A stretch of 64,000 nucleotides of DNA from Caldilineales bacterium (GTDB lineage: Bacteria > Chloroflexota > Anaerolineae > J102): contig JBBINH010000002.1 in NCBI GenBank assembly GCA_037443945.1, forward strand, positions 33,644-97,643, given 5' to 3'. The notes beneath the pieces were generated by a model. It made no database searches. It worked only from the letters and a program-made list of their open reading frames with translations, and was not told the DNA's origin. Both the position numbers and the translations under genes were made by a program. Numbering within the stretch: position 1 is the stretch's first letter; each line of letters starts with the position of its first letter. This document shows positions 1-64,000 of this stretch, one piece after another.

Positions 1-693
1 GGTGCGCAGACCGGCCCGATGACCGCCCAGGATGTCGGTTTCCAGGCGGTCGCCCACCATGACCGCCTCGGCAGGGCTCACGCCCAGATGGTGGAGGGCG
101 GCTTCGAAGATGCCCGGTTCGGGTTTGCCGATCACGAGGGGTTTACATCCGGTAGCGGCCTCGAGAAAGGCCAGCAAGGCGCCGGCGCCGGGCAGGTTTC
201 CCCGCTCCGAAGGCACGGTGCGATCGGGGTTTGTGGCGATGAAAGGCCGGCCGGCCGCAATCGCCAGAGTAGCCTCGGCCAGTTCATTATAACACACGGT
301 TTGGTCCAGGCCCACCACGACCAGCTCGGCTTCCTCGGCGCGGGTTGCACGCGTGTAACCGGCCTCATCCACGGCCCGACGAATGCCATCACCGCCTACG
401 ACGAGGATGCGCCGCGGGGGCGGATAGTGGCGGCGCAGGTAGGCCGCCGTGGCCAGCGAGGACGTGAACACATGCCTTTCCTCGACGTGGATGCCCATGC
501 CCGCCAGCTTGCGGACGTATTGGGCCGGCGTGCGCATGGCATTGTTGGTCAGAAACAGAAACGGATGTCCTTCGGCCTGGAGCGCTGCCACAAACGCCGC
601 CGCGCCGGGCAAAGGTTCATCCCCGCGATACAGGACGCCGTCCATGTCGATGAGCCAGGCATGCAGGGTGTCGAAAGGCGCAATCAGAGCCAT
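1..693 (-). CDS. HAD-superfamily hydrolase, subfamily IIA (NagD-like sugar phosphatase); C-terminus lies beyond the window start
   Basis: Reverse-strand translation from the ATG at 693-691 gives MALIAPFDTLHAWLIDMDGVLYRGDEPLPG...LVIGKPEP...VGDRLETDILGG. The DxDG(T/V)LY motif I, the GKP motif and the terminal GDRLxTDI match HAD-IIA. It is absent from the ORF track because it runs off the window edge. The + ORF at 19..720 is its antisense shadow. Confidence 0.7.
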   Translation of the reverse strand, partial: MALIAPFDTLHAWLIDMDGVLYRGDEPLPGAAAFVAALQAEGHPFLFLTNNAMRTPAQYVRKLAGMGIHVEERHVFTSSLATAAYLRRHYPPPRRILVVGGDGIRRAVDEAGYTRATRAEEAELVVVGLDQTVCYNELAEATLAIAAGRPFIATNPDRTVPSERGNLPGAGALLAFLEAATGCKPLVIGKPEPGIFEAALHHLGVSPAEAVMVGDRLETDILGGHRAGLRT

Positions 694-723
694 AGCGTTG
701 CACCTGGGGGACGATGTTGAGGA

Positions 724-972
724 TCAGGTTTGGTTGTCGTCTTTCGGCGCTTCCTCGCCGGCCAGGTCGCGTTCCACATCGACGGCCGCGGTCGCCACGG
801 CCCACACGACCACGCCCCAACTGCCGCCGCCGATGAGCAAAGCCAACCCAATGCTGAGCGGATTGAGCGGCACCTGGCCGCGCCCGATGCCGATAAGGAC
901 CAGGATTATGCCCAATAGAGCGGCGATCAAGCCGGCTTTGGCCGGTCCACTTAGACGCTTCATAGGTGACAT
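724..972 (-). CDS. small two-TM membrane protein (hypothetical)
   Basis: ORF 724..1032 (-), with an internal start at MSPMKRLSGPAKAGLIAALLGIILVLIGIG... It has two hydrophobic helices and lies between recJ and the HAD gene in the same orientation. Confidence 0.4.
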   Translation of the reverse strand: MSPMKRLSGPAKAGLIAALLGIILVLIGIGRGQVPLNPLSIGLALLIGGGSWGVVVWAVATAAVDVERDLAGEEAPKDDNQT

Positions 973-1012
973 CGAGAGGAGATAGCAGCGCTTCCGAGGC
1001 TTGGCAGGACGA

Positions 1013-2758
1013 TTAGGCAGGAGTGACGGCACCGAGCGGAATACCGCGACCGGCCGGCCGGATATCGCACAGGCGCAGTTGCAGCCGGCGTTGATCCTGC
1101 CAGATGTTGTCTTCCAGATAACCGGCTACGTCCACCCGCATCCCCAGCCCTTCGGCCAGATGCCCTTGTCGGAAAGCGATGGCATCGATGGTCAGATAAC
1201 CATCGCTCAAGATCAGACGCAGGTGCTCGCCGTTGCTGCCCAGACGTCGGATCTGGCGCACCATTAGATTGGGCACGGCCAGGACGGGCGGCTCGTTGCC
1301 TGCGCCCGTCGGTTCCAGCTCCTGCAGCTTGCCCAGCAAGGCATAGTCCATGTCTCTGAGGGGGACGATGGCATCGACGGTCAATTTGGGTATGCGGTCA
1401 TCAGGGTGAAGCACCTGGGCGGCAAAGGCATTGAGTCGACGGCGCAGGGCCGGCAACCGGTCGTGGCGCAGGGTAAAGCCGGCCGCAGCGGCGTGACCGC
1501 CGTAGCGCAAGAGGAGGTCGGCGCACCGGTCGAGCGCCTCGGTGATATGAAACTCGGGAATGCTGCGCGCCGATCCGCGCACCTCTTCGCTCCCCAGTTC
1601 CACGACCAACACCGGCCGATAGTACAGGTCCTTGAGTTTGCCTGCGGCCAGACCGAGAATGCCCGACGGCAGTCCGGGGCGCCCCACCAGGATGACATCG
1701 TCAGGCGGTGCTTCGCCTAGCTCGGTGGTCGCCCACTGTACGGCTGCATCGGTCAGGCTTTGTCGCTCACGGTTGAGGTTATCGAGTTTCACAGCCAGCG
1801 GCTGCGCCGTCTCCGGGTCCGGCGCCATCAACAGGTCATAGGCCAACATGGCCGTGCTCAGGCGACCGGCAGCGTTGAGGCGCGGGGCTAGCTTGAAGCC
1901 GATCTCATAGGCCGTGATCTGTCCCGGCTGCAGTCCGGCCGTCCGGGCCAGGGCCAGTACGCCCGGTCGGGGGGTCTGGCGCAGGCGTTCCAGTCCCTGT
2001 TGCACCAGCAAGCGGTTTTCCCCGCGCAGGGGCATCAGATCGGCGACCGTACCCAGGGCAACCAGGTCGAGCAGGTCCTCTTCGGTCAGCCTCGGTGGGC
2101 GTGGCGCTATAGGCGCGGCTTGTTCGGCGCGGAGCAGCGCCTGGGCCAGCTTGAAGGCAACGCCGACCCCGGCCAGACCGTCAAAGGGATAGCGGCAATC
2201 GGGCTGGCGGGGATTGATGACGGCCAGGGCGTCCGGCACGTGGGATCCGGGCGTGTGATGGTCGGAGATGATGATATCGAGACCCAAGTTCTGGCCAAAC
2301 GCCACTTCGTTCTGCGAGCGGATACCGCAATCCACCGTCAAGACCACGCGGGCCCCGGCCTGTGCCAGTGCCGCCAGCGCTTCGTTGTTCAGACCGTAGC
2401 CCTCGTCAACACGGTGCGGGATATACGGTCGCACGACGGCGCCCAACGCCTGCAGGGTTTGCATCACGAGCACGGTGGCGGTCACGCCGTCGGCATCGAA
2501 GTCGCCGTAGACGACGATGGGCTCGCGACGGACGATGGCCGTGCGCAATCGCTCCACCGCCTCCCCCATCCCCTTCATCAGGAAGGGGTCATCCGGGCGG
2601 ACTCGGCGACCGAAGAACTCCTCCACCGCTTCGGGTTCGGCGAGGCCGCGGTTGAACAGCACCTGCAGAATGACGGGATGGAGATGGGGCAGCCGCGCCC
2701 GGAGGAAAGGCGGAGGTGGCGTCGGCAGGATCCAGCGCGCAGGGACGGACAAAAGCAC
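1013..2758 (-). CDS. recJ: single-stranded-DNA-specific exonuclease RecJ
   Basis: DHH/DHHA1 family motifs (VVYGDFDADGVTA, ISDHHTPG, GGHAAAAG). The typical RecJ N-terminus 'RWILPxPPP' is present. The start is a likely GTG at 2758 or TTG at 2752 with GGAG upstream. The longer track ORF up to 2926 overlaps the neighbouring gene, so I reject that N-terminal extension. Confidence 0.9.
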   Translation of the reverse strand: MLLSVPARWILPTPPPPFLRARLPHLHPVILQVLFNRGLAEPEAVEEFFGRRVRPDDPFLMKGMGEAVERLRTAIVRREPIVVYGDFDADGVTATVLVMQTLQALGAVVRPYIPHRVDEGYGLNNEALAALAQAGARVVLTVDCGIRSQNEVAFGQNLGLDIIISDHHTPGSHVPDALAVINPRQPDCRYPFDGLAGVGVAFKLAQALLRAEQAAPIAPRPPRLTEEDLLDLVALGTVADLMPLRGENRLLVQQGLERLRQTPRPGVLALARTAGLQPGQITAYEIGFKLAPRLNAAGRLSTAMLAYDLLMAPDPETAQPLAVKLDNLNRERQSLTDAAVQWATTELGEAPPDDVILVGRPGLPSGILGLAAGKLKDLYYRPVLVVELGSEEVRGSARSIPEFHITEALDRCADLLLRYGGHAAAAGFTLRHDRLPALRRRLNAFAAQVLHPDDRIPKLTVDAIVPLRDMDYALLGKLQELEPTGAGNEPPVLAVPNLMVRQIRRLGSNGEHLRLILSDGYLTIDAIAFRQGHLAEGLGMRVDVAGYLEDNIWQDQRRLQLRLCDIRPAGRGIPLGAVTPA

Positions 2759-2873
2759 ACTCCGAAAAGGGATAGGGCGCTCATTATAGCCCCAGGTTGT
2801 TGACCAAGTCCAACTCATCGCGTCCACGGGCGGGAAGCGGCAACCACGAAGGCATATCCGACGACGGAAGGGC

Positions 2874-3887
2874 TTAGCGCATTCTACCCCGACCCCTTTC
2901 GTGTTCGGCGGCAGGAGGCGAGGCAACGGCCCTGAGCCGATAGTGGTCCACGGGGTGGTGGTCGTCGCCGAGGCGATAGAAGGCCAGGTCGAGGGTCGTT
3001 GTCGTCGCCGTCACGCGCAGGGCACCCCAACCGGCGTTGTAACGGAAGACGCTACCGGCCACAGGTCGGCGCAGCGCATAGCGGGCACCCCCGCCCAGAC
3101 CGTTGACGATGTACACGATGCCCTCGCGCAGGATGCGCTCGTAGATGTGGTCATGACCGGCAATCACCACATCGGCGCCCCAGTCCGCAAAGGGCCATTG
3201 CCAGGTCGGGGTAGAGCCATGCGGTCCGGAGGAGTACGGCGGATGATGCAGGATGACGATCTGCCAGGGCGCCGTCGAAGCCGCCAACCGCGCCCGCAAC
3301 CAGCGGGCCTGCCGCGAATGCGCCCGAATGCCGTCCGGTTCCTGGGGATTGCTGTTCAGGACGAACACATGCACCGGACCCCAAACGACATCGTAGTAAC
3401 GCTCGTTGCCGGAGGTCGAGCGGAACCTTTCTCCCGGTAAGGCGAAATAGCTCAGATAGCGGTCCAACCCGGCATCGCTGTAGTCGTGATTGCCCAAAGC
3501 CGGGAAGAAGCGGTTGCCGCTTCGGCTCATGGCCTCCGCTCGGCATCGGGGACCGGAGGGGACGCCGTGTAAAAAGGCACAGTAGAAGCGACCGGTCGAG
3601 CCATCGTAAGGGTTGGTCGGGTCGCCGGCGCCTCGGTAGTAGTTATCGCCGGTGGTCAGGATAAAGGCGGGTTGCCACGAGTTGACCAGGGCGGCCACCC
3701 GGGCTGCGGCCGCAGAGGCGGTGCCGTAGTCACCGATCACGGCAAAGGTGAGACTCGCATCCGGCGGGATGGGGGCGCCAGAAGAACGGGCTCGGTCCGT
3801 CGCGGGCGTTGCCCCCAGAAGCAAACCGACCAGGAGCAGGAATAACCCACGGCTCCACAACGGGGGTATGGTGTTTCGGGATACCAT
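2874..3887 (-). CDS. secreted calcineurin-like metallophosphoesterase
   Basis: N-terminal signal peptide (LFLLLVGLLLGA). GDYG...GDNYY...GNHD...GHDH metallophosphatase motifs are present. Confidence 0.8.
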   Translation of the reverse strand: MVSRNTIPPLWSRGLFLLLVGLLLGATPATDRARSSGAPIPPDASLTFAVIGDYGTASAAAARVAALVNSWQPAFILTTGDNYYRGAGDPTNPYDGSTGRFYCAFLHGVPSGPRCRAEAMSRSGNRFFPALGNHDYSDAGLDRYLSYFALPGERFRSTSGNERYYDVVWGPVHVFVLNSNPQEPDGIRAHSRQARWLRARLAASTAPWQIVILHHPPYSSGPHGSTPTWQWPFADWGADVVIAGHDHIYERILREGIVYIVNGLGGGARYALRRPVAGSVFRYNAGWGALRVTATTTTLDLAFYRLGDDHHPVDHYRLRAVASPPAAEHERGRGRMR

Positions 3888-4234
3888 CGCACACCTCTCC
3901 AAAAAGGTTGATCGGGATCATAGCCGAGCAAGCGCCGATGGCGCGAACATCGACCGATGGTTTGAACGGCCCACCTTATCCCTCCCCCTATCCTTTTGGG
4001 CACGAGTTCCAGGCCTATCTCCGCACCCGGTTGAAAAAGCGATGAGGGCGGTATCGGCCCGACCGTGTGCCTTTTGTCAGCAAACGGTTATCTATCCCGG
4101 CTTTACAGCCGGGGGCATGTCGTCCTAAAATGAAATGTCTTTCACAAACCATACCATTGCACGGTTGCAAACGTCGTCTAGTTTAGGAAGATAGTGATGC
4201 TTTCCCTTCTTGAACCTGTGGAGGAGCAATCCCT

Positions 4235-5695
4235 ATGCAAACGTATAAACGGTTCTCTCTTTTTTCCTTCCGGTTGGCCATCGTCCTGGCCTTGCTGACC
4301 ATAGGCCTCACGACCGCCATGGCCCTGGCCGACGAGGCTACCCCACCCCAGGATAGCTCCCTTTTGCCCGAAAGGAATACCATCGAATTCGACGGACAGG
4401 TCATGGCCAGGCCTGTGGGCGGAGCCGTCGGCCTTTGGCAAATCGACGGCCGCAGCGTTATGGCGACGTCTGCCACCCGTTTTGTGCCCAATGCCGAGGC
4501 CATCCGGGTTGGTGATTGGGTTCGCGTGGTGGCCCGGAATCGCGGAGGCCAGCTTGTAGCCCAGCTTATCGCCAAAACCCGGCCCGTGCCGTTACCGACG
4601 GTGGCGGGACGTATCGAGGCCATGTCACCCACGCAGTGGACCATCGGCAGGACCGTCGTCCTGATCGACGCCAACACGCAGATTACCGGGGATCCTCCCG
4701 ATGTAGGCGATTGGGCCGTGGCTCAGGTGCGGCGGACAACGGCAGGTTGGCTGGCCGTGCGCATTCACGTGCGCGATGCCGGTCCTATCGTACCACCCCC
4801 ACCGCAACGCCTGATTCGGGGTCGTATCGAAGCCATCGGCGAGACCAGTTGGACCATCGGCAGGGTGGTGGTGTTTGTGGATGCCGGGACCCGGATCGAA
4901 GGTGATCATCCCGATGTGGGGGATTTTGCGATGGCCTGGGTTGTGTCCTCGCCGTCAGGGGAGCTGCTGGCCAGGCGTATTGTGGTCCGCGATGCATGGC
5001 CCGATAAGATCGTGCTGCGCGGGCAGGTGCTGGCCATAGACGAGGGAATATGGACGGTGCTGGTCGAGGATCAGGAGAAGACCGTCCTGACCGATGAGCA
5101 TACCCGTATTCTCGGTGACCCGACCGTGGGCGATTGGGTCGGCATCAAGGGCGTGCTCACGGGCGATGGTTCCGTCCTGGCCCATGTCATCGTGAAGTTG
5201 GCGGGCGTTTTCCCGAAGGTGAATTTCGCCGGGTTTGTGACGGCCATCCTGCCGAGTTCGCATGCGGCTGAGGCTTCTATTGTCGTCTGGGAAGTGACGG
5301 CTCCGGCCATGGGTGCCAAACCGGCCCAAACCTGGACCGTCCTTATCACCGAGGAGACGCGGAGCAACGTTGACCCGAAAGGGGTGACCGTGGGCACCTG
5401 GGTCAAGGGCAACGGCGACCGCCTGGACGACGGTCTGATTCAGGCCCGGAGTGTGCACGTGACGGCGCCTCCGCGGTTGCCTTTCCGGGGCGAAGTGACC
5501 ACGCAACCCGACCCCGGTGCACCGGATTTCCCCCAAGGGCTGTGGGTCATCGGCGGCACGAGCGTGTATGTGACGGCCCAAACCCGCATCGAGGGCCCTG
5601 TGCCCGAGCTGGGCCAACAGGCCGGCGGTTTCGGTCTTCTGCGATCCTCCGATGGCGCTCTCGATGCCTTGTTGTTGACGGTCCTGTCCCGCTGA
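4235..5695 (+). CDS. secreted protein built from tandem DUF5666-like repeats
   Basis: Signal peptide (AIVLALLTIGLTTAMALA). There are at least 5 internal repeats of a ~60-aa unit, e.g. 'GRIEAxxxTxWTIGRxVVxxDAxTxIxGDxPxVGDWAxAxV'. GGAGG lies 11 nt upstream of the ATG. An intrinsic terminator follows. Confidence 0.8.
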   Translation: MQTYKRFSLFSFRLAIVLALLTIGLTTAMALADEATPPQDSSLLPERNTIEFDGQVMARPVGGAVGLWQIDGRSVMATSATRFVPNAEAIRVGDWVRVVARNRGGQLVAQLIAKTRPVPLPTVAGRIEAMSPTQWTIGRTVVLIDANTQITGDPPDVGDWAVAQVRRTTAGWLAVRIHVRDAGPIVPPPPQRLIRGRIEAIGETSWTIGRVVVFVDAGTRIEGDHPDVGDFAMAWVVSSPSGELLARRIVVRDAWPDKIVLRGQVLAIDEGIWTVLVEDQEKTVLTDEHTRILGDPTVGDWVGIKGVLTGDGSVLAHVIVKLAGVFPKVNFAGFVTAILPSSHAAEASIVVWEVTAPAMGAKPAQTWTVLITEETRSNVDPKGVTVGTWVKGNGDRLDDGLIQARSVHVTAPPRLPFRGEVTTQPDPGAPDFPQGLWVIGGTSVYVTAQTRIEGPVPELGQQAGGFGLLRSSDGALDALLLTVLSR

Positions 5696-5726
5696 ACCGG
5701 TTGATCGATCGGCGACTAACGCTCAT

Positions 5727-5757
5727 CCCCGGCCCTCAAGGGGGCCGGGGATTTTTA
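5727..5757 (+). terminator. rho-independent terminator after the DUF5666 gene
   Basis: The hairpin CCCCGGCCC-tcaag-GGGCCGGGG is directly followed by ATTTTTAT. Confidence 0.75.
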
Positions 5758-5864
5758 TAGCCGTCGTTGACGCTCAGGTCCGGTCACCGTCTTGGGCGGT
5801 GATAACAAGATGGGGGTGGTTTGCCGCCATCCCCATCTCGGCGATGCCACTTGCCGGTGTCTTC

Positions 5865-7811
<1,947 letters not shown>

Positions 7812-8140
7812 GTAAGGTTCTCCGAAGTTGGGAGGATTCCCAACAGATTAGGCTGGTCCTATTATAACACGAGGCGTTGGTCTTGGCTATTCGGCGTGGC
7901 AGACATCAAGAACGGATCGACAAAATCAACCCCAGTATGTCCGTTTTAATGATCTCTGACTGCAACAAGGCTTCCACTCGCCGTCCGACCGGGTCCTGTC
8001 GTTGCAGGCATCATCGGGTATTCCTATCACCCGAAGGACGGTTGCTGTTTGATCGATTTTGCATTTTCGGAACATTGATTGATACTTAAACGGCCTGTTT
8101 TACCCTGTTTTCTCCGCCCCTATTGTGAGGTAGGTCTACC

Positions 8141-9094
8141 ATGAACCGCAAAACTTGGCTTCTCGTCTTTATGTTGTCGGTTTTGGCGCTGGCTGCTTGT
8201 ACCCCACCACCCACATCGACTGCGACGGCGCCATCACCGGATTTATGGGAGGTCTATGAGGATTTCTTCGTCAAGGCGAAATACATTGACCTGACCCATG
8301 CCTTCGAACCGGCGCAACCGGTTTGGCCGGGCTTCGGCAATGCCGTCTTCAAGCCGGCCGTGGCCGGACAGGCCATCGAAGGCTATGTCAAGGTAGGACA
8401 GGAGTTTACCTATGCCGAGCATGGCTTTGTGGCCACGGCCTACGAGCTGCCCACCGACCAATACGGGACCCAGCTCGACCCACCGGCGCATTGGGATGAA
8501 TATGGCGCTACCATCAGCGATATCCCGGCCACCTATGCCATCCGGCCGTTGGTCGTCATCAATATCAGCGATAAGGTGGCCAAAGATGAGGGCTATCATC
8601 TGCAGGTGCAGGATATCCTCGACTGGGAGGCCAAATACGGTCGCATCCCGGCCGGATCGGTGGTGATGGTCCGGTCGGACTGGTACAAACGTTGGGGCGA
8701 TCTGGCCCGCTTTAACCAGAAGCCCTTCCCCGGCGTAAGCCTCGACGCGCTTAAGTTCCTTCATCTCGAGCGCAACATCCTCTTCCACGGCCATGAGCCT
8801 CTCGACACAGACACCACACCCACGCTGGAAGGCGAGTACTGGCTGATGCACAATCATTTTGCCCAGGCCGAGGGGGTGGCCAACCTGGACCAGGTGCCGG
8901 AGGCCGGTGCGCTGATTATCATCGGTTTTGCTAAACCCAAGGGCGGAACGGGTGGTTATGCCCGCTACATCGCCGTAGCGCCGCCTGATTGGCCCTACGG
9001 CGTTTCCATCGAGGAAATGCCGGGCGCACCACTGCCCAAACAGACCGCACCGCTCCGCCGCGACGAACACGGTGTGTTGCGACCAACACCCTGA
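8141..9094 (+). CDS. lipoprotein, cyclase family (kynurenine formamidase-like, PF04199-like)
   Basis: The lipobox LALAAC follows the signal peptide. 'DLTHAF' and 'HGHEPLDTD' resemble the cyclase-family His/Asp metal motif. Confidence 0.75.
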   Translation: MNRKTWLLVFMLSVLALAACTPPPTSTATAPSPDLWEVYEDFFVKAKYIDLTHAFEPAQPVWPGFGNAVFKPAVAGQAIEGYVKVGQEFTYAEHGFVATAYELPTDQYGTQLDPPAHWDEYGATISDIPATYAIRPLVVINISDKVAKDEGYHLQVQDILDWEAKYGRIPAGSVVMVRSDWYKRWGDLARFNQKPFPGVSLDALKFLHLERNILFHGHEPLDTDTTPTLEGEYWLMHNHFAQAEGVANLDQVPEAGALIIIGFAKPKGGTGGYARYIAVAPPDWPYGVSIEEMPGAPLPKQTAPLRRDEHGVLRPTP

Positions 9095-9119
9095 GCGGGC
9101 GAGACGGAAACCGGGCGCA

Positions 9120-10100
9120 TTACAGAGTGCTCTGCCCCTCGGCGTGCTTTCCGCTTTCGCCGTGCTCGTCCAACACGGCGCCGATGAAATCGGGTCGTCC
9201 CCGGCAGAAGGCTTCGATACGCATAGGCGGGCGGTTGGCAGGCTGGACCATCTGCAACACCAACAGACCGGCGGCCGTACCCACGGCCGCGCCCCGACCC
9301 CAGGCCAAGACGTGTCCCGGTGGTGCCTGGCCTGGGGCCGGGGTCGCCGCCAGGATTTTGAGAAGTTGTCCCTTCCAGGTCGTATAGGTGCCCGGCCAGG
9401 GCTCATAGGCCCGTACCATGCGGGCGATGTGCGCGGCCGGTAGGGTCCAGTCAATCCGTCCCTGCTCCTTGGTCAAGGGGCGACAGAGAGTAACCCCTTC
9501 TTCCGGTTGGGGCCGGGGCTGAAGCCGGCCGGACAGATAAGCGGGTAAGGTGCGGATGAGGAGATCGGCCCCCAGGCGGGCCAGGCGTGCGCCCAGGGTG
9601 GCAGCCGTATCCTCGTCATGGATAGGCTCGGATTCCTGGGCGAGGATGGGGCCGGTGTCCATGCCGGCATCCATGAGCATGATGGTGACGCCGGTGACCG
9701 TATCGCCGGCCAAGATGGCGGCGGCAATGGGGGCCGCTCCCCGCCAGCGGGGAAGGAGTGAGGCATGCACGTTGAGGCAACCGAAGCGGGGCAAGGCTAG
9801 CACTTCGGGGCGGAGGATCTGGCCGTAGGCAGCGACGACGATCAGGTCCGGAGCCAGGGCGGCGAGTTCGGCAAAAGCCGCCGGTTCCCGCAGGCGCTCG
9901 GGTTGCAACACCGGCAACCCTGCCGCCAGAGCCACCCGCTTGACCGGTGAAGGCCGCCGTTCACGACCACGGCCGGCCGCGCGATCCGGCTGGGTGACGA
10001 CACCGACCACCCGATAGGCCGGATCGGCTAACAAGGCCTGCAGAGAGGGCACGGCGAAGTCCGGCGTGCCCATGAACACGGTGCGAACGGCGTCTTTCAA
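9120..10100 (-). CDS. fmt: methionyl-tRNA formyltransferase
   Basis: The N-terminus VFMGTPDFAVPSL, plus HASLLPRWRGAAPI and the SLLP motif, are characteristic of Fmt. Confidence 0.9.
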   Translation of the reverse strand: MKDAVRTVFMGTPDFAVPSLQALLADPAYRVVGVVTQPDRAAGRGRERRPSPVKRVALAAGLPVLQPERLREPAAFAELAALAPDLIVVAAYGQILRPEVLALPRFGCLNVHASLLPRWRGAAPIAAAILAGDTVTGVTIMLMDAGMDTGPILAQESEPIHDEDTAATLGARLARLGADLLIRTLPAYLSGRLQPRPQPEEGVTLCRPLTKEQGRIDWTLPAAHIARMVRAYEPWPGTYTTWKGQLLKILAATPAPGQAPPGHVLAWGRGAAVGTAAGLLVLQMVQPANRPPMRIEAFCRGRPDFIGAVLDEHGESGKHAEGQSTL

Positions 10101-11231
10101 GATGTGACCTCGGCCGCTTGGCTCTGCCCGAGCTGCAACTTCAGCCAGGCGTCGATGAAGGGGTCAAGCTCGCCGTCGAGCACGGCCGTGGTGTTGCCCG
10201 TTTCGTAGCCTGTGCGCTCGTCTTTGACCATCTGGTAAGGATGAAGGACATAGTTGCGGATGCGGCTGCCGAAACCCGGCTTGACATAGGCACCGCGCAG
10301 CGCTGCTTCCTGGGCCTCGCGTTTTTCCAACTCCATCTGATACAACCGGGCCCGCAGGATCCGCATGGCCGTCTCGCGGTTTTGCATCTGACTGCGCTCG
10401 TTCTGGCAGCTAACCACAATGCCCGTGGGCAGATGTGTGAGTCGCACGGCGGTGGCGTTCTTCTGCACATTTTGGCCTCCGGCTCCGCCGGCCAGGAACA
10501 CATCCATTTTGATGTCCTCCGGCCGGATTTCGATGTGGATGTCGTCCTCGAAGCGCGGCAGGACCTCGACCTGGGCGAAGGACGTGTGGCGGCGGGCGTT
10601 GGCGTCGAAGGGGCTGATCCGGACCAGGCGATGGTTGCCCTTTTCGCCCTTGAGTAAACCATAGGCCCAGTCGCCTTCGATCTCCACCGTAGCCGTTTTG
10701 ATCCCGGCTTCTTCGCCGGGGGTGACATCGGTAATGGTGGCCTTGAAGCCGCGCCGTTCGGCCCAGCGCAGGTACATCCGCAAGAGCATCTCGGCCCAAT
10801 CCTGGGCTTCGGTGCCGCCCTCGCCGGCGTGGATGGTGAGAATCGCCCCGGAACGGTCATAGGGACCGGATAAGGCCAGTTGTAGCTCGCGTTGGGTGAC
10901 GGTCTCTGCCAGCTTGGCGGCGTCGGCGGCGATGGCCTGGATGGTGGCCTCATCCTCCTCCATTTCGGCCAGATCCAACAACTCCAGCGCCTGCCTGACC
11001 TCTCGCTCCAGCTGTTCCCAGCTTTCCACGTCCTCGCGCAGGGAGGTCAGCCGTCGCATCACCGTTTGGGCCTGTTTGGGATCGGCCCACAGCTCGGGAT
11101 CGGCCGCTTGTTTTTCCAGGGCCTCCAGTTGGGCGAGTTTTTGAGGCCAGTCAAAGACGCCCCCGAATAGTCCGGAGGCGTTCCTCCAGAGATTCGAGTA
11201 ACGTTCGTGTTTCGCTTCGTATTTCGTTCAT
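10097..11231 (-). CDS. prfB: peptide chain release factor 2, with a programmed +1 ribosomal frameshift after codon 26
   Basis: The downstream frame carries RF2 motifs (SPF, GGQ in GAGGQNVQK). The upstream frame is ATG(11231) MNEIRSETRTLLESLEERLRTIRGRL-TGA. CTT TGA C lies at 11156..11150, preceded by GGGGG. The +1 frame continues in-frame into track ORF 10097..11062. Confidence 0.9.
11150..11166 (-). promoter_or_regulatory. RF2 autoregulatory +1 frameshift site (internal SD-like GGGGG + CUU UGA C)
   Basis: The minus-strand sequence is CGG GGG CGT CTT TGA C. The stop codon has a C 3' context and a Shine-Dalgarno-like element sits 3 nt upstream of CUU. Confidence 0.8.
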
Positions 11232-11298
11232 AATGCGCTCGTTGTTGAGGGCAGGTTGCAGGATTAGTCGGGTTAGAAGGTTTCAACCTGTCAACGTT

Positions 11299-12246
11299 CT
11301 AACGTGTCAATGACTGGACAAAGACCCAAGGATCGAATTCGGCCAGATCGTCGATTTTTTCACCGGTACCGACGAAGCGCACAGGTACGCCTAGCTGATC
11401 GGCAATAGCAAGGACAACACCGCCTTTGGCCGTGCTGTCGAGTTTGGTGAGAATGACACCGGTGACACCCACGGTTTCGCCGAATTTCTGCGCCTGGGTG
11501 ATGGCATTCTGACCGGTTGTGGCATCGAGCACCAACAGGACCTCATGAGGGGCTTTATGGACCTGGCGCTGGGCCACATTGCGGATTTTTTCCATTTCTC
11601 TCATGAGATTGAAGTTGGTGTGCAATCGTCCGGCCGTGTCAATAATCACGATGTCGTGATTTCGTTCCTGGGCGGCACGGATGGCGTCGTAGACCACGGC
11701 CCCCGGATCGGCGCCCGGCCCATGGGCCACAACTCCCACGCCCGCACGCTGGGCCCAGACTTTGAGCTGGTCGATGGCCGCCGCGCGGAACGTATCGGCG
11801 GCCGCGACCAGGATGCGATGGCCGCGAGCGCGATAGTATTTGGCCAGTTTACCGATGCTCGTCGTTTTGCCGGAGCCGTTGACGCCGACCACGAGCACCA
11901 CCGTGAGCAAGCGATCGGGATTCTCGATATCCAGGGGCCGGTTATGGGCCTGCAGGATGCGCACCATCTCTTCTTCCAGCACCCGATAGGCCTCTTCGGT
12001 GCGTTTGATCCCTTCGCTGCGTACCCGCGCGCGGGTGGCCTCGACCAGTTTGAGGGTGGTCTCAACGCCGACATCGCCCATGACCAGGATTTCTTCCAAC
12101 TCTTCCCACAGGCGATCGTCGATTTCGTTGGCCTGAAACAGTCTACCCAGCCGACCCAGGACGCCGTGGCGGGTTTTTTCCAGGCTTTGATCGATTTTCG
12201 TTTGCTCTTCAAGGGTGACGTGGGCGCGGCGGAAACGGGAAAACAT
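11299..12246 (-). CDS. ftsY: signal recognition particle receptor FtsY
   Basis: SRP-GTPase motifs are present ([18 protein letters not shown]). The start is set at [15 protein letters not shown], because the upstream track extension has no homology. Confidence 0.9.
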
Positions 12247-12595
12247 GACCAAAGGCTGCGAACGGGCAAGGAAATCGAGGCGAACGACCCGACAGGGGGC
12301 GATCAAGAAATGGCCGCCGGAAGAAAACTTCGCGGCGTCCACAAAACATTATAGCCTCAGGCCGGAATGAGGAGCAAGCCCGAAAAGGGCGAGATCGGCT
12401 CTGGCCGTTCTGCGCGTCGGTTTTTGCCCACGGTAACCAGGGCACTTGTCGACGGCCCGGCAAATGGCCGGTATCCCCCGTTCGCTCTTGCAGTATAATT
12501 AGGAAGTGTCGGGACAAGGGCGCTGTGAGGCGACCTTGTCGTTGTTTTCTTGTTTTCCCCGGCTTCGCCACCGTGGTAATTGCAAAGCCTTCTTT

Positions 12596-14872
12596 ATGCC
12601 GCATTACGTTTCCCCCACGATCGACCAGCTTCTTGCTCGTCTCGACTATCTCACACCCTCCGGTCGTGAGATGGTTCGTCGCGCCTACGAAGTGGCCGAG
12701 GCTCAACATCGCGGACAGACGCGCAGCTCGGGCGAGCCTTACATCACCCATCCTTTGGCCGTAGCCGATATCCTGTGCGACCTGCGCGCCGATGCCGAAA
12801 CCCTGGCCGCAGGCCTGTTGCACGATGTCGTCGAGGATACGGGCTATCCCCCCGAAAAAATCGAGGAAGAGTTCGGCCGCAAGGTGCGTGAGCTGGTCAT
12901 GGGGGTCACCAAGCTTTCCAAGCAGACCCGTCATGAGCTAGAATCGACCGATAACCATAACGGCGACTCGTCCGCCCCGAAGCGCCGAGAGAAGCCCTCC
13001 TGGCAGGAGGAATGGGCCGAGAACATGCGCCAGCTCTTCTTGAGTTCGGGCGAGCATCCGCTCATCCTGGTGATCAAGCTGGCCGACCGGCTCCACAACA
13101 TGCGTACCCTCGATGCCATTCGCAATGAAGACAAGCGGCGACGTATCGCCCGCGAGACGTTGGAGATCTTTGCGCCCGTGGCCAATCGTCTGGGGATCTG
13201 GCAGATCAAGTGGGAGCTTGAGGACCTTTCGTTCCGCTACCTGCAGCCGGTTATCTATCAGCAGTTACGGGACAAGATCAACCAGCGTCGCGCCCAGCGC
13301 GAACGCTTCATCCGGCAGGTCGAAGACCAGATCCGCGCCGACCTGGCCGCGGCCGGCATCCATGCCGAAGTCACAGGGCGGCCCAAACACATCTACAGCA
13401 TCTGGCGCAAGATGCAAAAAAAGGGTATTCCCTTTGAAGAAGTGTACGACGTGCACGGCTTCCGCATCATCGTGGATACCGTGCCCGAATGCTATATCGT
13501 CCTGGGCATCATCCACAAGCGTTGGCCGCCCATTCCCGGCGAATTCGACGATTATATCGCCCGTCCCAAAGATAACGGCTATCAATCTCTGCACACGGCC
13601 GTCTCGGGTCCGGGTGGACAGGCCATGGAGGTTCAGATCCGCACATGGGAAATGCACGAGTTGGCCGAGCAGGGTGTAGCGGCCCATTGGCGCTATAAAG
13701 AGGACGGTCGCAAGTTCGACGAAGCCTTTGCCAACAAGATCGCCTGGTTGCGCGCTCTGCAGAGCTATCAGGAAGAGGCGCGCGATGCCTCCGAGATGCT
13801 GGAGAACATGCGCACCGACCTCTTTGGCGATCGCGTGTATGTCTTCACCCCCAAAGGCGACCTGAAAAGCCTGCCGGCCGGCTCGACGCCCATCGACTTC
13901 GCCTATGCCATCCATACCGAAGTGGGCCATCGCTGCCGTGGCGCCCGTGTCAACGGCAAGATGGTGCGGTTGGATTACCAGCTCAAGAACCGCGACCGGG
14001 TGGAGATCATCACGGCCAAAAAGGGTGGCCCCAGTCGGGATTGGCTCAACGAGCATCTGGGCTACGTGCGCACCTCACGCGCCCGCTCGAAGATCAAGCA
14101 ATGGTTCCGCAAGCTCGATCGCGAACAAAACATCCAGGCCGGTCGCCAGATCCTCGACCGTTTGATCAAGCAGCTCTATTTGCGCACCATCAGCTATGAA
14201 GACGCCGCCCGCGCGTTCGGCTACGAAAACCTCGACGACTTCCTCGCCGCCATCGGCTACGGCGATATCACCAGCGATCGGCTTTCTGCCAAGCTCATTG
14301 CTTTACAACCGCGCGATCGAGGCGAAGAAAAACTCGAAGACCTGGGCTTGCCCGAAACGGCGACACCGGGCACGGGCGAATTGGTCACCGTGCACGGCGT
14401 CAACGGTCTGTTGACAAGGCTGGCCCAGTGTTGCAATCCCTTGCCCGGCGAAGAGGTCGTCGGCTATGTCACGCGCGGACGTGGGGTTACCGTCCATCGC
14501 GCCGACTGTCCCAACATCGTCAATCGCGCCGAACCGGAACGGCTGATTCAGGCCAGTTGGGGAGCGGAAACACCGACCTACCCGGTGCCGATCATGGTGC
14601 GGGCCTGGAATCGCACCGGACTCCTGCGCGACATCACCGCCATCGTCGCCGCCGAGGGGATCAACATCAGCTCCACCACCACCAACACGAGCCCCAAGAG
14701 CCCCTTTGCCGTGATGATGCTGACCCTGAGTGTGAGGGATGCTCAGCAGTTGACCAGGGTCATGGATCGCATCGAACGGGTACCCAATGTCATCACGGTG
14801 GAGCGCTATCGGGTCGAGAGCACCAGGGAGACGGGAAAGGGGAAACGGCGCAAGGCCGCCGTAGCGGTATAA
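12596..14872 (+). CDS. rel: bifunctional (p)ppGpp synthetase/hydrolase (RelA/SpoT family)
   Basis: The HD hydrolase domain (HDVVEDT), RelA_SpoT synthetase region, TGS and C-terminal ACT-like regions are present. The start is set at MPHYVSPTIDQLL. Confidence 0.9.
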   Translation: MPHYVSPTIDQLLARLDYLTPSGREMVRRAYEVAEAQHRGQTRSSGEPYITHPLAVADILCDLRADAETLAAGLLHDVVEDTGYPPEKIEEEFGRKVRELVMGVTKLSKQTRHELESTDNHNGDSSAPKRREKPSWQEEWAENMRQLFLSSGEHPLILVIKLADRLHNMRTLDAIRNEDKRRRIARETLEIFAPVANRLGIWQIKWELEDLSFRYLQPVIYQQLRDKINQRRAQRERFIRQVEDQIRADLAAAGIHAEVTGRPKHIYSIWRKMQKKGIPFEEVYDVHGFRIIVDTVPECYIVLGIIHKRWPPIPGEFDDYIARPKDNGYQSLHTAVSGPGGQAMEVQIRTWEMHELAEQGVAAHWRYKEDGRKFDEAFANKIAWLRALQSYQEEARDASEMLENMRTDLFGDRVYVFTPKGDLKSLPAGSTPIDFAYAIHTEVGHRCRGARVNGKMVRLDYQLKNRDRVEIITAKKGGPSRDWLNEHLGYVRTSRARSKIKQWFRKLDREQNIQAGRQILDRLIKQLYLRTISYEDAARAFGYENLDDFLAAIGYGDITSDRLSAKLIALQPRDRGEEKLEDLGLPETATPGTGELVTVHGVNGLLTRLAQCCNPLPGEEVVGYVTRGRGVTVHRADCPNIVNRAEPERLIQASWGAETPTYPVPIMVRAWNRTGLLRDITAIVAAEGINISSTTTNTSPKSPFAVMMLTLSVRDAQQLTRVMDRIERVPNVITVERYRVESTRETGKGKRRKAAVAV

Positions 14873-14960
14873 ATGAGGACCGAGAACGAGAAAAACGTGA
14901 AAGTCGTCGGGATCATGCTATAATGCCGGTCGTTGCGCTCCTACCTGTCCCGCATCTGCC

Positions 14961-15413
14961 ATGAGCATTGCCATTGCTTTCCCTCTTGGGGCCTATGTTG
15001 CCGCGGCGTTCGGGCCGGACAAGCACCTGCTTGCCGAACAGGCCTGGTGCGAGTCGCAATGGGATCCCTTGGCGGTCGGTGACCAACGGTCTCTCGGCCT
15101 CATGGCGATCCCGTCGGCCGCATGGGCCGAGTGGGCGCCTACGCTCCAGGCCTTTGACCCGGAACGCAACCTGCGCGTGGCTGCCGCCTATCGGCAGGCG
15201 CGGCGCCGGCAACCGGTTACCCGGCTCAACCTGCACGAGGACCACCGGCGGCTCGTGGCCTCTCGTCGGGGCTTTGCCTCCCTCCCTCGCTTCGTGGCCG
15301 GCGGCAACCGTTGGGCGGATCGGCCTGCCGATATCCAGGGCCACGCGCTGAGCTTCCTGCTCGGTGCCAAAGCCTGCCCTCTCGCCGCCGAACCCGTTTC
15401 CGTCCATGGGTAG
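14961..15413 (+). CDS. lytic transglycosylase (SLT) domain protein
   Basis: 'AEQAWCESQWDPLAVGDQRSLGLMAI' matches the SLT catalytic-Glu motif (ES..P.AVS..GA.GLMQ). No signal peptide was seen, which lowers confidence. Confidence 0.45.
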   Translation: MSIAIAFPLGAYVAAAFGPDKHLLAEQAWCESQWDPLAVGDQRSLGLMAIPSAAWAEWAPTLQAFDPERNLRVAAAYRQARRRQPVTRLNLHEDHRRLVASRRGFASLPRFVAGGNRWADRPADIQGHALSFLLGAKACPLAAEPVSVHG

Positions 15414-15470
15414 CCGAGCGCGGATGGCATGAATCAGCCGTTTTCGCCACGTTCAACACCGTTTTTGTCT

Positions 15471-15938
15471 ATGTCTGCCCGAATCCCTGTCTATTTGGCC
15501 ATACTCGTCGCCTGGGTGGCCATGCTTGGCAGCCTCTATTTCAGCGAAGTCGCCGGCTTTGTCCCCTGCAAGCTATGCTGGTATCAACGCATTTTGATGT
15601 ACCCGTTGGCGCTTATCTTGCCCATCGCCGCATTACGTCGCGATGACAGTGTACCGGCCTATGTATTGCCTTTTTCGGTGACCGGTATCTTTGTCTCGAC
15701 TTATCACTATTTGCTGCAAAAAACAAACATCTTCTCGGCTGGCGGTGTTTGTACGGGTGGTGTGCCGTGTAATGTCGTCTATATCAACTGGTTCGGTTTT
15801 ATCACCATTCCTTTTTTGGCCCTCACCGCTTTTGTCATTATCTCCTCGCTGATGGTGATTTTCTACGCTCAAAACAGCCAGACCCAAACCGAGGACACAG
15901 CAACGGCGGTGGCCGATAGGGCCGTTGGCAAGCAATAA
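15471..15938 (+). CDS. disulfide bond formation protein B (DsbB/BdbC family)
   Basis: Four TM segments are present, with a CxxC (CKLCWYQR) in the first periplasmic loop and a second Cys pair (CTGGVPC). Confidence 0.7.
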
Positions 15939-15947
15939 GGAGGCGGT

Positions 15948-17120
15948 ATGAAATCCATCCCGGTCGGTGGTGCTCCTGACGGTGAAAACGAGCCCACGGT
16001 TGCCAATGCAGCCGTCATCTACCGTGCGCCTATCCGCGTCGGTGCCGTCAACGCGATCTTCTCGCCACCGACGGCGACCGTACCGGAACCACCCGACATG
16101 CCGACTTCGGCCCATCCCGCCACGGCGCCGCAACCCACGGAAATGGCCGCACGATCCGCCACCCCTCACCATGTCGCCAACCCGCCGCGAGCCGGTTTGG
16201 GAGGGCGAGGCTGTGTCCTCGCCTTCGTTCTGTTGGCTTTGGGGATTGTCCTCGGCGCCGGTCTGGCGCTCGCCGTCCTGTTTGTCCTCAACGGCACCCT
16301 CGATTTCGGCCGTCATGAACGGCTGATCTACCTGAATAGCTGGGTAACCGACCTCGACCGCCGCATCGAAACGGTGCAGGGCCGGATAGAGACCCAGGAT
16401 ACGGCCCTCAAGACCACACAAACCGAACTCGAGACCCTGCGCCGCCGTCTCGATGAGAGTAGCGCCCGGTTGGAAACGCTGAATACCGGATTATCCGACC
16501 TTACCGACCGGGCCGACGCATTAGCGCGTGAGCTCGAAGAGACGAGCGTCCGCATGGCCGACTTCGAGGCCACGGTGGAGACGGTCACCCAGGAAAACGC
16601 CGCCATCCGCAGCCAATTCGAGGACATCAACAACCGCCTTGTGGCCCTGAGCGAGAGCGCTGCCCGTTTTCGCGACTTCTTGCTCGGCCTGCAAACCCTG
16701 CTCGATGACCTCGTGGCCGTGACGCCGGCCACAGCCCCGGAGGCGGAAACCGCCATGACGGCGGCGCCGGAGGAAGCCATCACGGGTAGCCCGGCCCTCA
16801 GCCTGTTTCCGCCCCTGACGCCCATCCCACCACCGGCTGCCGGTCAGAGTCACATCTTCGGCCTCGTCTGGCGTGATGCCAATAGCAACGGCCTGCCTGA
16901 GGAGGGGGAGGCGGTTGTGGTCGGGGCTGTGGTCGTGCTCGCCCAGGCCGATGGGCGCCGTCTGGCCGCCACCGTCACCGGCGCCGATGGTCGCTATCTC
17001 TTTGCCGACCTCGTCCCCGGTGCTTACGTGGTCACCCTTCCCACCGAGACGACGCCTGCCATCTCGTTGGTGGCCGGCGCCGACGAAGCCGTAGAGGTCA
17101 ATATCGGCCTGGCCCCCTGA
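15948..17120 (+). CDS. membrane-anchored coiled-coil protein with a C-terminal SdrD B-like (Cna-B/carboxypeptidase-regulatory-like) domain
   Basis: The N-terminal region is Pro/Ala-rich, followed by one TM helix (VLAFVLLALGIVLGAGLALAVLFVL). A roughly 170-aa heptad-rich segment (ETLRRRLDESSARLETL...) and a TP linker follow. The C-terminal 'LVWRDANSNGLPEEGE...GRYLFADLVPGAY' resembles an SdrD B-type domain. Confidence 0.6.
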   Translation: MKSIPVGGAPDGENEPTVANAAVIYRAPIRVGAVNAIFSPPTATVPEPPDMPTSAHPATAPQPTEMAARSATPHHVANPPRAGLGGRGCVLAFVLLALGIVLGAGLALAVLFVLNGTLDFGRHERLIYLNSWVTDLDRRIETVQGRIETQDTALKTTQTELETLRRRLDESSARLETLNTGLSDLTDRADALARELEETSVRMADFEATVETVTQENAAIRSQFEDINNRLVALSESAARFRDFLLGLQTLLDDLVAVTPATAPEAETAMTAAPEEAITGSPALSLFPPLTPIPPPAAGQSHIFGLVWRDANSNGLPEEGEAVVVGAVVVLAQADGRRLAATVTGADGRYLFADLVPGAYVVTLPTETTPAISLVAGADEAVEVNIGLAP

Positions 17121-17135
17121 GGTAGCTCCCCCGGA

Positions 17136-17711
17136 TCAGGCAGCGCCGTCGCGCTCCGCTTCGGCACGACGGACGTAAAAATCGAGCTGTACGCTGCCGT
17201 AACGTCGCGAATCGCGCCGCCACAGATGCACGAGAGCCGGTTCGGCGTACTCCTTGGGGTGGATCTGCACGATCACCTGCCCGCCCGGCGCCAACCAGCC
17301 CGGCTGCCGGTCGAGGAGTTGCAGCGCCTTGAGCCACAGCCCCCGGTACTGGGGGGGCGCCACGAAAATGACATCGAAAGCGGTAGTGGCCGACCTGGCC
17401 AGGTACTTGAAAGCATCGCCATGCACGATCACCCCACGGTCGGCCAGGCGTGTGCGTTGCAAATTCTGGCTCAGGACCTTCAACGCGGCACGGGAGCGCT
17501 CGATAAACACCACCCGGGCTGCCCCCCGGCTAAGGGCCTCGATCCCGACGGCGCCGGTGCCGCCGAAGAGGTCGAGCACGGTTGCCCCACGGATATCCTC
17601 GCCGAGAATGGCGAACAGCGCCTCTTTAGCCCGATCGGTGATGGGGCGTGTGCTTTCGCCTGGGACCGAATCCAGATGCAGGCCTTTAGCCGTACCGGCA
17701 ATGACGCGCAT
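17136..17711 (-). CDS. rsmD: 16S rRNA (guanine966-N2)-methyltransferase RsmD
   Basis: 'VLDLFGGTGAVGIEALSRGA' is the SAM motif and 'FVAPPQ' is the DPPY-type motif. The size (~190 aa) also fits RsmD. Confidence 0.85.
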   Translation of the reverse strand: MRVIAGTAKGLHLDSVPGESTRPITDRAKEALFAILGEDIRGATVLDLFGGTGAVGIEALSRGAARVVFIERSRAALKVLSQNLQRTRLADRGVIVHGDAFKYLARSATTAFDVIFVAPPQYRGLWLKALQLLDRQPGWLAPGGQVIVQIHPKEYAEPALVHLWRRDSRRYGSVQLDFYVRRAEAERDGAA

Positions 17712-17882
17712 GAGCTCTTCCTATTCCGTGCTTCGTTATGGCCATTATAAACCATGGCTATCGGAGGCGAAAGGTGGCGGATCGGGGACGACGGGACCCG
17801 ATCGAGACCTTCGTCTCCCTGCACCCACGGGGCTGTGGCAAACGACATCGAATGTCACCTGCGTTTTTCTCTTGTTCTGACC

Positions 17883-19808
17883 ATGCTCGTTCGTTTTCTT
17901 CTCCCCGGACTCTTAGCCCTGGTTCTGACGGCGACCGGCGCCGGCGGGGGCGGTGCTGTTGAACGCTCATGGCCTCCCGATCCGACCAGCCCGGCCTACT
18001 GGCATGACGCCTTGCGCCAGGCCCATGCTCCCGGCGAGGTATTGGTGCATTGGCGGACATCCTCGTGGCAGGCCCAGGGCCAACCCGCCGCTTTGGCCAC
18101 GGCGGAGCTGCTGAGCTTCATGCCCGAGCTGGGCTTGGCCCACTATCGGATTCAGGGCGATCTGGCCACCGCTCTGGCCGCTCTCAACCGGGATCCGGCC
18201 GTGGTGTTCGCCGAACCCAACTACCGGGTGTGGCCGGCTTTTGAGCCGGATGATCCCTACTATCGCCAATACGCTGCTAACGATTCCCTCCCCACCGGTG
18301 GTTATCTCAATCGTCTGAACATGGCCGCGGCCTGGGATATCACCCGTGGGCATCCGGCCATCCTTGTCGCCGTCATTGACAGCGGCATTGATCTCGAGCA
18401 CGAAGACATTCGGGCCAACCTGTGGCAGAATCCCGGCGAAGTGCCTGCCAACGGTCGTGATGACGATGGCAACGGTTTCGTAGACGATGTGTACGGTTGG
18501 AATTTTGCCGCCGACTCGCCCGATGTGGATGACTGGTTGGGCCACGGCAGTCATGTTGCCGGCATCATCGCGGCCCGCATCAACAACGGCCTCGGCATCG
18601 CCGGCGTGGCGCCCAAAACCCAGGTCATGGCCGTGGGCGTTTTTGCCCCGCCGGGGTACGGGACCTTCGCCGATGAGATTCGCGCCATCCTCTATGCCAC
18701 CGACCAGGGTGCCGATGTCATCAACCTGAGCCTGGGCAGCACGGCCTACAGCCGTGGCGAGGAAATGGCCGTCGACTACGCCGTGCGACGGGGGGTGGTG
18801 GTCGTGGCTGCTGCCGGGAACAACGGTCGCACAGTCTACCACTGGCCGGCCGCCCATCCGGCGGCCATTGCGGTGACGGCGACCACGGCCCGCGATGCCA
18901 TCGCCGGGTTTTCCAATCGCGGGGATTTTGTCGATCTGGCGGCGCCGGGGGTGGCCATCTGGTCGTTGCGACGGGGCGGCGGCTATCTGGCCATGAGCGG
19001 GACGAGCATGGCTACGCCCCATGTGGCCGGCGTGGCGGCGTTGATCCTGGCCCACAACCCCACCCTGACACCGGCCGAAGTCCGCGCCATCCTGGAGACG
19101 ACGGCCACCGACCTGGGCGTCCTCGGCCGGGACGAGGTCTTCGGCTACGGCCGCGTCGATGCTCTGGCCGCCTTGCGGGCCACGCCGCCCTATACCGGCA
19201 CCGTGCTCCCCGATCTCCCCGACTGGCTGCGCGCCCGGACCTGGCCACCTCTGTGCCGCGAACTCGTGCGCGAGGGCGATTTCGAGACCGACCCCCCGGT
19301 AGTCTGGCAGCTCGACGGCGCCGCTACCCTGACGACCACGGTGGCCTTATCGGGGACGCGTTCTCTGTTCCTGGGCGGCGAGCCGGGCCGGCAGGCCTCG
19401 GCACGGCAGACCTTCAGCGTGCCCTCCGACCTTCGGGCAGCGACCCTCGCCTTCGGCCTGCGCTTGGAAAACGAGGACTACGACCTGGGCAGCGACCCCC
19501 AATGGCCCGGCCGCGACCGGCTGAGCGTCTGGCTGCGCACATCCACGGGCGAAGCTCTTCTGGAGCTGTTACGGGCCGGGAATGCCGATTACAACCTGGC
19601 GGCAGGCTTGCCGTGGGATCGCTATCTCCATGTGCTGAACGAAGAGGAAATCGCCCTGCTGGCCGCCCAGGGTCAGGTGCAGATCGAGTTCACGGCGATG
19701 AACGACACCGACCCGCAGCCAACCCGGTTTTATATTGACGACGTGCGCCTGTGCGGAAGCCACGCACCGGTCTATTTGCCTTTGCTCCGGCGTCCCTCCC
19801 TGCCATGA
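17883..19808 (+). CDS. secreted subtilisin-like serine protease (peptidase S8) with C-terminal extension ending YLPLLRRPSLP
   Basis: Signal peptide MLVRFLLPGLLALVLTA. The catalytic triad motifs are present: D (VIDSGID), H (GHGSHVAG) and S (GTSMATPHVAG). There is a roughly 200-aa C-terminal domain. Confidence 0.9.
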   Translation: MLVRFLLPGLLALVLTATGAGGGGAVERSWPPDPTSPAYWHDALRQAHAPGEVLVHWRTSSWQAQGQPAALATAELLSFMPELGLAHYRIQGDLATALAALNRDPAVVFAEPNYRVWPAFEPDDPYYRQYAANDSLPTGGYLNRLNMAAAWDITRGHPAILVAVIDSGIDLEHEDIRANLWQNPGEVPANGRDDDGNGFVDDVYGWNFAADSPDVDDWLGHGSHVAGIIAARINNGLGIAGVAPKTQVMAVGVFAPPGYGTFADEIRAILYATDQGADVINLSLGSTAYSRGEEMAVDYAVRRGVVVVAAAGNNGRTVYHWPAAHPAAIAVTATTARDAIAGFSNRGDFVDLAAPGVAIWSLRRGGGYLAMSGTSMATPHVAGVAALILAHNPTLTPAEVRAILETTATDLGVLGRDEVFGYGRVDALAALRATPPYTGTVLPDLPDWLRARTWPPLCRELVREGDFETDPPVVWQLDGAATLTTTVALSGTRSLFLGGEPGRQASARQTFSVPSDLRAATLAFGLRLENEDYDLGSDPQWPGRDRLSVWLRTSTGEALLELLRAGNADYNLAAGLPWDRYLHVLNEEEIALLAAQGQVQIEFTAMNDTDPQPTRFYIDDVRLCGSHAPVYLPLLRRPSLP

Positions 19809-20164
19809 ATGTCGCGACACGCTTGTGGCGTCTCCGGCCGGTGGTCGCCTTGTTGGCCTGGACCGGCCTGATCGGTTTGGTGAATGCCCGGGCGCCGACG
19901 CCGCCGGCGCTGGCGGCTGCAGCCTTGCTGCTCCTTTTGGCCATCACCACCACAACGGCCCCTCTCTGGCTCCTCCTGCAAAGGCGCTTGCATCCCAACC
20001 GGGCGATTCCCCTACAAGTTCGCAGCGCCTGGCTGCGGGGGCTGGAGACAGGCCTGGTCGTTGTCATCCTGCTGATGCTGCGCATAGCCGGCCTTCTCGA
20101 CGGCATCAGCGTCGCCATCGTGCTGGTGACGATGATCCTGATCGATAAGGTTTTTAGCGTCTAG
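19805..20164 (+). CDS. small polytopic membrane protein, translationally coupled to the S8 protease
   Basis: Its ATG overlaps the protease TGA (ATGA). It has 3-4 hydrophobic helices. The track ORF 19751.. carries an N-terminal extension that overlaps the protease. Confidence 0.5.
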   Translation: MNVATRLWRLRPVVALLAWTGLIGLVNARAPTPPALAAAALLLLLAITTTTAPLWLLLQRRLHPNRAIPLQVRSAWLRGLETGLVVVILLMLRIAGLLDGISVAIVLVTMILIDKVFSV

Positions 20165-21699
20165 GCCTTCTCGCGCACAAACGTGGGCAAAACGAACGGT
20201 GGCGGGGCGGTTGTGCGACCCAGGTGGACATCGAGGGCATGGGCCAGGGCAACGCGATCGTCCCAGGGATATTCGGTGGTGCCGAAACACATGGATTGTT
20301 CATGGCCCTTGCCACAGACGATGACCAGATCGCCCGGTTGCGCCTGCGCAATGGCCAGTTGGATCGCCCGATAGCGGTCGGGTTCGGCCAGAACCCGGCC
20401 ACCGACCTCACGACAAGCCGTCATGGTGGCGGCCATGATGGTTTCCAGCGGTTCGGTGCGGGGATCTTCGGCCGTGACGATGGTCAGATCGGCCAACCGA
20501 CCGGCCACCTGGCCCATCAGGGTACGCTTGGCCACATCGCGACGTCCGGCCGAACCGAAGACGAGGATGACGCGGCCCTGGGTCAGGGTGCGGGCCGTGC
20601 GCAAGGCGGCTTCCAGGGCAAAGGGCGTGTGGGCAAAATCCACAATGGCCGTGAAGGGTTGTCCGCGGTCGATCCGCTCCATGCGCCCCGGAATGGCCCG
20701 CATGGCGGCGATACCGGCGACGATGGCCTCATCGGGCAGGTCCAGGAACGAGGCCACGCCGGCGGCGGCCAGGCAATTGTAGACGTTGAACAGCCCGACC
20801 AGGGGCGTGCTGATCTCCAGTTCGGGCCGTCCGGGACGGCGCAATCGGAAATGCATCCCGTCGGGTAAGGCACGGATGGCCACGGCCCGCAGATCGCCGG
20901 CCTCCAGGCCATAGGTCAGTCGTTGCGGCGCCGGATAGTTCCGAAGCCGGGCAAAGGAACGGTCATCAGCATTGAGGACGACCCCGCGGGGAAGACCGGG
21001 TTTGACCGGGGTGGCCGCGACCAGTTCCAGCAGTCGGCCTTTAGCAGCCAGATAGCCCTCGTAATCGCCGTGCTCGTCCAAATGCTCGTGGGTGATATTG
21101 GTGACAACGGCAATGTCGTAATCCACGCCGGCCACACGCCACTGGCTGAGACCGTGCGAGGTTGTCTCCAGGATGCCCCAATCGCTCCCGGCCGCGACCA
21201 TCAGTCGCAGATAACGCTGCAGGTCGGCCGCGTCGGGGGTGGTCGTGTGCAAGCCGGTGTCGAACGTGCGGTCGCCGATGCGGGCATTGACCGTGGTCAG
21301 CAGGCCCGCCCTCAGGCCGGCAGCCGTGAGGATGCTGTGGATGAGGTTGGAGGTTGTGGTCTTGCCATCGGTGCCGGTGACGCCGATCACGCCCAACCGT
21401 CGGGACGGGAAGCCTTCCCAGGCGGCACAAAGCAGGCCCAAGGCGCGGCGCCCTTCGGCAACGCGCAGGTAGGGCACACCGAGGTTCAGGTCTCGTTCGC
21501 CGACAACGGCCACGGCGCCGGCGGCGAGGGCCTGCGGGATAAAATCATGCCCGTCGTGCGTCACCCCGCGATAGGCGACGAAGAGAGCGCCCGGTTGCAC
21601 CTGCCGCGAATTGGCCGTGATTTGGGTGATAGGCAGGTCGGGTCGATCGCAGGGAAGGCCAAGTACAGCCGCCAAAGAACCGAGGGTATGGCTTATCAT
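20161..21699 (-). CDS. murE: UDP-N-acetylmuramoyl-L-alanyl-D-glutamate--2,6-diaminopimelate ligase
   Basis: Mur ligase motifs are present (GVTGTDGKTTT, DYDIAVVTNITHEHLDEHG). A DNPR-like motif (EDPR) is C-terminal. The start is set at MISHTLGSLAA. Confidence 0.9.
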   Translation of the reverse strand: MISHTLGSLAAVLGLPCDRPDLPITQITANSRQVQPGALFVAYRGVTHDGHDFIPQALAAGAVAVVGERDLNLGVPYLRVAEGRRALGLLCAAWEGFPSRRLGVIGVTGTDGKTTTSNLIHSILTAAGLRAGLLTTVNARIGDRTFDTGLHTTTPDAADLQRYLRLMVAAGSDWGILETTSHGLSQWRVAGVDYDIAVVTNITHEHLDEHGDYEGYLAAKGRLLELVAATPVKPGLPRGVVLNADDRSFARLRNYPAPQRLTYGLEAGDLRAVAIRALPDGMHFRLRRPGRPELEISTPLVGLFNVYNCLAAAGVASFLDLPDEAIVAGIAAMRAIPGRMERIDRGQPFTAIVDFAHTPFALEAALRTARTLTQGRVILVFGSAGRRDVAKRTLMGQVAGRLADLTIVTAEDPRTEPLETIMAATMTACREVGGRVLAEPDRYRAIQLAIAQAQPGDLVIVCGKGHEQSMCFGTTEYPWDDRVALAHALDVHLGRTTAPPPFVLPTFVREKA

Positions 21700-21736
21700 G
21701 GTCTTTTTCCCCGGAAAGCCGCAAAACTGCGCGTTC

Positions 21737-21943
21737 TCAAAAACCGAAGCGGAACCAATCGGTATTGAACAGGATACCGCACAACAGGGTGAGAAAAACA
21801 CACAGCAGCAGAAATCCACAACCACAGCCGCTGATGGAGCAGCCCCGGCCAAAGCCGAAGTTGTCCTGCAACCAGTCGAACAACCAGGCCAGGGCGATGA
21901 TCTCCAGCAACCCGGTCAGACAGCCTTGATCGCGTCGGTCCAT
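21737..21943 (-). CDS. possible small Cys-rich hydrophobic peptide (68 aa), hypothetical
   Basis: An ORF in the 287-nt gap upstream of murE, in the same orientation. It contains 'GCSISGCGCGFLLLCVFLTLLCGILF'. I found no SD or homology, so this is weakly supported. Confidence 0.25.
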   Translation of the reverse strand: MDRRDQGCLTGLLEIIALAWLFDWLQDNFGFGRGCSISGCGCGFLLLCVFLTLLCGILFNTDWFRFGF

Positions 21944-21985
21944 AGGAGTACGTAGGGGATGTTGAAAGGAGAAGGGCAGGCGATA

Positions 21986-24499
21986 TCAAACGTTCTCGAT
22001 CAGGCTTTGCAGCCATTGCTTTTGTTTGCTCATCAGTTCGGCTGCTTCGGCCGGGGTCTGCGCCTCGACCACCACGTGCAAGAGCGCGCGATCGGGATCG
22101 GGACGGATGAGGGCCCAGTGATTGGCGTCGAAGAAGAGCTTGACACCGTCAACGGTCGAGGCCGTCAGCCATTCGGCCCGTTCGTTGGCCTGGCGCATGA
22201 CCCGGCCTTTGGCCTCCCACAGACAGGGGATGGTTTCGTGCAGCCAGACAAAGCGCGGCAGGGCATCCACCACTTCGCTCAGCGTGACCTGATGATGGGC
22301 CAGGTATTGCAACAGACGACCCAAGGCGAACAGACCGTCGGGCACGGGGTGCAGGACAGGGAAGATGAAATGACCGCTGCCGTCTATGGCCAGAGCGGCT
22401 TTGTGCTCGTTGGCCGTGGTCATCAAGGCCTGCGTATCCACTTTGGTGCGCACCAGACTGCCGCCATAACGGGCGGCCAGGTGATCCAAGATGGCGGGCA
22501 TGTCGATCGTAGCGGCAATGACGGCGTGGGGTTGCTCGCGCCAGACCAAATCGGCCATGGCGGCAGCCGCAAGCAGGGGATTCAGGACGCGACCTTGTTC
22601 GTCCACAAAGAAGACCTGGCTGCCGCTCACATCCAGGCGGGCCCCCAAGTTCAGACCCATAGCCTGCACGATTTTGCCCAGCCGTTCCATGCCGAGCTGC
22701 CATGCGTGCGGCGAGAGGGCCAACAGGTTGGGATCCGGCCGTTCGTTGAGGCCGACCACCTCCACGCCCAGTCGGCCCAGCAGTGGCTCCAGCACATCCA
22801 CGGTCGTGGCATGGGCATAATCGACGGCAATGGTCAGGTTGGCCTGACGGATCCGATCGGGGGTCAGGGCCTGCAGAAACGCTTCGCTGTAACGCTGCTC
22901 CACATCGGCCACATAGTCAATGGCTCCGATGTCGTCCGACTGGACGCGACGGAAGTCCTCGCGGAAAAACAGCCATTCGATTTCGCGCTCTGTTGTGCGG
23001 TCCAGATTGAGACCATCGGCTCCGATGAAGCGGATGTCCACCACCCGGCGGTCAAAGGGGGAGATGCGAACATGAACCCCGGCCACGGCCTCGGAAAAGC
23101 GGGTGAGAAAACGGGCTACCGGCATCGGTTGCGTGCGCAGGTCCCACACCTGCACCCCGGCAGCCGGCAATCCGGAGATGATGGCCCGTTTGAGCATGCG
23201 TGAGCTGGGATGGGGATCGCGATTGATGGTGACGATGCTGCCTTTGGGCAAAATGCTACCGAAGGCAACGCCTAGCTTGGCGGCAAATTCGGGGGTCAAA
23301 TCCACGTTGACCACCCCGGAAACGCCGAAACGACTGAACAACACGCGCCGACCGCGCGTGCCCCAAACGATGCTCTCGCGCACAAGCGCGCCGGGGTCGA
23401 CCTCTTTCCCCGGCCACAGCTTCACATTCGTGAACAGAATCGCATCCTCGCCGATGACACAGCGGTCGCCGATGACCACCCCCTCCTGGACGACAGAACG
23501 CGCCTTGAAGACGCATTGCCGACTGACCAGAGCGCCGTGGATTTGGGCGCCTTCGCCTACATAACAACCGCGCCACATCACCGTCTGCGAGAGCTGGGCA
23601 TGGCGGTCGATGACGGTATCATCGCGGATAACGGCCGGACCCTGGATCACGGCACCACTCTTGATCTGGACGTTGTTGCCCAGATAGACCGGTCCGACGA
23701 CCTGAGCATCGGGGGCAATCACGACGTTGTCCCCGACCCAGATATCGTCGGCGAGGGCTTTACCCAGGGGTTCATGCTCCATCCGATGCCGCAAGACGTC
23801 GGCATTGGCTTGCAGATAGGCAGCCGGAGTACCGATATCGCACCAGTATCCCTCCACCGGTAGGCCGTAAAGGGGACGTTGCGCGGCCAGCAACTGCGGG
23901 AAGAGGTCGCGGCTAAAGTCATACGGTTCGTTTTTTGGTACCTTGGCCAGCACACGGCTTTCGAGGACGTATATGCCGGTATTGACCAGATCGCTCACCA
24001 CATCGGCCCAGCCCGGCTTTTCGATAAACTGGGCGATACGGCCATCGGGTTCGGTGATGACCATACCGTATTCCAACGGGTTGGAACTGCGATGGAGCGC
24101 TACGGTAACCTCGGCGCCTCGTTGGCGATGGAACTCGATGAGGGGTTGCAAAACGATGTCGGTGGCCGCATCGCCGCTAACGACGACTACCGTCTCATCG
24201 GCGGCGAGATGACCGGAGGCATAGGCCAGGGCTACCCCCCCGGCAGTGCCTAAGGGCGTGTCTTCGATTTGATACTCGATGGTCACGCCTAGACTGCCGC
24301 TGTTGAGAAGGTAGTTTTGAAACCATTCCGCCTGGTGCTGAAGGGTAATGATGATTTCGTAAATGCCGTTTCGTTTCAACCAATCGATAATGTGGGCAAT
24401 GATCGGTTTGTTGACCAAAGGCAAAAGCGGTTTAGGACGATTGATCGTCAGGGGACGCAGGCGTGAGCCCTGGCCACCGGCCATCACAATAGCTTTCAT
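21986..24499 (-). CDS. bifunctional sugar-1-phosphate nucleotidylyltransferase / phosphohexomutase-like fusion protein
   Basis: The N-terminus 'MKAIVMAGGQGSRLRPLT' is an NTP-transferase. A left-handed beta-helix hexapeptide region follows. The C-terminal ~450 aa align to phosphomannomutase/phosphoglucomutase domains, but with 'HVRISPFD' where TASHNP is expected. The start is set at MKAIV (24499). Confidence 0.8.
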   Translation of the reverse strand: MKAIVMAGGQGSRLRPLTINRPKPLLPLVNKPIIAHIIDWLKRNGIYEIIITLQHQAEWFQNYLLNSGSLGVTIEYQIEDTPLGTAGGVALAYASGHLAADETVVVVSGDAATDIVLQPLIEFHRQRGAEVTVALHRSSNPLEYGMVITEPDGRIAQFIEKPGWADVVSDLVNTGIYVLESRVLAKVPKNEPYDFSRDLFPQLLAAQRPLYGLPVEGYWCDIGTPAAYLQANADVLRHRMEHEPLGKALADDIWVGDNVVIAPDAQVVGPVYLGNNVQIKSGAVIQGPAVIRDDTVIDRHAQLSQTVMWRGCYVGEGAQIHGALVSRQCVFKARSVVQEGVVIGDRCVIGEDAILFTNVKLWPGKEVDPGALVRESIVWGTRGRRVLFSRFGVSGVVNVDLTPEFAAKLGVAFGSILPKGSIVTINRDPHPSSRMLKRAIISGLPAAGVQVWDLRTQPMPVARFLTRFSEAVAGVHVRISPFDRRVVDIRFIGADGLNLDRTTEREIEWLFFREDFRRVQSDDIGAIDYVADVEQRYSEAFLQALTPDRIRQANLTIAVDYAHATTVDVLEPLLGRLGVEVVGLNERPDPNLLALSPHAWQLGMERLGKIVQAMGLNLGARLDVSGSQVFFVDEQGRVLNPLLAAAAMADLVWREQPHAVIAATIDMPAILDHLAARYGGSLVRTKVDTQALMTTANEHKAALAIDGSGHFIFPVLHPVPDGLFALGRLLQYLAHHQVTLSEVVDALPRFVWLHETIPCLWEAKGRVMRQANERAEWLTASTVDGVKLFFDANHWALIRPDPDRALLHVVVEAQTPAEAAELMSKQKQWLQSLIENV

Positions 24500-24950
24500 A
24501 AGGATCGATTTCCAGGGGAGGAGCAGATCAACAAGAGAGGGGCAAGGGATTTCTCGTCGGGTTATGGGAGTGGGCGACACTGCAAGCATAACACAAAACC
24601 GACCCGATCCCCGGAACGCACAGGGCGCGGTCGCGCCGAGGCGCTTTTTCTGTCGCAATCGGTCCGGTGTCGAAGTCCGAGGGAGCGCCTCGCAGGCCGA
24701 ACCGTGCGGATGCTTCTGTCGAGAAGACGGTTAGAAGCGACGACGCCTTTCATCCGGTGGGTTAAGGCTTGGCTCTCTTCTGTTCTCTGTGATACAAGTG
24801 CCCTGCTTCCTGCCGTGCGCAGGGAAAACGGCCTTCCCTCAGGAATCCCACGACCGCTTTGAACAGCCTGACCCCAACCGGACTCCGGGTCTACCGTCTC
24901 ACCCGCAAGGCCGGAGGTCGGGGCGTTCTTTCGTATGACGAGGATCATGT

Positions 24951-26402
24951 ATGAGCATTCAATTCGGTACGGACGGTTGGCGCGCCGTCATCAGCGATGA
25001 ATTCACCTTTGCCAATGTGCGACGGGTGGCTCAGGCCATTGCCGACTGGGTTCAGATCGAAGCCGAACGGCGTTCCTGGGATGGACGCCCGCTCGTGGTG
25101 GTAGGCTTCGACACTCGGTTTTTGTCCGACCGCTATGCGGCTGCCGTGGCCGAAGTCCTGGCCGGCAACGCCATCGGCGTCCTGCTATGCCGGCATTTTG
25201 CTCCCACCCCGGCCGTCTCCTACGCTATCGTGGCCCACCAGGCCATCGGCGGCGTCATGATTACGGCCAGCCATAACGCGCCACGCTACAACGGCATCAA
25301 GCTCAAGGCCGCTTACGGCGGTTCGGCCGGTTCGGCCGATGCCCGTCGGGTGGAGGCTCTGTTGGCGGCCCAGGAGCGTGAGGGCCGCAAACCGCGGGTG
25401 TTGGCTTTGACGACGGCCGAACAGCAGGGTTTAGTCGAGCGTTTTGATCCCTACCCCGCCTACGCCGATCACGTGCGTCGCCTGGTCGATCTGCAAGCCA
25501 TAGCACGCGCCCGGCTGCGTCTGGTTGTGGATGCCATGTACGGCGCCGGGATGGGCTACACCGACCGTCTGTTGGCCGAGGTCGGCATCGAACCCTTACG
25601 GTTACACCACGAGCTCAATCCCGGTTTCGGCGGTTTGCATCCTGAACCTATCGCCCGCCATCTGCACGCGCTATGCAGTTGCATGGGAAACGGCAAGTTT
25701 GATTTGGGTCTGGCGACCGACGGGGATGCCGACCGTATCGGCGCTGTGGGACCCAACGGCCGTTTTGTGGATCCCCATCGCATTATGGCCCTCGTTCTCG
25801 ATGACATGCTCCGGCGCGGGCAGCGAGGAGACGTGGTCAAGACGGTCAGCACGACGCAAATGCTCAATCTCTTGGCCGAACCCTACGGTTTGACCGTGCA
25901 CGAAACCCCGGTTGGTTTCAATCATATCTCCGAGCTGATGCTGAAGGGCGATGTCCTTATCGGCGGTGAGGAATCCGGGGGCATTTCCGTGCGGCATCAC
26001 ATTCCCGAAGGGGATGGTGTGCTGATGGGGCTGCTGCTGGCCGAGATCGTGGCCCGTAACGGCGGTGACATCCAGGCCCTGATCGGGGCGATCATGGCAC
26101 GGGTAGGCCGTTTTGTCTACGCCCGCCACGATTATCGCGTGCAGCCCTTTGCCAAGACCGAACTGATTCAGCGCTTGATCGCCACCGCACCGACTCGATT
26201 AGCCGATCACGAGGTGGTCGGTTTGAACGCGCGGGATGGGGTCAAATACGTGCTCGATGATCAGAGCTGGCTGCTCATCCGACCTTCGGGCACCGAGCCC
26301 GTGCTGCGGGTGTATGCCGAAGCACGCGATGAGGAGGAGCTGCAGCAGCTGCTGAGCGAAGGCACCCGCCTAACCGGCTATTCGGACGCCGACCTGACCT
26401 GA
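24951..26402 (+). CDS. phosphoglucomutase/phosphomannomutase (alpha-D-phosphohexomutase)
   Basis: The canonical active-site loop TASHNAPRYNG, the metal-binding DGDADR and the GEESGG sugar-binding loop are present. Confidence 0.9.
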   Translation: MSIQFGTDGWRAVISDEFTFANVRRVAQAIADWVQIEAERRSWDGRPLVVVGFDTRFLSDRYAAAVAEVLAGNAIGVLLCRHFAPTPAVSYAIVAHQAIGGVMITASHNAPRYNGIKLKAAYGGSAGSADARRVEALLAAQEREGRKPRVLALTTAEQQGLVERFDPYPAYADHVRRLVDLQAIARARLRLVVDAMYGAGMGYTDRLLAEVGIEPLRLHHELNPGFGGLHPEPIARHLHALCSCMGNGKFDLGLATDGDADRIGAVGPNGRFVDPHRIMALVLDDMLRRGQRGDVVKTVSTTQMLNLLAEPYGLTVHETPVGFNHISELMLKGDVLIGGEESGGISVRHHIPEGDGVLMGLLLAEIVARNGGDIQALIGAIMARVGRFVYARHDYRVQPFAKTELIQRLIATAPTRLADHEVVGLNARDGVKYVLDDQSWLLIRPSGTEPVLRVYAEARDEEELQQLLSEGTRLTGYSDADLT

Positions 26403-26662
26403 ACCGCGCACAGAGCGATCCGGCCAAAAACGGAAAAAACGGATGGCATGGTGGGCAGTGCCGGACAATCCGCTTGTCCCTATCCTGTTTTGCTGCTGCG
26501 GAGCCGATAATGGGAGGGGATGGTTTGTTGGCATCACGGACATTGCATGCCTATGGGTATGGACTTGTCCTGAGTCTCTTTGCCATCTATCCCGACCAAT
26601 CCGCACGGTTGTCCGGATTGCGCGACCGAAGTCAAACTCGATAAATTACGCCTGTTGAGATG

Positions 26663-26691
26663 TTGACAAGTTTTACAAAATGATTGATAAT
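26663..26691 (+). promoter_or_regulatory. sigma70-type promoter (TTGACA-17-GATAAT) for the small low-GC gene
   Basis: TTGACA at 26663-26668, a 17-nt spacer and GATAAT at 26686-26691. It sits in an AT-rich patch about 45 nt upstream of GGAGGA. Confidence 0.6.
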
Positions 26692-26738
26692 AACGAGTGG
26701 TCCCCTCAATACTACTTTGTCGTTCCCGGAGGAAGTTC

Positions 26739-27014
26739 ATGCCCACCTTTGAAAAACTCTCACGCGAAGACATCAGCGATATCCTGGAAGCAAAGCGTCG
26801 CGGGCGGACAAAGTCGCCAAGACAGCGTATCCTCGAACGATACAAGGAACAACTGATGAACCTTGAAGTTGGTGAGGGTATGGAAGTAAGCCTTGAACCC
26901 TCGGATAATCGTCAGACGGTGAAAAACCGGCTTCGTCGTGCGGCTTCCGATCTCGGTTATCAGATCGAGTTCATCCGCTCGCGCAAGGTTATCCGCATTC
27001 ACCGCGTTTCTTGA
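26739..27014 (+). CDS. small basic protein (91 aa), hypothetical
   Basis: A strong SD (GGAGGA) lies 5 nt before the ATG. There is a canonical promoter upstream and a perfect 17-bp hairpin terminator downstream. GC is about 50% against about 65% in the flanks. Sequence: MPTFEKLSREDISDILEAKRRGRTKSPRQRILERYKEQLMNLEVGEGMEVSLEPSDNRQTVKNRLRRAASDLGYQIEFIRSRKVIRIHRVS. Confidence 0.6.
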   Translation: MPTFEKLSREDISDILEAKRRGRTKSPRQRILERYKEQLMNLEVGEGMEVSLEPSDNRQTVKNRLRRAASDLGYQIEFIRSRKVIRIHRVS

Positions 27015-27032
27015 AAACTTGATGGTCGTAGG

Positions 27033-27075
27033 AACACGATCAGCTCCTCAACCGAGGAGCTGATCGTGTTTATGC
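27033..27075. terminator. intrinsic terminator (perfect 17-bp stem, loop AACC) between the small gene (+) and malQ (-)
   Basis: AACACGATCAGCTCCTC-aacc-GAGGAGCTGATCGTGTT is followed by TAT on the + strand. The U-tract is weak on both strands. Confidence 0.6.
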
Positions 27076-27123
27076 CGCTAAAACCATCGTGTAATTCGTT
27101 CAAGCCACCGTTCTACCCGCTAT

Positions 27124-28659
27124 TCAGCGCTGAACGACTCGCGCATGAGGTGAAAGGGGGCGCTCGGCCGGAGGAACGTAATCGCGACCGTACAATTGGG
27201 TCAGCTCGGCCAGACCGCGCTGGATGCCTTCGGTCAATTGTGAGGGGCGAAAACGCCAGGTCCAGTTGCCGCTGGCTGCGGCCGGGGTGTTCATACGGGC
27301 CTCGCTGCCCAGATTCATACAATCCTGGAGGGGGATGATGGCGACCAGCGCCGGCGACATCATGGCCAACCGGATCAGGTCCCAGCTAATGTCATGGCCA
27401 TCGACGCGCAGGTAGCGGCGCACGTAGTCCCGCTCGCGTTCTGGCGCCTTTTCGTACCAGCCCCGGGTGGTGTCGTTGTCATGGGTGCCGGTATAGACCA
27501 CGCAGTTTTTGTCGTAGTTATGGGGCAAAAACGGGTCGCGACCATCACTGCTCCAGGCGAATTGGAGGATTTTCATGCCGGGGAAGCCGTAATGGTCGCG
27601 CAGGGCATAGACCCCCGGATCGGGTTCCCCCAGGTCTTCGGCGATCAGAGGCAGAGCGCCCAAGGCCGCCAGCATCGCATCGAAGAAATGCTGCCGTGGC
27701 CCGTCCACCCACCGTCCGGAGACGGCGGTTTTGGCATCGCCGGGGACTTCCCAGTAGTTATAAAAGCCGCGAAAATGGTCGATGCGGATATAGTCATATA
27801 GACGCAAATTGGCGCGAAATCGCCGGATCCACCAGCTATAGCCATCGTCTGCCATTTTGTGCCAATCGTAGATGGGGTTGCCCCACAATTGACCTGTGGG
27901 TGAGAAGTAGTCGGGTGGCACACCGGCTACAACGGTAGGATGGCCTTCGGCGTCGAAATGGAAGAGGTGACGCTGGCTCCAGGCATCGGCGCTGTCCATG
28001 GCCACGTAGATGGGAATATCGCCGATCAGGGCCACGCGGCGGGCATTGGCATAGGTTTTGAGGGCCAGCCACTGTTCGAAAAACAACCACTGCCGGAACG
28101 CGTGGGCCTCGATCACAAGCCGATGCTCTTGTCGTGCCCGCTCGAGAGCATCGGCATGACGGTCGCGCAGTTCCGGCTCCCATTCGGGCCAGGGCCGTCC
28201 CCCGTGGGCCTCTTTGAGGGCCATGAAGAGGGCAAAATCGTCCAGCCACCAGCTTTCGGCGGCCACGAAGGCCGTGTAGGCGGCCGGTGGCGGTTGTTGT
28301 CGGAAGCGCATGAAGGCCAGGTTGAGGATGTCGTTTTTCCAGGCGATCACGCGCCCGTAGTCCACCCGATCGGCCGGGAAAACAGGCACGGCCAGATCGT
28401 CGAGGGTGAGATAACCGCGCCGAACCAGGTCGAAGAGGTCGAGCAACAGCGGGTTGCCGGCAAAGGCCGAGAAGCACTGATAGGGAGAATCCCCATAGCC
28501 GGTCGGTCCCAGCGGGAGAACCTGCCATAGCTGTTGTTTGGCGCCGACCAGCCAGTCGACAAAGTGATAGGCCGCTTTACCCAGGTCACCGATACCGAAA
28601 GGACCCGGCAGCGATGTGGGGTGAAGGAGAATACCGCTAACGCGCTCGGTGAACATCAA
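27124..28659 (-). CDS. malQ: 4-alpha-glucanotransferase (amylomaltase)
   Basis: N-terminal 'GILLHPTSLPGPFGIGDLG' and the GH77 catalytic region are present. Length is about 510 aa. Confidence 0.9.
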   Translation of the reverse strand: MMFTERVSGILLHPTSLPGPFGIGDLGKAAYHFVDWLVGAKQQLWQVLPLGPTGYGDSPYQCFSAFAGNPLLLDLFDLVRRGYLTLDDLAVPVFPADRVDYGRVIAWKNDILNLAFMRFRQQPPPAAYTAFVAAESWWLDDFALFMALKEAHGGRPWPEWEPELRDRHADALERARQEHRLVIEAHAFRQWLFFEQWLALKTYANARRVALIGDIPIYVAMDSADAWSQRHLFHFDAEGHPTVVAGVPPDYFSPTGQLWGNPIYDWHKMADDGYSWWIRRFRANLRLYDYIRIDHFRGFYNYWEVPGDAKTAVSGRWVDGPRQHFFDAMLAALGALPLIAEDLGEPDPGVYALRDHYGFPGMKILQFAWSSDGRDPFLPHNYDKNCVVYTGTHDNDTTRGWYEKAPERERDYVRRYLRVDGHDISWDLIRLAMMSPALVAIIPLQDCMNLGSEARMNTPAAASGNWTWRFRPSQLTEGIQRGLAELTQLYGRDYVPPAERPLSPHARVVQR

Positions 28660-28681
28660 AGCTCCCTCGGGGAAAACTTGC

Positions 28682-29722
28682 TTAGAGTTTATGAAGAGTC
28701 CGTAACTCGGTGATAAGGCCGGCTACTCCACGCGAAGGCATCGGGGCCGGTCCAAAGGGGTCGGAAATAGGAGCGGCGGGGTCTTCCAGGAGGCGCAGCG
28801 TGTTGAGGATGGCGTGGGGGAGGACTTCCAGGTCATACCCTCCTTCGAGGACGATGACCAGTCGCCCTTGACATAGTTCAGCGGCCAAAGCACATACCTG
28901 GCGTGTCAGAAGGGCATAGCCGGCCAGGCTCAGTTGTTCCATGGCCAGGGGATCGCGCCAGTGCGCATCATAGCCGGCCGATACCAGGATGAGATCAGGC
29001 CGAAAGCGACGGGCAAAGGGCACGAGCAGGCTCGTAAACACCTGTTCGTAGCCCTCATCCCCGACCCCTGGCGGTAAGGGCACGTTCAACGTCGTCCCCT
29101 GTCCGGGACCACGGCCGATGTGATGGGCCGCGCCGGTGCCCGGATAGAAGGGGTATTGATGGGTTGAGAAAAAGGCGACGGTGGGATCGTCGTCAAAAAT
29201 GGCTTCGGTGCCGTTGCCGTGGTGGACGTCCCAATCCACGATCAGCACGCGCTCGATCCCGAATTCCCGCTGCGCTACGCGGGCAGCTACGGCGACATTG
29301 GCGAACAGACAAAAGCCCATGGCCCGTGCGGGCAGGGCGTGGTGTCCTGGCGGCCGCATGAGCGACATCCCGTTGCGCACCTCGCCGGTCAGAACGGTGG
29401 CTACCAGGTTGACGGCAGCGCCCACGGCGGCCAGGGCAGCTTCGTAGGAACCGGCGACGACGTAGGTGTCGGGATCGAGATGACCGCCGCCACTGCGCGC
29501 CAGGCGCGCGACGTGGTCGATGTAAGACCGCGGATGGACGTGTTGTAAGCGTTCCAGACTGACCGGTGTGACCGGAATGGCCCGTAACCGTGTCAGGATG
29601 CCGTCTTGCTGAAGAAGCCGCATCGTGCCGGCCAGACGACGGCGGTTTTCCGGGTGTCCGGCCAGGGTGTGCTGTTGCTCGATAGGGTCATACGCGTAAG
29701 CTGTCGTCACGGATGGGATCAT
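28682..29722 (-). CDS. histone deacetylase-family protein (acetoin utilization AcuC/HDAC-like)
   Basis: 'DWDVHHGNGTE' and 'GGGGY' HDAC motifs are present. The start is set at MIPSVTTAYAYD. Confidence 0.85.
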   Translation of the reverse strand: MIPSVTTAYAYDPIEQQHTLAGHPENRRRLAGTMRLLQQDGILTRLRAIPVTPVSLERLQHVHPRSYIDHVARLARSGGGHLDPDTYVVAGSYEAALAAVGAAVNLVATVLTGEVRNGMSLMRPPGHHALPARAMGFCLFANVAVAARVAQREFGIERVLIVDWDVHHGNGTEAIFDDDPTVAFFSTHQYPFYPGTGAAHHIGRGPGQGTTLNVPLPPGVGDEGYEQVFTSLLVPFARRFRPDLILVSAGYDAHWRDPLAMEQLSLAGYALLTRQVCALAAELCQGRLVIVLEGGYDLEVLPHAILNTLRLLEDPAAPISDPFGPAPMPSRGVAGLITELRTLHKL

Positions 29723-30211
29723 ACAATCGGCGGATGCCGGTTGCCAAAACGAAGGCATCCACAGACAAGGACGGCGGGTTGTACGCCGGTCCGGCAGGGG
29801 CCATGGACAAACCGTTCACCCGTAGGCCGTGTTGGTCGGACAGGGTATTCCGTGTGTTCCCGATGTTACAACCCTCGTGCCCAACTTTTACAGCCGCGCC
29901 GTGGTCGTGGTATCATAATAAAGCTACTATACCCAAGACCTTCAGGGCAGGGTGAGCGTTGATGCCGGTTCTTCCGGTGTTGGCGCAATTCCCGACCGGC
30001 GGTAAGGCAGGCTTGCCTGCCGAGCCCGCGAGCGGCCTCGGCCCATCCTCCTCCCAGGAAAGGGCATAGCGCCGGCGCCATACTCACAAGGCGCCATCGT
30101 GCCGAGGTGTCAGCAGATCCGGTGCAAAGCCGGAGCCGACGGTACAGTCCGGATGGGAGAAGGTCGTGTTCCGCAGGCATCTTGCGCGAGATGCCCGTCT
30201 GCGTTTGCACG

Positions 30212-30246
30212 CGGCGATCAGGCACGACCTGGTCGCCGTTTTTTTT
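30212..30246 (+). terminator. intrinsic terminator/attenuator immediately upstream of the ABC transporter operon
   Basis: GGCGATCAGG-cacgac-CCTGGTCGCC is a 10-bp stem with one G.U pair, followed by GTTTTTTTT. It ends 16 nt before the permease ATG. No + strand gene lies upstream. Confidence 0.6.
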
Positions 30247-30262
30247 GACAACCGGTGAAACG

Positions 30263-31135
30263 ATGCGTCAACAAACCCGACTTTTGAACCCGCTTCCTGC
30301 CGTTGATATTGTGGAAGGGCCACCTCCGGCCCCGGCCATAGACAAGCTGTCTCGGTGGCTGGTTAATGAGCGTCGCCTGCGGATCGGTCGCGCCCTTGTC
30401 GCCGTGGGGACCGTGCTGCTCTTCCTTGTGGTCTGGGAGGGCCTGGTGACCTGGCAGGCCTATCCGAGTTTTATCCTGCCGCGGCCGTTGGAGGTGTGGC
30501 TAAAGTTCCGGTTGATGGTGATGGATGGTAGCCTGGGGCGCCATCTAAGCATCACGTTGGTCGAAATCCTTCTGGGACTGGCGCTGGGATTGGGCACGGC
30601 GGCGGTGTTGGGTTATGTCCTGGCCAAATCGGTGGCGTTGGAGCGATTGCTGGCGCCTTATATCGTGGCGTTGCAGTCGTTTCCGATTATTGCCATTGCC
30701 CCTTTGTTGGTCATCTGGATTCGCGATGGCTTACTGCGCACCGTCCTGATCTGTGCGCTCACGCTCTTTTTCCCGGCATTGGTCAATACCATTGTGGGGC
30801 TGCGCAGCGTGGAACCGGAGCTGTTGGCGTTGATGCGTTCCTTGCGGGCCACCCGCTGGCAGCTTTTCACCCGGTTGGAGGTGCCTGCGGCCTTGCCGGT
30901 GCTCTTCGGGGGGATGAAGGTCGGGACCACCCTGGCCGTGATCGGGGCCGTGATCGGCGAATTCGTGGGCTCCGATCGGGGATTGGGCTTTCTCATCAAT
31001 CTGGCCCGGGGTTTGCTCGATACGCCCATGCTGTTTGTGGCGCTTTTTACGCTTGTGGCTATCGCTTTGGCTTTGTATGGCTTTGTCAGTCTGCTGGAAT
31101 ATCGGCTACTGGCTTGGCGCCGGTTGAGTGGCTAG
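30263..31135 (+). CDS. ABC transporter permease (NitT/TauT family)
   Basis: Six TM segments and an EAA-like loop are present. The start is set at MRQQTRLLNP, with GGTGA upstream. Confidence 0.85.
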   Translation: MRQQTRLLNPLPAVDIVEGPPPAPAIDKLSRWLVNERRLRIGRALVAVGTVLLFLVVWEGLVTWQAYPSFILPRPLEVWLKFRLMVMDGSLGRHLSITLVEILLGLALGLGTAAVLGYVLAKSVALERLLAPYIVALQSFPIIAIAPLLVIWIRDGLLRTVLICALTLFFPALVNTIVGLRSVEPELLALMRSLRATRWQLFTRLEVPAALPVLFGGMKVGTTLAVIGAVIGEFVGSDRGLGFLINLARGLLDTPMLFVALFTLVAIALALYGFVSLLEYRLLAWRRLSG

Positions 31136-31174
31136 TTCCCGGATTATCACGCTCAAATCTCCAGGAGGTTATTC

Positions 31175-32182
31175 ATGCATCGGTTGTTCTTTGTCGTGCT
31201 CAGCCTTTCCCTGCTCGTTGCCGGTTGTGCGGCGCCGGCCTTACCGGCGGCGCCGGCGGCTACACCCACGCCTACGGCCGTCAAACTGGGGTTGGGTTAC
31301 ATTCCCAGCGTTCAGTTTGCGCCCTTTTATGTGGCTATCGAGAAGGGTTATTTCGCCCGCGAGGGCATCAACGTCGAGTTGGAGCACGGGTTTGAAACGG
31401 ATTTTCTCAAGCTGCTCGGCACGCATGAGCGTCAGTTCATCATCGCCAGCGGCGAACAGACGATTATCGGCCGCAGCCAGGGCTTGCCTGTAACGTATGT
31501 GGCGGCCTGGTATCGGCGGTTTCCGGTCGTGCTTTTTGCACCGGCGGATAAGGGCATCGCCGCGCCTGCGGACCTGGCCGGCAAACGGGTTGGGATTCCC
31601 GGTTTGTTCGGTGCCAGCTATGTGGCCTGGAAAGCCCTGGTCCTGGCGGCCGGCGTACCGGAGGACCGGGTGACGTTGGAGAGCATCGGCTTCACGCAGG
31701 CAGCCGCCGTCAGCGAGGGCTTGGTCGATGCCGCTCTGGATTACACGGTAAACGGACCGGTGCAGTTGCGGCTGGCCGGTCGCAAGGTAGTCGAGATCGC
31801 CGTCGATGATTACATGGCGATTCCCTCGAACGGCCTGGTGACCAACGAAGCCACCATCGCCGCTCAACCAGAGCTGGTCGAGGGCATGGTGCGGGCCATC
31901 CTCTCCGGGATTCGCTACACCCTTGATCATCCGGACGAGGCCTTTGCTATCAGCCTCAAGTTCGTCCCCGAAGCGGCTCAACAAGAGGCGGTCAATCGCG
32001 CCATTTTCGATGCCTCGTTGGCCCTGTGGCAACCGGGCGAGGGCGAGCGGCTGGGGTTCACCGACCCGGCTATCTGGCCACCGACGGCAGAATTCATGCT
32101 GCAGGCCGGATTGATCGATCGCCCCGTGGCGACCGACGGCATCTGGACGAATCGCTTTGTCGAGGCGGCTAACGTGCCATGA
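31175..32182 (+). CDS. ABC transporter substrate-binding lipoprotein (NMT1/THI5-like)
   Basis: Lipobox LLVAGC. An NMT1/THI5-like periplasmic binding fold is present. Confidence 0.85.
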   Translation: MHRLFFVVLSLSLLVAGCAAPALPAAPAATPTPTAVKLGLGYIPSVQFAPFYVAIEKGYFAREGINVELEHGFETDFLKLLGTHERQFIIASGEQTIIGRSQGLPVTYVAAWYRRFPVVLFAPADKGIAAPADLAGKRVGIPGLFGASYVAWKALVLAAGVPEDRVTLESIGFTQAAAVSEGLVDAALDYTVNGPVQLRLAGRKVVEIAVDDYMAIPSNGLVTNEATIAAQPELVEGMVRAILSGIRYTLDHPDEAFAISLKFVPEAAQQEAVNRAIFDASLALWQPGEGERLGFTDPAIWPPTAEFMLQAGLIDRPVATDGIWTNRFVEAANVP

Positions 32183-32952
32183 GTCCGCTTTTGGAATTAC
32201 GCCATGTCAGCAAGGCATACGGCGACCCGGCCGATCCGCTCCATGCCCTGCACGATATCTCGTTTCGGGTCGAACGAGGCGAGTTCGTGTGCATGGTCGG
32301 GCCTAGCGGCGGCGGCAAGTCCACGTTGCTCCGCCTGATCGCGGGTTTGCTCCGACCCACGGCTGGTGAGATTTGGCTGGATGGCCGGCCGGTGCGCGAG
32401 CCCAGCCCACGGGTGGGCATCGTTTTTCAAAGCGTCAACCTGATGCCCTGGCGCACCGTGGTGGACAATGTGGCGTTGCCTTTGGAGCTGGCGGGAGTGC
32501 CGCGGCCCCAGCGTCAGAAGGTGGCCCTGGAGCTCCTCGATCTGATGGGATTGGCCGGATTTGCCAGGCGCTATCCCCGCCAGCTTTCCGGCGGCATGCA
32601 GCAGCGGGCGGCCATTGCCCGTACCCTGGCCCAGGACCCGGACTTGCTGCTCCTGGATGAGCCTTTCGGCGCGCTGGATGCCATCACACGCGAGTATCTG
32701 AATCGGGAGCTTTTGCGGATTCATCACCTGCGGAAGCAGACGATTTTCATGGTCACCCATGCGATAGGCGAGGCGGTGTTCCTGGCCGATCGGGTGCTGG
32801 TGTTATCGGCACGGCCGGGCACCCTCCGCTGCGAAATCCCCATCCCCTTGCCCCACCCGCGCGGGGAGGAGACCTTGAGCGATCCGACCTATGTGGCGCT
32901 GACGCAGCAGGTGCGGGCGGCTATCAGGGACAGTCAAGTGTTGGACTTCTGA
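32179..32952 (+). CDS. ABC transporter ATP-binding protein
   Basis: Walker A (GPSGGGKST), the signature LSGGMQQR and Walker B (LLLDEPF) are present. It has an ATGA overlap with the SBP gene. Confidence 0.9.
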
Positions 32953-32953
32953 A

Positions 32954-33008
32954 GCGAGGTGGCCGAGCCGCATGTTCGGCCACCTCGCGCAACCGTATCT
33001 GTTTTTGC
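32954..33008 (+). terminator. possible terminator after the ABC operon
   Basis: A 13-bp stem GCGAGGTGGCCGA/TCGGCCACCTCGC is present. The T-tract (TGTTTTTG) is displaced about 13 nt downstream, which is non-canonical. Confidence 0.4.
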
Positions 33009-33246
33009 TCTGGGGATGCCTGTGGTATCATCGCCAAGTTCCGGTGGCTGTCGGCGACGTTAACATTTTGTCATGCGCCTGACCTGAGCCATTCATGCCG
33101 TTTTCACCTCATTCCCCTAGAATGGCACTGCAGTGACGGCCATGGCGTAGCGAGATGGTTGTCTGCCCATGCCCCCGTCTTGCCGGGACGGTCAGCCCCC
33201 GCCGTCGCGGCAATCTTATCTCAAGCTTATGGAGGTACTTTGCATC

Positions 33247-35721
33247 ATGATGAGTAAGAAGGGGTTCCTTCTTCTCAGCACGGCGTTTATTGTCGTGACT
33301 TTGATGGCTTTTGCCGTGGCGGCTGACGAGCCGGTGCTTCCGCCGGTGGAGCCGACCACGGTCGCACCGGCCCAACCCGAAGCAAGTGATTATGCCCCTC
33401 CGCCGGCAGGACAGCCGGGCTTTTATATCGAGAACGGTCGTTTCAACATCTTGCAGCCGGCCCAGGCCTATTATGCGACCGGGTCGTTCGGTTTTTGGGC
33501 CTGGTCTTCCCTCAATCCAGCGCGAGGGAGTTACAACTGGGAGATCCTCGATACCTGGGTGGCCGACAGCATCGCTGCCGGCTATGAAACCGTCGGCATT
33601 GCCCTCAAAACCTATACCGGTCGTTTTGTGGGATGCCAGTTTCAGGGCATCGATATGACCCCGGCCTGGGTGCTGGCCGGTCAGGACGGTATCCGTGGCA
33701 ACGCCGACGATCCTGTCCTGTTGTCAAGTGTGCCGGATCGTCGTGATTGCGATAGGGATGGCAATCCCGATAACGGTCCCTGGTACCTGATCCAGTACAA
33801 CCACCCTTACTACAAAAGCAACTACATTGCCTTCATCAACGCGTTGGCCGACCATTTGTTCAGCGCGCCTTATCGCGACCGGGTGGCCTGGGTGGCCATC
33901 GGCACGGGCAAGGATGGTGAGAACAAACCGGCCGATGATGACGACGATCCCACCTTGCTGGCCAACGGTCTTAGCACCGAGGCCTGGATCTTGCATGTCC
34001 AGGAGATTATCGAGACGTATCGCGCAGCGTTTTACGATGGGTCGGGATTCCCGCGCATTCAACTCGTCTTGCAGAATGCGCCCTTTTATCGCAGCCCCAT
34101 CGAGCGGCGCGACCTGGCCAATTACGCGGCCACGCGGCGGATTGGGCTTTCCATCAACAACATTACGTCCGATTTCAACTCGGTTGAATCATGCGCCAGT
34201 CCCAATTCGAACACGCGTTGCACGGGCATCTACGATCAGGCGCGGCAATACAACAGCATTGCTCCGATCATGCTGGAAAGCTACGCGTACATGATGCCCA
34301 CACCCAACGAGTTTTACTGGTCCATGGCGCGCGCGCTGGATGTCAGGGCCGACTACATCCGCCTTTCCAGTTTCTGGAATACCCAGACCAATCCCGACAA
34401 TTTGACCACGGCCGAATGGGCCAGCCGTTACATCGGGACGGGCTTCGCCGAAGGCCAGCGCCGACCGCCCAGCGTGTGGTCGCGCATGCGAGAGCATAAA
34501 GACCCCTGCTACCTGGGTTACGCCTTCATCAATCCCTGTAACTTCTGGCCGACCAACGGCAACTACGAGTTTTATCTCACCCAGCTCCACCTGCCCCAGT
34601 TCGGCGGTGTGACCATCCCCGTCACCGATGACGATCGCATCCGCATCACCGGCTGGGATCACAGCGAATCGAACGTGGTTGACAAGCGCTGGCACTACAA
34701 CACGAGTCCCTTTGACCAGAAATTGCGCGATGCCGGTCTTTTCGCCCTGACCCCCAGCGGTGTCCAGAATCAGGTCGATCCGGGGTGGGTGGCACGGCGT
34801 AGCGATCAGGCCACGAATAACACCAAGTTCATTTTCGACGCCGCCGATCGCTACTTTGCCCGCTCGCAGCCGCCGGCCGAAAGCACCTTCAAGGTCGTCA
34901 TCACCGTGACCTATCTGGATGTGGGCAACGACCAGTGGTTGCTGGTCTACGATTCGACGACAGGGCCCAGGGCGGCCACGGTGTACGCCATCAACGATTG
35001 GAATGTGCGCCGTGGATTGGCCGTGGACGACTTTTTACCGGTAGATGGCCGTGTCCTGCCTCCGGTCAATTACGTCCAGAAGACCGGAACGAATCGCTGG
35101 AAGGTGGCGACCTTCGTCATCGAGGACGGCAACTTTAACAACCTGGTGCTCAACGAGGCCCGTGCCGACTTTTACATCGAATCCCGCAGTCCCAGCGGCC
35201 AGAAGGACGGCGATGAGTACATCCACCACGTGGATGTGCGCAAGGTGGACGAATTTATCGAAGTAACACCGACGCCGACGCCGACCACGGCGCCGACGGC
35301 CACGCCCACGCCGACGGCCACACCGATGCCGACGGCCACGCCCACGCCTACCGCCACCCCGACGCCCACACCCTCCACCGGCAGCATCGTCGGCAAGGTC
35401 TATTACGATCGCAACCAGAACCGTCAGCCCGATCCCGGCGAGGGTTTGGCCGGCGGTGTGTTGGTCCTGAGCGGTCCTACCCATGCGCAGACCACCTCGG
35501 CGGTAGACGGCTCGTATGGCTTCCATGCCTTGCCGCCCGGTAGCTACGTGCTACGTTCGACGCCGCCGGCAGGCTACAACCGGGCCGATCCCGACACGGT
35601 GGCGCTTTTCGTCCAGGCCAATACCATCTTGACCTGGGACTTTGCCCACGAACCTCTACCGGATACGACGCCTTCGCCTCCCGCAGGCGAGCCCCTCTAT
35701 CTGCCGCTGTTACGGCGTTAG
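33247..35721 (+). CDS. secreted GH42-like TIM-barrel (glycoside-hydrolase-like) protein with Thr/Pro linker and C-terminal SdrD B-like domain; ends in YLPLLRR
   Basis: Signal peptide MMSKKGFLLLSTAFIVVTLMAFAVA. 'WAWSSLNPARGSYNWEILDTWV' resembles the GH42/GH35 N-terminal barrel signature (W..EP..G.Y.W..LD). It is paralogous to the N-terminal ~600 aa of the giant protein. A TPTPTP linker and 'VYYDRNQNRQPDPGE...GSYGF' SdrD-B domain follow. Confidence 0.75.
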   Translation: MMSKKGFLLLSTAFIVVTLMAFAVAADEPVLPPVEPTTVAPAQPEASDYAPPPAGQPGFYIENGRFNILQPAQAYYATGSFGFWAWSSLNPARGSYNWEILDTWVADSIAAGYETVGIALKTYTGRFVGCQFQGIDMTPAWVLAGQDGIRGNADDPVLLSSVPDRRDCDRDGNPDNGPWYLIQYNHPYYKSNYIAFINALADHLFSAPYRDRVAWVAIGTGKDGENKPADDDDDPTLLANGLSTEAWILHVQEIIETYRAAFYDGSGFPRIQLVLQNAPFYRSPIERRDLANYAATRRIGLSINNITSDFNSVESCASPNSNTRCTGIYDQARQYNSIAPIMLESYAYMMPTPNEFYWSMARALDVRADYIRLSSFWNTQTNPDNLTTAEWASRYIGTGFAEGQRRPPSVWSRMREHKDPCYLGYAFINPCNFWPTNGNYEFYLTQLHLPQFGGVTIPVTDDDRIRITGWDHSESNVVDKRWHYNTSPFDQKLRDAGLFALTPSGVQNQVDPGWVARRSDQATNNTKFIFDAADRYFARSQPPAESTFKVVITVTYLDVGNDQWLLVYDSTTGPRAATVYAINDWNVRRGLAVDDFLPVDGRVLPPVNYVQKTGTNRWKVATFVIEDGNFNNLVLNEARADFYIESRSPSGQKDGDEYIHHVDVRKVDEFIEVTPTPTPTTAPTATPTPTATPMPTATPTPTATPTPTPSTGSIVGKVYYDRNQNRQPDPGEGLAGGVLVLSGPTHAQTTSAVDGSYGFHALPPGSYVLRSTPPAGYNRADPDTVALFVQANTILTWDFAHEPLPDTTPSPPAGEPLYLPLLRR
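35266..35375 (+). repeat. Thr/Pro-linker coding low-complexity repeat (ACNCCN)n
   Basis: Reiterated ACG CCG ACS CCS units encode [37 protein letters not shown]. Confidence 0.8.
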
Positions 35722-35774
35722 CCCGGCGGCAAGGCATTGACCACCCGCCTTCATTCTCGTCCGTTCCTGCCCTT

Positions 35775-37085
35775 ATGGTTGGGCAGGAACGGAACGATTC
35801 CGGTTTCCCTGTGCCCGGTTTGTGGCGCTTCGTGTTGCTCCTCGTTAGTTTGGCCATCTGCGGTGGCAGCGTGCTCTTCCTCCCGGTCGCTGCCCATCCG
35901 GCTCGTTCACCGGTTGGCATGGCCGTCTCCACCGAGGCGACACCCATCCCCCGTGTTTATTGTGGGGGTGTCTATCGTGGCGATACGAGCACCGGCACGG
36001 CTCAGATCGATCGCTATGCCTGTCGACCCGATTGGCCCGAAACCGGACCGGAACATTTCTATCGCCTGTCCATCCCGACGACACAATCGCTGACCCTGGT
36101 CCTGAGTCATCCCCCCGGTCTGGATCTGGATGTGTTCTTGCTGGAGCATGAACAGCTCGATCGTTGCCACGCTGCCGATGCCACGCTGGCATTGGCCGCC
36201 TTAGCACCGGGTCCACATCGCATTGTCGTGGATGGTTTTGCCGACAGTCAGGGACCTTATACGCTTGCCGTGCTCTGTGAAGGGCCACCCTTGGCCACAC
36301 CAACCCCGACCGATACGCCGCTGCCGACGGCTACCCCGACGCCGACTCTCGTCCTGACGGCTACGCCGACCCCCACCCGCACGCCCACGCGGCCGCGCCT
36401 CAGCTACGATGCCTTTTTCCCGGCCCAGCGCCGCCGCTATCCCCCGCCTACGCCGCTGCCGACTACCCTTATCCTCCAGCCCGGTCGGCAAGGCTACGAC
36501 GGACTCGCCGATAGCTACCTCAGCGCTTGGGCTATTACCGAGAATTATGCTAATGTAGACCGGCTTGCACTTCGGCAGTCCGACATCATGGCTCCGGTCT
36601 TACGCTTCCGGCTTGATGGTCTGCCTGCCGATGCCCGCATTGTCGAGGCACGTTTGAGCCTGTGGGCCTTAGCCCGCAGTAACGACAACCCGGCCACGGC
36701 CGGCCTCTATCCCCTTCATCGTCCCTGGCAGGTGGATGAAGTCACCTGGCAGCAGGCGGCCAACGGTGTCCCGTGGGCCCAACCCGGCGCCAACGGCGTA
36801 CCCGTCGACCGGGGAGGCGTGCCTCTGGCCGTGCAGACGGTGACGGAGACGGGCCGCTGGTATGAGTGGGACCTGACCCCGCTTGTCCAGGCCTGGGTTG
36901 CCGACCCTACAACCAATCATGGCATGATCCTCAAAGCTCTGGCCATACCCCGCGTGCTCTACACTTTTGCGGCAGCCGAATATCACAACCCGGCTGCCCG
37001 ACCTCGGTTGCTCATCCGTTACTGGACTCCCACCCCATCCCACCAGGCCTCAACCGTGCCGTTTACGCCATCGCCGTCCCCCTGA
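35775..37085 (+). CDS. secreted protein with PPC (pre-peptidase C-terminal)-like domain, TP linker and DNRLRE-like C-terminal domain
   Basis: Hydrophobic N-terminus. 'FYRLSIP...LDLDVFLLEHEQ...GPYTLAV' resembles the PPC domain. The C-terminal 'WYEWDLTPLVQAWVADPTTNHGMIL' matches the DNRLRE-type module also present in the giant protein. Confidence 0.65.
   Translation: MVGQERNDSGFPVPGLWRFVLLLVSLAICGGSVLFLPVAAHPARSPVGMAVSTEATPIPRVYCGGVYRGDTSTGTAQIDRYACRPDWPETGPEHFYRLSIPTTQSLTLVLSHPPGLDLDVFLLEHEQLDRCHAADATLALAALAPGPHRIVVDGFADSQGPYTLAVLCEGPPLATPTPTDTPLPTATPTPTLVLTATPTPTRTPTRPRLSYDAFFPAQRRRYPPPTPLPTTLILQPGRQGYDGLADSYLSAWAITENYANVDRLALRQSDIMAPVLRFRLDGLPADARIVEARLSLWALARSNDNPATAGLYPLHRPWQVDEVTWQQAANGVPWAQPGANGVPVDRGGVPLAVQTVTETGRWYEWDLTPLVQAWVADPTTNHGMILKALAIPRVLYTFAAAEYHNPAARPRLLIRYWTPTPSHQASTVPFTPSPSP
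36295..36395 (+). repeat. Thr/Pro-linker coding low-complexity repeat
   Basis: Encodes [34 protein letters not shown]. Confidence 0.8.
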
Positions 37086-37101
37086 CCAGGAACGAAGCAC
37101 C

Positions 37102-37854
37102 ATGATCATCAGCAAACCTCAGATCCTCGGTTCCAAATTGCGGTCTACTGTGGAGGTTTCTCCTTCCTCAACGACAACCCAGGTTGTTCCCTTTGTCCCA
37201 CCGGCGCCGACGTTGACCGGCTACCGTCTGGCCAAGCGAACCCTGGACGTTGTTGTGGCCTTGTTGGCGCTTATCCTGCTTTCGCCCCTGTTTATCTTGA
37301 TCTGTTTGGCCATCAAACTCGAAGACGGCGGCCCTGCCATTATCAAACAGCGTCGCGTGGGCTTGGGAGGCCGGCCCTTTGCGTTTTACAAGTTCCGCTC
37401 GATGACGTTGGGGGTCGATCATACCCTAGCCCATCGAGCCTTTGCGCAACAGGTTATCCGCGGGGAGATTACCCAGGGGCCTCGTAGCAACGGCGGCGTG
37501 CTCAAACCGACCGGCGATGGTCGTGTGATCACCCGCGTGGGCCGCATTTTGCGCAAGACGAGTCTGGACGAGCTGCCGCAATTGTTCAACGTTCTGATGG
37601 GTACCATGAGTTTGGTGGGGCCGCGGCCCTCGATGGATTACGAGGCCGAAGCTTACTTCGATTGGTATCTGCCCCGGCTGTCGGTTTTGCCCGGGATTAC
37701 GGGGCTGGCTCAGATCAACGGCCGCAGCAGCATCCCCTTCCCCGAAATTGTGCGTTGGGATCTGCGGTATATCGAACAACGCTCGTTCTGGCTCGATCTG
37801 AAAATCTTGCTTAAGACCTTGCCGGTGGTTGTGGGGATGCGGAACACGGGGTGA
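37102..37854 (+). CDS. monotopic polyprenyl-phosphate phosphoglycosyltransferase (bacterial sugar transferase, PglC/WbaP C-terminal-domain type)
   Basis: A single N-terminal membrane helix ([22 protein letters not shown]) is present. 'KFRSM', '[22 protein letters not shown]' and '[12 protein letters not shown]' are hallmark PF02397 motifs. Confidence 0.85.
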
Positions 37855-37876
37855 AGGGCTTTCTGCGGGTACGGCG

Positions 37877-38629
37877 ATGGCGCTGAACCCGGACGATCTG
37901 GCCTATTTTGCCCGCGGGGCGCGGGCGAACCCGCGTTTCTGGGCCCGATTCGGGGGCATGCCCGATCTGAAGGGAAAACGGGTCCTCGATATCGGCTGCG
38001 GACACGGGAGTTTGTGCGTGGATATGGCCGCGGCCGGCGCCGAGCAGGTCGTGGGGTTGGATCTGAACTGTCGTCTGATTGCCTTTGCCGAGGCCTACGT
38101 CGAACGATTTCGGCCGGAACTGCGGTCGCGGCTGCGATTTGCCTGTCAGGATCTGCGCGACTATCCGCCGATGCTGTTCGACCTTATCGTCTCCAAAGAT
38201 ACGTTTGAGCATGTCCTCGATCTGGAGGGCTTGCTGGCCGAAATCCACCGACGGTTGGTGCCCGGAGGGCGGTTGTATGCCGGCTTCGGACCGCTCTACT
38301 ACAGTCCCTTTGGCGATCACGATGCCGTGCGCCTGGGCGTGCGGTTGCCTTGGGCGCACGTGCTCATGGGCGACCGCCGGGTCATTGCCCATGTCAATCG
38401 GCGACGGCGGGTCCCGATCCAGACGATCCGGGAATTGGGCCTCAATCAGCTTCGCCTGCGCGACTACCGCCGCCTTTTTGCGGCCTGCGGCTTACAGACC
38501 GTAGCCTGGTGGACAAACCGCACCGACCATCCTGTCGGCAAAATGTTGGCCGTGCTCGCCCACGTACCCGGTCTGGCCGATTATATGACCTTCAACGTCT
38601 ACTGCATCCTCCAAAAACGCGGCGCCTGA
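37877..38629 (+). CDS. class I SAM-dependent methyltransferase
   Basis: 'VLDIGCGHGSLCVDMAAAGA' is motif I. An acidic residue after beta2 (GLDLN) and motif II (LIVSKDTFEHV) are present. Confidence 0.75.
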   Translation: MALNPDDLAYFARGARANPRFWARFGGMPDLKGKRVLDIGCGHGSLCVDMAAAGAEQVVGLDLNCRLIAFAEAYVERFRPELRSRLRFACQDLRDYPPMLFDLIVSKDTFEHVLDLEGLLAEIHRRLVPGGRLYAGFGPLYYSPFGDHDAVRLGVRLPWAHVLMGDRRVIAHVNRRRRVPIQTIRELGLNQLRLRDYRRLFAACGLQTVAWWTNRTDHPVGKMLAVLAHVPGLADYMTFNVYCILQKRGA

Positions 38630-38737
38630 GCTTGGTCGTGTCGGCACCGCCGTCGGGAAGCGAGTCCCGGTTGTTTTGCGGCAGGGCTTTGGCTTCGTCC
38701 ATGACCGTGGTCTATAATCCGGTAACCGGCGCCAACG

Positions 38738-41700
38738 TTGCGTCTGTTCCTGGGTATCCGTCCGATGTCCCCCTCTCGTTCGTCGCGACGCCTGGTTTTC
38801 CTTTTCCTTGCCATCGGGTTGATCGTGGTGGTGATCGGTGGGGTTGGCCTGCTTTGGTGGCGGTGGTGGCGCCCGCCATCCCCTGTCCCCTCACCCACCG
38901 CTATCGTAACGACCACACCGACGCCGGCTATGCCATCCACACCGACGCCGACCCTAACGCCCACGCCGACGCCGGTAGCGACCGAAGTTGCTGCTCAGGT
39001 GGTGTTTGGCTCGCTGCAGCCGGGGGTGTACGAGGCCTATGATCATCTCAGTCGCGAGCCCGAACTGCGCGGGGGCACCCTGGAATTTCGTTGGAACCAG
39101 GTCGAACCTCTCCAGAACGGCTATAACTGGTCGGTCCTGGACCGGGCCTTGGCGCAACTTCCGACCGGACGCCGCGCCATCCTGCGCCTGATGGTGCGTT
39201 GCAACGAGGGCAACAACGAGGTCTGCACGCCGGATTGGGCGCTGCGCGACGAGTTCCGTCCCATCGTTGCCGCCGTGCCCCCGGCTTGTGGTCTAAGCGC
39301 AAGCACGCGAAAGCACTTGAACTATCTGGACGAGGGTGTCCAGCGCGAGCTTTTGGAGCTGATCCGCCTGTTGGGCCAACGGTACAATGCCGATCCGCGG
39401 GTGACGGCCGTGGAAGTCGGCGTGGGTTATAACGGTGAATCGTCGCCGTGGCCGTTGACCACGCTCTGCGACAAGGAGGCCCAACGCAGCGCTTACGAGG
39501 CCGCCTACGGCCCTACAGGACCGCGACAATGGGCGGATTGGCATCTCCGCCAGCTAGAGGCCTATACGGCCGCTTTCCCGGATCAGACGTTGCTCACCAT
39601 CATCACCGGGGATTACGCCGAGGCCGAGCGCTGGCGGGTGGTGCAGTGGGCCGTGGAGCACGGGGTGGGGCTGATGGTGACCTCGCTGGTGGCCGACTAT
39701 CATAGCAATCGCGGCAAAAGCGGCGATTTTTGTTTTTGGGGTGCCATCACGCGGCCGAGAGCAGCTCCCAGCGCCACCCTGGCCAATGCCTACCTCACCC
39801 AATGGGCGGCCTTGGACCACGTGTGGGAACAGGTCCCTATCGGTTTTGAGTTCAATAACGCCTCAAGCTTGATCGGCCTCGGTATCGAGGCCCACACCTG
39901 GTGGTCGGCCCTTAATGCTCTGGACAAACATGCCGATATCATCGAACCGTTTCGGGCCAACACCCGCCAAACTGCGGTTTGGCGTTTTGTCAATGCCTAC
40001 ATCGGCCAGACGGCCGGCACCACACCGGCGGTCTGGATTGTTTTCCGCAGCAGCAATCCCGCTCTGCCTGACGCCCAATGCGGCGATCTGTTCGATTACT
40101 CGTTTTTCCTCATCCATGAATTGGAGAGGCTGGGGTACGATACCCTCCTGCAGCAACAAAGCGTGCGTCGGGCCGATGCCTTGACACGACGTTTCCAGAT
40201 CGGCCCGGCTACCGATTGGCGCGGGGCTTATGCTCGTGAAACGGCCGACGGATGGCCGGTTTTCAACCTCGATGTCGATGATACGTTCAGCAGGCGCCTC
40301 GGCGGTGCGGTTGAGGTCGTCGTCACCTATTTCGATCATGCCAACGGCGGGCGTTGGGCGCTCGATTACGATAGCCTCACCGGTCCGCGTCGGGCCGGTG
40401 AAGTCGTGCTGACGGGGACCAACACCTGGCGAGAGCAGGTTTTCCGGTTGAACGATGTCCGCTTCGGCAACGGTTTGCCCAAAATGCAGGCCGATAGCCG
40501 TCGGACGGGTTTTGATCTGCGTCTGGACCGGGTGGACGGAACGAACGATAGCTTCCATCGGGTCCTGGTGCGGCCTGTGGGGACGATTCCCCTGATGAGC
40601 CCCACACCACGACCAGGCCGGACACCAACGCCTTCTGCCCCCACACCGACGCCGCAGTCGCCTTTCTACTTTCGCTTCCGACAGGGGATCGACGAGTACC
40701 GAGGCGTGCGCGATACGTTTATCGAGGCCTTTCAGCCCGACGTTGCGCGTGCCAACGAGCCGCTGTTGGGCGTGCGACCTCTCGACCGAGCTGCTGCCTT
40801 GCTGTATTTCGACCTCGGTCGTCTTCCTCCGGATGCCCTTGTCCATCGGGCCTATCTCTATCTGACGCGGCTGGCGCCGGCCGATCAAACCGTCACCCTG
40901 ACCCTCTATCGGTTGTTGCGGTCCTGGAGCGAGATGGCGACCTTCCGCCAGGCCGATACCGACAGCCCCTGGGAGCAGCCGGGTGCTCTCGGCCTGAGCG
41001 ATGCCGCTTCCAACCCCGTGGCCGGGCCGCTACCGGTTGCCCCCGGCGCCGTGGCCCGCTTCGATGTGACCGCCCTGGTCCAGAGTTGGATCGCCGATCC
41101 GATGCTCAATCAGGGCCTGATCGTGCGGGGTGACAGCAACGTTGCGCGACGATACGAGTTTGCCAGCAGCGAAAACCCTACACCGGTTTGGCGGCCGTAT
41201 CTGGAAATCCTTCTAGAAACGCCGACGCCCACGCCAACCCGCACGCCCACCCCGACGCCCACCCCGACTGCCACGCCTACGGCCACAGCCACGCGTACGC
41301 CGACCTCGACCCGCACGCCCACATCCACCCCGACCCCCACCCCCAGTCCCACCGCTACGCCGACGCCGACCCCCACACCGGCCGTACGCCTGCGCGAGGA
41401 GACGGTCTTGCGTCGCGGGCCTGGCTTCAATTTCGATGGACTCGCCACGGCAGCTGCCGACACCGTCCTTCCGCTGCTGGGACGCAGCGCCGACGGCGAT
41501 TGGCTGGCCGTCTGTTGCGTAGGAACCGATCCGGCCTGGGTACCCGGCATGAATGCCGAGGTGTTGCACATCACAACGGAGGCTTTGCCCATCATTAGCT
41601 CGCCACCGACGCCCACACCGACGCCTACGCATACACCGACCCCCACACCCTCGCCGACACCGTCACCGACGGCCACCGCAACGGCGACGCCCACGCCCAC

Positions 41701-43714
41701 GCCGACAGCCACCCCTACGCCCACGCCCACACCCACCGCCACGATAACCCCCACGCCGACGGCTGTGGTACCGGCCTGTCTGCCGTTTCGCCTGTTCGTG
41801 CTCGATATCGGCACCCAACCCAAAGGCGTGGCCGTGGGTAGCCTGGCCGATGGTACCGTCGTGACCGGCATCGGTCTGTACGAAAGCGCTGCTTTGGCTC
41901 TGGTCGTCGGCGATGAGGTCCGCATGATACCCACCGACGGTCGGGGCGCCAACGGTGTGGCGTTTGCCAACGGGCGGTTTTACATGGTCCATCGCGATAG
42001 CCGCAGCGTCAGCATCATCGACCCGGTGGCAGGCCGACAGGTGGGCCGTCTTCCGACGGGTCGGGAACCGTGGGGCGCGGCCGCCACTGCCGACAGGCTC
42101 TATGTGGCCGATTTTGCCGACGACACGGTGAGCGTCTTTGACCTGAATGACGAACAGCTCGTGGTCAGGGTGCCGGTCGCTCCGCTACCGGCCTTTGTGG
42201 CGGCAGCAGCCGATCGGGCGTTCGTGGCCCATCTCGGCGGTCAGATCAGTGTCATCGGTCCGGAGGGCGAGGTGCTTGCCGTTTTCGGACCCCTTATCGG
42301 CGGCGATGCGTTCGGTCTGGCCTACGACGCCGTCCACGATCGGCTGTGGGCGGGAAGCCGTCAGGCGCGCAGCCTGTTGGCCCTCGACGCCAGAACGGGC
42401 GTTGTTCAGGCCCGCTATCTTCTCCCGGCCGCACCGTATGCCGTGGCCTATAATCCGGCGACCGATCAGGTGTTGGCCGTGGATGCCGTTCACAATCGGC
42501 TGATGATCGTCCAGGCAGCCGACGGCGAGCTGCTAGGCCTCTTGCCGCTCAGCACCCAGGGTAGCGATCACGGCGGCCAGGGGCTGGCCGTATCCGCCAA
42601 CCGGATTTTCGTCCCCGCTTTTGCAGCAGGAGCGCTGGACGGTTTCGACGGTGGACCGTGTGTCACACCGACGCCAACGCCGACATCCACTCCTACCCCC
42701 ACGCGCACGCCGACCCCCACACGCACCCCGCGCGTGCGCACGCCGACCCCCACACGCACATCGACTCCGACACCGACCATCACGCCTACGGTTACACCGA
42801 CGGCCACACCCACGCCGACATCGACGCCAACCGTCACAGCGACGCCGACGGCCACGTTTACGCCGAGCCCCACACCCACGCCGACGCCGGCCACGCTTAT
42901 CGCCAAGATTCAAATCGTCTGGCCTCACGGCGGTGCTGCCGTGACCGAGGCCGAGCGGGCGAACATCACCGTCCATCTCTACGAAGACGAGGCTCTGAAC
43001 CCGGTGGTGTGTGACTTCGCCGCCACGGTGCGGTTATGGGCGGCGCGCAACAATGAACCGGCACGTCCCGTTGCCGTCGGTCAGCCTCGTCTGACCGAGC
43101 AGGACGGTCGGCGCTTTACCGTCTGGGATTTCAACGACATCGATGTCGCTGCAGCCCGCGATCCCCGCACTAAACTTCACTTCTTCGTGACCGTGGATGG
43201 CTTCGAGACGCGACACAACGTCTGGACCCATGGCGCCGATGCTCGTACCCTGGCACCTGTCCAGGATATCCCCACCGCCGTGTTGACGACGCTGCCCTCT
43301 GCCCTTGACGCACGCATCGAGATCGTCTGGCCTCACGGTGGCCGAGCGGTAAGCGAAGCTCGACTGGCCAATATCACCGTCTATCTCTTCCGCCGGGATA
43401 CCCTGGAAGCCCTGGGGCCTTCGGTGCGGCCGTTGCCGACGGTCCGTCTGCACAGGGCGCACAACAACGAGCCGGACGGCGGCCGCGCGGCGGCGCCGAT
43501 CGGTATCCCCCGGACCATCACGGCCCAGGGTCGGACCTGGCTGGTCTGGGATTTCAACGATGTGGATGTGGCTGCGGCCAACGATCCGCAGAATCGTATC
43601 TATTTCTGGGTGGATACGGATGAAGTGCCGACGGCGACGAACATCTGGACCCATGGCGTGCTCGGCCTCACGCGGGCGCCGATACAGGATGTGCCGGCCC
43701 GCAGTTGTCGGTGA
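38738..43714 (+). CDS. giant secreted multidomain protein (1658 aa): GH42-like TIM barrel + beta-sandwich + DNRLRE-like domain + TP linkers + YVTN-type beta-propeller + two tandem C-terminal ~135-aa repeats
   Basis: Signal anchor ([23 protein letters not shown]). '[24 protein letters not shown]' is the barrel signature. It is a paralogue of the 33247..35721 N-terminal region (shared ...YDS(L/T)TGPR... block). '[22 protein letters not shown]' is the DNRLRE-like module. About 7 YVTN-like ~40-aa repeats are present (e.g. [28 protein letters not shown]). The C-terminal duplicated unit is 'I(E/Q)IVWPHGG...ANITV(H/Y)L...WDFND(I/V)DVAAA.DP...(F/Y)F(F/W)V..D...T..N(V/I)WTHG'. The real start may be ATG 38765 (MSPSRSS...). 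Confidence 0.8.
38911..38985 (+). repeat. Thr/Pro-linker coding low-complexity repeat
   Basis: Encodes [25 protein letters not shown]. Confidence 0.7.
41218..41384 (+). repeat. Thr/Pro-linker coding low-complexity repeat (ACGCCSACSCCC)n
   Basis: Encodes [54 protein letters not shown]. Confidence 0.85.
41601..41762 (+). repeat. Thr/Pro-linker coding low-complexity repeat
   Basis: Encodes [53 protein letters not shown]. Confidence 0.85.
42663..42897 (+). repeat. Thr/Pro-linker coding low-complexity repeat (longest, ~235 nt)
   Basis: Encodes [77 protein letters not shown]. Confidence 0.85.
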
Positions 43715-43720
43715 ACGGCG

Positions 43721-44908
43721 ATGAGAAGCCAATCCTCCCCAAGCGGGACTGCCGTTTCATCCCTGCCGGCCCGGGCCTCGTGGTGGCGAGCCGAAGGGCT
43801 TTATCTCGCCGGGGTGTCGGTGGCGGCGGCCCTGTTCGTTTTTCTGTACGGTCGCATCGATTACACGGTCGAACCGTATGCCTCGGCCGATCTGTATCAC
43901 TACCGGCAGATAGCCCAGATGGCACCGAGTCTGCCTGTCGGGGTGCAACGCCCCTTTGCTTTTCGTCTCCTGGGGCCCTATTTGGCCGGCCTCTTGCCGT
44001 GGCCCGATGTCACGGCCTTCTATTGGCTCACCGTAGCGACGGCGTTGGTGTTGGCCGTGGCGACCTATGGGTTCTTACGCAGCCATGCCATTCGCCCGGG
44101 AATAGCCGCCCTGACCACGTTCTTTTTTCTGAGCAATCGCTATCTGTTCGGTTTCAACATCTGGGACTATTTTCAGATCAACGATTTGCTGATCCTGCTT
44201 TGTCTCGTGGGGCTGTTTTGGGCCCTGGAACGGCAACGCTACGGCGTGTTTGCCGTTGTGCTGGCCATAGCCGTGTTGGTTCGGGAGACGGCGTTGTTGC
44301 CGATCCCCGTCGCCTTGGTCTATCTGTGGGAACAGGGCCGTCTGCGGACCGATGTCGTTCGTCTACTGGTGGCCTGTTTGCCGGGATTGGCCTTGTTCGG
44401 GCTGGTGCGCACCATCATCGAGCCGGTCGGCGGTCTGGGTCTGGTGGCGGCGGGATTGCGCTACGCGCCCAAGCTGGCCCAACTGGAACCCCTTTTTCGC
44501 TTGGTGATCAATCCTTTCATCCCCTTCGTTTCGTTGCCGTTGCTTTTCTGGCGCAGTAGCCTGGCCTTTTTCCGCCGACGGCGATATCTGCTCGTGTATC
44601 TGGTCCTTGTTTTCATCAGCACCCTTTTCGGCAGCAACAACGAACGACTGATGGCCCCGGCCTTCCTCGTGTTCTATCTGCTTATGGCCGTGCTCATCCA
44701 GCACCACCTGGCCGAGCGTCTGTGGCCGACGGCGCTATTGCCGGTAGGTGCCGCGTTGACCAGCCTCAGCCACGAGTGGGCGCGCTTTCCCCTACCCGAT
44801 CGCCGCCTCACCATCGGGCTGTCTCTTGGCGCCTTGCTTGTCATCACTCTGGTCGTCTTGCCGACGGCCGTGCATCAGGGTTTCGGAGGGCGAGATGGAG
44901 ACGATTGA
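43721..44908 (+). CDS. polytopic integral membrane protein (about 10-11 TM), possible GT-C-like/DUF2029-type membrane glycosyltransferase
   Basis: Highly hydrophobic, with an aromatic-rich periplasmic-loop pattern. It starts 7 nt after the giant gene and overlaps the downstream gene by 14 nt. I found no soluble catalytic-domain motifs. Confidence 0.6.
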   Translation: MRSQSSPSGTAVSSLPARASWWRAEGLYLAGVSVAAALFVFLYGRIDYTVEPYASADLYHYRQIAQMAPSLPVGVQRPFAFRLLGPYLAGLLPWPDVTAFYWLTVATALVLAVATYGFLRSHAIRPGIAALTTFFFLSNRYLFGFNIWDYFQINDLLILLCLVGLFWALERQRYGVFAVVLAIAVLVRETALLPIPVALVYLWEQGRLRTDVVRLLVACLPGLALFGLVRTIIEPVGGLGLVAAGLRYAPKLAQLEPLFRLVINPFIPFVSLPLLFWRSSLAFFRRRRYLLVYLVLVFISTLFGSNNERLMAPAFLVFYLLMAVLIQHHLAERLWPTALLPVGAALTSLSHEWARFPLPDRRLTIGLSLGALLVITLVVLPTAVHQGFGGRDGDD

Positions 44909-46190
44909 CTTGCTCGTTACCCATATCGGTCAGTTGGTCACCCCACCGGCCGCTCCGGCGGCCCTGCGGGGAGCGGCCATGGCCCGGCTCGACACCGTGG
45001 TCGACGCTGCCCTCGCCGTTCATCGCGGCCGGGTTGTCGCCGTTGGCCCTCGTCTCGCCCTGGAGACGGCTTATCAACCGGCGCAGGTACTCGATGCGGG
45101 CGGAGCCTGTGTTACGCCCGGTTTGGTGGATCCGCATACCCATGCCGTTTGGGCAGGCGAACGTCGGGGAGAATTCGAACAGCGCCTTGCCGGTGCTTCC
45201 TATATGGACATTCTGGCCGCCGGAGGCGGTATCCTCGCTACCGTCGCGGCTACCCGTCGTGCCGATCGCGAGCAGATTGTGGCCGAAACCCTTCCGCGTC
45301 TGCAGACTATGCTTGCCCATGGCACCACCACGGCCGAGATCAAGACCGGTTATGGTCTGACTCTGGAGGACGAGCGCAAGCTCCTCGACGCCATCGCCGT
45401 GCTCGATGCCCGTCAGCCCATGGACCTGGTGCCCACCTTTCTCGGTGCCCATGCCGTACCGCCGGAGTTCCGACACAACCCCGAGGCCTATGTGGATCGG
45501 ATTGTCGAGGAGATGTTGCCCGAGCTCGCCTATCTGGTCTACACCGTCACCGGCGAAGACGGATCGTCCTACCGCCAGCGGGCCGTCCATTTTTGCGATG
45601 TCTTTTGTGAGCGTGGGGTCTTCGATCTGGCGCAAACCCGGCGCATCCTGACCGCAGCCAGGGGCCACGGCCTCGATCTCAAGCTCCATGTGGATGAGTT
45701 TGAACCCATGGGTGGGGTCAGTCTGGCCGTGGAATTGGGGGCGATTTCGGTCGACCACCTCGTGCGTACCGGCGAGGAGGAACTGGCACGACTGGCCGCC
45801 TCCAATACCATCGGTGTGGTCTTGCCCGGCACGCCTTTCGGCCTGGGCCATACCCATTTTGCCCCGGCGCGACGGCTGATCGACTTGGGCGGCGCCGTGG
45901 CCCTGGCCACCGATCTGAATCCCGGTACCACATGGTGCGAGTCAATGCCGATGATGATGGCACTGGCGACCCGCTATATGCGCTTGACTCCGGCCGAGGC
46001 ACTCACGGCAGCCACCCTCAATGCCGCCCACGCCATCGGTCTGGGTCGTTTTATCGGCGCCTTGGCCCCCGGCTATCAGGCCGATTTTGTTCTTTGGGAT
46101 ACCGACGATTATCGTGATTTGACCTATCGCTATGGAGTCAATCTGGTCAAAAGCGTCTATAAACGCGGAAAAGAGGTAATAAAGCGTTAA
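44895..46190 (+). CDS. hutI: imidazolonepropionase-family amidohydrolase (HutI-like)
   Basis: 'PGLVDPHTHAVWAGERRGEFEQRLAGASYMDILAAGGGILATV' closely follows the HutI metal-binding/N-terminal signature. Downstream His/Asp ligands are present (HVDEF, DLNPG). The start is set at METIDLLVTH. Confidence 0.8.
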   Translation: METIDLLVTHIGQLVTPPAAPAALRGAAMARLDTVVDAALAVHRGRVVAVGPRLALETAYQPAQVLDAGGACVTPGLVDPHTHAVWAGERRGEFEQRLAGASYMDILAAGGGILATVAATRRADREQIVAETLPRLQTMLAHGTTTAEIKTGYGLTLEDERKLLDAIAVLDARQPMDLVPTFLGAHAVPPEFRHNPEAYVDRIVEEMLPELAYLVYTVTGEDGSSYRQRAVHFCDVFCERGVFDLAQTRRILTAARGHGLDLKLHVDEFEPMGGVSLAVELGAISVDHLVRTGEEELARLAASNTIGVVLPGTPFGLGHTHFAPARRLIDLGGAVALATDLNPGTTWCESMPMMMALATRYMRLTPAEALTAATLNAAHAIGLGRFIGALAPGYQADFVLWDTDDYRDLTYRYGVNLVKSVYKRGKEVIKR

Positions 46191-46213
46191 GAGTAAAAAC
46201 CCTTATTCGCGCA

Positions 46214-47191
46214 TTAAGAGCGGCTATAGAGATATAATGAACCTTCTTTGCGTTCGCAAACCACTCCGTCGCGCTTGAGAATATCGAGATGACCGATGAC
46301 TTCGCTAATGGCCAGAAAGATGTCGGGATTGCTCAAATTGACAAACAGCGCCTGGGCGATCTCCCATACGGTGCGTGGAGTTGTCGCCACGAAGTCGGCG
46401 ATAGCGGCCAACCGTTGGTCACGGCGTTGCCGTCGTTCGGCCAACAGGCCGGCGATATCGGTGATGACGGCGCCGTGACCGGGTAGGATTTGGCGGATGG
46501 GCAGGGTTTCCAGGCGCTCCAGGGAGTGCCAGTACTCGATCAAAGGCAGACGACGGCAGCCGGTTTCCGGCCGTGGAGGTTCGAGCAGGGCATTCGAGCT
46601 GATATGGGCCAGTAAGTGGTCGGAGCCGAGGAGGAGGCCGTCCTCGGCCCGGTAGAGGGCAATCAGATCGCCGCTATGGCCGGGAAAGGAGAAGACCTGC
46701 CAATCGCTGCCGCCTGCGCGCACGGTCTGCCCTTCGTTGATGCCGCGGTCGACAACGACCTCCTCGGCCCATTGCGGAATAATGCCGTAAAAGGCCTCGA
46801 CCCAACCCCGTTTTGCATCCGGCAGACCGGTCTCTTCCAGGAGGGTGGCCGACCAGGCCAGGGCCGTTTCGACATAGCCCCGAAGGTCGGCCAGCTTGGC
46901 GCAGGCCCTCGGATGGGCCAGGACCGTTCCCCCACCGGCGGCCTGACAGCTACGGGCCAGGCCGAAATGGTCGAGGTGGCTATGGGAGATGATAATTTGC
47001 TCGAGATCGGCAAGCTGCACACCGATTTCGGCCAGTTCGGCCACCAGCCGCTCGCGGCCGGGCGGCCAGTTCAGGCCCGTATCCATAAGGGTGAGCGGTT
47101 CGCCCCACAGCAGATAGGCATGAACATCCCCTACTGGGAAGGGTGTAGGCAAGGTAATTTGCAAAATGCCGGGCGCAATGACGTGAGGCAT
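46214..47191 (-). CDS. MBL-fold metallo-hydrolase
   Basis: The HSHLDHFG motif (HxHxDH) lies in a beta-lactamase-fold context. Confidence 0.8.
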   Translation of the reverse strand: MPHVIAPGILQITLPTPFPVGDVHAYLLWGEPLTLMDTGLNWPPGRERLVAELAEIGVQLADLEQIIISHSHLDHFGLARSCQAAGGGTVLAHPRACAKLADLRGYVETALAWSATLLEETGLPDAKRGWVEAFYGIIPQWAEEVVVDRGINEGQTVRAGGSDWQVFSFPGHSGDLIALYRAEDGLLLGSDHLLAHISSNALLEPPRPETGCRRLPLIEYWHSLERLETLPIRQILPGHGAVITDIAGLLAERRQRRDQRLAAIADFVATTPRTVWEIAQALFVNLSNPDIFLAISEVIGHLDILKRDGVVCERKEGSLYLYSRS

Positions 47192-47204
47192 AGCTCGGGC
47201 AAGA

Positions 47205-48050
47205 TTACCGGTTACCTCTCATCATCTCAAACCAGGCCAAGACATCGTTGAGTACAGGCTCGCGCAATTCGGGCAATTCGTTGTGCAATTCATGCCAGCC
47301 GGGATAGGTGCGCAATGTGACGTTGGGCCCGGCCTGGGCCACGGCGTCGAGGACGGCTTGACGATCGATGGTCGTATCATCGGCAGGAAGGATGACCAGA
47401 ATGGGCAGGCGTACGGTTGCCAGCAGGCGCTGCGCTGCGGTTGCCTTTTGCAGATTAGTGGTCGCAAACCGCACCGTGAATTTTTCGATCCGCAGGGTGT
47501 CCTGGTCATAGGCGCGCTTGGCTTCGGGGTCGTGGCTGAGGCGAAAGTCATCCGAGGCCTTGCTGCGCAGGTACAGCCTCGGTACGATACGCGCCAGAAG
47601 GTAGGCCAGACGGATATTGGCAGCGCTGAGGTCAGGACCGGGACCGTAGCCCGGCGCCGAGAGGACGGCCGCCGTTATGCCGTTTTCGTGGCGGCTGAGA
47701 TAGTGGGTGGCGTACATGGCCCCCAGACTGTGCGCATAAAGGAAAAGAGGCAGGTCGGGGTATGCCTTGCGCGTCGTGTTCACCACCCGGTCAAGGTCAT
47801 CGAGCACATCGTCGAAGGCACGGAAATCTCCGCGTCGACCTTCAGACCGTCCACAGCCGCGCTGATCGGGGCCAAAGACGATGTAACCGTGTTCGCGCAA
47901 CGCTCGGACCAGATGAGGATAACGCCCGGCATGCTCGCCCAGACCATGGACGATGAGCACAACCCCGCGTGGGGCCATCTCCGGGGTCCAGATCCGCACG
48001 AAAAGAGCCAGCCCATCAACCGTGCTTATCGTTGTCTCGCGATAGCCCAT
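47205..48050 (-). CDS. alpha/beta hydrolase (lysophospholipase/monoacylglycerol-lipase-like)
   Basis: 'IVHGLGEHAGRY' and the nucleophile elbow 'AHSLGAM' are present. Confidence 0.8.
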   Translation of the reverse strand: MGYRETTISTVDGLALFVRIWTPEMAPRGVVLIVHGLGEHAGRYPHLVRALREHGYIVFGPDQRGCGRSEGRRGDFRAFDDVLDDLDRVVNTTRKAYPDLPLFLYAHSLGAMYATHYLSRHENGITAAVLSAPGYGPGPDLSAANIRLAYLLARIVPRLYLRSKASDDFRLSHDPEAKRAYDQDTLRIEKFTVRFATTNLQKATAAQRLLATVRLPILVILPADDTTIDRQAVLDAVAQAGPNVTLRTYPGWHELHNELPELREPVLNDVLAWFEMMRGNR

Positions 48051-48068
48051 ATCGCCTCCGATGCACGC

Positions 48069-50903
48069 TTAGCCTCGGTTATCGTTGCCCGGCGGTCGCC
48101 ATGGTTGCAGGTCGGCCCAGTTGGGACCGTATTCGGGTTCGGCTTTCAAAGGTGCCCGTAACTCGTAGGCCGATTCCATGGTCGTCACGACCAGCGGCAC
48201 GACGGCATCGAGTTCCTCGGCCGGCACCTCCAGGACGATTTCGTCATGGACCTGGAGGATCATCCGCGAGCGATAGCCACCCTCGCGCAGACGACGATGC
48301 ACGCGGATGAGCGCAATTTTGAGAATATCGGCCGCCGTCCCCTGGATAGGATGGTTGACCGCCGCCCGTTCCGCCGCCGCACGCGCCTGTTGCGAGGATG
48401 TGGCGGTGGTCTGCAAGACCGGAAAATAGCGCCGCCGTCCCAAGAGGGTTTCGACGTATCCCCGTTCTCTGGCCTGGGCAATGGTGCGGTCGAGATAGCG
48501 GCGTACGCTGGGATAGGTCTCGAAGTAGGTTTTCATGAAGTGTCGGGCCTCCTCCAGGCTCAGTCCGGTACGGCTGGCGAGACCGTAGGGGCTGACCCCA
48601 TAGGAGGTGGCGAAATTCATCATCTTGGCCACGCTGCGTTGTTCCGATGTGACCTGGGCGATGGGAATGCCGTACACCTGGGCAGCCGTGGCCGCATGGA
48701 TGTCGAGACCGGCGGCAAAGTTTGTCAGCATGGTCTCATCCTCGGCGATGTGGGCGAGGATGCGTAATTCGACCTGGGAGTAGTCTACTGCCAGCAGATA
48801 ATGGCCCGGCGGCGCCACAAAAGCCTTGCGGATCTGTCGTCCTAGCTCGGTACGGACCGGGATGTTTTGCAGATTGGGGTTATTCGACGAAATACGCCCC
48901 GTTTCGGCACCGGTCTGGTCGTAGCGGGTATGGAGACGTCCGGTGAGGGGATGAACCAATTGGGGCAGGGCCAGGACGTAGGTGTTCAGCAGCTTGACCA
49001 ACTGGCGGTAGTCGAGCAGGCGGTCCACGACCGGATGGTGCCCACGCAGGGATTCCAACACCTCAGCCGCGGTGGAATAGTGGCCGCTGGCATTTTTGCG
49101 CAGACCGGTTGTGGGTAAACCCAGTTTGCCGAAGAGGACATCGGAAAGCTGCTGAGGGGAGTTGAGGTTGAAGCTATAGCCGACATCGGCGAAGATGGCT
49201 TCCGCCAGAGCCTCCAGCCGCGCTTCCAGATTCGTGGCCATGATCTGCAAAACATCGCCATCCAGAAGCACACCCGCCATTTCCATGTCGGCCAGCACAG
49301 GAATAAGGGGGACTTCCAGCTCCCAGAAGAGGCGATCAAGCCCCTTCGCTGCCAGTTCGGGCAGGATTTGATCGGCCAGGCGCCAGGTCATGTCCACATC
49401 GGCCGCAGCGTAGGGTCCGACCAGTTCGATGGGAACCTGGTCCATGGTGATTTGCTTGCGGCCGCTGCCGATAAGGGCGGCGATAGGGGTCATTTCGACT
49501 CCCAGACGGCGGAAGGCCAGGTCTTTCAAACCCAGACTATGGCTGGCCGGGTCGAGCAGAAACTGACCGATCATCGTATCAATGAGAGGCCCGGAGACAG
49601 GCAGGCCATGACGCCGACAGACAATGAGATCATACTTGGCATTGTGGGCCAGCTTGGGTCGATCGTCCGCCAGATGGGGTCCGATCCGGTCGCGCACCAG
49701 CGCCAGGGGCAATTGTTGGCCCTGGCGATGTCCCACGGGAATATAGACATTACATTCCGGCCCTTCACCCCACCCAAGCGCCAGTCCCACCAGTTCGGCC
49801 CGATGTTCATCGGTCGAGGTCGTTTCCACATCCAGCGCCAGCCGGGGAGCGGCCGCCAGCTTGGCGCTTAAGTCGGCCAGAGCCTCGGGCGTCGTGATGA
49901 TGGGATAAGTCGGTATCGCCGTCACCGATAGGCTCGCCGGGGGCGATGGGGCTATATCGCCCTCGGCGAAGAGGGCCAATTGACCGGCAGGCTCGGTAGC
50001 CGGTGCTGCCGGCGCCGGTATCGGCTCCGGTTCGGAGGGGGTGACGGTAGCGGGCAACCGTGGCAGCAACGAACGGAATTCGAGTTCCTGAAACAGCCGG
50101 ACGACCTGCTGGCGGTTGTAAGCCCTCAACGTGCAATGGGCCAGGTCAAGCTGCAGACCGGGCACATCGACGATGGTGGCGAGGGCACGCGAGAGATAGG
50201 CTTGATCGCGATAGGCGGCCAGAGCCTCACGCACGCGCGCCGGGGTTATTTCGTCGAGGTGGGCGTAGATGGTGTCGAGATCGCCCCAGGTGCGGAGCAG
50301 TTGCACGGCGCTCTTGTCGCCGATGCCGGGCACGCCGGGGATGTTGTCGGATTTATCGCCCACCAGGGCTTTGTAATCCACCAATTGGGCGGGGGCAAGA
50401 CCGTACCGTTCCTGTACCGTGTCCGGTGTGTAGAGAATGGTGTCGGAGAAGCGACGACCGGAGGTGAGGACGGTGATATGGTCGTTGACGACCTGCAGCA
50501 AATCCCGGTCTCCGGTGACGATCAAGGTAGGGATACCATGAGCAGCGGCCTGGCGGGCCAGGGTGGCCAGCACATCGTCGGCTTCATAACCTTCGGCGCT
50601 GAATACCGGGATGTTGAAAGCCGCTACCAGCTCCTGGATGCGGTTGATCTGCTGTTCCAGCTCATCGGGCATGCGCTCGCGCGTGGCCTTGTAGTCAGGG
50701 AAGCGCTCCTGTCGAAAGCTGCGACCGACATCGAAGGCAACGGCCATGTGCGTCGGCTGCTGATCGCGCAGCACGTTCAAGAGCATGGAAGCGAAGCCGT
50801 AGACGGCATTGGTCAGCTCCCCCCGACTGGTAGCCAGCTCCGGCGGCAAGGCCAGAAAGGCACGATACGCCAAGGAATGGCCGTCAATCAGAATCAGTTT
50901 CAT
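48069..50903 (-). CDS. polA: DNA polymerase I
   Basis: The N-terminal 5'-3' exonuclease (MKLILIDGHSLAYRAF), a central 3'-5' exo-like domain and C-terminal pol motifs A/B/C (DYSQVELR, RSVAKMMNFATSYG, QVHDEI) are present. Confidence 0.95.
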   Translation of the reverse strand: MKLILIDGHSLAYRAFLALPPELATSRGELTNAVYGFASMLLNVLRDQQPTHMAVAFDVGRSFRQERFPDYKATRERMPDELEQQINRIQELVAAFNIPVFSAEGYEADDVLATLARQAAAHGIPTLIVTGDRDLLQVVNDHITVLTSGRRFSDTILYTPDTVQERYGLAPAQLVDYKALVGDKSDNIPGVPGIGDKSAVQLLRTWGDLDTIYAHLDEITPARVREALAAYRDQAYLSRALATIVDVPGLQLDLAHCTLRAYNRQQVVRLFQELEFRSLLPRLPATVTPSEPEPIPAPAAPATEPAGQLALFAEGDIAPSPPASLSVTAIPTYPIITTPEALADLSAKLAAAPRLALDVETTSTDEHRAELVGLALGWGEGPECNVYIPVGHRQGQQLPLALVRDRIGPHLADDRPKLAHNAKYDLIVCRRHGLPVSGPLIDTMIGQFLLDPASHSLGLKDLAFRRLGVEMTPIAALIGSGRKQITMDQVPIELVGPYAAADVDMTWRLADQILPELAAKGLDRLFWELEVPLIPVLADMEMAGVLLDGDVLQIMATNLEARLEALAEAIFADVGYSFNLNSPQQLSDVLFGKLGLPTTGLRKNASGHYSTAAEVLESLRGHHPVVDRLLDYRQLVKLLNTYVLALPQLVHPLTGRLHTRYDQTGAETGRISSNNPNLQNIPVRTELGRQIRKAFVAPPGHYLLAVDYSQVELRILAHIAEDETMLTNFAAGLDIHAATAAQVYGIPIAQVTSEQRSVAKMMNFATSYGVSPYGLASRTGLSLEEARHFMKTYFETYPSVRRYLDRTIAQARERGYVETLLGRRRYFPVLQTTATSSQQARAAAERAAVNHPIQGTAADILKIALIRVHRRLREGGYRSRMILQVHDEIVLEVPAEELDAVVPLVVTTMESAYELRAPLKAEPEYGPNWADLQPWRPPGNDNRG

Positions 50904-50958
50904 CGGACTCCCTTATGGGACACACAGCCCGGCAGGTGGGGAGCAAGTACGGTCGCCG

Positions 50959-51189
50959 TCACGAGCGCTGAACCGTGATTTTACCGGCAGCAATCAGGGT
51001 CTGGACCTGAGGATGGTTCAGGATTTCTTGACGAAAACGCTGACGACGCCCTTTGTCCAGACGAAATTCACCCGAAGACAGACAGAGGATGATGTTCTCA
51101 TCGCCGCTATTCTCTAACCACACCATGTCATGGACGTTCCAGGTATGTTCACGAGTCACTCGAGAACGATGCCACAGGGGAATGCGCAT
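50959..51189 (-). CDS. small hypothetical protein (76 aa) between the DEAD-box helicase and polA
   Basis: The ORF fills the 300-nt co-directional gap. I recognised no family. The sequence is MRIPLWHRSRVTREHTWNVHDMVWLENSGDENIILCLSSGEFRLDKGRRQRFRQEILNHPQVQTLIAAGKITVQRS. Confidence 0.35.
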   Translation of the reverse strand: MRIPLWHRSRVTREHTWNVHDMVWLENSGDENIILCLSSGEFRLDKGRRQRFRQEILNHPQVQTLIAAGKITVQRS

Positions 51190-51202
51190 AGCTCAGACCC
51201 AC

Positions 51203-52834
51203 TCAGGCACGACGAAAGGTGACGACGCGGCCGCGCAAGCGCGTGCTGGGCACGCGATTGAGGACCCGGTCGATGTATTCCTCCTGGATTTCAACGTACG
51301 TGAACCGATCGCGGATGTCAATGTTGCCGACGGCGCGACCGGGGATGTTGGCCTCATTGGCGATGGCGCCGACAATGTCCTTGGGCCGTACGCCGATGTC
51401 ATACCCGGCATCCATAATCAGACGTACATAACCGGGTTCGACTTCGCGTTCTTCCTCGCGGGGGCGCTCGCGAACGACCTCACGCGGACGCACGGCGGGG
51501 GGAGCAGGCGTCGGTGCGGGCGGTGGGCGCCGCTCGGCGCGGCGGGTGAAAATCGCTTCGACCTGGCTAAGCTGCATCAGACTCACGGCAGCCGCTGCCA
51601 ATTCGGACCAATCGTACCCCTCCTCGGCCAGCTCGTTGAGGAGCAGCATATAAATCTCCAGGTTACTGCGGGCGATGATATCGCGCAAAGCTTGCTTGAG
51701 GCTTTCCGAGCGCTGGACAACCCGATCGGCACGTGTAGGCGGTAGTACGGCCTTGACCCGCACTCCCAGAAAGCTCTCGATCTGGGCCAAGAGCGGGCGT
51801 TCGCGTGGAGTGACCAGGGTGAAAACGGAGCCGTTTTCGAGGACAACCCTGGTGCGCGCAGCATAGCTTTCGGCATCGGTCGGCACATCGTAGCTGATGA
51901 CAAAGCCGGTTTCCAGATTGAGTCCGACGGCAGCGGCATCGGTGAGGACGATGAAATGGAGATGACCGTCATGCCAGTTGCGCAGCAGGCGCTCGCGCGT
52001 TTCGGCGTCGGTTCTGCTATGCAGATGTCCGGCATGATAACCCTGGCTGCGCAGCAATTGCGCTATGCGCTCGGCATCAGGCCTCAGGTTGACATAAACC
52101 AGACCACGATCGACCAGTTCTCCATCCAGCAGTCGCAAAAGCGCCAGGGGTTTTTCGGCCGGGGCAACGCTCTGGTAGCGGTGCTTCACCAACGGCATGG
52201 TCACAAAGGTAAACTCCGGCTTCAGCACCAGAGGTTCGAAGAGGTGTTGGTCGGCAAAATTCTCGATGTCTTCATCGAGCTGGGTGGTCAAGACAATTGT
52301 CTGCCGGCTGCCGGGCACCTCCTCTAAAACGGCTTCCAGGGCTTCCATTTGGGTCTCGACTACCAAATGGTCGAAGTCATCGATCACGACAACCTGGATC
52401 TGCTCGAGACCGAAGGAGGCTCTGTCCACATGCTGTTTGATCCGCTCGGGTGTACCGACGACAATGCTCACCGTCCGATCGAGGCGTTCAGCTTCGCGCG
52501 CAATCGGTTGTTCCTCAAACACGGGGACGATGTGGATGTTTTGGTTGTCGTTTAGGGCCTGTAAGAAGCCAGATACACGCATGGCATCGTTCCCTGTGGG
52601 AACGAAAACGAGAACCTGGATGCCTTCGGTCTCGGTATTCAGAGTCTGCAGGATAGGGAGTGCGTAGGCAGCCGTTTTGCCACTACCAGGTGCGGCCTCG
52701 ATGATGGCATCGCGACCTGCCAGCAAGTGGGGAATAACATCCCGCTGAATTTTGCTGGGTCTTTCGTACCCAAGTGCTTCTAATCCCGCCACACTATCGG
52801 GATTGAGTCCAAGTTCGGCGAAAGTCTGACTCAT
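51203..52834 (-). CDS. DEAD-box ATP-dependent RNA helicase with C-terminal RNA-binding extension
   Basis: Q motif, Walker A (APGSGKTAAY), DEAD-like box (VIDDFD), SAT-like (TTQ) and motif VI (HRTDAETR-like 'HSRTD') are present. The C-terminal region resembles a DbpA-type RNA-binding domain. Confidence 0.9.
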   Translation of the reverse strand: MSQTFAELGLNPDSVAGLEALGYERPSKIQRDVIPHLLAGRDAIIEAAPGSGKTAAYALPILQTLNTETEGIQVLVFVPTGNDAMRVSGFLQALNDNQNIHIVPVFEEQPIAREAERLDRTVSIVVGTPERIKQHVDRASFGLEQIQVVVIDDFDHLVVETQMEALEAVLEEVPGSRQTIVLTTQLDEDIENFADQHLFEPLVLKPEFTFVTMPLVKHRYQSVAPAEKPLALLRLLDGELVDRGLVYVNLRPDAERIAQLLRSQGYHAGHLHSRTDAETRERLLRNWHDGHLHFIVLTDAAAVGLNLETGFVISYDVPTDAESYAARTRVVLENGSVFTLVTPRERPLLAQIESFLGVRVKAVLPPTRADRVVQRSESLKQALRDIIARSNLEIYMLLLNELAEEGYDWSELAAAAVSLMQLSQVEAIFTRRAERRPPPAPTPAPPAVRPREVVRERPREEEREVEPGYVRLIMDAGYDIGVRPKDIVGAIANEANIPGRAVGNIDIRDRFTYVEIQEEYIDRVLNRVPSTRLRGRVVTFRRA

Positions 52835-53022
52835 GTGAAATATCCTACCTCAACAGAAAAATATAAGCATTGGCACCGGTCACTTGCCTGATTTTAGCTC
52901 CCGGGGGTGTTGTTGAACCCACACCACTGTAAAGTTTAGCATACTTGAAGCGAAGTAAAAAATCCTGGAGAAGCTGATATAGCCGCTCCAGGCCTTTTGG
53001 GGCTATCTTCTAAATGCCCTCC

Positions 53023-53802
53023 TTATTGAACCTCCGGCTCGATGCCCAATGCGCGTAATTGGGCGGCCAGACGCTCGGCGCGTCTTCGTTCCTCCTCGGC
53101 CTGGCGTTGGGCCTCCTCGGCGCGGCGGCGTTCGGCCTGGGCGAGTTCGGCGGCGGTGGGGATGAGGCGGCCTTCGGGGTCGCACCAGCGCAGCCAGCGG
53201 GAGCGGACGCCTTCGAAGGAGCCTTCCCAGAGGCGGAGGCCGAGGCCTACCTGGGGGAGCATGGTGTCCTCCCGTTGGCGGTAGCCTGCGGTGGTCCATT
53301 CGAGGACGACGAGTTCCTGTTCCTGGAGGAGGCGCTGGGGGTCGTGGACGACGTAGTAGGGGATGTGCATTTGCTCGTAGCGCTGCTGTTTGTCGCTGCG
53401 TTCGCCGCCGCGGCGGTTGGAGACGATTTCGATGACGACGTCGGGGACCTTGCCGAACTCCCAGACGAAGTAGCTGCGGTGCTCCTTGGGCCAGAGGTCG
53501 TCCCAGAGGTGGACGTCGAGGCTGAGGAAGACATCGGGGACGAGGGGTGGTTGGTTGATGGCGTTGAAGAGGCCGACGTTGGCGAAGACGGCGAAGGGGC
53601 GACCGGGTTGCCAGGAGCTGTAGAGGGGTTCGGTGAGGAGGCGCTGTTGTTTTTCCGAGAAGATGTTGTCCACCGGCGTGTCATCCTCGGTGATGAGGTG
53701 GGTGATATCGGGTCGCGGGGGAGGTTCCCAGAGGGGTTCGGGGAGGGGCGAGACGGTAGCCTCTTCGGGTTGGGGTGGTCGTTCCAGAACCGTTACATCC
53801 AT
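53023..53802 (-). CDS. Uma2-family endonuclease (DUF820/PF05685)
   Basis: 'PDVVIEIVSNRRGGERSDKQQRYEQMHIPYYVVHDPQ' is the PD-(D/E)xK core typical of Uma2. A Glu/Arg/Ala-rich C-terminal tail is present. The start is set at MDVTVLERP. Confidence 0.8.
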   Translation of the reverse strand: MDVTVLERPPQPEEATVSPLPEPLWEPPPRPDITHLITEDDTPVDNIFSEKQQRLLTEPLYSSWQPGRPFAVFANVGLFNAINQPPLVPDVFLSLDVHLWDDLWPKEHRSYFVWEFGKVPDVVIEIVSNRRGGERSDKQQRYEQMHIPYYVVHDPQRLLQEQELVVLEWTTAGYRQREDTMLPQVGLGLRLWEGSFEGVRSRWLRWCDPEGRLIPTAAELAQAERRRAEEAQRQAEEERRRAERLAAQLRALGIEPEVQ

Positions 53803-53994
53803 CCGTTGTTCTCCTAATAAACCGACGAATACCTGAAAATTCGGTATCATGGGTCATTATAGCCCCCTGCATGGTGGGCTGCAAACCCAACGACAAAAGC
53901 CAGGATCCAGGGGTTTGCCTGCCCATCTGCCGGGGCTTTGTTGTCACCGCTTAGCGATTTGCTCGCCAGCTCGGACTGCGGTGATAATGAGCCT

Positions 53995-54681
53995 ATGCCG
54001 TTCGTGTTACCGCTCCTCGATATTGACCTCATCCTTTTTGATTTGGATAATACCCTCTACCATCGCCACGATGGGTTGTGGGCCGAAATCGACAAACGCA
54101 TTTTGACCTACGTATGTCAGACGCTGGCTCTAGAACCCGACGAAGCCAGAGTCCTTCAGAAGCGCTATTGGCGTCAGTACGGCACCACCCTTATGGGGTT
54201 GATGTGCGAACACGGTATCCCGCCTCAACCCTATTTGGACTACGTGCACGATTTCGATGTCAGCCGTTACCTACAGCCCAACCCCGAACTGGCAGCTATC
54301 CTGGCAACTTTGCCCCAGCGTAAGGCTGTCTTTACGAATGCCACTTCAAAACATGCCCGCAACGTGCTTTCGGCATTGGGCTTGCTTTCTTTTTTCGAAA
54401 TGTTGATCGGTGTAGAAGAGGTTGGCTATATCCCCAAACCGCAGAGGGCAGCTTACGAACGGTGTTTAGCTTTGCTGAATGTCTCCGCCGATCGGTGCTT
54501 GTTCATCGAGGACAGCGCGGTAAACCTCCCTCCGGCCCGGGCCCTGGGTATGAAAACCGTGCTTATCGGTAGCGCAACAGAAGGCGAAGCGGATTTCTAC
54601 CTGGACCGGATCGAAGCGATCGGCCAACTTTTCGGCCGCGGCGTTGGGGTAAACGCCCCGGGCGATGGGCACTCCGGTTGA
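53995..54681 (+). CDS. HAD-family hydrolase (pyrimidine 5'-nucleotidase/HAD-IA-like)
   Basis: Motif I 'LILFDLDNTLY', motif II (FTNAT) and motif IV (FIEDSAVN) are present. Confidence 0.75.
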   Translation: MPFVLPLLDIDLILFDLDNTLYHRHDGLWAEIDKRILTYVCQTLALEPDEARVLQKRYWRQYGTTLMGLMCEHGIPPQPYLDYVHDFDVSRYLQPNPELAAILATLPQRKAVFTNATSKHARNVLSALGLLSFFEMLIGVEEVGYIPKPQRAAYERCLALLNVSADRCLFIEDSAVNLPPARALGMKTVLIGSATEGEADFYLDRIEAIGQLFGRGVGVNAPGDGHSG

Positions 54682-54707
54682 TCCGTTCGCTTTGAGCCGT
54701 TTGCATT

Positions 54708-56249
54708 TTGCGATTCCCGGCCATGCGCCTGTCTATCTTGTTGACCAACACCGGCTTCAATGTCGCCGGGATGATCCTGACGTCGCTCCTGGCACTGGTG
54801 CTTACGCCCTGGCTAATCCGAGGGCTGGGTGCGGAGCTGTTTGGGGTATGGGCCTTATTCGGTGTAGTCATTGCCATGGCGCAAATGCTGGATCTCGGTC
54901 TGGGCCGGGCCTTGATACGCACCATCGCTCATCATAGGGCCTTAGGGCAATGGTCGGCTATAGCCGAAGCGCTCAACAGTGTGCTCTGGCCCTTGCTGAT
55001 ATCGGCCGTCTTCCTTAGCGCCATCGTCGTGGTTTTGGCTCCTTGGTGGGTACACTTGTTGGGTGTCCCCCCCTCATACGTTGTCGCCGTAGTGCCGGCC
55101 TTTCGCCTGCTTGGCTTGAGCTTTGCACCGTTGGTCTTGACGCTCGTCTTGGCCGCCGTCGTGGACGGCTGTCAACGCATGGTGTACACGAATCTTGCGC
55201 TCATCGCCAACCGCAGCACATTTGCCGTTATAGGTGTGTTGGCCTTGACGTTGGATTGGGGCTTGACAGGAGTGGCGTTCGCAACGTTGGTCGGTGTGGT
55301 GGTACAAATGGCGTTGCTCCTAGCAGCAGTGCGGCGGGTGGCACCGGCGTTGCGTTTTTCGCCTCGCTTGCTTCGGGTGCGGCTGTTATACCGGGAGTGG
55401 CGCTTTGGACGTTTTGTGTTTCTGACGAGTTTGATCGCGCTGGGTTTTACGGCCGGAAACAAGCTCATCCTGGCGCGATGGGTAGGATTAACGGCTTTGG
55501 GTTACTACGAGTTGGCCGTGACCATCGCTACCCAGTTGTTCACCCTGGCTTTGGCCATGGCCCAGGCACTCTATCCGGCGTATGTCTCTGCTCTGGCCGA
55601 AGGCGGCATGGCCATGGTACGACAGCTCTACGGTCATGCCCTGCGTCTGGCCATGCTTGTGTTGGCGCCGCTTACTGCCGTTATCGTGGCCTTGGCGCGG
55701 CCGTTTGTGTTGGCCTGGTTGGGGCAGCCGGTAACGGCAGTCATCACCGGCCTGCACTGGCTGAGCATCGGTTGGGCATTCGTCGGTTTGGCAGCGGTGG
55801 CTTCGGTCGGTTTGCAGGCCCTGGACCGGCCGTTTTGGGCTACTGTGTTTTCCCTCTATAACTTGCTTATCAATCTGCTGTTGGCCATCATGTGGGTGCC
55901 GGTGTGGGGCTATCATGGCCTTATCGCGGCTAACATGGTGGCTATCACCAGCAGTGCTGCCCTGACCCAGCTTGTCTTCGGGCATGCGGTCGGTGTATCC
56001 CCTGCCTTCTGGCTAAGGGCCTTGTCCCCTGCGATGCTGGTATGGTTATCGACTCTGGTCGGATTATGGACCTGGTTTGGCAGTCGTTGGCAACATCCTC
56101 ATGTCCCCGGTCTGTTTCTATTGGGAGGCGCGTTCCTCCTCATTTACACAGGAGGCTTATGGCTTTTGCGCTTGTTACGACCTGAGGAAGCGGCCTGGTT
56201 GCAACGTCGCATCCGGCGACATTCCGGCTATCAGGGGGTGGCGCTATGA
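54708..56249 (+). CDS. polysaccharide biosynthesis protein / oligosaccharide flippase (Wzx/MOP superfamily)
   Basis: About 14 predicted TM helices. The N-terminal 'GFNVAGMILTSLLALVLTPWLIRGLGAELFGVW' is typical of the PST/Wzx family. Confidence 0.8.
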   Translation: MRFPAMRLSILLTNTGFNVAGMILTSLLALVLTPWLIRGLGAELFGVWALFGVVIAMAQMLDLGLGRALIRTIAHHRALGQWSAIAEALNSVLWPLLISAVFLSAIVVVLAPWWVHLLGVPPSYVVAVVPAFRLLGLSFAPLVLTLVLAAVVDGCQRMVYTNLALIANRSTFAVIGVLALTLDWGLTGVAFATLVGVVVQMALLLAAVRRVAPALRFSPRLLRVRLLYREWRFGRFVFLTSLIALGFTAGNKLILARWVGLTALGYYELAVTIATQLFTLALAMAQALYPAYVSALAEGGMAMVRQLYGHALRLAMLVLAPLTAVIVALARPFVLAWLGQPVTAVITGLHWLSIGWAFVGLAAVASVGLQALDRPFWATVFSLYNLLINLLLAIMWVPVWGYHGLIAANMVAITSSAALTQLVFGHAVGVSPAFWLRALSPAMLVWLSTLVGLWTWFGSRWQHPHVPGLFLLGGAFLLIYTGGLWLLRLLRPEEAAWLQRRIRRHSGYQGVAL

Positions 56250-57292
56250 CGCTCTGCGATGTCAGCCTGGTCATTGTTACCTGGAATGTAAGCACGGCGC
56301 TCACCCGATGTCTGGCGGCGTTGCCGGCAGCCTGGGATAGCGGTGACGAACTTCCGTTCCGGCACTGGGAACTGATTATCGTGGATAATGCCTCGACCGA
56401 TGGCACGGCCGCTGCCGTGTCGCAACAGGCGATGGCCTTGCTGGCGACGAGAACCGGTCGGCCCCCTCGCCAGGTGCGCTTGCTGGTCAATGCTCACAAT
56501 CGTCTGTACACGGCGGCGGCTAACCAGGGCCTGGATGCGGCTCAGGGGCGTTATCGCCTCGTGCTCAATCCGGATACCATCCCTACCCCCGGCAGCCTGG
56601 CGCGGTTGGTAGCGCTGGCCGAGGCCCATCCCCGCATCGGATTGGTCGGTCCGCGCATCCTAACGACCGAAGGCTGCGATGATCTGCGGACAGGACGTCA
56701 TTATCCCACCCCGTGGTCGGAATTCAGCGACTGGTTGGGATTGACGCGACGCTTTCCCGGTTCACGACTATGGGCTGCTAACCTGCGTCCTGATGTCCCC
56801 CGCACCCGCACAGGCCCGGTTCCGGTTCTTTCGGGGGCGTGCTTGCTTTTCTCGGCTTCGCTCCCTGCGCATTTGCAGCGTTTTGACCCTGATTATCCCA
56901 TGTACGGCGAGGATCTCGACCTTTGTCGGCGTGTCCAGGCGGCCGGTTATGAGACCTGGCTGGCAGCCGAAGCCGTTATCCAACATATCGGCGGCCTGAG
57001 CAGTCGGCAGGCACGGGTCGACGCGGCCTTGCTGGCTGCGGATGGGGTCAATCGCTACTTTCGACGCTGGCATGGCCTCCAGGCAGCACAACGCCATCGT
57101 CTGGGGATGGCCGTTGTAGCCGCTGTTAAGTGGTCGGTCTTCAGCCTGTTGAGTTGGTTCGGCCTGGAGAAACAACCCGACCTGCAGCGTCGTCTTCATG
57201 CCGGATTATGGCGTTGGGCCTGGAGTGGCCGTCTGGACAGAACGGGGACAACGGCTGCCGAAGTTCACACCGTGGTTTTGTCATGCTCATGA
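56246..57292 (+). CDS. glycosyltransferase family 2
   Basis: 'VSLVIVTWN', 'IIVDNASTDGT' and the DxD region are present. It has an ATGA overlap with the flippase gene. Confidence 0.85.
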   Translation: MTLCDVSLVIVTWNVSTALTRCLAALPAAWDSGDELPFRHWELIIVDNASTDGTAAAVSQQAMALLATRTGRPPRQVRLLVNAHNRLYTAAANQGLDAAQGRYRLVLNPDTIPTPGSLARLVALAEAHPRIGLVGPRILTTEGCDDLRTGRHYPTPWSEFSDWLGLTRRFPGSRLWAANLRPDVPRTRTGPVPVLSGACLLFSASLPAHLQRFDPDYPMYGEDLDLCRRVQAAGYETWLAAEAVIQHIGGLSSRQARVDAALLAADGVNRYFRRWHGLQAAQRHRLGMAVVAAVKWSVFSLLSWFGLEKQPDLQRRLHAGLWRWAWSGRLDRTGTTAAEVHTVVLSCS

Positions 57293-58488
57293 CTGTGCCG
57301 ACCTTGCGCGTGCTCCATTGCCGTCAGGGTGACCGTGTCTGGGGACCGGAACGCCAGATCCTGCAGTTGGCCAAACATCTGCCCGAACTGGGGATTGAGG
57401 TGGAAATCGTGCTGTTACGTCGTTGGGGCCTGGACACCGAACCCCATCCGTTGGTCAGGCAAGCGCGTGCCTTTGGTTGTGTTGCACATGAGATTTCGGC
57501 GCGTCCCCAGGATACGCTGCAAGTCCTTCGTTTTCTACGCCATCGTCTGACTTACTGCGACCTGTTGCATACGCATGAGTTCAAAAGCGATTTGCTGGGT
57601 TGGCCGGTAGCCCGTCATTTAGGACGACCTTGGATTGCTACCGACCATCACTTGGCCGTGGACAAAAGCCATTTGTTGCGGTTATTCGCCGCTCTCGATC
57701 GGCGTGCCTTACGACGGGCCGATGCGGTTATTGTGCCTTCTTATAGTCAGGCGCTGCGCCTGCAAGAGGTGGTACCACCGGAGCGGGTGCATATTATCTA
57801 CCATGGTATCGATGCTACCGCCTTTGCTCAAAGTGCCGGTAATGCGCGGCCGTTGGTGCGCAAACGCTATGGGGTCGCCGATAACGAACCGGTTATTGCG
57901 GTTTTCGGACGGCTCGAGCCGGTCAAAGGCCATGCCGACCTGTTAGAAGCGGCACGGCTCATGCTGCAGATGCGCTCCGATCTTCATTTCTGGATTGTGG
58001 GTGAGGGTAGCCTGGATAAGGCCCTGCAGCGTCGAGCCCACGCGCTGGGCATTGCCGGAGCGGTACGATTTCTGGGTTATCAGCAGGATGTAGCCCCGCT
58101 CATGGCCGCCAGCGATCTGATTGTGTTACCATCCCGGCATGAATCCTTCGGTATCGTCCTCATCGAGGCCATGTCATTGGGAAAGCCAATTCTCGCCAGT
58201 GCTGTCGGCGGTGTTTCCGAGGTCATCCCGGACGGCATTGGGGGCATTTTGGTACCACCCGGTCAGCCGGCCGAGTTGAGCCGCCGTGCTCTTCGGTTGC
58301 TGGCCGATCCGGCCTGGGCCGCTGCTTTGGGTAGGGCGGGACAGCACCGTGTGCAAACCCTCTTTACTATCAAGCCTATGGTCGAGCGTGTGGCCGCTTT
58401 GTATCGTCAGACGGTGGCGCAAAACCGGGCCATGAGCACGGTCATAGCGCGCAGGTCATCCCATTTCTCTCCTTTATCCCGTTCTTAG
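57283..58488 (+). CDS. glycosyltransferase family 4
   Basis: A GT-B fold is present, with 'PSRHESFGIVLIEAMSLGKPILAS' (the EX7E region). The start overlaps the GT2 stop (ATG at 57283 or 57289). Confidence 0.85.
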   Translation: MLMTVPTLRVLHCRQGDRVWGPERQILQLAKHLPELGIEVEIVLLRRWGLDTEPHPLVRQARAFGCVAHEISARPQDTLQVLRFLRHRLTYCDLLHTHEFKSDLLGWPVARHLGRPWIATDHHLAVDKSHLLRLFAALDRRALRRADAVIVPSYSQALRLQEVVPPERVHIIYHGIDATAFAQSAGNARPLVRKRYGVADNEPVIAVFGRLEPVKGHADLLEAARLMLQMRSDLHFWIVGEGSLDKALQRRAHALGIAGAVRFLGYQQDVAPLMAASDLIVLPSRHESFGIVLIEAMSLGKPILASAVGGVSEVIPDGIGGILVPPGQPAELSRRALRLLADPAWAAALGRAGQHRVQTLFTIKPMVERVAALYRQTVAQNRAMSTVIARRSSHFSPLSRS

Positions 58489-58489
58489 G

Positions 58490-59536
58490 ATGGTGTCGGC
58501 CGCCATGCCCCCGGATACGTTCTCTCCACACCTGCGGGTGAGTGTAATCATCCCCGCCTACAATGCTGCGCGTGACTTGCCACGCTGTCTGGCCGCCCTG
58601 GAACAGCAAACCATCCCCCGTGATGAATACGAAATCATCGTGGTCGATGACGGGAGCACCGACAATACCGCTGCCGTGGCCGAGGCAGCCGGGGTACGCG
58701 TGGTGCGCCTGAACCATAGCGGGCCGGCGGCCGCCCGCAATGCCGGTGTGAGCGTGGCGCGTGCGCCCATTGTCGTCTTTACCGACGCCGACTGTGAGCC
58801 CTTAGGCGATTTTCTCGAACATTTATTGGAGGGCTTCGCCGCTCCCATTGTCAGTGGGGTACGCGGGGTTTACCGCACGCAACAGCGTGAACTGATAGCC
58901 CGTTTTGTCCAGCTCGAATACGAAGAGCGCTATCACCGGATTGCCCATATCGAGGCCACCCAAGGCACGATCAACGCCATGGATACTTCCTATTGCGCCT
59001 ATCGTCGCCAGGTCTTCTTGGAGGCGGGTGGATTCGATACGCGTTTTCGCGGAGCCGCGGGCGAGGATCATGAGTTTTCCTACCGTTTGGCAGCGGCCGG
59101 CCATGTCTTCCGCTTGAACCGGCAAGCGGCGGTTTATCATCGCCATGTGACCACCTGGCGCGGATACGCCCGGCGCAAGTTCCGTATCGGGTATTGGAAA
59201 GCGTTTTTGACCCGGCAACATCCCGGCTATGCCGTGGCCGATGCCCACACCACGCAAAGTCTCAAACTGCAGATCGGCCTTGTGGCCCTAATGGGAGCCA
59301 CCCTGCTCGTGGGGCCTTTCTGGCCGCCGGTCGGCTGGATAGCCCTGGCGCTGGCGACGCTCTTTGTATTCAGTACCATCCCTTTTCTGGTTCTCGTCGC
59401 CCGTCGCGACCCTGTCGTGTTGGTCGTCGTCTGGCCGTTATTGCTGGTGCGCGCCCTGGCCTCAGGAGCCGGTTTTGCCTGGGGACTTTGGCAGACCCGC
59501 CGCCTTCCGGCCGTAGCCCAGGTTCCCCTGACCTGA
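58490..59536 (+). CDS. glycosyltransferase family 2 with C-terminal membrane helices
   Basis: 'VSVIIPAYNAARDL', 'IIVVDDGSTDNT' and 'DADC' are present. Two C-terminal TM helices are present. Confidence 0.85.
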   Translation: MVSAAMPPDTFSPHLRVSVIIPAYNAARDLPRCLAALEQQTIPRDEYEIIVVDDGSTDNTAAVAEAAGVRVVRLNHSGPAAARNAGVSVARAPIVVFTDADCEPLGDFLEHLLEGFAAPIVSGVRGVYRTQQRELIARFVQLEYEERYHRIAHIEATQGTINAMDTSYCAYRRQVFLEAGGFDTRFRGAAGEDHEFSYRLAAAGHVFRLNRQAAVYHRHVTTWRGYARRKFRIGYWKAFLTRQHPGYAVADAHTTQSLKLQIGLVALMGATLLVGPFWPPVGWIALALATLFVFSTIPFLVLVARRDPVVLVVVWPLLLVRALASGAGFAWGLWQTRRLPAVAQVPLT

Positions 59537-59912
59537 TTTGGCCGTCTTATGTGGCTGTATTAGGATTAGAGCTGGCAATCATCGGCGACCGGGGCAGCCT
59601 TTACCGAGTACGTCCCCTTTCTATGCGGATGGGCTGCTTTCGGCCAACGCGAACGCCTCCGAGTCTGTTGAAGATGTAGCGACCGTATAAGACGGGCCTT
59701 TGTCGGCCTGCCTTCGGGTGAGTTTTTGAGATCGCCTCGATCTGTCTTGGGTATCGTGGTTATGCCCTCGCAAGCGGCAGAGACCTCGTTGTAGCGATTC
59801 GCTCCGGGTTTCTGCCTCTCATAACGTCCCTTGCTGTGAGTGTTGAGAGGCTCACAGGGGCGGAGCTTGGGCAAAAAAGGTAACATTATCCGTTACATTT
59901 TTGGCAACAATT

Positions 59913-60803
59913 ATGCAAAAAACTCTAATTCGTCCTGTCTCGTCGCCTGGCATTGATAATACAACCGTTGCGATCGGAAAAATCGTCATTGAACCGCCAC
60001 GTGGTCTACCGCACATCAATTGGCGAGAATTGCTGGCCTATCGGGACTTGTTCTATTTCATGGTGCGTCGGGATATTCAGGTCCTCTATCGGCAAACGGT
60101 GTTGGGATTGGCCTGGGCGTTTTTGCGACCCTTTATCAGTATGATTCTCTTTACATTCATTTTCGGTCGTGTGGCCAGGTTAAACAGCGATGGCGTTCCC
60201 TATCCCCTTTTCAGCTACACAGCCCTTGTGCCTTGGACTTACTTTGCTACGGTCGTCCAGACGGCGACAACCAGCTTGATCACCAACAGCAACATGCTGA
60301 CCAAGGTCTACTTTCCTCGCCTGGTCTTCCCGTTGACACCGGTATTCTCGAAATTGCCCGATTTTCTGCTTGCCCTCGGCTTGTTGCCTGTTTTCATGGT
60401 TGTTTATCGGGTATGGCCGACCCCTTATGTACTCGTCCTACCCGCTCTGGTCGTCATCATGGCAGCATCGGCGGCCGGATTGGGAATGTGGCTGGCTGCG
60501 CTGGCCGTGCAGTATCGCGATGTCAATCATGCTTCCCAATTTCTTATCCAGATCCTGATGTTTGCGGCACCGGTCGTGTGGCCGGTCTCACTCATGACGG
60601 CCCACTTCGGCGAAACGGCGCGGTTGCTTTACGGCCTCTATCCCATGGTGGCCGTGATCGAGGGCTTTCGCGCGGCTCTCCTGGGTACGGTGCCCATGCC
60701 CTGGGATTTGATCGGAATCGGCGCCGTCTCGGCAAGTTTACTCCTCGTTTCCGGCGCCTACTATTTTCGTCACATGGAACGGCGCTTCGCCGATGTGGCC
60801 TGA
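59913..60803 (+). CDS. wzm: ABC-2 type polysaccharide/O-antigen export permease (Wzm/TagG/KpsM family)
   Basis: Six TM helices, and the N-terminal 'ELLAYRDLFYFMVRRDIQVLYRQTVLGLAWAFLRP' ABC-2 signature, are present. The track ORF begins at an alternative TTG (59901). I place the start at ATG 59913. Confidence 0.85.
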   Translation: MQKTLIRPVSSPGIDNTTVAIGKIVIEPPRGLPHINWRELLAYRDLFYFMVRRDIQVLYRQTVLGLAWAFLRPFISMILFTFIFGRVARLNSDGVPYPLFSYTALVPWTYFATVVQTATTSLITNSNMLTKVYFPRLVFPLTPVFSKLPDFLLALGLLPVFMVVYRVWPTPYVLVLPALVVIMAASAAGLGMWLAALAVQYRDVNHASQFLIQILMFAAPVVWPVSLMTAHFGETARLLYGLYPMVAVIEGFRAALLGTVPMPWDLIGIGAVSASLLLVSGAYYFRHMERRFADVA

Positions 60804-60821
60804 AACCGATCCGAACAGCTC

Positions 60822-62108
60822 ATGAGCCGTATAGCCATCGAAGTCGAAAACCTGAGCAAGCGTTATCGCATCGGGTTGACCCAAGAAGAGGAACAGGACA
60901 CCCTGGGTGGTGCTCTGCTTTCCTGGCTCAAGGCGCCGATCACGAACTTTCGGCGCCTACAACGGCTGAGTCGATTCGATGACGGCGAGGAAGCCGATGT
61001 CATTTGGGCGCTGCGGGATGTCAGTTTTCAGGTCGCCGAAGGCGAGGCCGTGGGGATTATCGGTCGTAACGGCGCCGGCAAGAGTACCTTGCTCAAAATT
61101 CTGACCCGTATTACCCCACCTACGACCGGTCGCGCCGTCCTAGACGGCCGGGTCGCGAGCCTGCTCGAAGTCGGCACCGGTTTTCATCCCGAACTGACCG
61201 GACGCGAGAATGTCTATCTGAACGGCACCGTTCTCGGCATGACCGCGCGTGAGATCGAGCGCAAATTCGACGAAATCGTCGAATTCTCCGGCGTGGCCAA
61301 ATTTATCGATACGCCGGTCAAACGTTATTCGAGCGGGATGCGGGTGCGTCTGGCCTTTGCTGTGGCTGCCCATCTCGACCCCGAGATCCTGCTTATCGAC
61401 GAGGTGTTGGCCGTGGGCGATGCCCGGTTTCAGCGCAAATGCCTGGGCAAGATGAACGAGATCGCCAATGAGGGCCGCACGGTCCTCTTCGTCAGCCATA
61501 ATCTACCTTCCATCGAGGCCTTGTGTGCACGGGCCTTCGTTTTGGACGAAGGACGACTTGTTTTCAGCGGTGATGCTCGCGAAGCGGTCAGCTTTTATCT
61601 CAACCGCCAAGTCTTCGGTCTGACCAGCGGTGTGGATTTGCGCCATCACCCTCATCGTCTTGCGGGCGATCGTGAGCCTATTTTCACCTCCTTGCGGCTT
61701 TTGAATGCCGATGGTTTGGAGACAAGCTCCTTCGCCATCGGCGAACCTATCACCTTTGAGCTACGGTTGGATTTGGGCGAAGCGGAGCTGGATACACCCC
61801 TGATTACCATTGCCATCGAAAAGCGCGGGATTCCCATTTGCGCTCTGACAACTCGCTTCATGGTGGCACAGCGTTTTACGCTGACCGGTCAGGCTATGGC
61901 CCGTTGTACCTGGCGTCCGGGCTGGTTGACACCGGGCGAATACACCGTCAGCCGTGTAACCCTCAAAGCCGGAGCTTCGGCCGAACGCCTCGACCATATC
62001 GAAGAGGTCCTGGCTTTTGAAATTGTAGAACGGGATGTCTACGGCACCGGCAAAATTGCCCGCAAGGATACCCTGCTCGTTCCCAACGGCACATGGCAAT
62101 TCTTCTGA
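60822..62108 (+). CDS. wzt: polysaccharide export ABC transporter ATP-binding protein with C-terminal carbohydrate-binding domain (Wzt-like)
   Basis: Walker A (GRNGAGKST), the signature YSSGMRVRLAFA and Walker B (LLIDEVLAVGD) are present. There is an extra ~170-aa C-terminal beta-domain, as in Wzt. Confidence 0.9.
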   Translation: MSRIAIEVENLSKRYRIGLTQEEEQDTLGGALLSWLKAPITNFRRLQRLSRFDDGEEADVIWALRDVSFQVAEGEAVGIIGRNGAGKSTLLKILTRITPPTTGRAVLDGRVASLLEVGTGFHPELTGRENVYLNGTVLGMTAREIERKFDEIVEFSGVAKFIDTPVKRYSSGMRVRLAFAVAAHLDPEILLIDEVLAVGDARFQRKCLGKMNEIANEGRTVLFVSHNLPSIEALCARAFVLDEGRLVFSGDAREAVSFYLNRQVFGLTSGVDLRHHPHRLAGDREPIFTSLRLLNADGLETSSFAIGEPITFELRLDLGEAELDTPLITIAIEKRGIPICALTTRFMVAQRFTLTGQAMARCTWRPGWLTPGEYTVSRVTLKAGASAERLDHIEEVLAFEIVERDVYGTGKIARKDTLLVPNGTWQFF

Positions 62109-64000
62109 GCCGCTTCTCGGTGCTCGTCGCCCTTCTCTTCGTGGTGATCGGTCTGACGTCCGCCATGAAAACGACCCGGGCTGCCTCGTCGGCGCCTCTC
62201 CTGAGCGGCCCTTTTCTCATTCTGGATACGGGCCTGATCGACACCGCCCGCTCGCGCAACCTGCGTTGGGCTGCTCACGCGCCGGATGTGGTCGAACGCG
62301 TGCTCGGTCCCGACCGACCCTGGGAGGCTATGGGCTATCACTACTGGAGCCAGGTGATGGAGACAGAGGAGGGCTATCGGCTCTACTATCGGCGCCTGCC
62401 GGTAGACGAGACCGACACGGCCGGCCAATATTGCCTGGCCGTATCGACGGATGGCATCCATTGGGAGAAGCCGGCGCTGGGCCTTAGCTTTTACCAGGGG
62501 CTGGATACGAACTGCACCGAACATGGTTTTCAGTTCGTTTTCGTCGATCCGAATGCCGATCCGGCGCAACGTTACAAAAAATTCGGCTTCCTGGACGATG
62601 AATCCTTCGGCCTGGTCAGCGTCAGCCCGGATGGCCTGCGCTTCTACCCCTATCCTCGGCGCCTACTGCCCTTTTTTGCCGATTCGCAGAATGTTGTCCT
62701 TTGGGATGACGAGCGCGCACGGTATCGGTTCTATCTGCGCGGCCGCAATGAGGATGGTCGCACGGTCGTCTATGCCGAGACAAGCACTCTCGAACAGCCG
62801 CTTCCCTATGAGTCTGTTGTTCGCCAACCGCACACCGGTTCTCGCAGCTATCCCCATATCCGGCAGGAATTACCCGCTGTCCTGGCAGCCGACGAGGCCG
62901 ATTGGGCGGGTTGGCAGGATCCTCGTCCGGGGATGGTTGACATCTACCATAGTGCAGCGTTCAAATACCCCTGGGCGCAGGGGGTCTATCTGGCTTTTCC
63001 CAACATTTACTATCACTACTCGTCACGGACCACCCCACAGGCGCTCAACACCAACGACGGCGAGTTCGAGGTGCAACTGGCCGTTAGCCGGGATGGTCAG
63101 ACCTGGACTCGCTATCGGACGCCCTATGTCGCCCGTGGTGTCCTTGATGGCACCCGCATGTACATAATAAGCATGGGACAAGGGTTACTGCGGCGGGGGA
63201 ATCGCCTCTATCAGTATGTCATCGCTCTCCCTCGCACCCATGGCTTCGGAGCCGAATTCGACGGCGAATGGCGCTGGATTTTTCGGGATCAGGAGACCCG
63301 CATGCGTTGGATGACCGGCGAACGCGGCGGCATCTATCGGACCGAGATCGGTCTCCATCGCTTTGTCTCGTTACAGGCCGGAACGGACGAGAGCATTGTG
63401 ACAACGCTGCCCTTCCGCTATCTCGGTAACCGGCTCTTGCTTAATCTGCGCACGGCCGGCAACGGCTTCGTGTGTGTGGGGCTATTAGATGAAAGAGGAC
63501 GCAGTTTGCCCGGCCGTAGCCTGGCCGATTGCGATCCGCTACAGGGGGACGGTTACGAGCTGACGGCAACCTGGCATGGTGAGGCCGACATCGGCGCCTG
63601 GAGCGGGATGCCCGTGCGCTTGCAATTTCGCCTGCAACAGGCGGACCTCTTTGCCTTCGAATTCGGCGGTGATGCCTACAGTACACAACCGTTGGTCGTG
63701 CAATGGCGCGAGGCGTTCACCCAGGATTACGGCCGGCTGACCGCAGTGCGCGGTCGCGATGCCTGGCAGGTGCAGAACGGCTATCTCGTCGGTCCTTTTG
63801 ACCGTAACGGCATGGTCAATGAACGGACACGACGGCTCGATCGCCGCGTCACAGAGCGGGATGCTTTTGCCCTTCAATTCGACTTCCGTCTGGAGGCCGG
63901 CCAACGCGAGCTTGATGCGGCTGCCCTCATCGGCTTGATGGGCGATGGCGGTCTGGCCCGCAATCCCTTGCTGGCCTTTTGGCTCGACAACGGTGGACGG
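62093..64000 (+). CDS. secreted BNR-repeat beta-propeller protein (sialidase/glycoside-hydrolase-like); 3' end beyond window
   Basis: An open frame-2 ORF runs from ATG 62093 (overlapping the wzt stop) to the window end (>635 aa). Signal peptide MAILLSRFSVLVALLFVVIGLTSA. BNR-like motifs are present (STDGIHW, SRDGQTW, and SPDGLRF is BNR-related). It is not in the ORF track because it has no stop in the window. Confidence 0.6.
   Translation, partial: MAILLSRFSVLVALLFVVIGLTSAMKTTRAASSAPLLSGPFLILDTGLIDTARSRNLRWAAHAPDVVERVLGPDRPWEAMGYHYWSQVMETEEGYRLYYRRLPVDETDTAGQYCLAVSTDGIHWEKPALGLSFYQGLDTNCTEHGFQFVFVDPNADPAQRYKKFGFLDDESFGLVSVSPDGLRFYPYPRRLLPFFADSQNVVLWDDERARYRFYLRGRNEDGRTVVYAETSTLEQPLPYESVVRQPHTGSRSYPHIRQELPAVLAADEADWAGWQDPRPGMVDIYHSAAFKYPWAQGVYLAFPNIYYHYSSRTTPQALNTNDGEFEVQLAVSRDGQTWTRYRTPYVARGVLDGTRMYIISMGQGLLRRGNRLYQYVIALPRTHGFGAEFDGEWRWIFRDQETRMRWMTGERGGIYRTEIGLHRFVSLQAGTDESIVTTLPFRYLGNRLLLNLRTAGNGFVCVGLLDERGRSLPGRSLADCDPLQGDGYELTATWHGEADIGAWSGMPVRLQFRLQQADLFAFEFGGDAYSTQPLVVQWREAFTQDYGRLTAVRGRDAWQVQNGYLVGPFDRNGMVNERTRRLDRRVTERDAFALQFDFRLEAGQRELDAAALIGLMGDGGLARNPLLAFWLDNGGR

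Follow-up and report, generated by a model that had tools for sequence, protein, structure and literature searches.

YLPLLRR, a seven-residue sequence, closes two unrelated exported proteins encoded in the window, by which we mean the whole 64,000-nucleotide stretch of Caldilineales DNA that we analysed. The tail is a real, conserved, Chloroflexota-specific C-terminal tag. It is most likely a surface sorting or processing signal that acts after Sec export and is read as a linear peptide, and we put the probability that a YLP-box sorting pathway is the best explanation as a whole at roughly 0.6. Raw DNA alone led to a motif that NCBIfam curators have already catalogued, as the YLP-box, yet left unexplained. 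Chloroflexota are filamentous bacteria, abundant in wastewater, soils, sediments and hot springs, whose single-membrane organisation is debated and whose cell envelope is poorly understood. If the tail is a surface tag, it would define the surface proteome of this phylum, with proteases, glycosidases and adhesin-like proteins as its carriers, and make it predictable from sequence; if the pathway is real, its enzyme would reveal how Chloroflexota display surface proteins.

Two unrelated proteins with one tail

The first carrier is an S8 subtilase (17754..19808, plus strand; Peptidase_S8 Pfam match, 3e-66) consisting of a fervidolysin-like N-prodomain, a catalytic domain and a C-terminal beta-sandwich with the invariant residues Cys501 and Cys667. 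Its signal peptide (MLVRFLLPGLLALVLTATGAGG) begins at an internal Met at position 17883, which is therefore probably the true start. One homologue (P0068) is 100% identical. The protein ends in VYLPLLRRPSLP (longer stretch, CGSHAPVYLPLLRRPSLP), with the heptapeptide at 19773..19793 on the plus strand; the V before it (19770..19772) is part of the box, and the residues PSLP that trail it (19794..19805) are variable and lie outside. The TGA stop (19806..19808) overlaps the ATG, at 19805, of a downstream gene for a 119-aa membrane protein.

The second carrier is a GH35/42-like protein (33169..35721, plus strand) in which a TIM barrel is followed by a beta-sandwich, a Pro/Thr linker, an SdrD_B-like domain and the tail. 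Its Pfam matches to SdrD_B and Glyco_hydro_42 are both weak, and the predicted fold resembles GH35 beta-galactosidases (E 6e-9, structural match of the AlphaFold2 model), with the last domain matching the B region of UafA in structure. Met 33250 opens a signal peptide (MSKKGFLLLSTAFIVVTLMAFAVA) that is modelled as a helix over residues 3-22. Here the C-terminus reads LYLPLLRR (longer stretch, AGEPLYLPLLRR), the heptapeptide occupying 35698..35718 on the plus strand and the L before it (35695..35697) again being part of the box. The TAG stop (35719..35721) follows directly, so that the box is separated from the stop by 0 residues in this protein and by 4 in the subtilase, and no gene overlaps the end of this copy.

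Both tails are modelled as disordered. In the AlphaFold2 model of the subtilase (pLDDT 87.7) the box region is a coil with a pLDDT of about 60, outside the last domain, and in that of the GH-like protein (pLDDT 86.3) residues 806-823 are a coil with a pLDDT below 50, the tail likewise lying outside the last domain. The longest hydrophobic run in either tail is six residues, and no transmembrane segment follows either one.

At the DNA level, YLPLLRR occurs exactly twice in the six-frame translation of the window, both times at the end of these long ORFs, where 0.0009 copies would be expected by chance given the residue frequencies of these same six frames. Of the 21 bases that encode the heptapeptide, 16 are identical between the two copies, and the five differences are all synonymous. 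When the flanking bases were aligned, 19 of 90 matched, which is the chance level, and the flanks are unrelated. Because the differences are synonymous and the flanks match only at chance level, recent DNA duplication is excluded as the source of the shared tail. The synonymous differences also support selection on the peptide rather than on the DNA, as does the retention of the tail by orthologues in both families despite divergence of the linkers ahead of it. A sequence-only reading of this region had described one heptapeptide, written in different codons and under peptide-level selection, on two unrelated exported proteins with no transmembrane helix after it, and had called these proteins an S8 protease and a GH-like TIM-barrel/SdrD-B protein; each of these descriptions holds.

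A third ORF (62021..64000, plus strand) runs to the window edge as the 5' part of a gene. Over 625 aa it shares 75% identity with a Caldilineales protein of 810 aa (L073) whose C-terminus reads GLYLPLLRR, and this homology makes the ORF a probable third YLP-box carrier whose own tail would lie beyond the window.

Conservation and distribution of the tail

Comparison of orthologues gave the general form of the box as hydrophobic-[YF]-[LM]-P-[LMIV]-hydrophobic, followed by 0-13 unconserved residues, so that its distance from the C-terminus is not fixed. Orthologues of both families keep the tail down to about 41-45% identity. Among full-length orthologues of the GH-like protein (45-94% identity), 50 of 51 carry [YF]-x-P at most 24 residues from the end, behind a linker that ranges from a Pro/Thr tract to none at all. 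The strict anchor is kept in 84 of 112 orthologues of the subtilase, most of the others having I-[FL]-P-[LIV] variants, and P676, the proline of the box, reaches at least 90% conservation among 105 orthologues. Conservation does not extend to RR: past the core, orthologues have Q, W, L, R, N or T, although R or K is frequent there and at position -2 in many carriers. The dibasic ending is a local variant, and the earlier description of the tail as hydrophobic and then dibasic is not supported. We also considered the ending DFDFALVTP, found in GH-like orthologues P0057-P0065, as a second tail motif, and rejected it; these residues form the final strand of an FN3-like domain and had no NCBIfam match.

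An unbiased scan of genomes looked for hydrophobic-YLPL[LF]RR without demanding a stop, and 120 of its matches were sampled. All six of the sampled matches that end a long or Pro/Thr-linker ORF, with at most two residues before the stop, come from Chloroflexota (Chloroflexales, Anaerolineales, Epilinea and Caldilineales), whereas long-ORF matches in other phyla are internal rather than terminal (Fisher p = 1.5e-6 and 4e-4). Among unselected ORFs adjoining the sampled matches, the box is terminal in 0 of 549 in other phyla and in 2 of 33 in Chloroflexota loci. Searching metagenomes for the exact tail followed by TGA returned 40 matches, about 14 of them in long ORFs and the rest in short chance ORFs, too few for neighbourhood statistics.

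In the database samples about ten unrelated extracellular families contribute carriers, all of them long proteins. The types seen are S8 proteases, GH-like proteins, DUF11 repeats, FG-GAP with F5/8C, Calx-beta/cadherin, beta-helix/PMP, DUF5122 propellers, CotH with LTD, and LVIVD. A Sec signal peptide, judged by eye, is present on every sampled carrier with an intact N-terminus. Both expectations of the sequence-only reading for carriers elsewhere, that relatives would share the tail and that carriers would have signal peptides, are thus borne out. Homologues are named as Caldilineales, Anaerolineae or Chloroflexi, and the YLP-box name is absent from the source names of the cluster members. 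Within the window, four other apparently exported proteins lack the box.

Possible routes to the cell surface

The reading we favor begins with Sec export of both carriers, each by way of an ordinary N-terminal signal peptide. The last 10-20 residues would remain unfolded beyond the final domain and would present a hydrophobic core of six residues built around a proline that is nearly invariant. A dedicated, putative Chloroflexota factor at the membrane or wall would then read this core as a linear peptide and direct those exported proteins that bear the box to the cell surface. We consider recognition of the box by such a sorting factor probable. All C-terminal sorting signals characterised so far suggest, by analogy, that the factor would most likely clip the variable residues after the box and tether the protein; in prokaryotes, all characterised signals of this kind are cleaved (10.1101/2023.06.07.544157). 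We consider cleavage or covalent attachment, as opposed to simple docking, rather doubtful. The variable position of the box and its variable trailing residues fit cleavage and plain docking equally, and it counts against a sorting enzyme that nothing obvious keeps a substrate without a transmembrane segment at the membrane.

A gene for such an enzyme was sought near the carriers. Roughly 40 genes of the window were scanned with Pfam; their functions are housekeeping and polysaccharide synthesis, and none encodes a sortase, exosortase, rhomboid/rhombosortase or CPBP protease. When 117 neighbours from 17 carrier loci were clustered all against all, the families that emerged were all syntenic or carrier families, and no gene family recurred beside carriers. 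The co-occurring sortase-like gene that the sequence-only reading had suggested looking for was found neither among the scanned window genes nor in the 17 carrier loci. A CPBP gene lies 5 kb from one orthologue, a single case that we do not count as evidence, and MoxR and DUF58 genes precede S8 orthologues in two cases only and are not a general feature.

These results lend some weight to non-covalent docking, in which the box would stay, uncleaved, on the mature protein and hold it at the surface by binding a wall, S-layer or sheath receptor in the manner of SH3, WW or PDZ-type ligands. A disordered tail, a core of five to seven residues, one invariant proline and variable flanks are the typical anatomy of a docking motif, and neither a processing enzyme in the window and the 17 loci nor a transmembrane segment to offer the tail to a membrane enzyme was seen. 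The 0-13 residues between box and carboxyl end rule out carboxylate-dependent PDZ-type binding only. However, no receptor candidate was found either, and docking would set the box apart from the characterised prokaryotic C-terminal sorting signals, all of which are cleaved (10.1101/2023.06.07.544157). We regard docking as unlikely.

Alternatively, the tail could be an intrinsic anchor that needs no partner, its hydrophobic stretch, aromatic residue and Arg/Lys entering the outer face of the cytoplasmic membrane. The hydrophobic core with Tyr or Phe would suit this role, as would the frequent R/K at -2 and past the core and the RR of the window's copies. But the core has just six hydrophobic residues and is interrupted by a proline, and the basic residues are unconserved, with Q, N, T, W and L common in their place. 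The near-invariant proline and the ordered positions point to specific recognition over bulk hydrophobicity, and restriction to one phylum is not what a purely physical anchor would lead one to expect. Such an anchor is, in our judgement, improbable.

It is still less probable that the box has no role in localisation, and either flags unexported precursors for degradation or forms a removable C-terminal propeptide. The tail is exposed, hydrophobic and found on exported proteins only, and S8 proteases commonly carry C-terminal propeptides. Yet the box marks only a subset of exported proteins, as the four window proteins without it illustrate, and the presence of non-enzymatic repeat proteins among the carriers makes a shared propeptide role unlikely. 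Known C-terminal degrons, moreover, are read at the extreme C-terminus, whereas the box has 0-13 variable residues after it. Finally, although the S8 stop overlaps the start of the next gene, the idea that the tail is no functional unit at all (whether a product of chance or composition, a piece of the final folded domain, or the trace of a terminator, an overlapping start signal or some other DNA or RNA element) has a negligible chance of being right and is contradicted by our results: two copies against 0.0009 expected, synonymous codon differences, conservation over two families and at least ten architectures, coil after disordered Pro/Thr linkers, and a GH-like copy with no overlapping gene.

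The YLP-box among known C-terminal signals

The sequence-only reading had also held that the tail matches no known signal, and here it was mistaken. NCBIfam release 20 contains two models, NF053834.1 ("ultrashort_CTERM") and NF050076.1 ("sort_motif_YLP"), of 10 and 11 positions and with curated cutoffs of 10 and 15 bits, both titled "YLP-box putative sorting motif". The S8 tail scored 14.0 bits on NF053834, above the cutoff, and was unreported on NF050076. VYLPLLRR tails of other carriers reached 15.6-17.4 bits on NF050076, and V-preceded YLPLLRR passed both models in four other carriers. The GH-like PLYLPLLRR was unreported by hmmscan on either model in three sequence contexts, including neutral padding, as was RWVYLPLLRR, and reporting near the threshold was erratic. 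The silence on the GH-like tail is probably a filter or threshold effect, since this heptapeptide does pass when its context is different; full-length HMM scans miss the box owing to HMMER filters. The tails described here do not differ in structure from the modelled one and, as in the NCBIfam families, sit on multiple unrelated carriers in one lineage (two, probably three, in the window). The family name says "putative" and brings with it neither a mechanism nor a partner. Searches of the literature on the bacterial YLP-box, ultrashort C-terminal motifs and Chloroflexi sorting or envelope returned no paper on the motif, and the Haft myxosortase preprint does not mention it.

The box resembles the LPXTG cell-wall sorting signal, likewise a C-terminal tag with an L-P core on Sec-exported adhesins, proteases and glycosidases, often past a stalk of the Pro/Thr or SdrD_B/Cna-B type. 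In UafA and other Gram-positive adhesins, LPXTG comes after the stalk, and the box after an SdrD_B or Pro/Thr stalk occupies the same place. Unlike LPXTG, however, the box has no conserved T-G, no transmembrane helix of about 20 residues and no obligatory basic tail, and the LPXTG model matched neither protein nor either tail. The PEP-, GlyGly-, PGF- and MYXO-CTERM models had no match on the tails at E up to 10, so the earlier statement that the tail is not LPXTG, PEP-CTERM or GlyGly-CTERM is upheld. The C-terminal domain of the type IX secretion system (T9SS) is a folded beta-sandwich of about 70-100 aa, whereas the tails here are 7-11 residues of coil, and neither protein had a Pfam or NCBIfam match to a type A or B domain of this kind.

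The eukaryotic CaaX box, with its protease Rce1 (CPBP), offers another parallel, being an ultrashort, mostly aliphatic C-terminal motif without a transmembrane segment. CaaX is trimmed by an intramembrane protease, requires a prenylated Cys at a fixed distance of exactly four residues from the end, and lies on the cytosolic face. In contrast, the YLP-box has no Cys, varies in its distance from the C-terminus and is extracytoplasmic; neither protein has a Cys among its last 15 residues, and Cys667 of the subtilase, 17 residues before the end, is within the folded domain. Bacterial MYXO-CTERM-type signals are also processed by CPBP proteases (10.1101/2023.06.07.544157). We propose, tentatively and at somewhat less than even odds, that the YLP-box is the address tag of a Chloroflexota-specific sorting or anchoring pathway that works without a transmembrane retention segment; one possibility for its enzyme would be a wall-associated transpeptidase or a CPBP-like protease acting on a six-residue, proline-centred peptide.

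With PEP-CTERM, PGF-CTERM, GlyGly-CTERM and MYXO-CTERM the box shares a lineage-specific motif on many unrelated exported carriers per genome. Signals of the exosortase, archaeosortase, rhombosortase and myxosortase types are tripartite, combining a signature motif with a transmembrane segment and an Arg cluster, and the membrane-free box departs from this design, which is common to all characterised systems (10.1101/2023.06.07.544157): it is the motif alone, with neither the transmembrane segment nor the Arg-rich cluster. If it is indeed a sorting signal without a membrane span, it would be a mechanistic outlier among bacterial signals, and its partner enzyme would be both a new tool and new biology.

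Selection on a shared C-terminal peptide

The S8 subtilase (684 aa; 17754..19808, + strand) ends in ...CGSHAPVYLPLLRRPSLP and the GH-like protein (850 aa; 33169..35721, + strand) in ...AGEPLYLPLLRR, each directly before its stop codon. A six-frame scan found YLPLLRR at these two protein ends and nowhere else in the window, against 0.0009 copies expected from the residue frequencies of the window itself; the translations thus bear out the shared tail noticed in the sequence-only reading. That reading had also argued for selection on the peptide, correctly: the 21-nt tail-coding stretches differ at five positions, all five synonymous, and the flanking DNA matches no better than chance.

The tail is also kept, close to the C-terminus, within each protein family. 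For the 67 GH-like homologues, every named source assembly is Caldilineales or Chloroflexi, and 50 of the 51 full-length ones (45-94% identity) have [YF]-hydrophobic-P at most 24 residues from the end, preceded by anything from long Pro/Thr tracts to none. A subgroup of GH-like orthologues (P0057-P0065) lacks the YLP-box and has an added FN3-like domain, and so shows the box to be a module that can be acquired and lost. Their ends, ...DFDFALVTP and ...GEFGYGLVIP, were considered as a second tail motif and rejected, being the last strand of that added domain.

The S8 protein has a 100% identical database entry (P0068). The strict anchor occurs in 84 of 112 long S8 orthologues, at identities down to 41%, and most of those lacking it carry I-[FL]-P-[LIV] variants; an alignment of 105 S8 sequences shows conservation of at least 90% at the box proline. 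The consensus reads (R/K at -2)-hydrophobic-[YF]-[LM]-P-[LMIV]-[LIVWF], then 0-13 unconserved residues, RR after the core being one variant and Q, W, L, N and T occurring in other orthologues. One S8 clade (including P0116, P0121, P0129, P0134 and P0139) has a conserved extension of 11-13 residues after the box, L-N-[TSA]-x-x-P-P-A-x-S-[HR], often with an N-x-[ST] pattern within it.

An annotated motif and its carriers

Searched as isolated tails against NCBIfam release 20, the sequences matched NF053834.1 ('ultrashort_CTERM') and NF050076.1 ('sort_motif_YLP'), both carrying the description 'YLP-box putative sorting motif-containing protein'. On NF053834 (cutoff 10) the S8 tail reaches 14.0 bits, and on NF050076 (cutoff 15) the VYLPLLRR tails of four further carriers reach 15.6-17.4 bits. 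Full-length proteins missed both models, and the GH-like tail went unreported by them in three sequence contexts, which we put down to the effect of filter thresholds on a model of 10 positions. By curated sequence model, the S8 tail belongs to the NCBIfam YLP-box family. The sequence-only reading was sound in its reasoning and its finding is real, but the motif is not new, being already known as annotation; our literature search found no publications on it. As that reading also held, the tails are not LPXTG, PEP-CTERM or GlyGly-CTERM signals, no such NCBIfam model having matched them, and T9SS models gave no match.

One genome per bacterial or archaeal species was scanned for the pattern hydrophobic-YLPL[LF]RR, whether or not a stop codon followed, which gave at least 120 matches. 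Among the 120 matches listed, six end a long or Pro/Thr-linker ORF at most two residues from the stop, all in Chloroflexota (three Chloroflexales and one each from Anaerolineales, Candidatus Epilinea and Caldilineales), whereas the long-ORF matches listed from other phyla comprise 20 internal ones and two that are terminal but apparently out of frame (Fisher p = 1.5e-6 and 4e-4). Among unselected neighbouring ORFs that are 150 aa or longer, taken as a control, 0 of 549 in other phyla end in the box, versus 2 of 33 at Chloroflexota loci. Metagenomes searched for the exact tail followed by TGA yielded 40 matches, of which about 14 lie in ORFs 300-3163 aa long and the others in short chance ORFs. 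Further carrier families have DUF11 repeats, FG-GAP with F5/8C, Calx-beta/cadherin, beta-helix/PMP, a DUF5122 propeller, CotH with LTD, or LVIVD, and are extracellular types throughout. The tail is confined to exported proteins, from many families, and, in the samples examined, to Chloroflexota. Only part of the exported proteins are marked in this way, since four other window proteins that are apparently exported have no box.

Carriers can be adjacent, as in contigs L062 (1500..7263, - strand; beta-helix/PMP-repeat and FG-GAP/F5_8C proteins) and L132 (1..4833, + strand; an unknown protein and a beta-helix protein). In contig L094, a homologue of the beta-helix carrier family lies near a Calx-beta carrier. 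Only the 5' part of the ORF at 62021..>64000 (+ strand) lies inside the window; its 75% identity to a Caldilineales carrier makes this ORF a probable third YLP-box carrier. It has no Pfam domain and directly follows Wzm/Wzt ABC-transporter genes (59901..62108); its relative, an 810-aa Caldilineales protein (L073, 2610..5042) ending in LYLPLLRR, likewise comes after Wzm/Wzt.

Architecture and gene neighbourhoods

By inspection, each protein carries a typical Sec signal peptide, which is MLVRFLLPGLLALVLTATGAGG (from the Met at 17883) in the S8 protein and MSKKGFLLLSTAFIVVTLMAFAVA (from the Met at 33250) in the GH-like protein. The S8 protein combines a fervidolysin-like prodomain with a Peptidase_S8 domain (3e-66); its nearest NCBIfam catalytic-domain match, mycosin, falls below cutoff. 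Its AlphaFold2 model (pLDDT 87.7) has a C-terminal beta-sandwich whose final strand is residues 657-670, followed by coil at 671-684, box included (pLDDT about 60). C501 and C667 in this sandwich do not vary among 105 orthologues, hinting at a disulfide. DsbB is encoded two genes upstream (15429..15938), and in Logan contig L161 too. The S8 stop overlaps, as ATGA, the start of a gene (19805..20164, + strand) whose 119-aa product has three hydrophobic segments and is a predicted membrane protein, suggesting translational coupling; this gene is also called in L161 and is not kept beside the S8 orthologues in L163 and L164. In these two Anaerolineae-like contigs (L163, 7657..11929; L164, 7717..11914), same-strand genes for a MoxR-type AAA ATPase and DUF58 directly precede the S8 orthologue, an arrangement absent from the window.

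The GH-like protein has weak GH42 and SdrD_B matches. Its model (pLDDT 86.3) runs from a signal-peptide helix through an alternating strand/helix barrel and a beta-sandwich to a Pro/Thr linker that is disordered (678-707); an SdrD_B-like sandwich and then a disordered tail (806-823, pLDDT below 50) follow. Foldseek retrieved GH35 beta-galactosidases (E 6e-9) and the B region of the staphylococcal adhesin UafA. The gene heads an exopolysaccharide-type cluster (33169..46190 and 54708..62108) continuing with a CBM96/disaggregatase-repeat protein, a Bac_transf sugar transferase and a methyltransferase, and also holding a 1658-aa GH42-like protein, a 395-aa polytopic membrane protein without Pfam match and, farther along, a flippase, GT2/GT4 genes and Wzm/Wzt. 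A similar polysaccharide-type cluster stands behind the GH-like orthologue at a distant locus (L162, 10001..23291).

A putative sorting signal

We put the probability that the box is a sorting signal at roughly 60%. Carriers would first be exported by Sec; a dedicated factor would then read the box as a linear peptide and sort box proteins to the surface. This role is supported because the box is the sole motif common to otherwise unrelated carriers, and because it sits at the architectural position of LPXTG, coming after a Pro/Thr linker or a stalk domain in adhesin-like proteins, proteases and glycosidases. Within the sorting role, cleavage or attachment is a tentative reading and plain docking a rather weaker one, the two not being separable because the variable trailing residues fit both. 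The window is a stretch of ordinary Caldilineales chromosome (RecJ, FtsH, PrfA/B, FtsY, RelA, Mur ligase, Pol I, polysaccharide-synthesis genes), and no sortase, exosortase, rhomboid or CPBP gene was found among the roughly 40 window genes searched with Pfam. When 117 neighbours at 17 carrier loci were clustered, no family recurred other than syntenic ones. The tail is disordered, and its six hydrophobic residues are too few to span a membrane; that it anchors at an interface without a partner is unlikely, and a degron or propeptide role slightly more so. Origin by chance, or from a domain or DNA element, is very improbable.

The box lies outside the LPXTG, tripartite CTERM, T9SS-CTD and CaaX families, because the defining features of each were tested for and are absent from it. 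The tripartite rule joins a motif to a transmembrane segment and an Arg cluster (10.1101/2023.06.07.544157), and the box does not follow it. In outline, the box may work like these systems.

Follow-up and report, generated by a model that had tools for sequence, protein, structure and literature searches.

The long leader upstream of an NMT1/THI5-type ABC transporter operon contains an RNA that, judged by its sequence, is an FMN riboswitch aptamer with a canonical pocket. We propose, with a probability of about 0.9, that it acts as a canonical FMN riboswitch controlling, by OFF-type transcription attenuation, what would be the riboflavin ABC importer (ribXYZ) of a bacterium from a Caldilineales-like lineage of the Chloroflexota. 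Its features are collected in the table, with positions counted in the window, i.e., the whole 64,000-nt stretch of DNA that was analysed.

Features of the leader, its upstream flank, and the downstream operon
Feature	Position	Strand	Details
Hist_deacetyl family gene	28682-29758	-	Pfam; upstream neighbour of the leader
Sigma-70-like promoter (predicted)	29887-29916	+	-35 TTTACA 29887-29892, 18-nt spacer, -10 TATCAT 29911-29916
FMN riboswitch aptamer (RFN element, RF00050)	29934-30168	+	Full length, model positions 1-138 of 138
P1	29937-29943 / 30159-30165	+	RF00050 alignment
P2	29950-29952 / 29991-29993	+	GGG / CCC; T-loop cap UGA...AAUU interrupted by inserted hairpin
P2a, inserted hairpin	29956-29986	+	31 nt, 13 bp, loop UUCUU, -19.8 kcal/mol
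P3	29999-30002 / 30026-30029	+	Usual T-loop-interrupting helix P3a at 30006-30021; alignment and fold
P4 domain	30032-30114	+	Basal stem 30035-30041 / 30102-30108 and two internal hairpins (predicted, read by eye)
P5 T-loop hairpin	30118-30122 / 30130-30134	+	RF00050 alignment
P6	30140-30142 / 30149-30151	+	Follows J5/6; RF00050 alignment
Switching sequence AGGUCGUGUU	30161-30170	+	First 5 nt lie in the P1 3' strand; proposed antiterminator 5' strand
Spacer hairpin GGCAUCUU-GCGC-GAGAUGCC	30176-30195	+	8 bp, between aptamer and terminator; predicted fold
Small alternative hairpin	30196-30204 / 30209-30216	+	Nascent-transcript fold, antiterminated conformer
Intrinsic terminator	30211-30246	+	5' arm 30211-30222, loop CACGA 30223-30227, 3' arm 30228-30239, U8 30239-30246
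Antiterminator target GGCACGACCU	30221-30230	+	Proposed antiterminator 3' strand
ribX-like ABC permease, NitT/TauT type	30263-31135	+	BPD_transp_1, E 2.8e-27; Pfam
ribY-like periplasmic/lipoprotein substrate-binding protein	31175-32182	+	NMT1/THI5-like PF09084, E 8.7e-46
ribZ-like ABC ATPase	32179-32952	+	Overlaps ribY stop codon by 4 nt

FMN riboswitches, or RFN elements, are exemplified by those of B. subtilis ribD and F. nucleatum impX and by the structure PDB 3F2Q. When the whole 64-kb window was searched with cmscan at the gathering threshold, the FMN family RF00050 was the only Rfam match, with 89.3 bits as compared to a gathering score of 66.2 (E 4.6e-19); a TPP riboswitch (RF00059), the class suggested in a preliminary description of this DNA, did not reach its gathering score anywhere in the window. 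A permissive cmscan of 29800-30320 (E<=1) again returned FMN alone (E 3.8e-21), with no match to TPP, SAM, or ZTP. The Rfam search that the preliminary description had proposed as a check thus gave a clear match. Its view of the leader as a riboswitch whose final hairpin and U8 form the expression-platform terminator is borne out by the RF00050 match and by the terminator being conserved in orthologues. Its caution in leaving the class open was justified, and the class can now be given as FMN; its leaning toward TPP and thiamine has to be given up. The string it had likened to the TPP P4/P5 helix, placed at ~30108-30130, is GATCCGGTGCAAAGCCGGAG at 30116-30135, which in the FMN alignment falls on J4/5 and the T-loop hairpin of P5.

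As in the RF00050 class at large, six helices (P1-P6) meet in a junction built of consensus nucleotides, and P2, P3, and P5 carry T-loops. All upper-case consensus positions of the junction are matched (UUCAGGGCAGGGUG, CCCGACCGGCGGUAA, GAGCCCGCGAGC, GCAGAUCCGGUG, CCGGAGCCGACGGUA, and AGUCCGGAUGGGAGAAGG), and mismatches of the aptamer to the consensus are confined to the L5 loop and to one closing pair each of P1 and P4. A T-loop is defined by two G-C closing pairs, U...A, GNR, and two 3' bulged nucleotides, with interruption by a helix being optional (PMC2258182). Here, the caps read U-GA[hairpin]A-A-UU in L2 and UGCAAAG in L5, and L3 is interrupted by P3a. The aptamer stands directly upstream of ribXYZ homologues, which provides the flavin-gene association of the class. 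The RNA passes every RF00050 membership test that can be run in silico, and the leader, with a fold z-score of -3.5 in addition to the E value of the aptamer, is structured well beyond chance.

To follow the element across genomes, we fetched the 80 best genome loci with a profile of the binding protein. Of the first 20 loci, 11 have an FMN aptamer ahead of the operon according to the Rfam models, and a core-motif search found the element in 59 of the 80 orthologous Chloroflexota loci, always on the coding strand; in 10 of the 21 FMN-negative loci, the sequence available upstream is shorter than 1.3 kb. In MAGs labelled Chloroflexia, two loci whose homologues share 55-58% identity (L024 and L069) have the element as well. 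A stable hairpin followed by a U-run ends 54 of 60 FMN leaders, so that attenuation of transcription is the usual mode of control in the clade. Orthologous operons keep the aptamer as well as the terminator, the conservation by which the preliminary description had expected a genuine riboswitch to be recognized. A metagenome scan with the 18-mer GGATGRRAGAAGGTCGTG gave 120 matches, most of them without the 5' half of the FMN aptamer and probably due to chance; the useful ones were L175, L178, and L183 only. An Anaerolineae MAG has a 6S/SsrS RNA (RF00013, 74.9 bits; L014:1319-1509, + strand) about 1 kb ahead of its FMN riboswitch and ribXYZ genes.

The aptamer is 235 nt long as compared to the 138 positions of the model because of two local insertions, one in the P2 loop (35 nt versus 4 in the RF00050 alignment) and one in P4 (73 nt versus 12). 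Thus, unlike a typical RF00050 member, it carries a 31-nt hairpin in the L2 T-loop and a 73-nt P4 extension, both at sites known to tolerate insertions (PMC2258182). The L2 hairpin, P2a, is placed exactly between UGA and AAUU and has its L3 counterpart in P3a. Among 62 aptamers parsed from orthologous Chloroflexota loci, 61 have an insert of 12-48 nt at the identical L2 site. The five basal pairs of P2a are Watson-Crick or wobble in 92% of cases as compared to 57% with shuffled partners (observed value reached by 0 of 1000 shuffles), and several pair types occur at each of these positions, i.e., they covary. P2a is therefore genuine and conserved as a helix. As a feature it is of a known kind, since its insertion site in the L2 T-loop was already described in 2007 (PMC2258182). 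In the solved FMN riboswitch structure, L2 docks on L6 (PMC3201879).

One relative, L175 (minus strand, aptamer ending near 5393-5493), has a canonical 7-nt L2, UGCAAUU, without the P2a hairpin. It is the only one that combines the conserved terminator and the GAAGGUCGUG switching sequence with an uninterrupted L2, which indicates that P2a is dispensable for this expression platform. P4 ranges from about 14 to 84 nt across orthologues, and its extension is lineage-specific. Within the extension, CCCAUCC (30041-30047) is perfectly complementary to GGAUGGG (30151-30157) of the conserved J6/1, and the two are paired in the fold computed with P1 blocked. As a candidate anti-aptamer pairing it was rejected: it is kept only in the close relatives L001 and L183 and is probably due to chance.

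The predicted promoter matches the consensus at 10 of 12 positions and has an extended -10 TG at 29908-29909 (TGgTATCAT, 29908-29916). In the consensus scan of 29600-30400, it was the single promoter-like site on the + strand, and two sites were found on both strands together as compared to 0.3 expected. Orthologous leaders carry promoters of the type TTGAC-N17-TGnTATACT at an equal distance upstream of P1. Transcription is predicted to start a few nucleotides 3' of the -10 element, about 10-20 nt ahead of P1, and a non-coding leader of ~340 nt separates the promoter from the permease ATG at 30263, which stands 16 nt past the last T of U8. Promoter, leader, and terminator are all present where the preliminary description had placed them, with coordinates agreeing to within 1 nt. 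It had also remarked that no upstream gene on the + strand needs the terminator, and this is correct: because the upstream Hist_deacetyl family gene lies on the minus strand, the terminator serves no upstream gene. A divergent promoter-like site (TTGGCA-18-TATGAT, 10/12; 29718-29747, minus strand) falls within the first part of that gene's longest ORF, and the true start of the gene is therefore probably at a lower coordinate, downstream of 29758 on the minus strand.

The stem of the terminator comprises 12 pairs including G-U, 8 of them G-C, and it is the only terminator-like site that the consensus scan of the region found on the + strand. This type of expression platform, which like that of B. 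subtilis ribD is built on a terminator, was compared in 12 leaders (the window, L001-L004, L006-L008, L011, L175, L178, and L183). All share a terminator of the form GCGGCGAYCRGRCACGAYYYGRYCGCC-U(n). Its stem is 95% paired across the 12, three pairs show compensatory changes, and none of 500 shuffles reached the covariation score. The loop CACGA is invariant in the 12 leaders while the stem varies. An invariant loop is unusual for a terminator. The GUG directly following P1 (3 nt) is likewise invariant in the 12, though unpaired with the P1 5' side, and GAAGGUCGUG is invariant in all leaders of this platform (12/12).

These elements suggest an alternative pairing, which the preliminary description had looked to as the counterpart of the terminator. 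AGGUCGUG (30161-30168) is complementary to CACGACCU (30223-30230), and two G-U pairs lengthen the helix to 10 bp, joining 30161-30170 with 30221-30230. An 8-bp Watson-Crick match between the switching and target zones is reached by 0.26% of shuffles. The helix is kept in 12/12 leaders and is 99% paired, with both substitutions seen giving G-U. Compensatory changes in this helix were not found among the 12 sequences because it is invariant, and the invariance could partly reflect shared ancestry, the sequences being related. The proposed pairing differs from that of a typical FMN riboswitch in that its target is the terminator loop and the start of the 3' arm, not the body of the 5' arm.

With the P1 5' strand excluded, the antiterminator helix was the minimum free energy (MFE) structure of the nascent transcript in 9/9 orthologues. 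When the whole terminator was included, the antiterminated conformer was the MFE structure in 4/9 (L001, L002, L004, and L011), and in the window the antiterminated and terminated conformers were within 0.4 kcal/mol of each other (-42.4 versus -42.8 kcal/mol). Whole-leader MFE folds, either plain or constrained, always chose the terminator; folding of the full leader did not reveal the antiterminator, which emerged only when nascent transcripts were folded with the P1 5' strand omitted. Because full-length folds always give the terminator, the switch would have to be kinetic. An OFF switch driven by kinetics should indeed show the terminator at equilibrium, yet for the same reason the antiterminator is a structure that we infer.

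Orthologues have a hairpin at the position equivalent to that of the predicted spacer hairpin. The small alternative hairpin is present in the window, L001, and L004 but not in L008 or L011; according to the nascent-transcript fold, the antiterminated state may use it to sequester GCGGCG at the base of the terminator 5' arm. We rejected a general mimicry of the P1 5' strand and J1/2 by terminator 3' arms: over the whole set it is not significant, a match of at least 6 nt being found in 16 of 53 leaders (median shuffle p 0.25), and in the window the exact match to the P1 5' strand or J1/2 is only 5 nt. In five distant orthologues (L016, L054, L063, L065, and L078), 7-9 nt of the leader's own P1 5' strand and J1/2 recur in the terminator 3' arm, e.g., ACCTTCGGG. 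This suggests a different antiterminator geometry in these loci, with P1-5'/J1/2 as a possible partner of the terminator 5' arm.

On this basis, the switch would most likely work in the classical way, as follows. Transcription would begin just past the promoter. With FMN bound, P1 would be locked and the switching sequence withheld, so that the terminator hairpin (30211-30239) could form and RNA polymerase would be released at U8, before ribX is reached. With too little FMN, pairing would instead take place between the target and the P1 3' strand extended by the five nucleotides that follow it. The target consists of the last two nucleotides of the terminator 5' arm, the loop, and the first three nucleotides of the 3' arm. 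As most of this target (GGCACGA) is made before the terminator 3' arm, the antiterminator would nucleate first unless FMN locks P1. The small alternative hairpin (30196-30216) would also capture the base of the terminator 5' arm. Once the antiterminator had formed, the terminator would be precluded and ribXYZ would be transcribed.

The operon starts with the permease gene. Its longest ORF extends upstream to a GTG within the leader (30107); the closest orthologues, in turn, conserve the ATG at 30263 as the start (MRQQTRLLNPLPAVD in the window, identical in L183, and MNERARLLTPLPAVE in L001). The overlap of ribZ with ribY indicates that ribZ belongs to the same operon. The ribY-like protein has homologues of up to 93% identity among the best 120 listed, and the named ones among these are all from Chloroflexota MAGs (Caldilineae, Anaerolineae) but one, labelled Proteobacteria. 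Its best genome match, at 92% identity, is in the Caldilineales MAG L001. The best 120 homologues and the best 80 loci hold only relatives closer than C. aurantiacus RibY.

In all analysed Chloroflexi, ribXY operons, which are homologous to ThiXYZ, were found to be preceded by FMN riboswitches (Sun et al. 2013, PMC3766115). The C. aurantiacus ribXY genes rescue an E. coli ribB riboflavin auxotroph on low riboflavin (Gutierrez-Preciado et al. 2015, PMC4418817); the same study reported flavin binding by RibY and, in some Chloroflexi, a linked ribZ gene for an ATPase. It also reported that substrates in this family of transporters go with the type of leader RNA (FMN, TPP, T-box, or ykkC), an FMN leader being the criterion that separates RibXY orthologues from homologues regulated by TPP, T-box, or ykkC RNAs; the published orthology rule for RibY is >38% identity over >=80% coverage (PMC4418817). 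The operon described here has a COG0600-type permease gene adjacent to a COG0715/NMT1-type binding-protein gene on one strand, and its leader contains an FMN riboswitch. By its sequence, it conforms to the published operational definition of RibXY(Z).

Thus arranged, it resembles C. aurantiacus RibXY (Caur_0816-0817), which likewise combines a COG0600 permease with a COG0715/NMT1 protein in one operon behind an FMN leader in a member of the Chloroflexota (PMC3766115, PMC4418817), and it shares the ribZ ATPase with some Chloroflexi RibXYZ systems. It differs from the C. aurantiacus system in its host, an uncultured Caldilineales-like lineage, and in that the transporter is known here from sequence. 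From its homology to the C. aurantiacus system, which has been tested, we infer that this NMT1/THI5-type ABC system is probably a riboflavin importer, RibXYZ, and not an importer of HMP or thiamine precursors.

Two MAGs contain two NMT1-type loci each, L019 and L014 in JBAQCH01 and L030 and L037 in JBFYTD01, with 62-65% identity to the protein of the window. In both pairs, one copy has an FMN riboswitch and the other is without one within at least 3.3 kb upstream. The FMN-less paralogue may differ in substrate or in regulation, and family membership alone therefore does not fix the substrate. Pfam analysis of 16 ORFs around the locus of the window found no riboflavin biosynthesis genes nearby, and no tRNAs were found near it. 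Directly 3' of ribZ lies an 850-aa ORF (33169-35721, + strand) with only a sub-threshold SdrD_B-like match, followed by genes for a CBM96/disaggregatase-repeat protein, a sugar transferase, and a methyltransferase and by a 1658-aa ORF (38738-43714, + strand); this cluster looks like cell-surface or polysaccharide genes unrelated to the riboswitch. Elsewhere in the window, two modules are joined in an 890-aa ORF (21986-24658, minus strand), one of the NTP_transferase/hexapeptide (GlmU/GMP-like) type and one a complete phosphoglucomutase/phosphomannomutase, and a separate PGM/PMM gene is found at 24951-26402 (+ strand).

The family of the transporter could also bring to mind a ThiXYZ-type importer of HMP or thiamine precursors under the control of a TPP or another non-flavin riboswitch. 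With its NMT1/THI5-like binding protein, the system shares its transporter family and operon layout with the ThiXYZ/ThiY HMP-FAMP importer, and the solved structure nearest to the binding protein is the FAMP-binding, i.e., thiamine-pyrimidine-binding, ThiY (3ix1, E 6e-22), a relation at the family level only. Moreover, some Proteobacteria homologues of this transporter family stand behind TPP riboswitches (PMC4418817). At the RNA level, such a reading is refuted: TPP gave nothing even in the permissive scan of 29800-30320 in which FMN was detected, the TPP-like helix belongs to P5 of the FMN aptamer, and orthologous operons carry FMN elements. The regulatory RNA, the literature's discriminator of substrate in this family, is FMN here, unlike in ThiXYZ systems under TPP control, and we regard a TPP-type switch as extremely improbable. 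An FMN-like variant aptamer of altered specificity, responding to riboflavin, lumichrome, or another flavin derivative in the manner of subtypes 1 and 2 of C. difficile and possibly by means of the L2 and P4 insertions, is only slightly less remote. Such variants share the FMN-like fold, are detected by the RF00050 model, and occur with transporter genes (PMC6298564), and the peripheral insertions of the present aptamer are unusual. Subtypes 1 and 2, however, are defined by G-to-A changes at positions contacting the phosphate or the ribityl chain and are ON switches before efflux pumps (PMC6298564). In the aptamer studied here, the junction is FMN consensus throughout, and the absence of these changes marks the pocket as canonical; the downstream genes encode a homologue of importers and not an efflux pump, and the insertions lie in peripheral loops, at sites where helices are known to be tolerated (PMC2258182).

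A further reading concedes an FMN riboswitch but assigns it mainly translational control, or takes the hairpin and U8 for an attenuator that is constitutive and independent of the aptamer. The lack of covariation in the antiterminator and the presence of the terminator in all whole-leader MFE folds would be in keeping with it. In contrast, the weak SD sequence GGUGA (30254-30258) lies downstream of the terminator and takes part in no conserved helix, the terminator loop and the post-P1 GUG are not only invariant but complementary in 12/12 leaders, the two conformers are nearly isoenergetic, and terminators are used by the large majority of the clade's leaders (54/60). We thus consider this reading highly unlikely, if marginally less so than a variant aptamer, and retain FMN-dependent transcription attenuation of ribXYZ as the preferred one.

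An FMN riboswitch before a riboflavin importer of Chloroflexi is an arrangement already known, described and tested in that group, and the near-universal P2a, the long branched P4, and the loop-aimed antiterminator are variations at sites, or on principles, already described. The riboswitch does not challenge current understanding. We consider it unlikely that the FMN riboswitches of Chloroflexota ribXYZ operons form a distinct structural subclass, in which L2 is almost always interrupted by a helix and P2a mirrors P3a in symmetric peripheral domains, with the subclade of the window adding an antiterminator that invades the terminator loop. An effect of P2a on L2-L6 docking, if there is one, could influence how fast the ligand binds, how thermostable the aptamer is, or which flavins it selects, unlike in the Firmicute and Fusobacterium aptamers studied. 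The clade-wide, covarying L2 helix and the invariant loop complementary to the P1 3' strand provide natural examples of known design principles, and P2a and the loop-complementary platform could guide constructs for structural work on large FMN aptamers. The main value of the finding lies in annotation: the FMN riboswitch accounts for the 340-nt leader, and the genes at 30263-32952 would be those of a flavin-repressed riboflavin importer rather than of a thiamine-precursor, sulfonate, or nitrate transporter.

Follow-up and report, generated by a model that had tools for sequence, protein, structure and literature searches.

An ultrashort C-terminal YLP-box on exported hydrolases of Chloroflexota, a putative sorting or retention signal

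Two proteins encoded in the window, by which we mean the whole 64,000-nucleotide stretch of Caldilineales DNA analysed here, carry the peptide YLPLLRR at or close to their C-terminus. The first to be described, protein B, is encoded on the forward strand by a longest open reading frame of 850 aa (33169-35721), with a likely start at 33250 (MSKKG), and ends in ...PSPPAGEPLYLPLLRR. Direct reading of TAT CTG CCG CTG TTA CGG CGT TAG at 35698-35721 gives YLPLLRR and a stop codon, and the full YLP-box, PLYLPLLRR, occupies 35692-35718 of the same strand, immediately ahead of the stop at 35719-35721. From its N-terminus onward, protein B comprises a signal-type segment with the hydrophobic stretch MSKKGFLLLSTAFIVVTLMAFAVAADEP, a GH35-like TIM barrel, a beta-sandwich, a Pro/Thr-rich (PT) linker, an SdrD_B-like domain and the YLP-box. 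The SdrD_B-like domain (35380-35643, forward strand), a CnaB or carboxypeptidase-regulatory-like beta-sandwich, was assigned from Pfam and AlphaFold: SdrD_B (PF17210) aligns with residues 742-808 at E 2.7e-6 and 28.0 bits, slightly under its gathering cutoff of 29.7, precomputed PF17210 matches exist for most protein B homologues and PF13620 matches are found on homologues too, and the AlphaFold model (mean pLDDT 85, pTM 0.75) places the strands of the sandwich at residues 718-805 in an 830-aa numbering. A Pro/Thr/Ser-rich spacer read directly as HEPLPDTTPSPPAGE (35647-35691, forward strand) joins this domain to the tail; neither its length nor its sequence is conserved among homologues, and pLDDT is below 50 for residues 813-830 in the same numbering, the tail included. 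The preliminary description had the tail at the very end of a large exported GH-like/SdrD-B protein, behind an SdrD B-like domain and a short spacer, and the signal-type segment, the GH35-like barrel and this order of domains bear that out. In the PDB, Foldseek matches protein B best to GH35 beta-galactosidases (9% identity, E 1.6e-9, target-normalised TM 0.44), and Pfam PF02449 reaches 18.9 bits, below the cutoff of 21 for membership of the GH35/42 sequence family. The likeness to GH35 therefore lies in the predicted fold alone, and we describe protein B as GH-A-clan-like by fold and not as a demonstrated GH35 or GH42 enzyme. An exact-sequence look-up of protein B found no record.

Protein A, encoded upstream on the forward strand (17754-19808), is an S8 subtilase (PF00082, E 3e-66; PF22148) built of a fervidolysin-like N-propeptide, the S8 domain, a C-terminal beta-sandwich and a YLP-box, and ends in ...SHAPVYLPLLRRPSLP; like protein B, it begins with a signal-type segment. 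Its box, PVYLPLLRR (19767-19793, forward strand), includes YLPLLRR at 19773-19793 and is followed by PSLP (19794-19805) and a stop codon (19806-19808), which leaves four trailing residues as against none in protein B. Together with the copy at 35698-35718, this one confirms the earlier remark that the protein B tail is a second occurrence of the same peptide. In the AlphaFold model of protein A (mean pLDDT 88) the tail, residues 671-684, is coil with a pLDDT of about 61-69. A protein 100% identical to protein A is on record (P0068) from Logan run SRR11582170.

Directly downstream of the protein B gene lies a gene for a 436-aa DNRLRE/CBM96-like domain protein (35775-37085, forward strand; NF033679, E 1.5e-23; PF06848 and PF24517), in which a signal-type N-terminus is followed by a PPC-like domain, a PT linker, a tentative internal box and the DNRLRE domain. 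The box, FFPAQRRR (36414-36437, forward strand), lies between the linker and the DNRLRE domain and, judged by its letters, may be a degenerate YLP-box; we treat it as a tentative resemblance only. At the same place eight DNRLRE homologues have ...YLPxQ... or ...WYLP(V/L)(M/A)MWQ..., and within the family such boxes stand between PT linkers, for example ...GPWYLPVMMWQ... and ...YQLYLPSQPRGYPPP...; the curated NCBIfam models gave no match on these internal boxes.

To count tails among homologues we used the form [hydrophobic][Y/F][L/M/V]P[L/M/I/V][L/I/M]x[R/Q/K] plus 0-10 residues. A tail of this form is kept in 50 of 56 protein B homologues (45-94% identity), the exceptions being mostly truncated- or partial-looking, and in about three quarters of the close S8 orthologues (72 of 98). 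It is also present in a third family, a beta-lactamase-like hydrolase, where 41 of 49 close homologues carry it and none of 68 distant ones does, the named members of the latter belonging to Actinomycetota, Pseudomonadota and others. The Pro of the motif is nearly invariant while the adjacent linker varies, both in an alignment of 45 protein B sequences (P826) and in one of 55 protein A (S8) sequences (P676). The consensus is R/P-x-[LVI]-[YF]-[LMV]-P-[LMIV]-[LIVM]-x-[RQK] followed by 0-10 non-conserved residues, with the aromatic position fixed two residues before the Pro and Arg enrichment at positions -4 and +3/+4 around the hydrophobic core; many carriers stop two residues past the hydrophobic pair (...LLRR and stop). 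The YLPLLRR tail is thus confirmed as real and strongly conserved, and the shared tag that the preliminary description had implied is upheld, since the tail is kept in the orthologues of both carriers and in an unrelated third enzyme family. A Pro-rich spacer, raised at the same time as a feature that carriers might have in common, proved not to belong to the motif: the spacer ranges from none to about 40 PT-rich residues, and the sole upstream preference among carriers is an Arg or Pro 2-4 residues ahead of the aromatic. The terminal domain ahead of the tail is of at least four kinds (SdrD_B-like, PPC-like, the C-terminal sandwich of the S8 proteins and the C-terminal domain of the beta-lactamase-like ones), and two S8 relatives have, in place of the tail, a classical sorting-type tail of motif, transmembrane segment and basic residues. 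A Tyr O-glycosylation sequon, considered in view of the glycan locus, was rejected because Phe, His or Trp replaces Tyr in about 40% of tails.

The motif itself is not new, since NCBIfam already holds YLP-box models. NF053834.1 (ultrashort_CTERM, YLP-box putative sorting motif) scores both window tails above its cutoff of 10 bits over model positions 2-10, at 13.7-14.0 bits for protein A and at 12.5-12.6 bits for protein B in fragments of 21-22 aa that end at the tail; with longer fragments or the full-length protein the match to B disappears, as the HMMER filters drop hits above an E of about 0.1. The second model, NF050076.1 (sort_motif_YLP, cutoff 15), gave 13.4 bits on the protein A tail and no reported score on that of protein B, so that neither reaches its cutoff; the highest-scoring relative, RTYLPLVMQ, reaches 14.8 bits, and the model appears to be tuned to ...R-x-YLPLV(L/M)... 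variants. Both models describe the same C-terminal motif of 9-10 residues, with no essential difference from the window tails. The class is therefore one that curators have already modelled, and the window adds instances and context, not discovery. NCBIfam labels the YLP-box itself only as "putative", and our literature search on the motif, the YLP-box, the model names and Chloroflexi sorting signals found nothing relevant.

A census of about 1 Mb of related Caldilineales and Anaerolineae loci (680 ORFs) found the core at the C-terminus in 38 cases against 0.4 expected, an excess of about 100-fold, and 13 internal matches, mostly in membrane helices. The core lies almost exclusively on proteins of secreted type: an N-terminal hydrophobic segment with no other transmembrane segment was found in 48 of 52 carriers, against 98 of 508 other ORFs, and no carrier has a transmembrane segment after the motif. 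The carriers, which include proteases, glycosidase-like enzymes, esterases and beta-lactamase-like enzymes, group in polysaccharide-biosynthesis loci, with up to 5-6 in a single locus (L054, L056). Within Chloroflexota (Caldilineales, Ardenticatenales, Anaerolineae) the box ends many exported hydrolases that are unrelated to one another. A census of metagenome contigs with a DNA pattern for P[LV]Y[LF]P[LF][LF]RR returned at least 120 matches; among those listed, nearly all were random matches outside coding frames, including a recurrent human-gut sequence, and the true carriers were a protein B orthologue (L143) and a beta-lactamase-like hydrolase (L096). Tails of different carrier families were not significantly more alike within a genome (mean identity 2.17 versus 1.90 of 7 positions), the observed difference being reached in 606 of 5000 permutations, or in 544 of 5000 without the window, so that co-evolution with a genome-specific receptor is not demonstrated. 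In addition, a Pfam search for a sorting enzyme or receptor in the whole window and the conserved neighbour clusters of 76 related loci found none, and no sortase-, exosortase-, rhombosortase-, rhomboid- or CPBP-like gene was present in either set. The conserved neighbours are genes of polysaccharide biosynthesis (Bac_transf, GT2/GT4, Wzx, Wzy_C, Wzm/Wzt, methyl- and acetyltransferases, epimerases), together with unannotated 8-TM proteins.

We believe that the tail probably belongs to the YLP-box class as an ultrashort C-terminal linear motif on exported hydrolases that is read in trans by an envelope component, a reading that fits the undocked tails in the AlphaFold models of both proteins A and B. 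From the combined evidence we infer that the YLP-box is a sorting or an anchoring/retention signal with a dedicated partner. In such a scheme the carrier would be exported by the Sec pathway via its N-terminal signal peptide, its catalytic and beta-sandwich domains would fold outside the cell, and the unstructured tail, often borne on a Pro/Thr-rich linker, would be recognised in trans by a candidate envelope component, either a sorting enzyme or a receptor, which may keep the enzyme on the cell surface or in the matrix, or process it there.

Several other explanations have to be weighed against a motif read in trans. A coincidence due to chance or composition, or a DNA-level repeat or regulatory element that happens to be translated into the tail, would suit the shortness of the motif and the random occurrence of the exact 9-mer pattern in non-coding frames of unrelated metagenomes, but it is refuted by the expectation, the codons and the homologues. 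A six-frame scan of the window for Y[LIVM]P[LIVMF][LIVMF] in long ORFs returned only the two sites in proteins A and B, at most 11 residues from the stop, while the window's own amino-acid composition predicts about 4e-6 ORFs whose final 12 residues contain YLPLLRR, and over 160 homologues from the three families keep the tail. Moreover, four of the seven YLPLLRR codons differ between A and B, all synonymously (TTG/CTG, CCT/CCG, TTG/CTG, CTC/TTA), which indicates that conservation acts at the protein level; a search at both tail sites found no DNA repeat, and no terminator or repeat overlaps the tail. Very improbable, in our judgement, is a structural role in cis, either as the final strand of the domain before it or as a segment that folds back on the carrier's catalytic domain, where it might act as an autoinhibitor. 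The intermediate confidence of the tail in the S8 model (pLDDT 61-69), which is not that of a fully disordered segment, would agree with such a role; the variety of terminal domains ahead of the tail (four or more), the linkers of 0 to about 40 residues and the coil conformation in both AlphaFold models, with pLDDT below 50 in protein B, argue against it.

Two further alternatives remain. The YLP-box could be a proteolytic processing or maturation site at which a protease, possibly a co-occurring subtilase, trims the few trailing residues or, with an internal box, separates domains; one carrier family is indeed an S8 protease, the 0-10 non-conserved trailing residues resemble a leaving group, and the DNRLRE family beside protein B has a conserved internal YLP-like box between PT linkers. 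We nevertheless consider this unlikely, as many carriers end in ...LLRR and have almost nothing left to cut off, and the internal boxes do not match the curated models. Quite unlikely, too, is that the tail anchors the protein by its physico-chemical properties alone, with neither a dedicated enzyme nor a receptor, through a hydrophobic patch of six residues flanked by Arg that sticks non-covalently to exopolysaccharide, to an anionic polymer of the wall or to the membrane interface. The hydrophobic core and its flanking Arg, the grouping of carriers in polysaccharide loci, the failure to find a partner gene in the window and 76 related loci and the lack of significant within-genome covariation would all be in line with such adhesion, yet the near-invariant central Pro and the aromatic fixed two residues before it point to specific recognition, and generic hydrophobic tails would lose this register across three families.

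Returning to a signal read by a dedicated partner, we can only tentatively suggest, as a possible extension, that the YLP-box marks a sorting or attachment system with no transmembrane tether, in which an enzyme or receptor that Anaerolineae place outside the cytoplasm would recognise the 8-residue box and cleave exoenzymes or link them, by covalent or other bonds, to sheath, exopolysaccharide or wall, the internal boxes of the DNRLRE family being its processing sites. If true, surface sorting in bacteria would gain a class with a new mechanism. Soils, sediments and wastewater sludge are rich in Chloroflexota, and to our knowledge little has been described of how these bacteria hold degradative exoenzymes at the cell surface. 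A considerable set of their secreted hydrolases bears the YLP-box, which improves the prediction of surface-exposed proteins in MAGs and, being conserved, modular and concentrated in polysaccharide loci, offers a concrete handle for finding the machinery.

Finally, the YLP-box shares features with several known C-terminal signals. Like the LPXTG signals of sortase substrates, it is a C-terminal tag on Sec-exported surface enzymes or adhesins, often placed after SdrD_B/CnaB-type domains and Pro/Thr-rich linkers that span the wall, with an "LP" core and trailing basic residues. In contrast to LPXTG signals, however, the YLP-box has no T-G and no hydrophobic helix of about 20 residues before the basic residues, only 0-10 residues trail it, and no sortase was found near its carriers; YLPLLRR, having neither T-G nor a transmembrane segment, is not an LPXTG-type signal. 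As with the PEP-CTERM/exosortase signals and the related GlyGly-CTERM, MYXO-CTERM, PGF-CTERM and IPTL-CTERM, the box is lineage-restricted, is found many times in a genome on exported proteins that are unrelated, and is associated with exopolysaccharide loci. PEP-CTERM-type signals are, however, tripartite (motif, transmembrane helix, Arg-rich cluster) and are cut by a polytopic membrane enzyme, whereas the YLP-box lacks the helix, its tails gave no PEP-CTERM-type NCBIfam match and no exosortase-like gene lies beside it in the window or the 76 loci. Since the tail has no transmembrane helix, membrane-tethered cleavage in the style of sortases or exosortases should not be assumed. As a short hydrophobic C-terminal peptide that acts as a linear motif, the box also resembles PDZ-binding tails and the beta-signal of outer-membrane proteins, but these depend on the very last residue with its carboxylate (a terminal Phe, for instance), whereas the end of a YLP-box carrier lies 2 to about 12 residues past the Pro. 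We know of no characterised C-terminal sorting signal that lacks a transmembrane helix, and the YLP-box is unusual among such signals in having no membrane-spanning segment.

The preliminary description had placed a YLPLLRR tail at the end of an exported protein at 35698-35721, and the sequence confirms this, as the codons TAT CTG CCG CTG TTA CGG CGT TAG encode YLPLLRR with the stop codon directly after it. This tail closes protein B (plus-strand ORF 33169-35721, 850 aa, ending ...HEPLPDTTPSPPAGEPLYLPLLRR), whose true start is probably at 33250 because its homologues begin at MSKKG. The companion tail at 19773-19793 belongs to protein A (plus-strand ORF 17754-19808, 684 aa, ending ...CGSHAPVYLPLLRRPSLP). 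In a six-frame scan of the window, the core motif was found in long ORFs at these two sites only, in both cases within 11 residues of a stop, and the amino-acid composition of the window predicts about 4e-6 ORFs with YLPLLRR near the C-terminus. Four of the seven codons differ between the two tails, all synonymously, and neither site is overlapped by direct repeats, inverted repeats or terminators. The tail is therefore real, non-random and under selection at the protein level.

The tail had also been read as a shared C-terminal tag, and this reading is supported by its conservation in orthologues of both proteins and in a third, unrelated family. Among the 67 homologues of B, the named ones all derive from Caldilineales, Caldilineae, Anaerolineae or Chloroflexota MAGs. 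The pattern [LVIM][YF][LMIV]P[LMIV][LIM]x[RQKH] plus 0-6 residues ends 50 of the 56 closer homologues (45-94% identity), for example as LYLPLLQRTNSN, LFMPMLLR, VYVPLIRR or IYMPIIQTP, and the six exceptions are mostly truncated- or partial-looking. Similarly, 72/98 close S8 orthologues of A (41-100% identity) carry [YFHW][LIVMF]P within the last 20 residues, versus 3% expected from the internal rate, and most of the others show close variants (YYP, YWP or IFPL, for example). The motif proline is among the nearly invariant columns in both alignments, unlike the linker in front of it. The third family, detected by a metagenome scan, comprises beta-lactamase-like ("CubicO") serine hydrolases represented by a protein ending ...PAPAPLYLPLLRRAG (L096). 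The YLP-box, as NCBIfam terms this type of motif, is present in 41 of its 49 close homologues (named ones from Ardenticatenales and Anaerolineae) and in none of 68 distant ones, which include named Actinomycetota, Pseudomonadota and Bacillota. A distant B subgroup lacking both the SdrD_B domain and the YLP-box (P0057-P0065; L030, L032, L033, L038, L044, L045, L048-L050) ends instead in another conserved sequence, ...R(V/P)ADFDF(A/D/P)LVTP or ...GEF(G/D)YG(L/F)(V/L)IP, which may be a final beta-strand or a further tag.

A census of about 1.05 Mb (the window and 76 related loci; 680 complete ORFs in a greedy set) found the core [YF][LMIV]P[LMIVT][LIMF] in the last 17 residues of 38 complete ORFs, compared with 0.4 predicted from the internal rate; the 13 internal matches were mostly in membrane helices. 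An N-terminal hydrophobic segment without any other transmembrane segment was seen in 48 of 52 carriers versus 98 of 508 other ORFs. Carrier architectures include an alpha/beta-hydrolase, DNRLRE and SdrD_B family of ~850-930 aa, a protein with a PPC-like domain directly before the tail (L012) and SdrD_B-repeat proteins (L051, L060), and two loci contain five to six carriers in a row. In these Anaerolineae loci (L054:4526-9648 and 15189-19760; L056:4477-9468 and 15252-19556), carriers ending in RAHLPFVLR, YQYFPVVPK, SVYMPQISR, HYLPFVTR or YQFMPLVP flank a 1,700-aa B-like protein ending ...RQLLPQIWKGRRLVNE. The composite profile reads Arg/Pro at -4, L/V at -3, Y(F) at -2, L(M/V) at -1, P, L/V/M at +1, L/I/V at +2, a variable +3 and R/Q/N/K at +4, usually with 2-7 more residues after +2. 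A Pro-rich spacer had been raised as a further shared pattern; since its length varies from nothing to ~40 Pro/Thr-rich residues, it does not form part of the motif.

Protein A belongs to the S8 subtilases (PF00082, E 3e-66) and carries a fervidolysin-type N-propeptide; the databases contain a protein identical to it (100%). Its gene lies in a conserved Caldilineales order (SLT, DsbB, coiled-coil protein, RsmD, S8, small ORF, MurE); in more distant lineages (L079, L080), the genes before the S8 orthologue are MoxR (AAA_3) and DUF58. The conserved coiled-coil protein has a C-terminal SdrD_B domain (window 15948-17120; L077:2562-3734; L078:7835-9328). The small hydrophobic ORF directly 3' of the S8 gene (19751-20164) has no Pfam match, and its longest version overlaps the S8 tail; in L077 it is called as 119 aa (6419-6778), and in the related MAG locus L078 a small ORF of 189 aa (11922-12491) corresponds to it in position. 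Two S8 relatives of A (P0172, P0174) end in ...GGVI(V/I)PV(N/S)K, a ~20-residue hydrophobic stretch and (K/R)RR(G/E)S, a classical tripartite sorting-type tail at the place of the YLP-box, with a weak IPTL-CTERM match below cutoff.

For protein B, the earlier label "GH-like" holds at the level of fold but not of sequence family, since its matches to SdrD_B (E 2.7e-6) and GH42 (E 1e-3) are both under gathering scores, while the top Foldseek matches are GH35 beta-galactosidases at 9% identity (E 1.6e-9, target-normalised TM 0.44). The confident AlphaFold model (45 homologues; pLDDT 85, pTM 0.75; 830-aa numbering) predicts an N-terminal helix, a (beta/alpha) barrel (~60-420), a beta-sandwich (~440-680), a disordered Pro/Thr-rich linker (687-713), an SdrD_B-like sandwich (718-805) and a disordered tail (813-830). 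B heads a polysaccharide locus, followed directly by a DNRLRE-domain protein (35775-37085), then a Bac_transf initiating transferase (36967-37854), a methyltransferase (37829-38629) and a 1662-aa paralogue-like protein (38726-43714), which groups with B by BLAST, shares its weak GH42-like N-terminal match and has a C-terminus without the YLP-box. Further downstream are a Wzx-like flippase, GT2/GT4/GT2 glycosyltransferases and a Wzm/Wzt ABC-2 exporter (59847-62108) whose ATPase has a Wzt_C domain. The neighbourhood is conserved across the 76 loci, with Bac_transf in 17, hexapeptide acetyltransferase in 13, GFO/IDH/MocA oxidoreductase and epimerases in 10 each, and methyltransferases, Wzx, GT4 and Wzy_C also frequent. 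The methyltransferase and the Wzm/Wzt exporter with its Wzt_C ATPase suggest an ABC-transporter-dependent glycan pathway with a methylated (capped) chain end, which could target the Pro/Thr-rich linkers of neighbouring exoproteins for glycosylation. Forty nucleotides past the B stop codon lies a perfect 13-nt inverted repeat (35760-35793; TCCGTTCCTGCCC / GGGCAGGAACGGA) with an 8-nt loop containing the ATG (35775) of the longest DNRLRE ORF and no T-run after it; a terminator-like or translational-control hairpin is one possibility, a true DNRLRE start further downstream another.

We consider it rather probable that the YLP-box serves as a signal for sorting or retention. A linear motif recognized in trans outside the cell fits the evidence best, because the tail is modular, being found after four or more kinds of terminal domain, is confined to one lineage and carried by exported proteins, is often displayed on a flexible Pro/Thr-rich linker and is unstructured and undocked in AlphaFold models, and because P0172 and P0174 have a classical motif, transmembrane segment and basic anchor at the same place. 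After export, the tail would be recognized outside the cell and the protein then sorted or retained. No candidate partner gene was found in the window or the 76 related loci, and tails of different carriers showed no significantly greater similarity within a genome than between genomes.

The main alternative, a processing site, appears unlikely. It draws on the DNRLRE proteins directly downstream of B, in which a conserved YLP-like box lies between two Pro/Thr-rich linkers, as in GPWYLPVMMWQ (L057, L058) and YQLYLPSQPRGYPPP (L046); however, these internal boxes receive no score from the curated NCBIfam models. The internal box, which may be a processing site, follows a PPC-like domain and its linker and precedes the DNRLRE domain, in the forms ...YLPxQxxxYPPPTP... 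or ...GPWYLP(V/L)(M/A)MWQ.... Such proteins are encoded directly 3' of B-family genes at L003:10106-11329, L007:3136-4392, L012:12390-13655, L019:12438-13697, L046:12531-13826, L051:9261-10559, L057:2756-4054 and L058:12604-13908, and the window's copy is degenerate (FFPAQRRR, 36414-36437). A hydrophobic and cationic tail acting as a passive anchor is still less likely, a cis-structural role fits the data less well and is very improbable, and a chance origin is excluded.

Short tail fragments match two curated NCBIfam models, both named "YLP-box putative sorting motif-containing protein". With NF053834.1 (ultrashort_CTERM; 10 positions, cutoff 10 bits), A scores 13.7-14.0 and B 12.5-12.6 bits; with NF050076.1 (sort_motif_YLP; 11 positions, cutoff 15 bits), A (13.4 bits) and a relative (14.8 bits) stay below cutoff. 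HMMER filters drop these matches for full-length proteins or longer fragments, a possible reason for database annotations that go no further than "S8 family serine peptidase" or "hypothetical protein". The literature searched held no mention of the motif or its models. The motif class is thus known at database level, and the window adds members to a catalogued, uncharacterised class. In contrast to sortase-type signals, the YLP-box lacks T-G, and unlike exosortase-type signals it lacks the PEP signature; it differs from both in having no transmembrane helix.

Follow-up and report, generated by a model that had tools for sequence, protein, structure and literature searches.

Gene content of the locus

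Positions 33247-44908 of the window, the 64-kb stretch of Caldilineales DNA analysed here, hold six co-directional genes, A to F (Table 1), and every gene described in a first-pass annotation of the sequence was recovered at the same place. The flanks, an ABC transporter of NMT1/NitT type upstream and hutI downstream, are unrelated to the block. Long Thr/Pro linkers had been reported in the exported proteins, and this proved correct: A, B and E are the only proteins of the window with Thr/Pro tracts of at least 14 residues. Within the block itself there is neither a GT-A or GT-B transferase nor a flippase or polymerase, and sugar transporters, sugar kinases and utilisation-type regulators are likewise absent. 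The closest Wzx, GT2, GT4, Wzm and Wzt genes lie at 54708-62108, about 10 kb downstream, beginning with a Wzx-type flippase gene (54708-56249) and standing beyond hutI, polA and a helicase gene. A polyprenyl-monophosphate sugar synthase, the usual source of GT-C donors, was not identifiable near the block.

Table 1. Features of the six-gene block. Nucleotide positions are those of the window; residue ranges in E use the TTG start.
Feature	Position	Strand	Description
Gene A	33247-35721	+	Secreted, 824 aa, signal peptide
A, barrel	~aa 55-415		GH-type (β/α)8 barrel
A, beta-sandwich	~aa 545-671		
A, Thr/Pro linker	aa 670-713 (nt 35254-35385)		44 aa
A, Ig domain	C-terminal side of Thr/Pro linker		SdrD_B-like
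A, tail	C-terminus		LYLPLLRR
Gene B	35775-37085	+	Secreted, 436 aa, without catalytic domain
B, Thr/Pro linker	aa 170-209		40 aa
B, DNRLRE/CBM96/Disaggr_repeat domain	aa 245-415		Carbohydrate-binding type
Gene C	37102-37854	+	250 aa, small phosphoglycosyltransferase, predicted monotopic, PglC-type architecture
Gene D	37877-38629	+	250 aa, class I SAM-dependent methyltransferase
Hairpin	38652-38671	+	Terminator-like, consensus match, between D and E
Promoter-like site	38689-38718	+	TTGGCT-18-TATAAT, consensus match, between D and E
Gene E	38765-43714	+	1649 aa from ATG; 1658 aa from TTG at 38738
E, TM helix	N-terminal		Membrane anchor
E, barrel and beta-sandwich	~aa 90-620		GH-type, A paralogue
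E, DNRLRE/CBM96 module	aa 659-824		
E, SH3-like segment	After DNRLRE module		Our own reading; no Pfam match
E, beta-propeller	~aa 1010-1300		NHL/PQQ-type
E, two repeats	aa 1385-1658		~135 aa each, unannotated
E, five Thr/Pro linkers	Between domains		22-85 aa
Gene F	43721-44908	+	395 aa, polytopic, all-helical, without soluble domain

Gene C consists of a catalytic domain alone and a single hydrophobic segment (aa 43-72). Bac_transf (PF02397) matches residues 45-244 of 250 at 9e-62, TIGR03025 matches at 8.5e-78 (C-terminal catalytic part only), and the DELPQ motif is present, reading SLDELPQL in the sequence. With no extra domains, C fits the small PglC-type priming enzyme proposed earlier; it belongs to the Bac_transf phosphoglycosyltransferases, with a predicted monotopic topology, and would load a sugar-1-phosphate onto polyprenyl phosphate. 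Its identity across syntenic loci is 49-73%. The SAM methyltransferase call for D was likewise borne out (Methyltransf_11/25/23, 1e-16 to 1e-17), and a 63% identical counterpart occupies the same position in the relative's locus L009.

The C-terminal part of B matches DNRLRE (1.5e-23), CBM96 (7e-11) and Disaggr_repeat (2.5e-11), with scores above curated thresholds for NF033679 (83.7 bits, cutoff 34) and PF24517 (42.7 bits, cutoff 26). CBM96 is reported to be an alginate-binding module family (PMC9971899). Of the earlier description of B as a secreted PPC/DNRLRE-like protein, the DNRLRE domain and the linker stand, and the N-terminal domain is weakly PPC-like (E = 0.064; 3.8e-4 in the L015 orthologue). 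B and the DNRLRE region of E share 35% identity; E's own match to the domain stands at 6.5e-17, with 62.1 bits for NF033679 (cutoff 34). An orthologue of E in L009 is 36-66% identical depending on the segment, the C-terminal half is 53-62% identical to that in L002, and the L015 orthologue of the N-terminal half carries a CBM9 module besides its CBM96 module.

The hairpin followed by the promoter-like site between D and E weakly suggests that A-D and E-F might be transcribed separately, with the number of promoter-like sites not above shuffled expectation.

A glycoside hydrolase-type barrel in two remote paralogues

A and E are remote paralogues, as first supposed, with a BLASTP match over the beta-sandwich (E = 6e-7) and motifs shared along the barrel. 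The barrels had been called GH42-like. Pfam GH42 matches A marginally (19 bits, cutoff 21) and E at 21.6 bits over profile positions 31-141 of 376 only, so that neither gives a full-length Glyco_hydro_42 match above the gathering score. A profile built from 40 homologues reached GH42 structures only at E = 0.13, and the best structural matches were GH14 beta-amylases, followed by GH35 and GH42. The fold class supported for both proteins is a GH-type (β/α)8 barrel; membership in GH42 was not upheld.

Two glutamates of A, E225 and E344, are invariant in the 40 homologues and across E-type paralogues. Both are candidate catalytic residues. Clan GH-A-like retaining hydrolases carry their two catalytic glutamates after barrel strands 4 and 7; read from the secondary-structure string, E225 follows strand 213-218 and E344 lies within strand 341-346. 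Given the GH-type barrel, the two invariant glutamates and the carbohydrate-binding modules, A and E look like carbohydrate-active enzymes; that they are catalytic, and that E225 and E344 act in the reaction, is predicted.

F resembles GT-C glycosyltransferases

The ATG of F lies 6 nt past the stop codon of E, equivalent to the start "7 nt after" the giant gene given before. Foldseek returned probabilities of 0.92-1.0 against GT-C enzymes and below 0.12 against transporters. The best structural matches include PglB, AglB, STT3, PMT, DPY19 and ArnT, and the multi-helix membrane core matches solved GT-C_A enzymes. Structural matching thus identifies F as a GT-C-fold enzyme of subclass GT-C_A, in an unannotated family, rather than a transporter, in keeping with the GT-C-type look first noted. 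The subclass is expected to have a conserved acidic residue, the general base, in its first extracytoplasmic loop. In F, D57 is present in 90% or more of 58 homologues and is the N-terminus of the first juxtamembrane helix (residues 57-67), right after TM1; compared by described position, it agrees with the catalytic aspartate that PimE (D58), ArnT and PglB have on this helix (PMC12041525). D155, E189 and R309 are further invariant residues.

F could not be placed in an established family. Assignment to the GT39 protein O-mannosyltransferases was not supported: F has no PMT or PMT_2 Pfam match of its own; sub-threshold PMT_2 matches occur in 10 of the 58 homologues (best 8.5e-5), and DUF2079 and EpsG are similarly weak. 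An STT3/PglB/AglB-type oligosaccharyltransferase was rejected for lack of a C-terminal soluble domain, of the WWDYG motif (searched in F as WWD[YW]G) and of an STT3 Pfam match in F or 57 homologues. A PglL/PilO/WaaL-type O-oligosaccharyltransferase or ligase was rejected for lack of a Wzy_C domain (PF04932), and F does not belong to Pfam YfhO. In architecture F is like the minimal all-membrane GT-C_A mannosyltransferases PimE, ALG3, ALG12 and PIG-M (~380-480 aa, no soluble domain), at 8-15% sequence identity and with different taxa and pathways; PimE and F both carry the aspartate where the first juxtamembrane helix has its tip (PMC12041525). The four mannosyltransferases glycosylate lipid-linked glycans rather than proteins.

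Conservation and gene context

The check for conservation in relatives came out positive: A, B, the priming enzyme, a methyltransferase, E and F recur together in Chloroflexota. There they lie inside or beside polysaccharide clusters of Wzx/Wzy type, which also encode GT4 transferases, Wzy_C, a flippase, sugar-modifying enzymes and a CE4 deacetylase. At 9 of 17 Chloroflexota genome loci, F has both an A-like barrel and a priming enzyme no more than 10 kb away, and five of the other eight are contigs shorter than 9 kb. Wherever the order A-B-priming enzyme is kept (Caldilineales, Anaerolineales and Ca. Amarolinea, at 28-73% identity), glycan-biosynthesis genes stand beside it.

Individual loci show F homologues in Wzx/Wzy-type clusters. 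L004/L005 encode four GT4 enzymes, Wzy_C, Alg14/Alg13-like proteins and a priming enzyme, together with a CE4 deacetylase, acetyltransferases, a GFO/IDH oxidoreductase, a methyltransferase, and one A-like and one B-like protein. L006 combines Wzy_C, Wzx, GT4 transferases, a UDP-sugar dehydrogenase and two GHL15 barrels with the F homologue, and L082 reads Wza, Wzc-like, F, Wzy_C (overlapping F by 4 nt), Wzx, GT4, methyltransferase. In L042 and L027 another methyltransferase gene directly adjoins F on one side and a CE4 deacetylase gene on the other. L009 keeps A-B-C-D-E, Thr/Pro linkers included, adjoining genes for Wzy_C, GT4 transferases and sugar-modifying enzymes, and F is absent from that locus. 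Four genomes have E and F side by side: that of the window, L047, L002/L011 and L015, the last with the two genes divergent. Of the annotated contexts of F, about half are something other than a glycan cluster (L007, L008, L020, L081, L083). Outside Chloroflexota, F has no A, E or long Thr/Pro-rich neighbour within 10 kb, and at many metagenome loci no long Thr/Pro-rich neighbour occurs within that distance.

A proposed surface-polysaccharide module

We favour, at a probability of roughly 55%, a reading of the block as the conserved core of a cell-surface polysaccharide assembly and remodelling module of Chloroflexota (Anaerolineae/Caldilineales). The polymer could be a matrix, sheath or wall-associated glycan, and the module would on this best reading hold two unannotated families, the GT-C enzyme F and the GH-like barrel of A and E. 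C, with its well-matched enzyme class, would begin glycan synthesis on the cytoplasmic side, using polyprenyl phosphate as the carrier. GT4/GT2 transferases and a WbpB/WbpD-like oxidoreductase and acetyltransferase, encoded next to the module in relatives and elsewhere in the window's genome, would add further sugars and modifications, and D or a similar methyltransferase would methylate the product. A Wzx-type flippase, the nearest of which is encoded at 54708-56249, would export the lipid-linked glycan. F, by fold a GT-C_A enzyme, would work at the outer face with D57 as general base; its donor would be a polyprenyl-(pyro)phosphate-linked sugar or glycan, and the acceptor is most probably the growing glycan. 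Secreted A, membrane-anchored E, and B would bind the polymer through CBM96/DNRLRE modules, and from their fold, invariant glutamates and synteny A and E would cut, trim or transglycosylate it. The Thr/Pro tracts would then be interdomain linkers of multidomain carbohydrate-active enzymes.

The psl, pel, pga and bcs operons also encode hydrolases, a parallel for A and E. Such hydrolases are a known general feature of exopolysaccharide operons, and in Pseudomonas psl, a Wzx/Wzy-type system, PslG is a membrane-anchored GH39 enzyme encoded beside biosynthetic genes (PMC4928890); like it, A and E would present a clan-GH-A-like barrel with a beta-sandwich. Initiation in psl falls to a Bac_transf phosphoglycosyltransferase (PslA), as with C, and the relatives' clusters hold GT4, Wzx, Wzy_C and Wzz/Wza-type genes. 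Unlike psl, however, the present module includes a GT-C enzyme, its A and E (824 and 1649 aa) are multidomain, Thr/Pro-linked and outside Pfam GH families, and the transferases and flippase of the window's genome are not adjacent to it. The three-component extracytoplasmic systems for glycan modification (GtrA/GtrB/GtrC, GT136 pentofuranose and GacI/GacL) also place a GT-C enzyme in a polysaccharide cluster, for outer-face addition of sugar to a glycan that is complete or still growing (PMC11127046), as F would do. They need an adjacent GT2 polyprenyl-monophosphate sugar synthase and small flippase, neither of which is seen beside F, and the lipid-carrier enzyme here is a phosphoglycosyltransferase, implying a pyrophosphate-linked sugar. 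ArnT/ArnD and Bordetella LgmABC combine a GT-C enzyme and a CE4-type deacylase, with a lipid-linked amino sugar as substrate. ArnT is among the best structural matches of F, and a CE4 polysaccharide-deacetylase gene directly follows F in L004/L005, L042 and L027; the window's block, in contrast, has no CE4 gene and no GT2 gene resembling ArnC, F is without the periplasmic domain of ArnT, and lipid A would be an unexpected acceptor in this lineage.

Several observations count against the polysaccharide reading. The block has no transferase of GT-A or GT-B type, flippase or polymerase of its own, the glycan genes at 54708-62108 are split off from it by other genes, no polyprenyl-monophosphate sugar synthase is identifiable nearby, and about half of the annotated F contexts lack a glycan cluster. 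The E-F adjacency suits an enzyme-substrate or enzyme-partner pair equally well, and the window's Thr/Pro tracts fall on A, B and E only.

Alternative readings

A nutritional role, in which A, B and E degrade exogenous polysaccharide and the proximity of C, D and F is incidental, would suit their typical secreted multidomain build (GH-type barrel, CBM96/CBM9-type modules, Thr/Pro linkers) and a phylum of known polymer degraders. We find it quite unlikely, since the A-B-priming enzyme order persists in three groups, always beside glycan-biosynthesis genes, and the block has no sugar-uptake, sugar-kinase or utilisation-type regulatory genes of its own, the upstream transporter being of NMT1/NitT type. 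A and E might alternatively be surface-layer or sheath (glyco)proteins with the barrel as a non-catalytic scaffold: they are large, exported and conserved, with Ig-like and SdrD_B modules, E is membrane-anchored, the conserved C-terminal tail of A is a possible sorting tag, and A aa 673-811 locally matches NF052345, the NCBIfam model of the Kustd1514 S-layer glycoprotein (9.7e-13). That match reaches 46.4 bits where the curated threshold is 1400, and it does not extend beyond the linker and Ig domain; A was not accepted as a protein of this type. The invariance of two glutamates and many barrel residues in 40 homologues and both paralogues is an active-site-like pattern; a structural role is very unlikely.

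The first-pass annotation had proposed protein O-glycosylation, with C priming a lipid-linked sugar, D methylating it and F transferring it to the Thr/Pro linkers of A, B and E. This idea survives the two computable refutation criteria set out with it, because F is not a transporter and the block is conserved. GT-C_A, the class of F, takes in every known polyprenyl-dependent enzyme of protein N-, O- or C-glycosylation (PglB, AglB, STT3, PMT, DPY19), and such enzymes are among the best structural matches of F. The Campylobacter PglC/PglB pathway joins a same-type priming enzyme to a GT-C enzyme, a logic that the C and F pairing follows. PglB/AglB (N-linked), actinobacterial Pmt (GT39), streptococcal GtrB/PgtC2 and PgfS/PgfM1 share the fold class of F, and O-linked bacterial GT-C systems, the streptococcal enzymes among them, modify Ser/Thr-rich disordered extracytoplasmic segments (PMC11092751). 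The E-F adjacency in four genomes, with its 6-nt gap here, and the restriction of the window's Thr/Pro tracts to A, B and E point the same way. Yet F is a bare 395-aa membrane module without PMT or YfhO membership and without the periplasmic acceptor-binding domain, WWDYG motif or Wzy_C domain that mark known protein-glycosylating enzymes. Known O-glycosylating GT-C enzymes, moreover, take GT2-made polyprenyl-monophosphate sugars rather than phosphoglycosyltransferase products (PMC11092751), and no GT2 synthase for these is evident nearby. Long Thr/Pro-rich neighbours of F are missing outside Chloroflexota and at many metagenome loci, L009 keeps the linkers at a locus without F, and A and E, the supposed substrates, resemble enzymes through their barrel, glutamates and carbohydrate-binding modules. 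Nor was the suggestion of a self-contained system supported: the block lacks a flippase and further glycosyltransferases, and relatives' copies are embedded in Wzx/Wzy-type clusters. The original interpretation as a whole is partly supported, and protein O-glycosylation itself we consider unlikely.

A specific form, in which F is a minimal oligosaccharyltransferase-like enzyme passing a C-primed, pyrophosphate-linked methylated sugar to the Thr/Pro linkers of A, B and E, is quite improbable. If true, it would be a new bacterial O-glycosylation route, using a soluble-domain-free GT-C_A enzyme and a phosphoglycosyltransferase-derived donor, in a phylum whose protein glycosylation is essentially unstudied. 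In a milder variant, membrane-anchored E may act as an extracytoplasmic partner subunit of F, supplying the acceptor-binding modules absent from F.

A six-gene block and its neighbours

All six genes that the first-pass annotation had grouped together are present between 33247 and 44908, on the + strand, with spacings between successive genes of 53, 16, 22, about 135 and 6 nt from A to F. The closest named relatives of their products are encoded by metagenome-assembled genomes of Caldilineales and Anaerolineae. The priming enzyme C comprises the catalytic domain alone plus one hydrophobic segment and carries a DELPQ motif. The N-terminal domain of B is only weakly PPC-like (E 0.064, against 3.8e-4 for its orthologue in L015, an Anaerolineales locus). 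Besides the features tabulated below, E has a DNRLRE module that is 35% identical to that of B, an NHL/PQQ-type beta-propeller, and two unannotated repeats at its C-terminus. Between the domains run Thr/Pro tracts of 22-85 aa, one in A, one long and one short in B, and five in E; across the whole 64-kb window such tracts are confined to these three proteins. Promoter and terminator counts did not clearly exceed the shuffled expectation, so that a division of the block into two transcripts is only a hint.

Genes of the block, with their positions in the window and principal features
Gene	Position	Strand	Length (aa)	Features
A	33247-35721	+	824	Signal peptide at N-terminus; SdrD_B-like domain (weak Pfam match)
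B	35775-37085	+	436	DNRLRE/CBM96/Disaggr_repeat domain, scores well over threshold
C	37102-37854	+	250	Bac_transf phosphoglycosyltransferase (9e-62)
D	37877-38629	+	250	Class I SAM methyltransferase
E	38765-43714	+	1649 (from first ATG)	N-terminal membrane anchor; weak GH42 match
F	43721-44908	+	395	Polytopic; start 6 nt past E stop codon

The block is flanked upstream by an NMT1-type ABC transporter and downstream by a true hutI (imidazolonepropionase; 44895-46190, 464.9 bits against a cutoff of 298). hutI overlaps the end of F by 14 nt and has no further hut genes next to it, and in L009, a relative's locus, hutI (21109-22407) directly follows E; this kept position may be inherited gene order.

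Membrane protein F adopts a predicted GT-C fold

Pfam returned no match for F, and NCBIfam a 30-bit partial match to the 'AZOBR_p60025 cell surface glycopolymer formation' domain (NF046093; cutoff 150), for which a literature search found no paper. A profile of the F family matched nothing in the PDB, and sub-threshold Pfam matches to GT-C families among 58 homologues comprised PMT_2 (10), DUF2079 (7) and EpsG (4). The AlphaFold model, built from a 58-sequence alignment (pLDDT 91.9, pTM 0.90), is all helical without a soluble domain, and its top Foldseek ranks were ArnT, STT3, ALG9, PglB, ALG12, Pmt4 and AglB, at probabilities of about 1.0. The earlier impression that F looks like a GT-C-type transferase held up, and a transporter was ruled out, every transporter scoring below 0.12. 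Because the top structural matches are GT-C enzymes and WaaL- or RodA-type structures are absent from the match lists, the model places F in the GT-C_A subclass of glycosyltransferases, as that term is used in PMC12041525. Asp57, conserved in at least 90% of homologues, stands after TM1 where the first juxtamembrane helix begins. Judged by position, it would correspond to PimE D58 and to the aspartates used for catalysis by ALG6, ArnT and PglB (PMC12041525).

Members of the F family are compact, nearly all of 360-400 aa, and are called 'hypothetical protein' wherever the source names them; no Pfam model exists. A search of 1.84 billion representatives matched 201 clusters (at 50% identity) with E <= 1e-30, a number that rose to 1812 with E <= 1e-3. 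The family occurs in Chloroflexota, Krumholzibacteriota, Verrucomicrobiota and other phyla. The single long member, P0231 (1004 aa), was considered as a Rosetta-stone fusion and proved uninformative, its second polytopic region having no PDB match.

A and E have the anatomy of carbohydrate-active enzymes

The A model (pLDDT 86.5) contains a (β/α)8 barrel whose best PDB matches are glycoside hydrolases, with GH5, GH10 and GH1 lower in the list. A sequence search with this barrel matched no solved structure, GH42 appearing only at E 0.13, and A scored 19 bits against Pfam Glyco_hydro_42, under the cutoff of 21; we therefore rejected GH42 membership for A and E. None of 73 homologues had a Pfam domain in the barrel, and 54 residues are invariant in 40 homologues, each 42-71% identical to A. 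Aligning five barrels of A-type with three of E-type revealed the motif G-x-G-x-x-G-E (E225 in A) after a barrel strand and a second glutamate (E344 in A, 'LESY'/'FEFN') inside another strand, invariant in both groups. With strands placed from a secondary-structure string, E225 and E344 are a candidate catalytic pair in the pattern of clan GH-A-type hydrolases, and the barrel family with its two invariant glutamates is a candidate new hydrolase family. In L015, the orthologue of the N-terminal half of E has a CBM9 module in addition to a CBM96 module, the latter defined as a polysaccharide (alginate)-binding module (PMC9971899). GH-like barrels with invariant glutamates, together with CBM modules, give A and E the anatomy of multidomain carbohydrate-active enzymes, and B resembles a binding protein that belongs to this system too.

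The most conserved part of E is its C-terminus (aa 1385-1658, window 42887-43714), where two tandem repeats of ~135 aa ('IEIVWPHGG...NIT...WDFNDVDV...IWTHG') are 88% identical in L047, a metagenome locus, and 51-66% identical in distant relatives; the repeats also occur in L002, L009 and L015. A Pfam search of these repeats gave no match, leaving a domain family without annotation.

The genes cluster in Chloroflexota relatives

The expectation that the block would stay together in relatives was borne out. L009 (GCA_029782215.1) keeps the order A-B-C-D-E-hutI at 36-73% identity by segment, with E called as two genes and F absent from the locus. Adjoining A-B-C-D-E on the upstream side are Wzy_C, CapK_C, GT4, a hexapeptide acetyltransferase and a GFO/IDH oxidoreductase, along with two epimerases, Alg14/Alg13-like genes and, immediately before A, a 445-aa polytopic protein (L009:8313-9650) that is unclassified. 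The first loop of this protein (FPDSPGY...RSPGFP) gives an impression, from its sequence, of a GT-C enzyme. Compared with F as a possible substitute in this one relative whose locus has no F, it showed no BLASTP similarity and no Pfam or NCBIfam match, and it has no homologue in any other locus examined.

In L004/L005, L012 (Candidatus Amarolinea aalborgensis) and L013, F sits mid-way in a large cluster that has a Wzz-like gene, four genes for GT4 enzymes, Wzy_C, Alg14/13, a CE4 deacetylase, acetyltransferases, GFO/IDH, a methyltransferase, A-like and B-like proteins and a priming enzyme. In L015 the two halves of E are apart: its C-terminal half is followed by a divergently transcribed F and a sulfotransferase, and then come its N-terminal half, a priming enzyme, and B-like, methyltransferase and A-like genes. 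Methyltransferase, F and CE4 deacetylase stand in a row in L042 and L027, and L042 has a priming enzyme, an A-like protein, a hexapeptide acetyltransferase and GFO/IDH 5-9 kb upstream. Immediately upstream of this row, both loci, from different orders of Chloroflexota, carry an SbcC/Rad50-type ATPase gene (L042:6675-9242, L027:6405-8966), an odd kept neighbour of envelope genes. The window, L047 (87% identical) and L002/L011 (57%) all have E immediately 5' of F. Overall, an A-like barrel and a priming enzyme occur within 10 kb of F in 9 of 17 Chloroflexota genome loci, and five of the eight loci lacking them are contigs shorter than 9 kb.

A proposed role in surface polysaccharide assembly

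We favour, at a probability of about 0.55, the reading that the block is a lineage-typical module that assembles and remodels a surface polysaccharide. The folds, the tested family memberships and the synteny are results of the analysis; every substrate and the order of steps we infer. C would prime the glycan on a polyprenyl carrier, methyl groups would be added to it and, in relatives, acetyl and sulfate groups as well, with acetyl groups also being removed; F would transfer a glycosyl residue from a lipid-linked donor at the outer face, and A and E, together with B, would bind and process the polymer. The associated WbpB/WbpD-like enzymes, UDP-sugar dehydrogenase, CE4 deacetylase and sulfotransferase hint, speculatively, at an acidic heteropolymer with a high content of amino sugars. 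In binding and processing the polymer, A and E would parallel the operon-encoded hydrolases of the psl, pel, pga and bcs systems (PMC4928890). The locus represents a variant of polysaccharide-assembly systems already known. Two of its families are missing from current annotation libraries, that of the bare GT-C_A enzyme F and that of the GH-type barrel. Also unusual is the combination of a phosphoglycosyltransferase with a GT-C enzyme and with hydrolase-like proteins that are anchored and multidomain.

The block had first been read as a self-contained system in which C, D and F glycosylate the Thr/Pro linkers of A, B and E. Self-containment did not stand, since no flippase, polymerase or Leloir-type transferase lies inside the block; the nearest such genes (Wzx/MurJ-like flippase, GT2, GT4, GT2, Wzm and Wzt with Wzt_C) are at 54708-62108, beyond hutI, a metallo-beta-lactamase-fold gene, an alpha/beta-hydrolase, polA and a DEAD-box helicase. 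Protein O-glycosylation by the block enzymes we consider improbable, although the kept adjacency of E and F and the restriction of the window's Thr/Pro tracts to A, B and E speak in its favour. F lacks every acceptor-binding feature of the GT-C enzymes that glycosylate proteins. Those known to act in O-glycosylation use polyprenyl-monophosphate sugars made by GT2 synthases (PMC11092751), and no such synthase is evident here, the GT2 genes of the window giving generic matches with EpsD/MftF-like the best. L009 keeps the linker-bearing proteins in a locus without F, and A and E themselves resemble enzymes.

Outside Chloroflexota, moreover, members of the F family show no bond with Thr/Pro-rich proteins. 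Genes like A, B or E are absent from all 19 genome loci there and from most metagenome loci, the exceptions being L047, L048 (on the same contig as L012) and a weak B-like match in L071. Long Thr/Pro tracts near F occur essentially only at loci with homologues of A, B or E. Two loci from other phyla place F among polysaccharide genes, L006 with Wzy_C, Wzx, GT4 genes, two GHL15 barrels and a UDP-sugar dehydrogenase, and L082 with Wza, a Wzc-like gene, Wzx, GT4, a methyltransferase and a Wzy_C gene that F overlaps by 4 nt. F also lies in non-glycan contexts, in L007, L008, L020, L081 and L083.

Activated sludge, sediments and mats hold abundant filamentous Anaerolineae and Caldilineales, of whose envelope and matrix chemistry, to our knowledge, little has been described. 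As a surface-polysaccharide module, the block marks a kept, lineage-typical gene set, provides concrete targets for asking what these bacteria display on their surface, and offers a clean test of a bare GT-C module with a phosphoglycosyltransferase-derived donor. Should the locus simply make polysaccharide, the result is a useful annotation more than a surprise. To a glycobiologist the system would seem plausible, not startling.

Other observations

The region at 54708-62108 constitutes a second polysaccharide cluster, with a Wzm permease and a Wzt ATPase that carries Wzt_C, a glycan-terminus-binding domain. A methyl cap is one known type of terminus recognised by Wzt_C domains, and D is the type of methyltransferase that might add one. 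Nucleotide-sugar genes lie upstream of the block at 21986-26402, where a fused sugar-1-phosphate nucleotidyltransferase/phosphohexomutase (890 aa, minus strand) is followed by a separate PGM/PMM gene; together these could supply nucleotide sugars.

A ends in a short tail, LYLPLLRR (window 35698-35721), which no Pfam or NCBIfam model matches. Its pattern, roughly [LVIT][YF][LMV]P[LMIV][LMI][RQW] plus 0-5 residues, is found at the C-terminus of about 30 of 40 A-family homologues and in L036, L037, L010 and L042:3-860, and is fitted by the C-terminus, VYLPLLRRPSLP (19764-19808), of an S8 subtilase (17754-19808) unrelated to A. Among 1583 ORFs of at least 150 aa in the loci examined, six non-redundant C-terminal matches were observed against 0.17 expected from the internal frequency, and in Chloroflexota the conserved tail might serve as a tag for sorting or processing.
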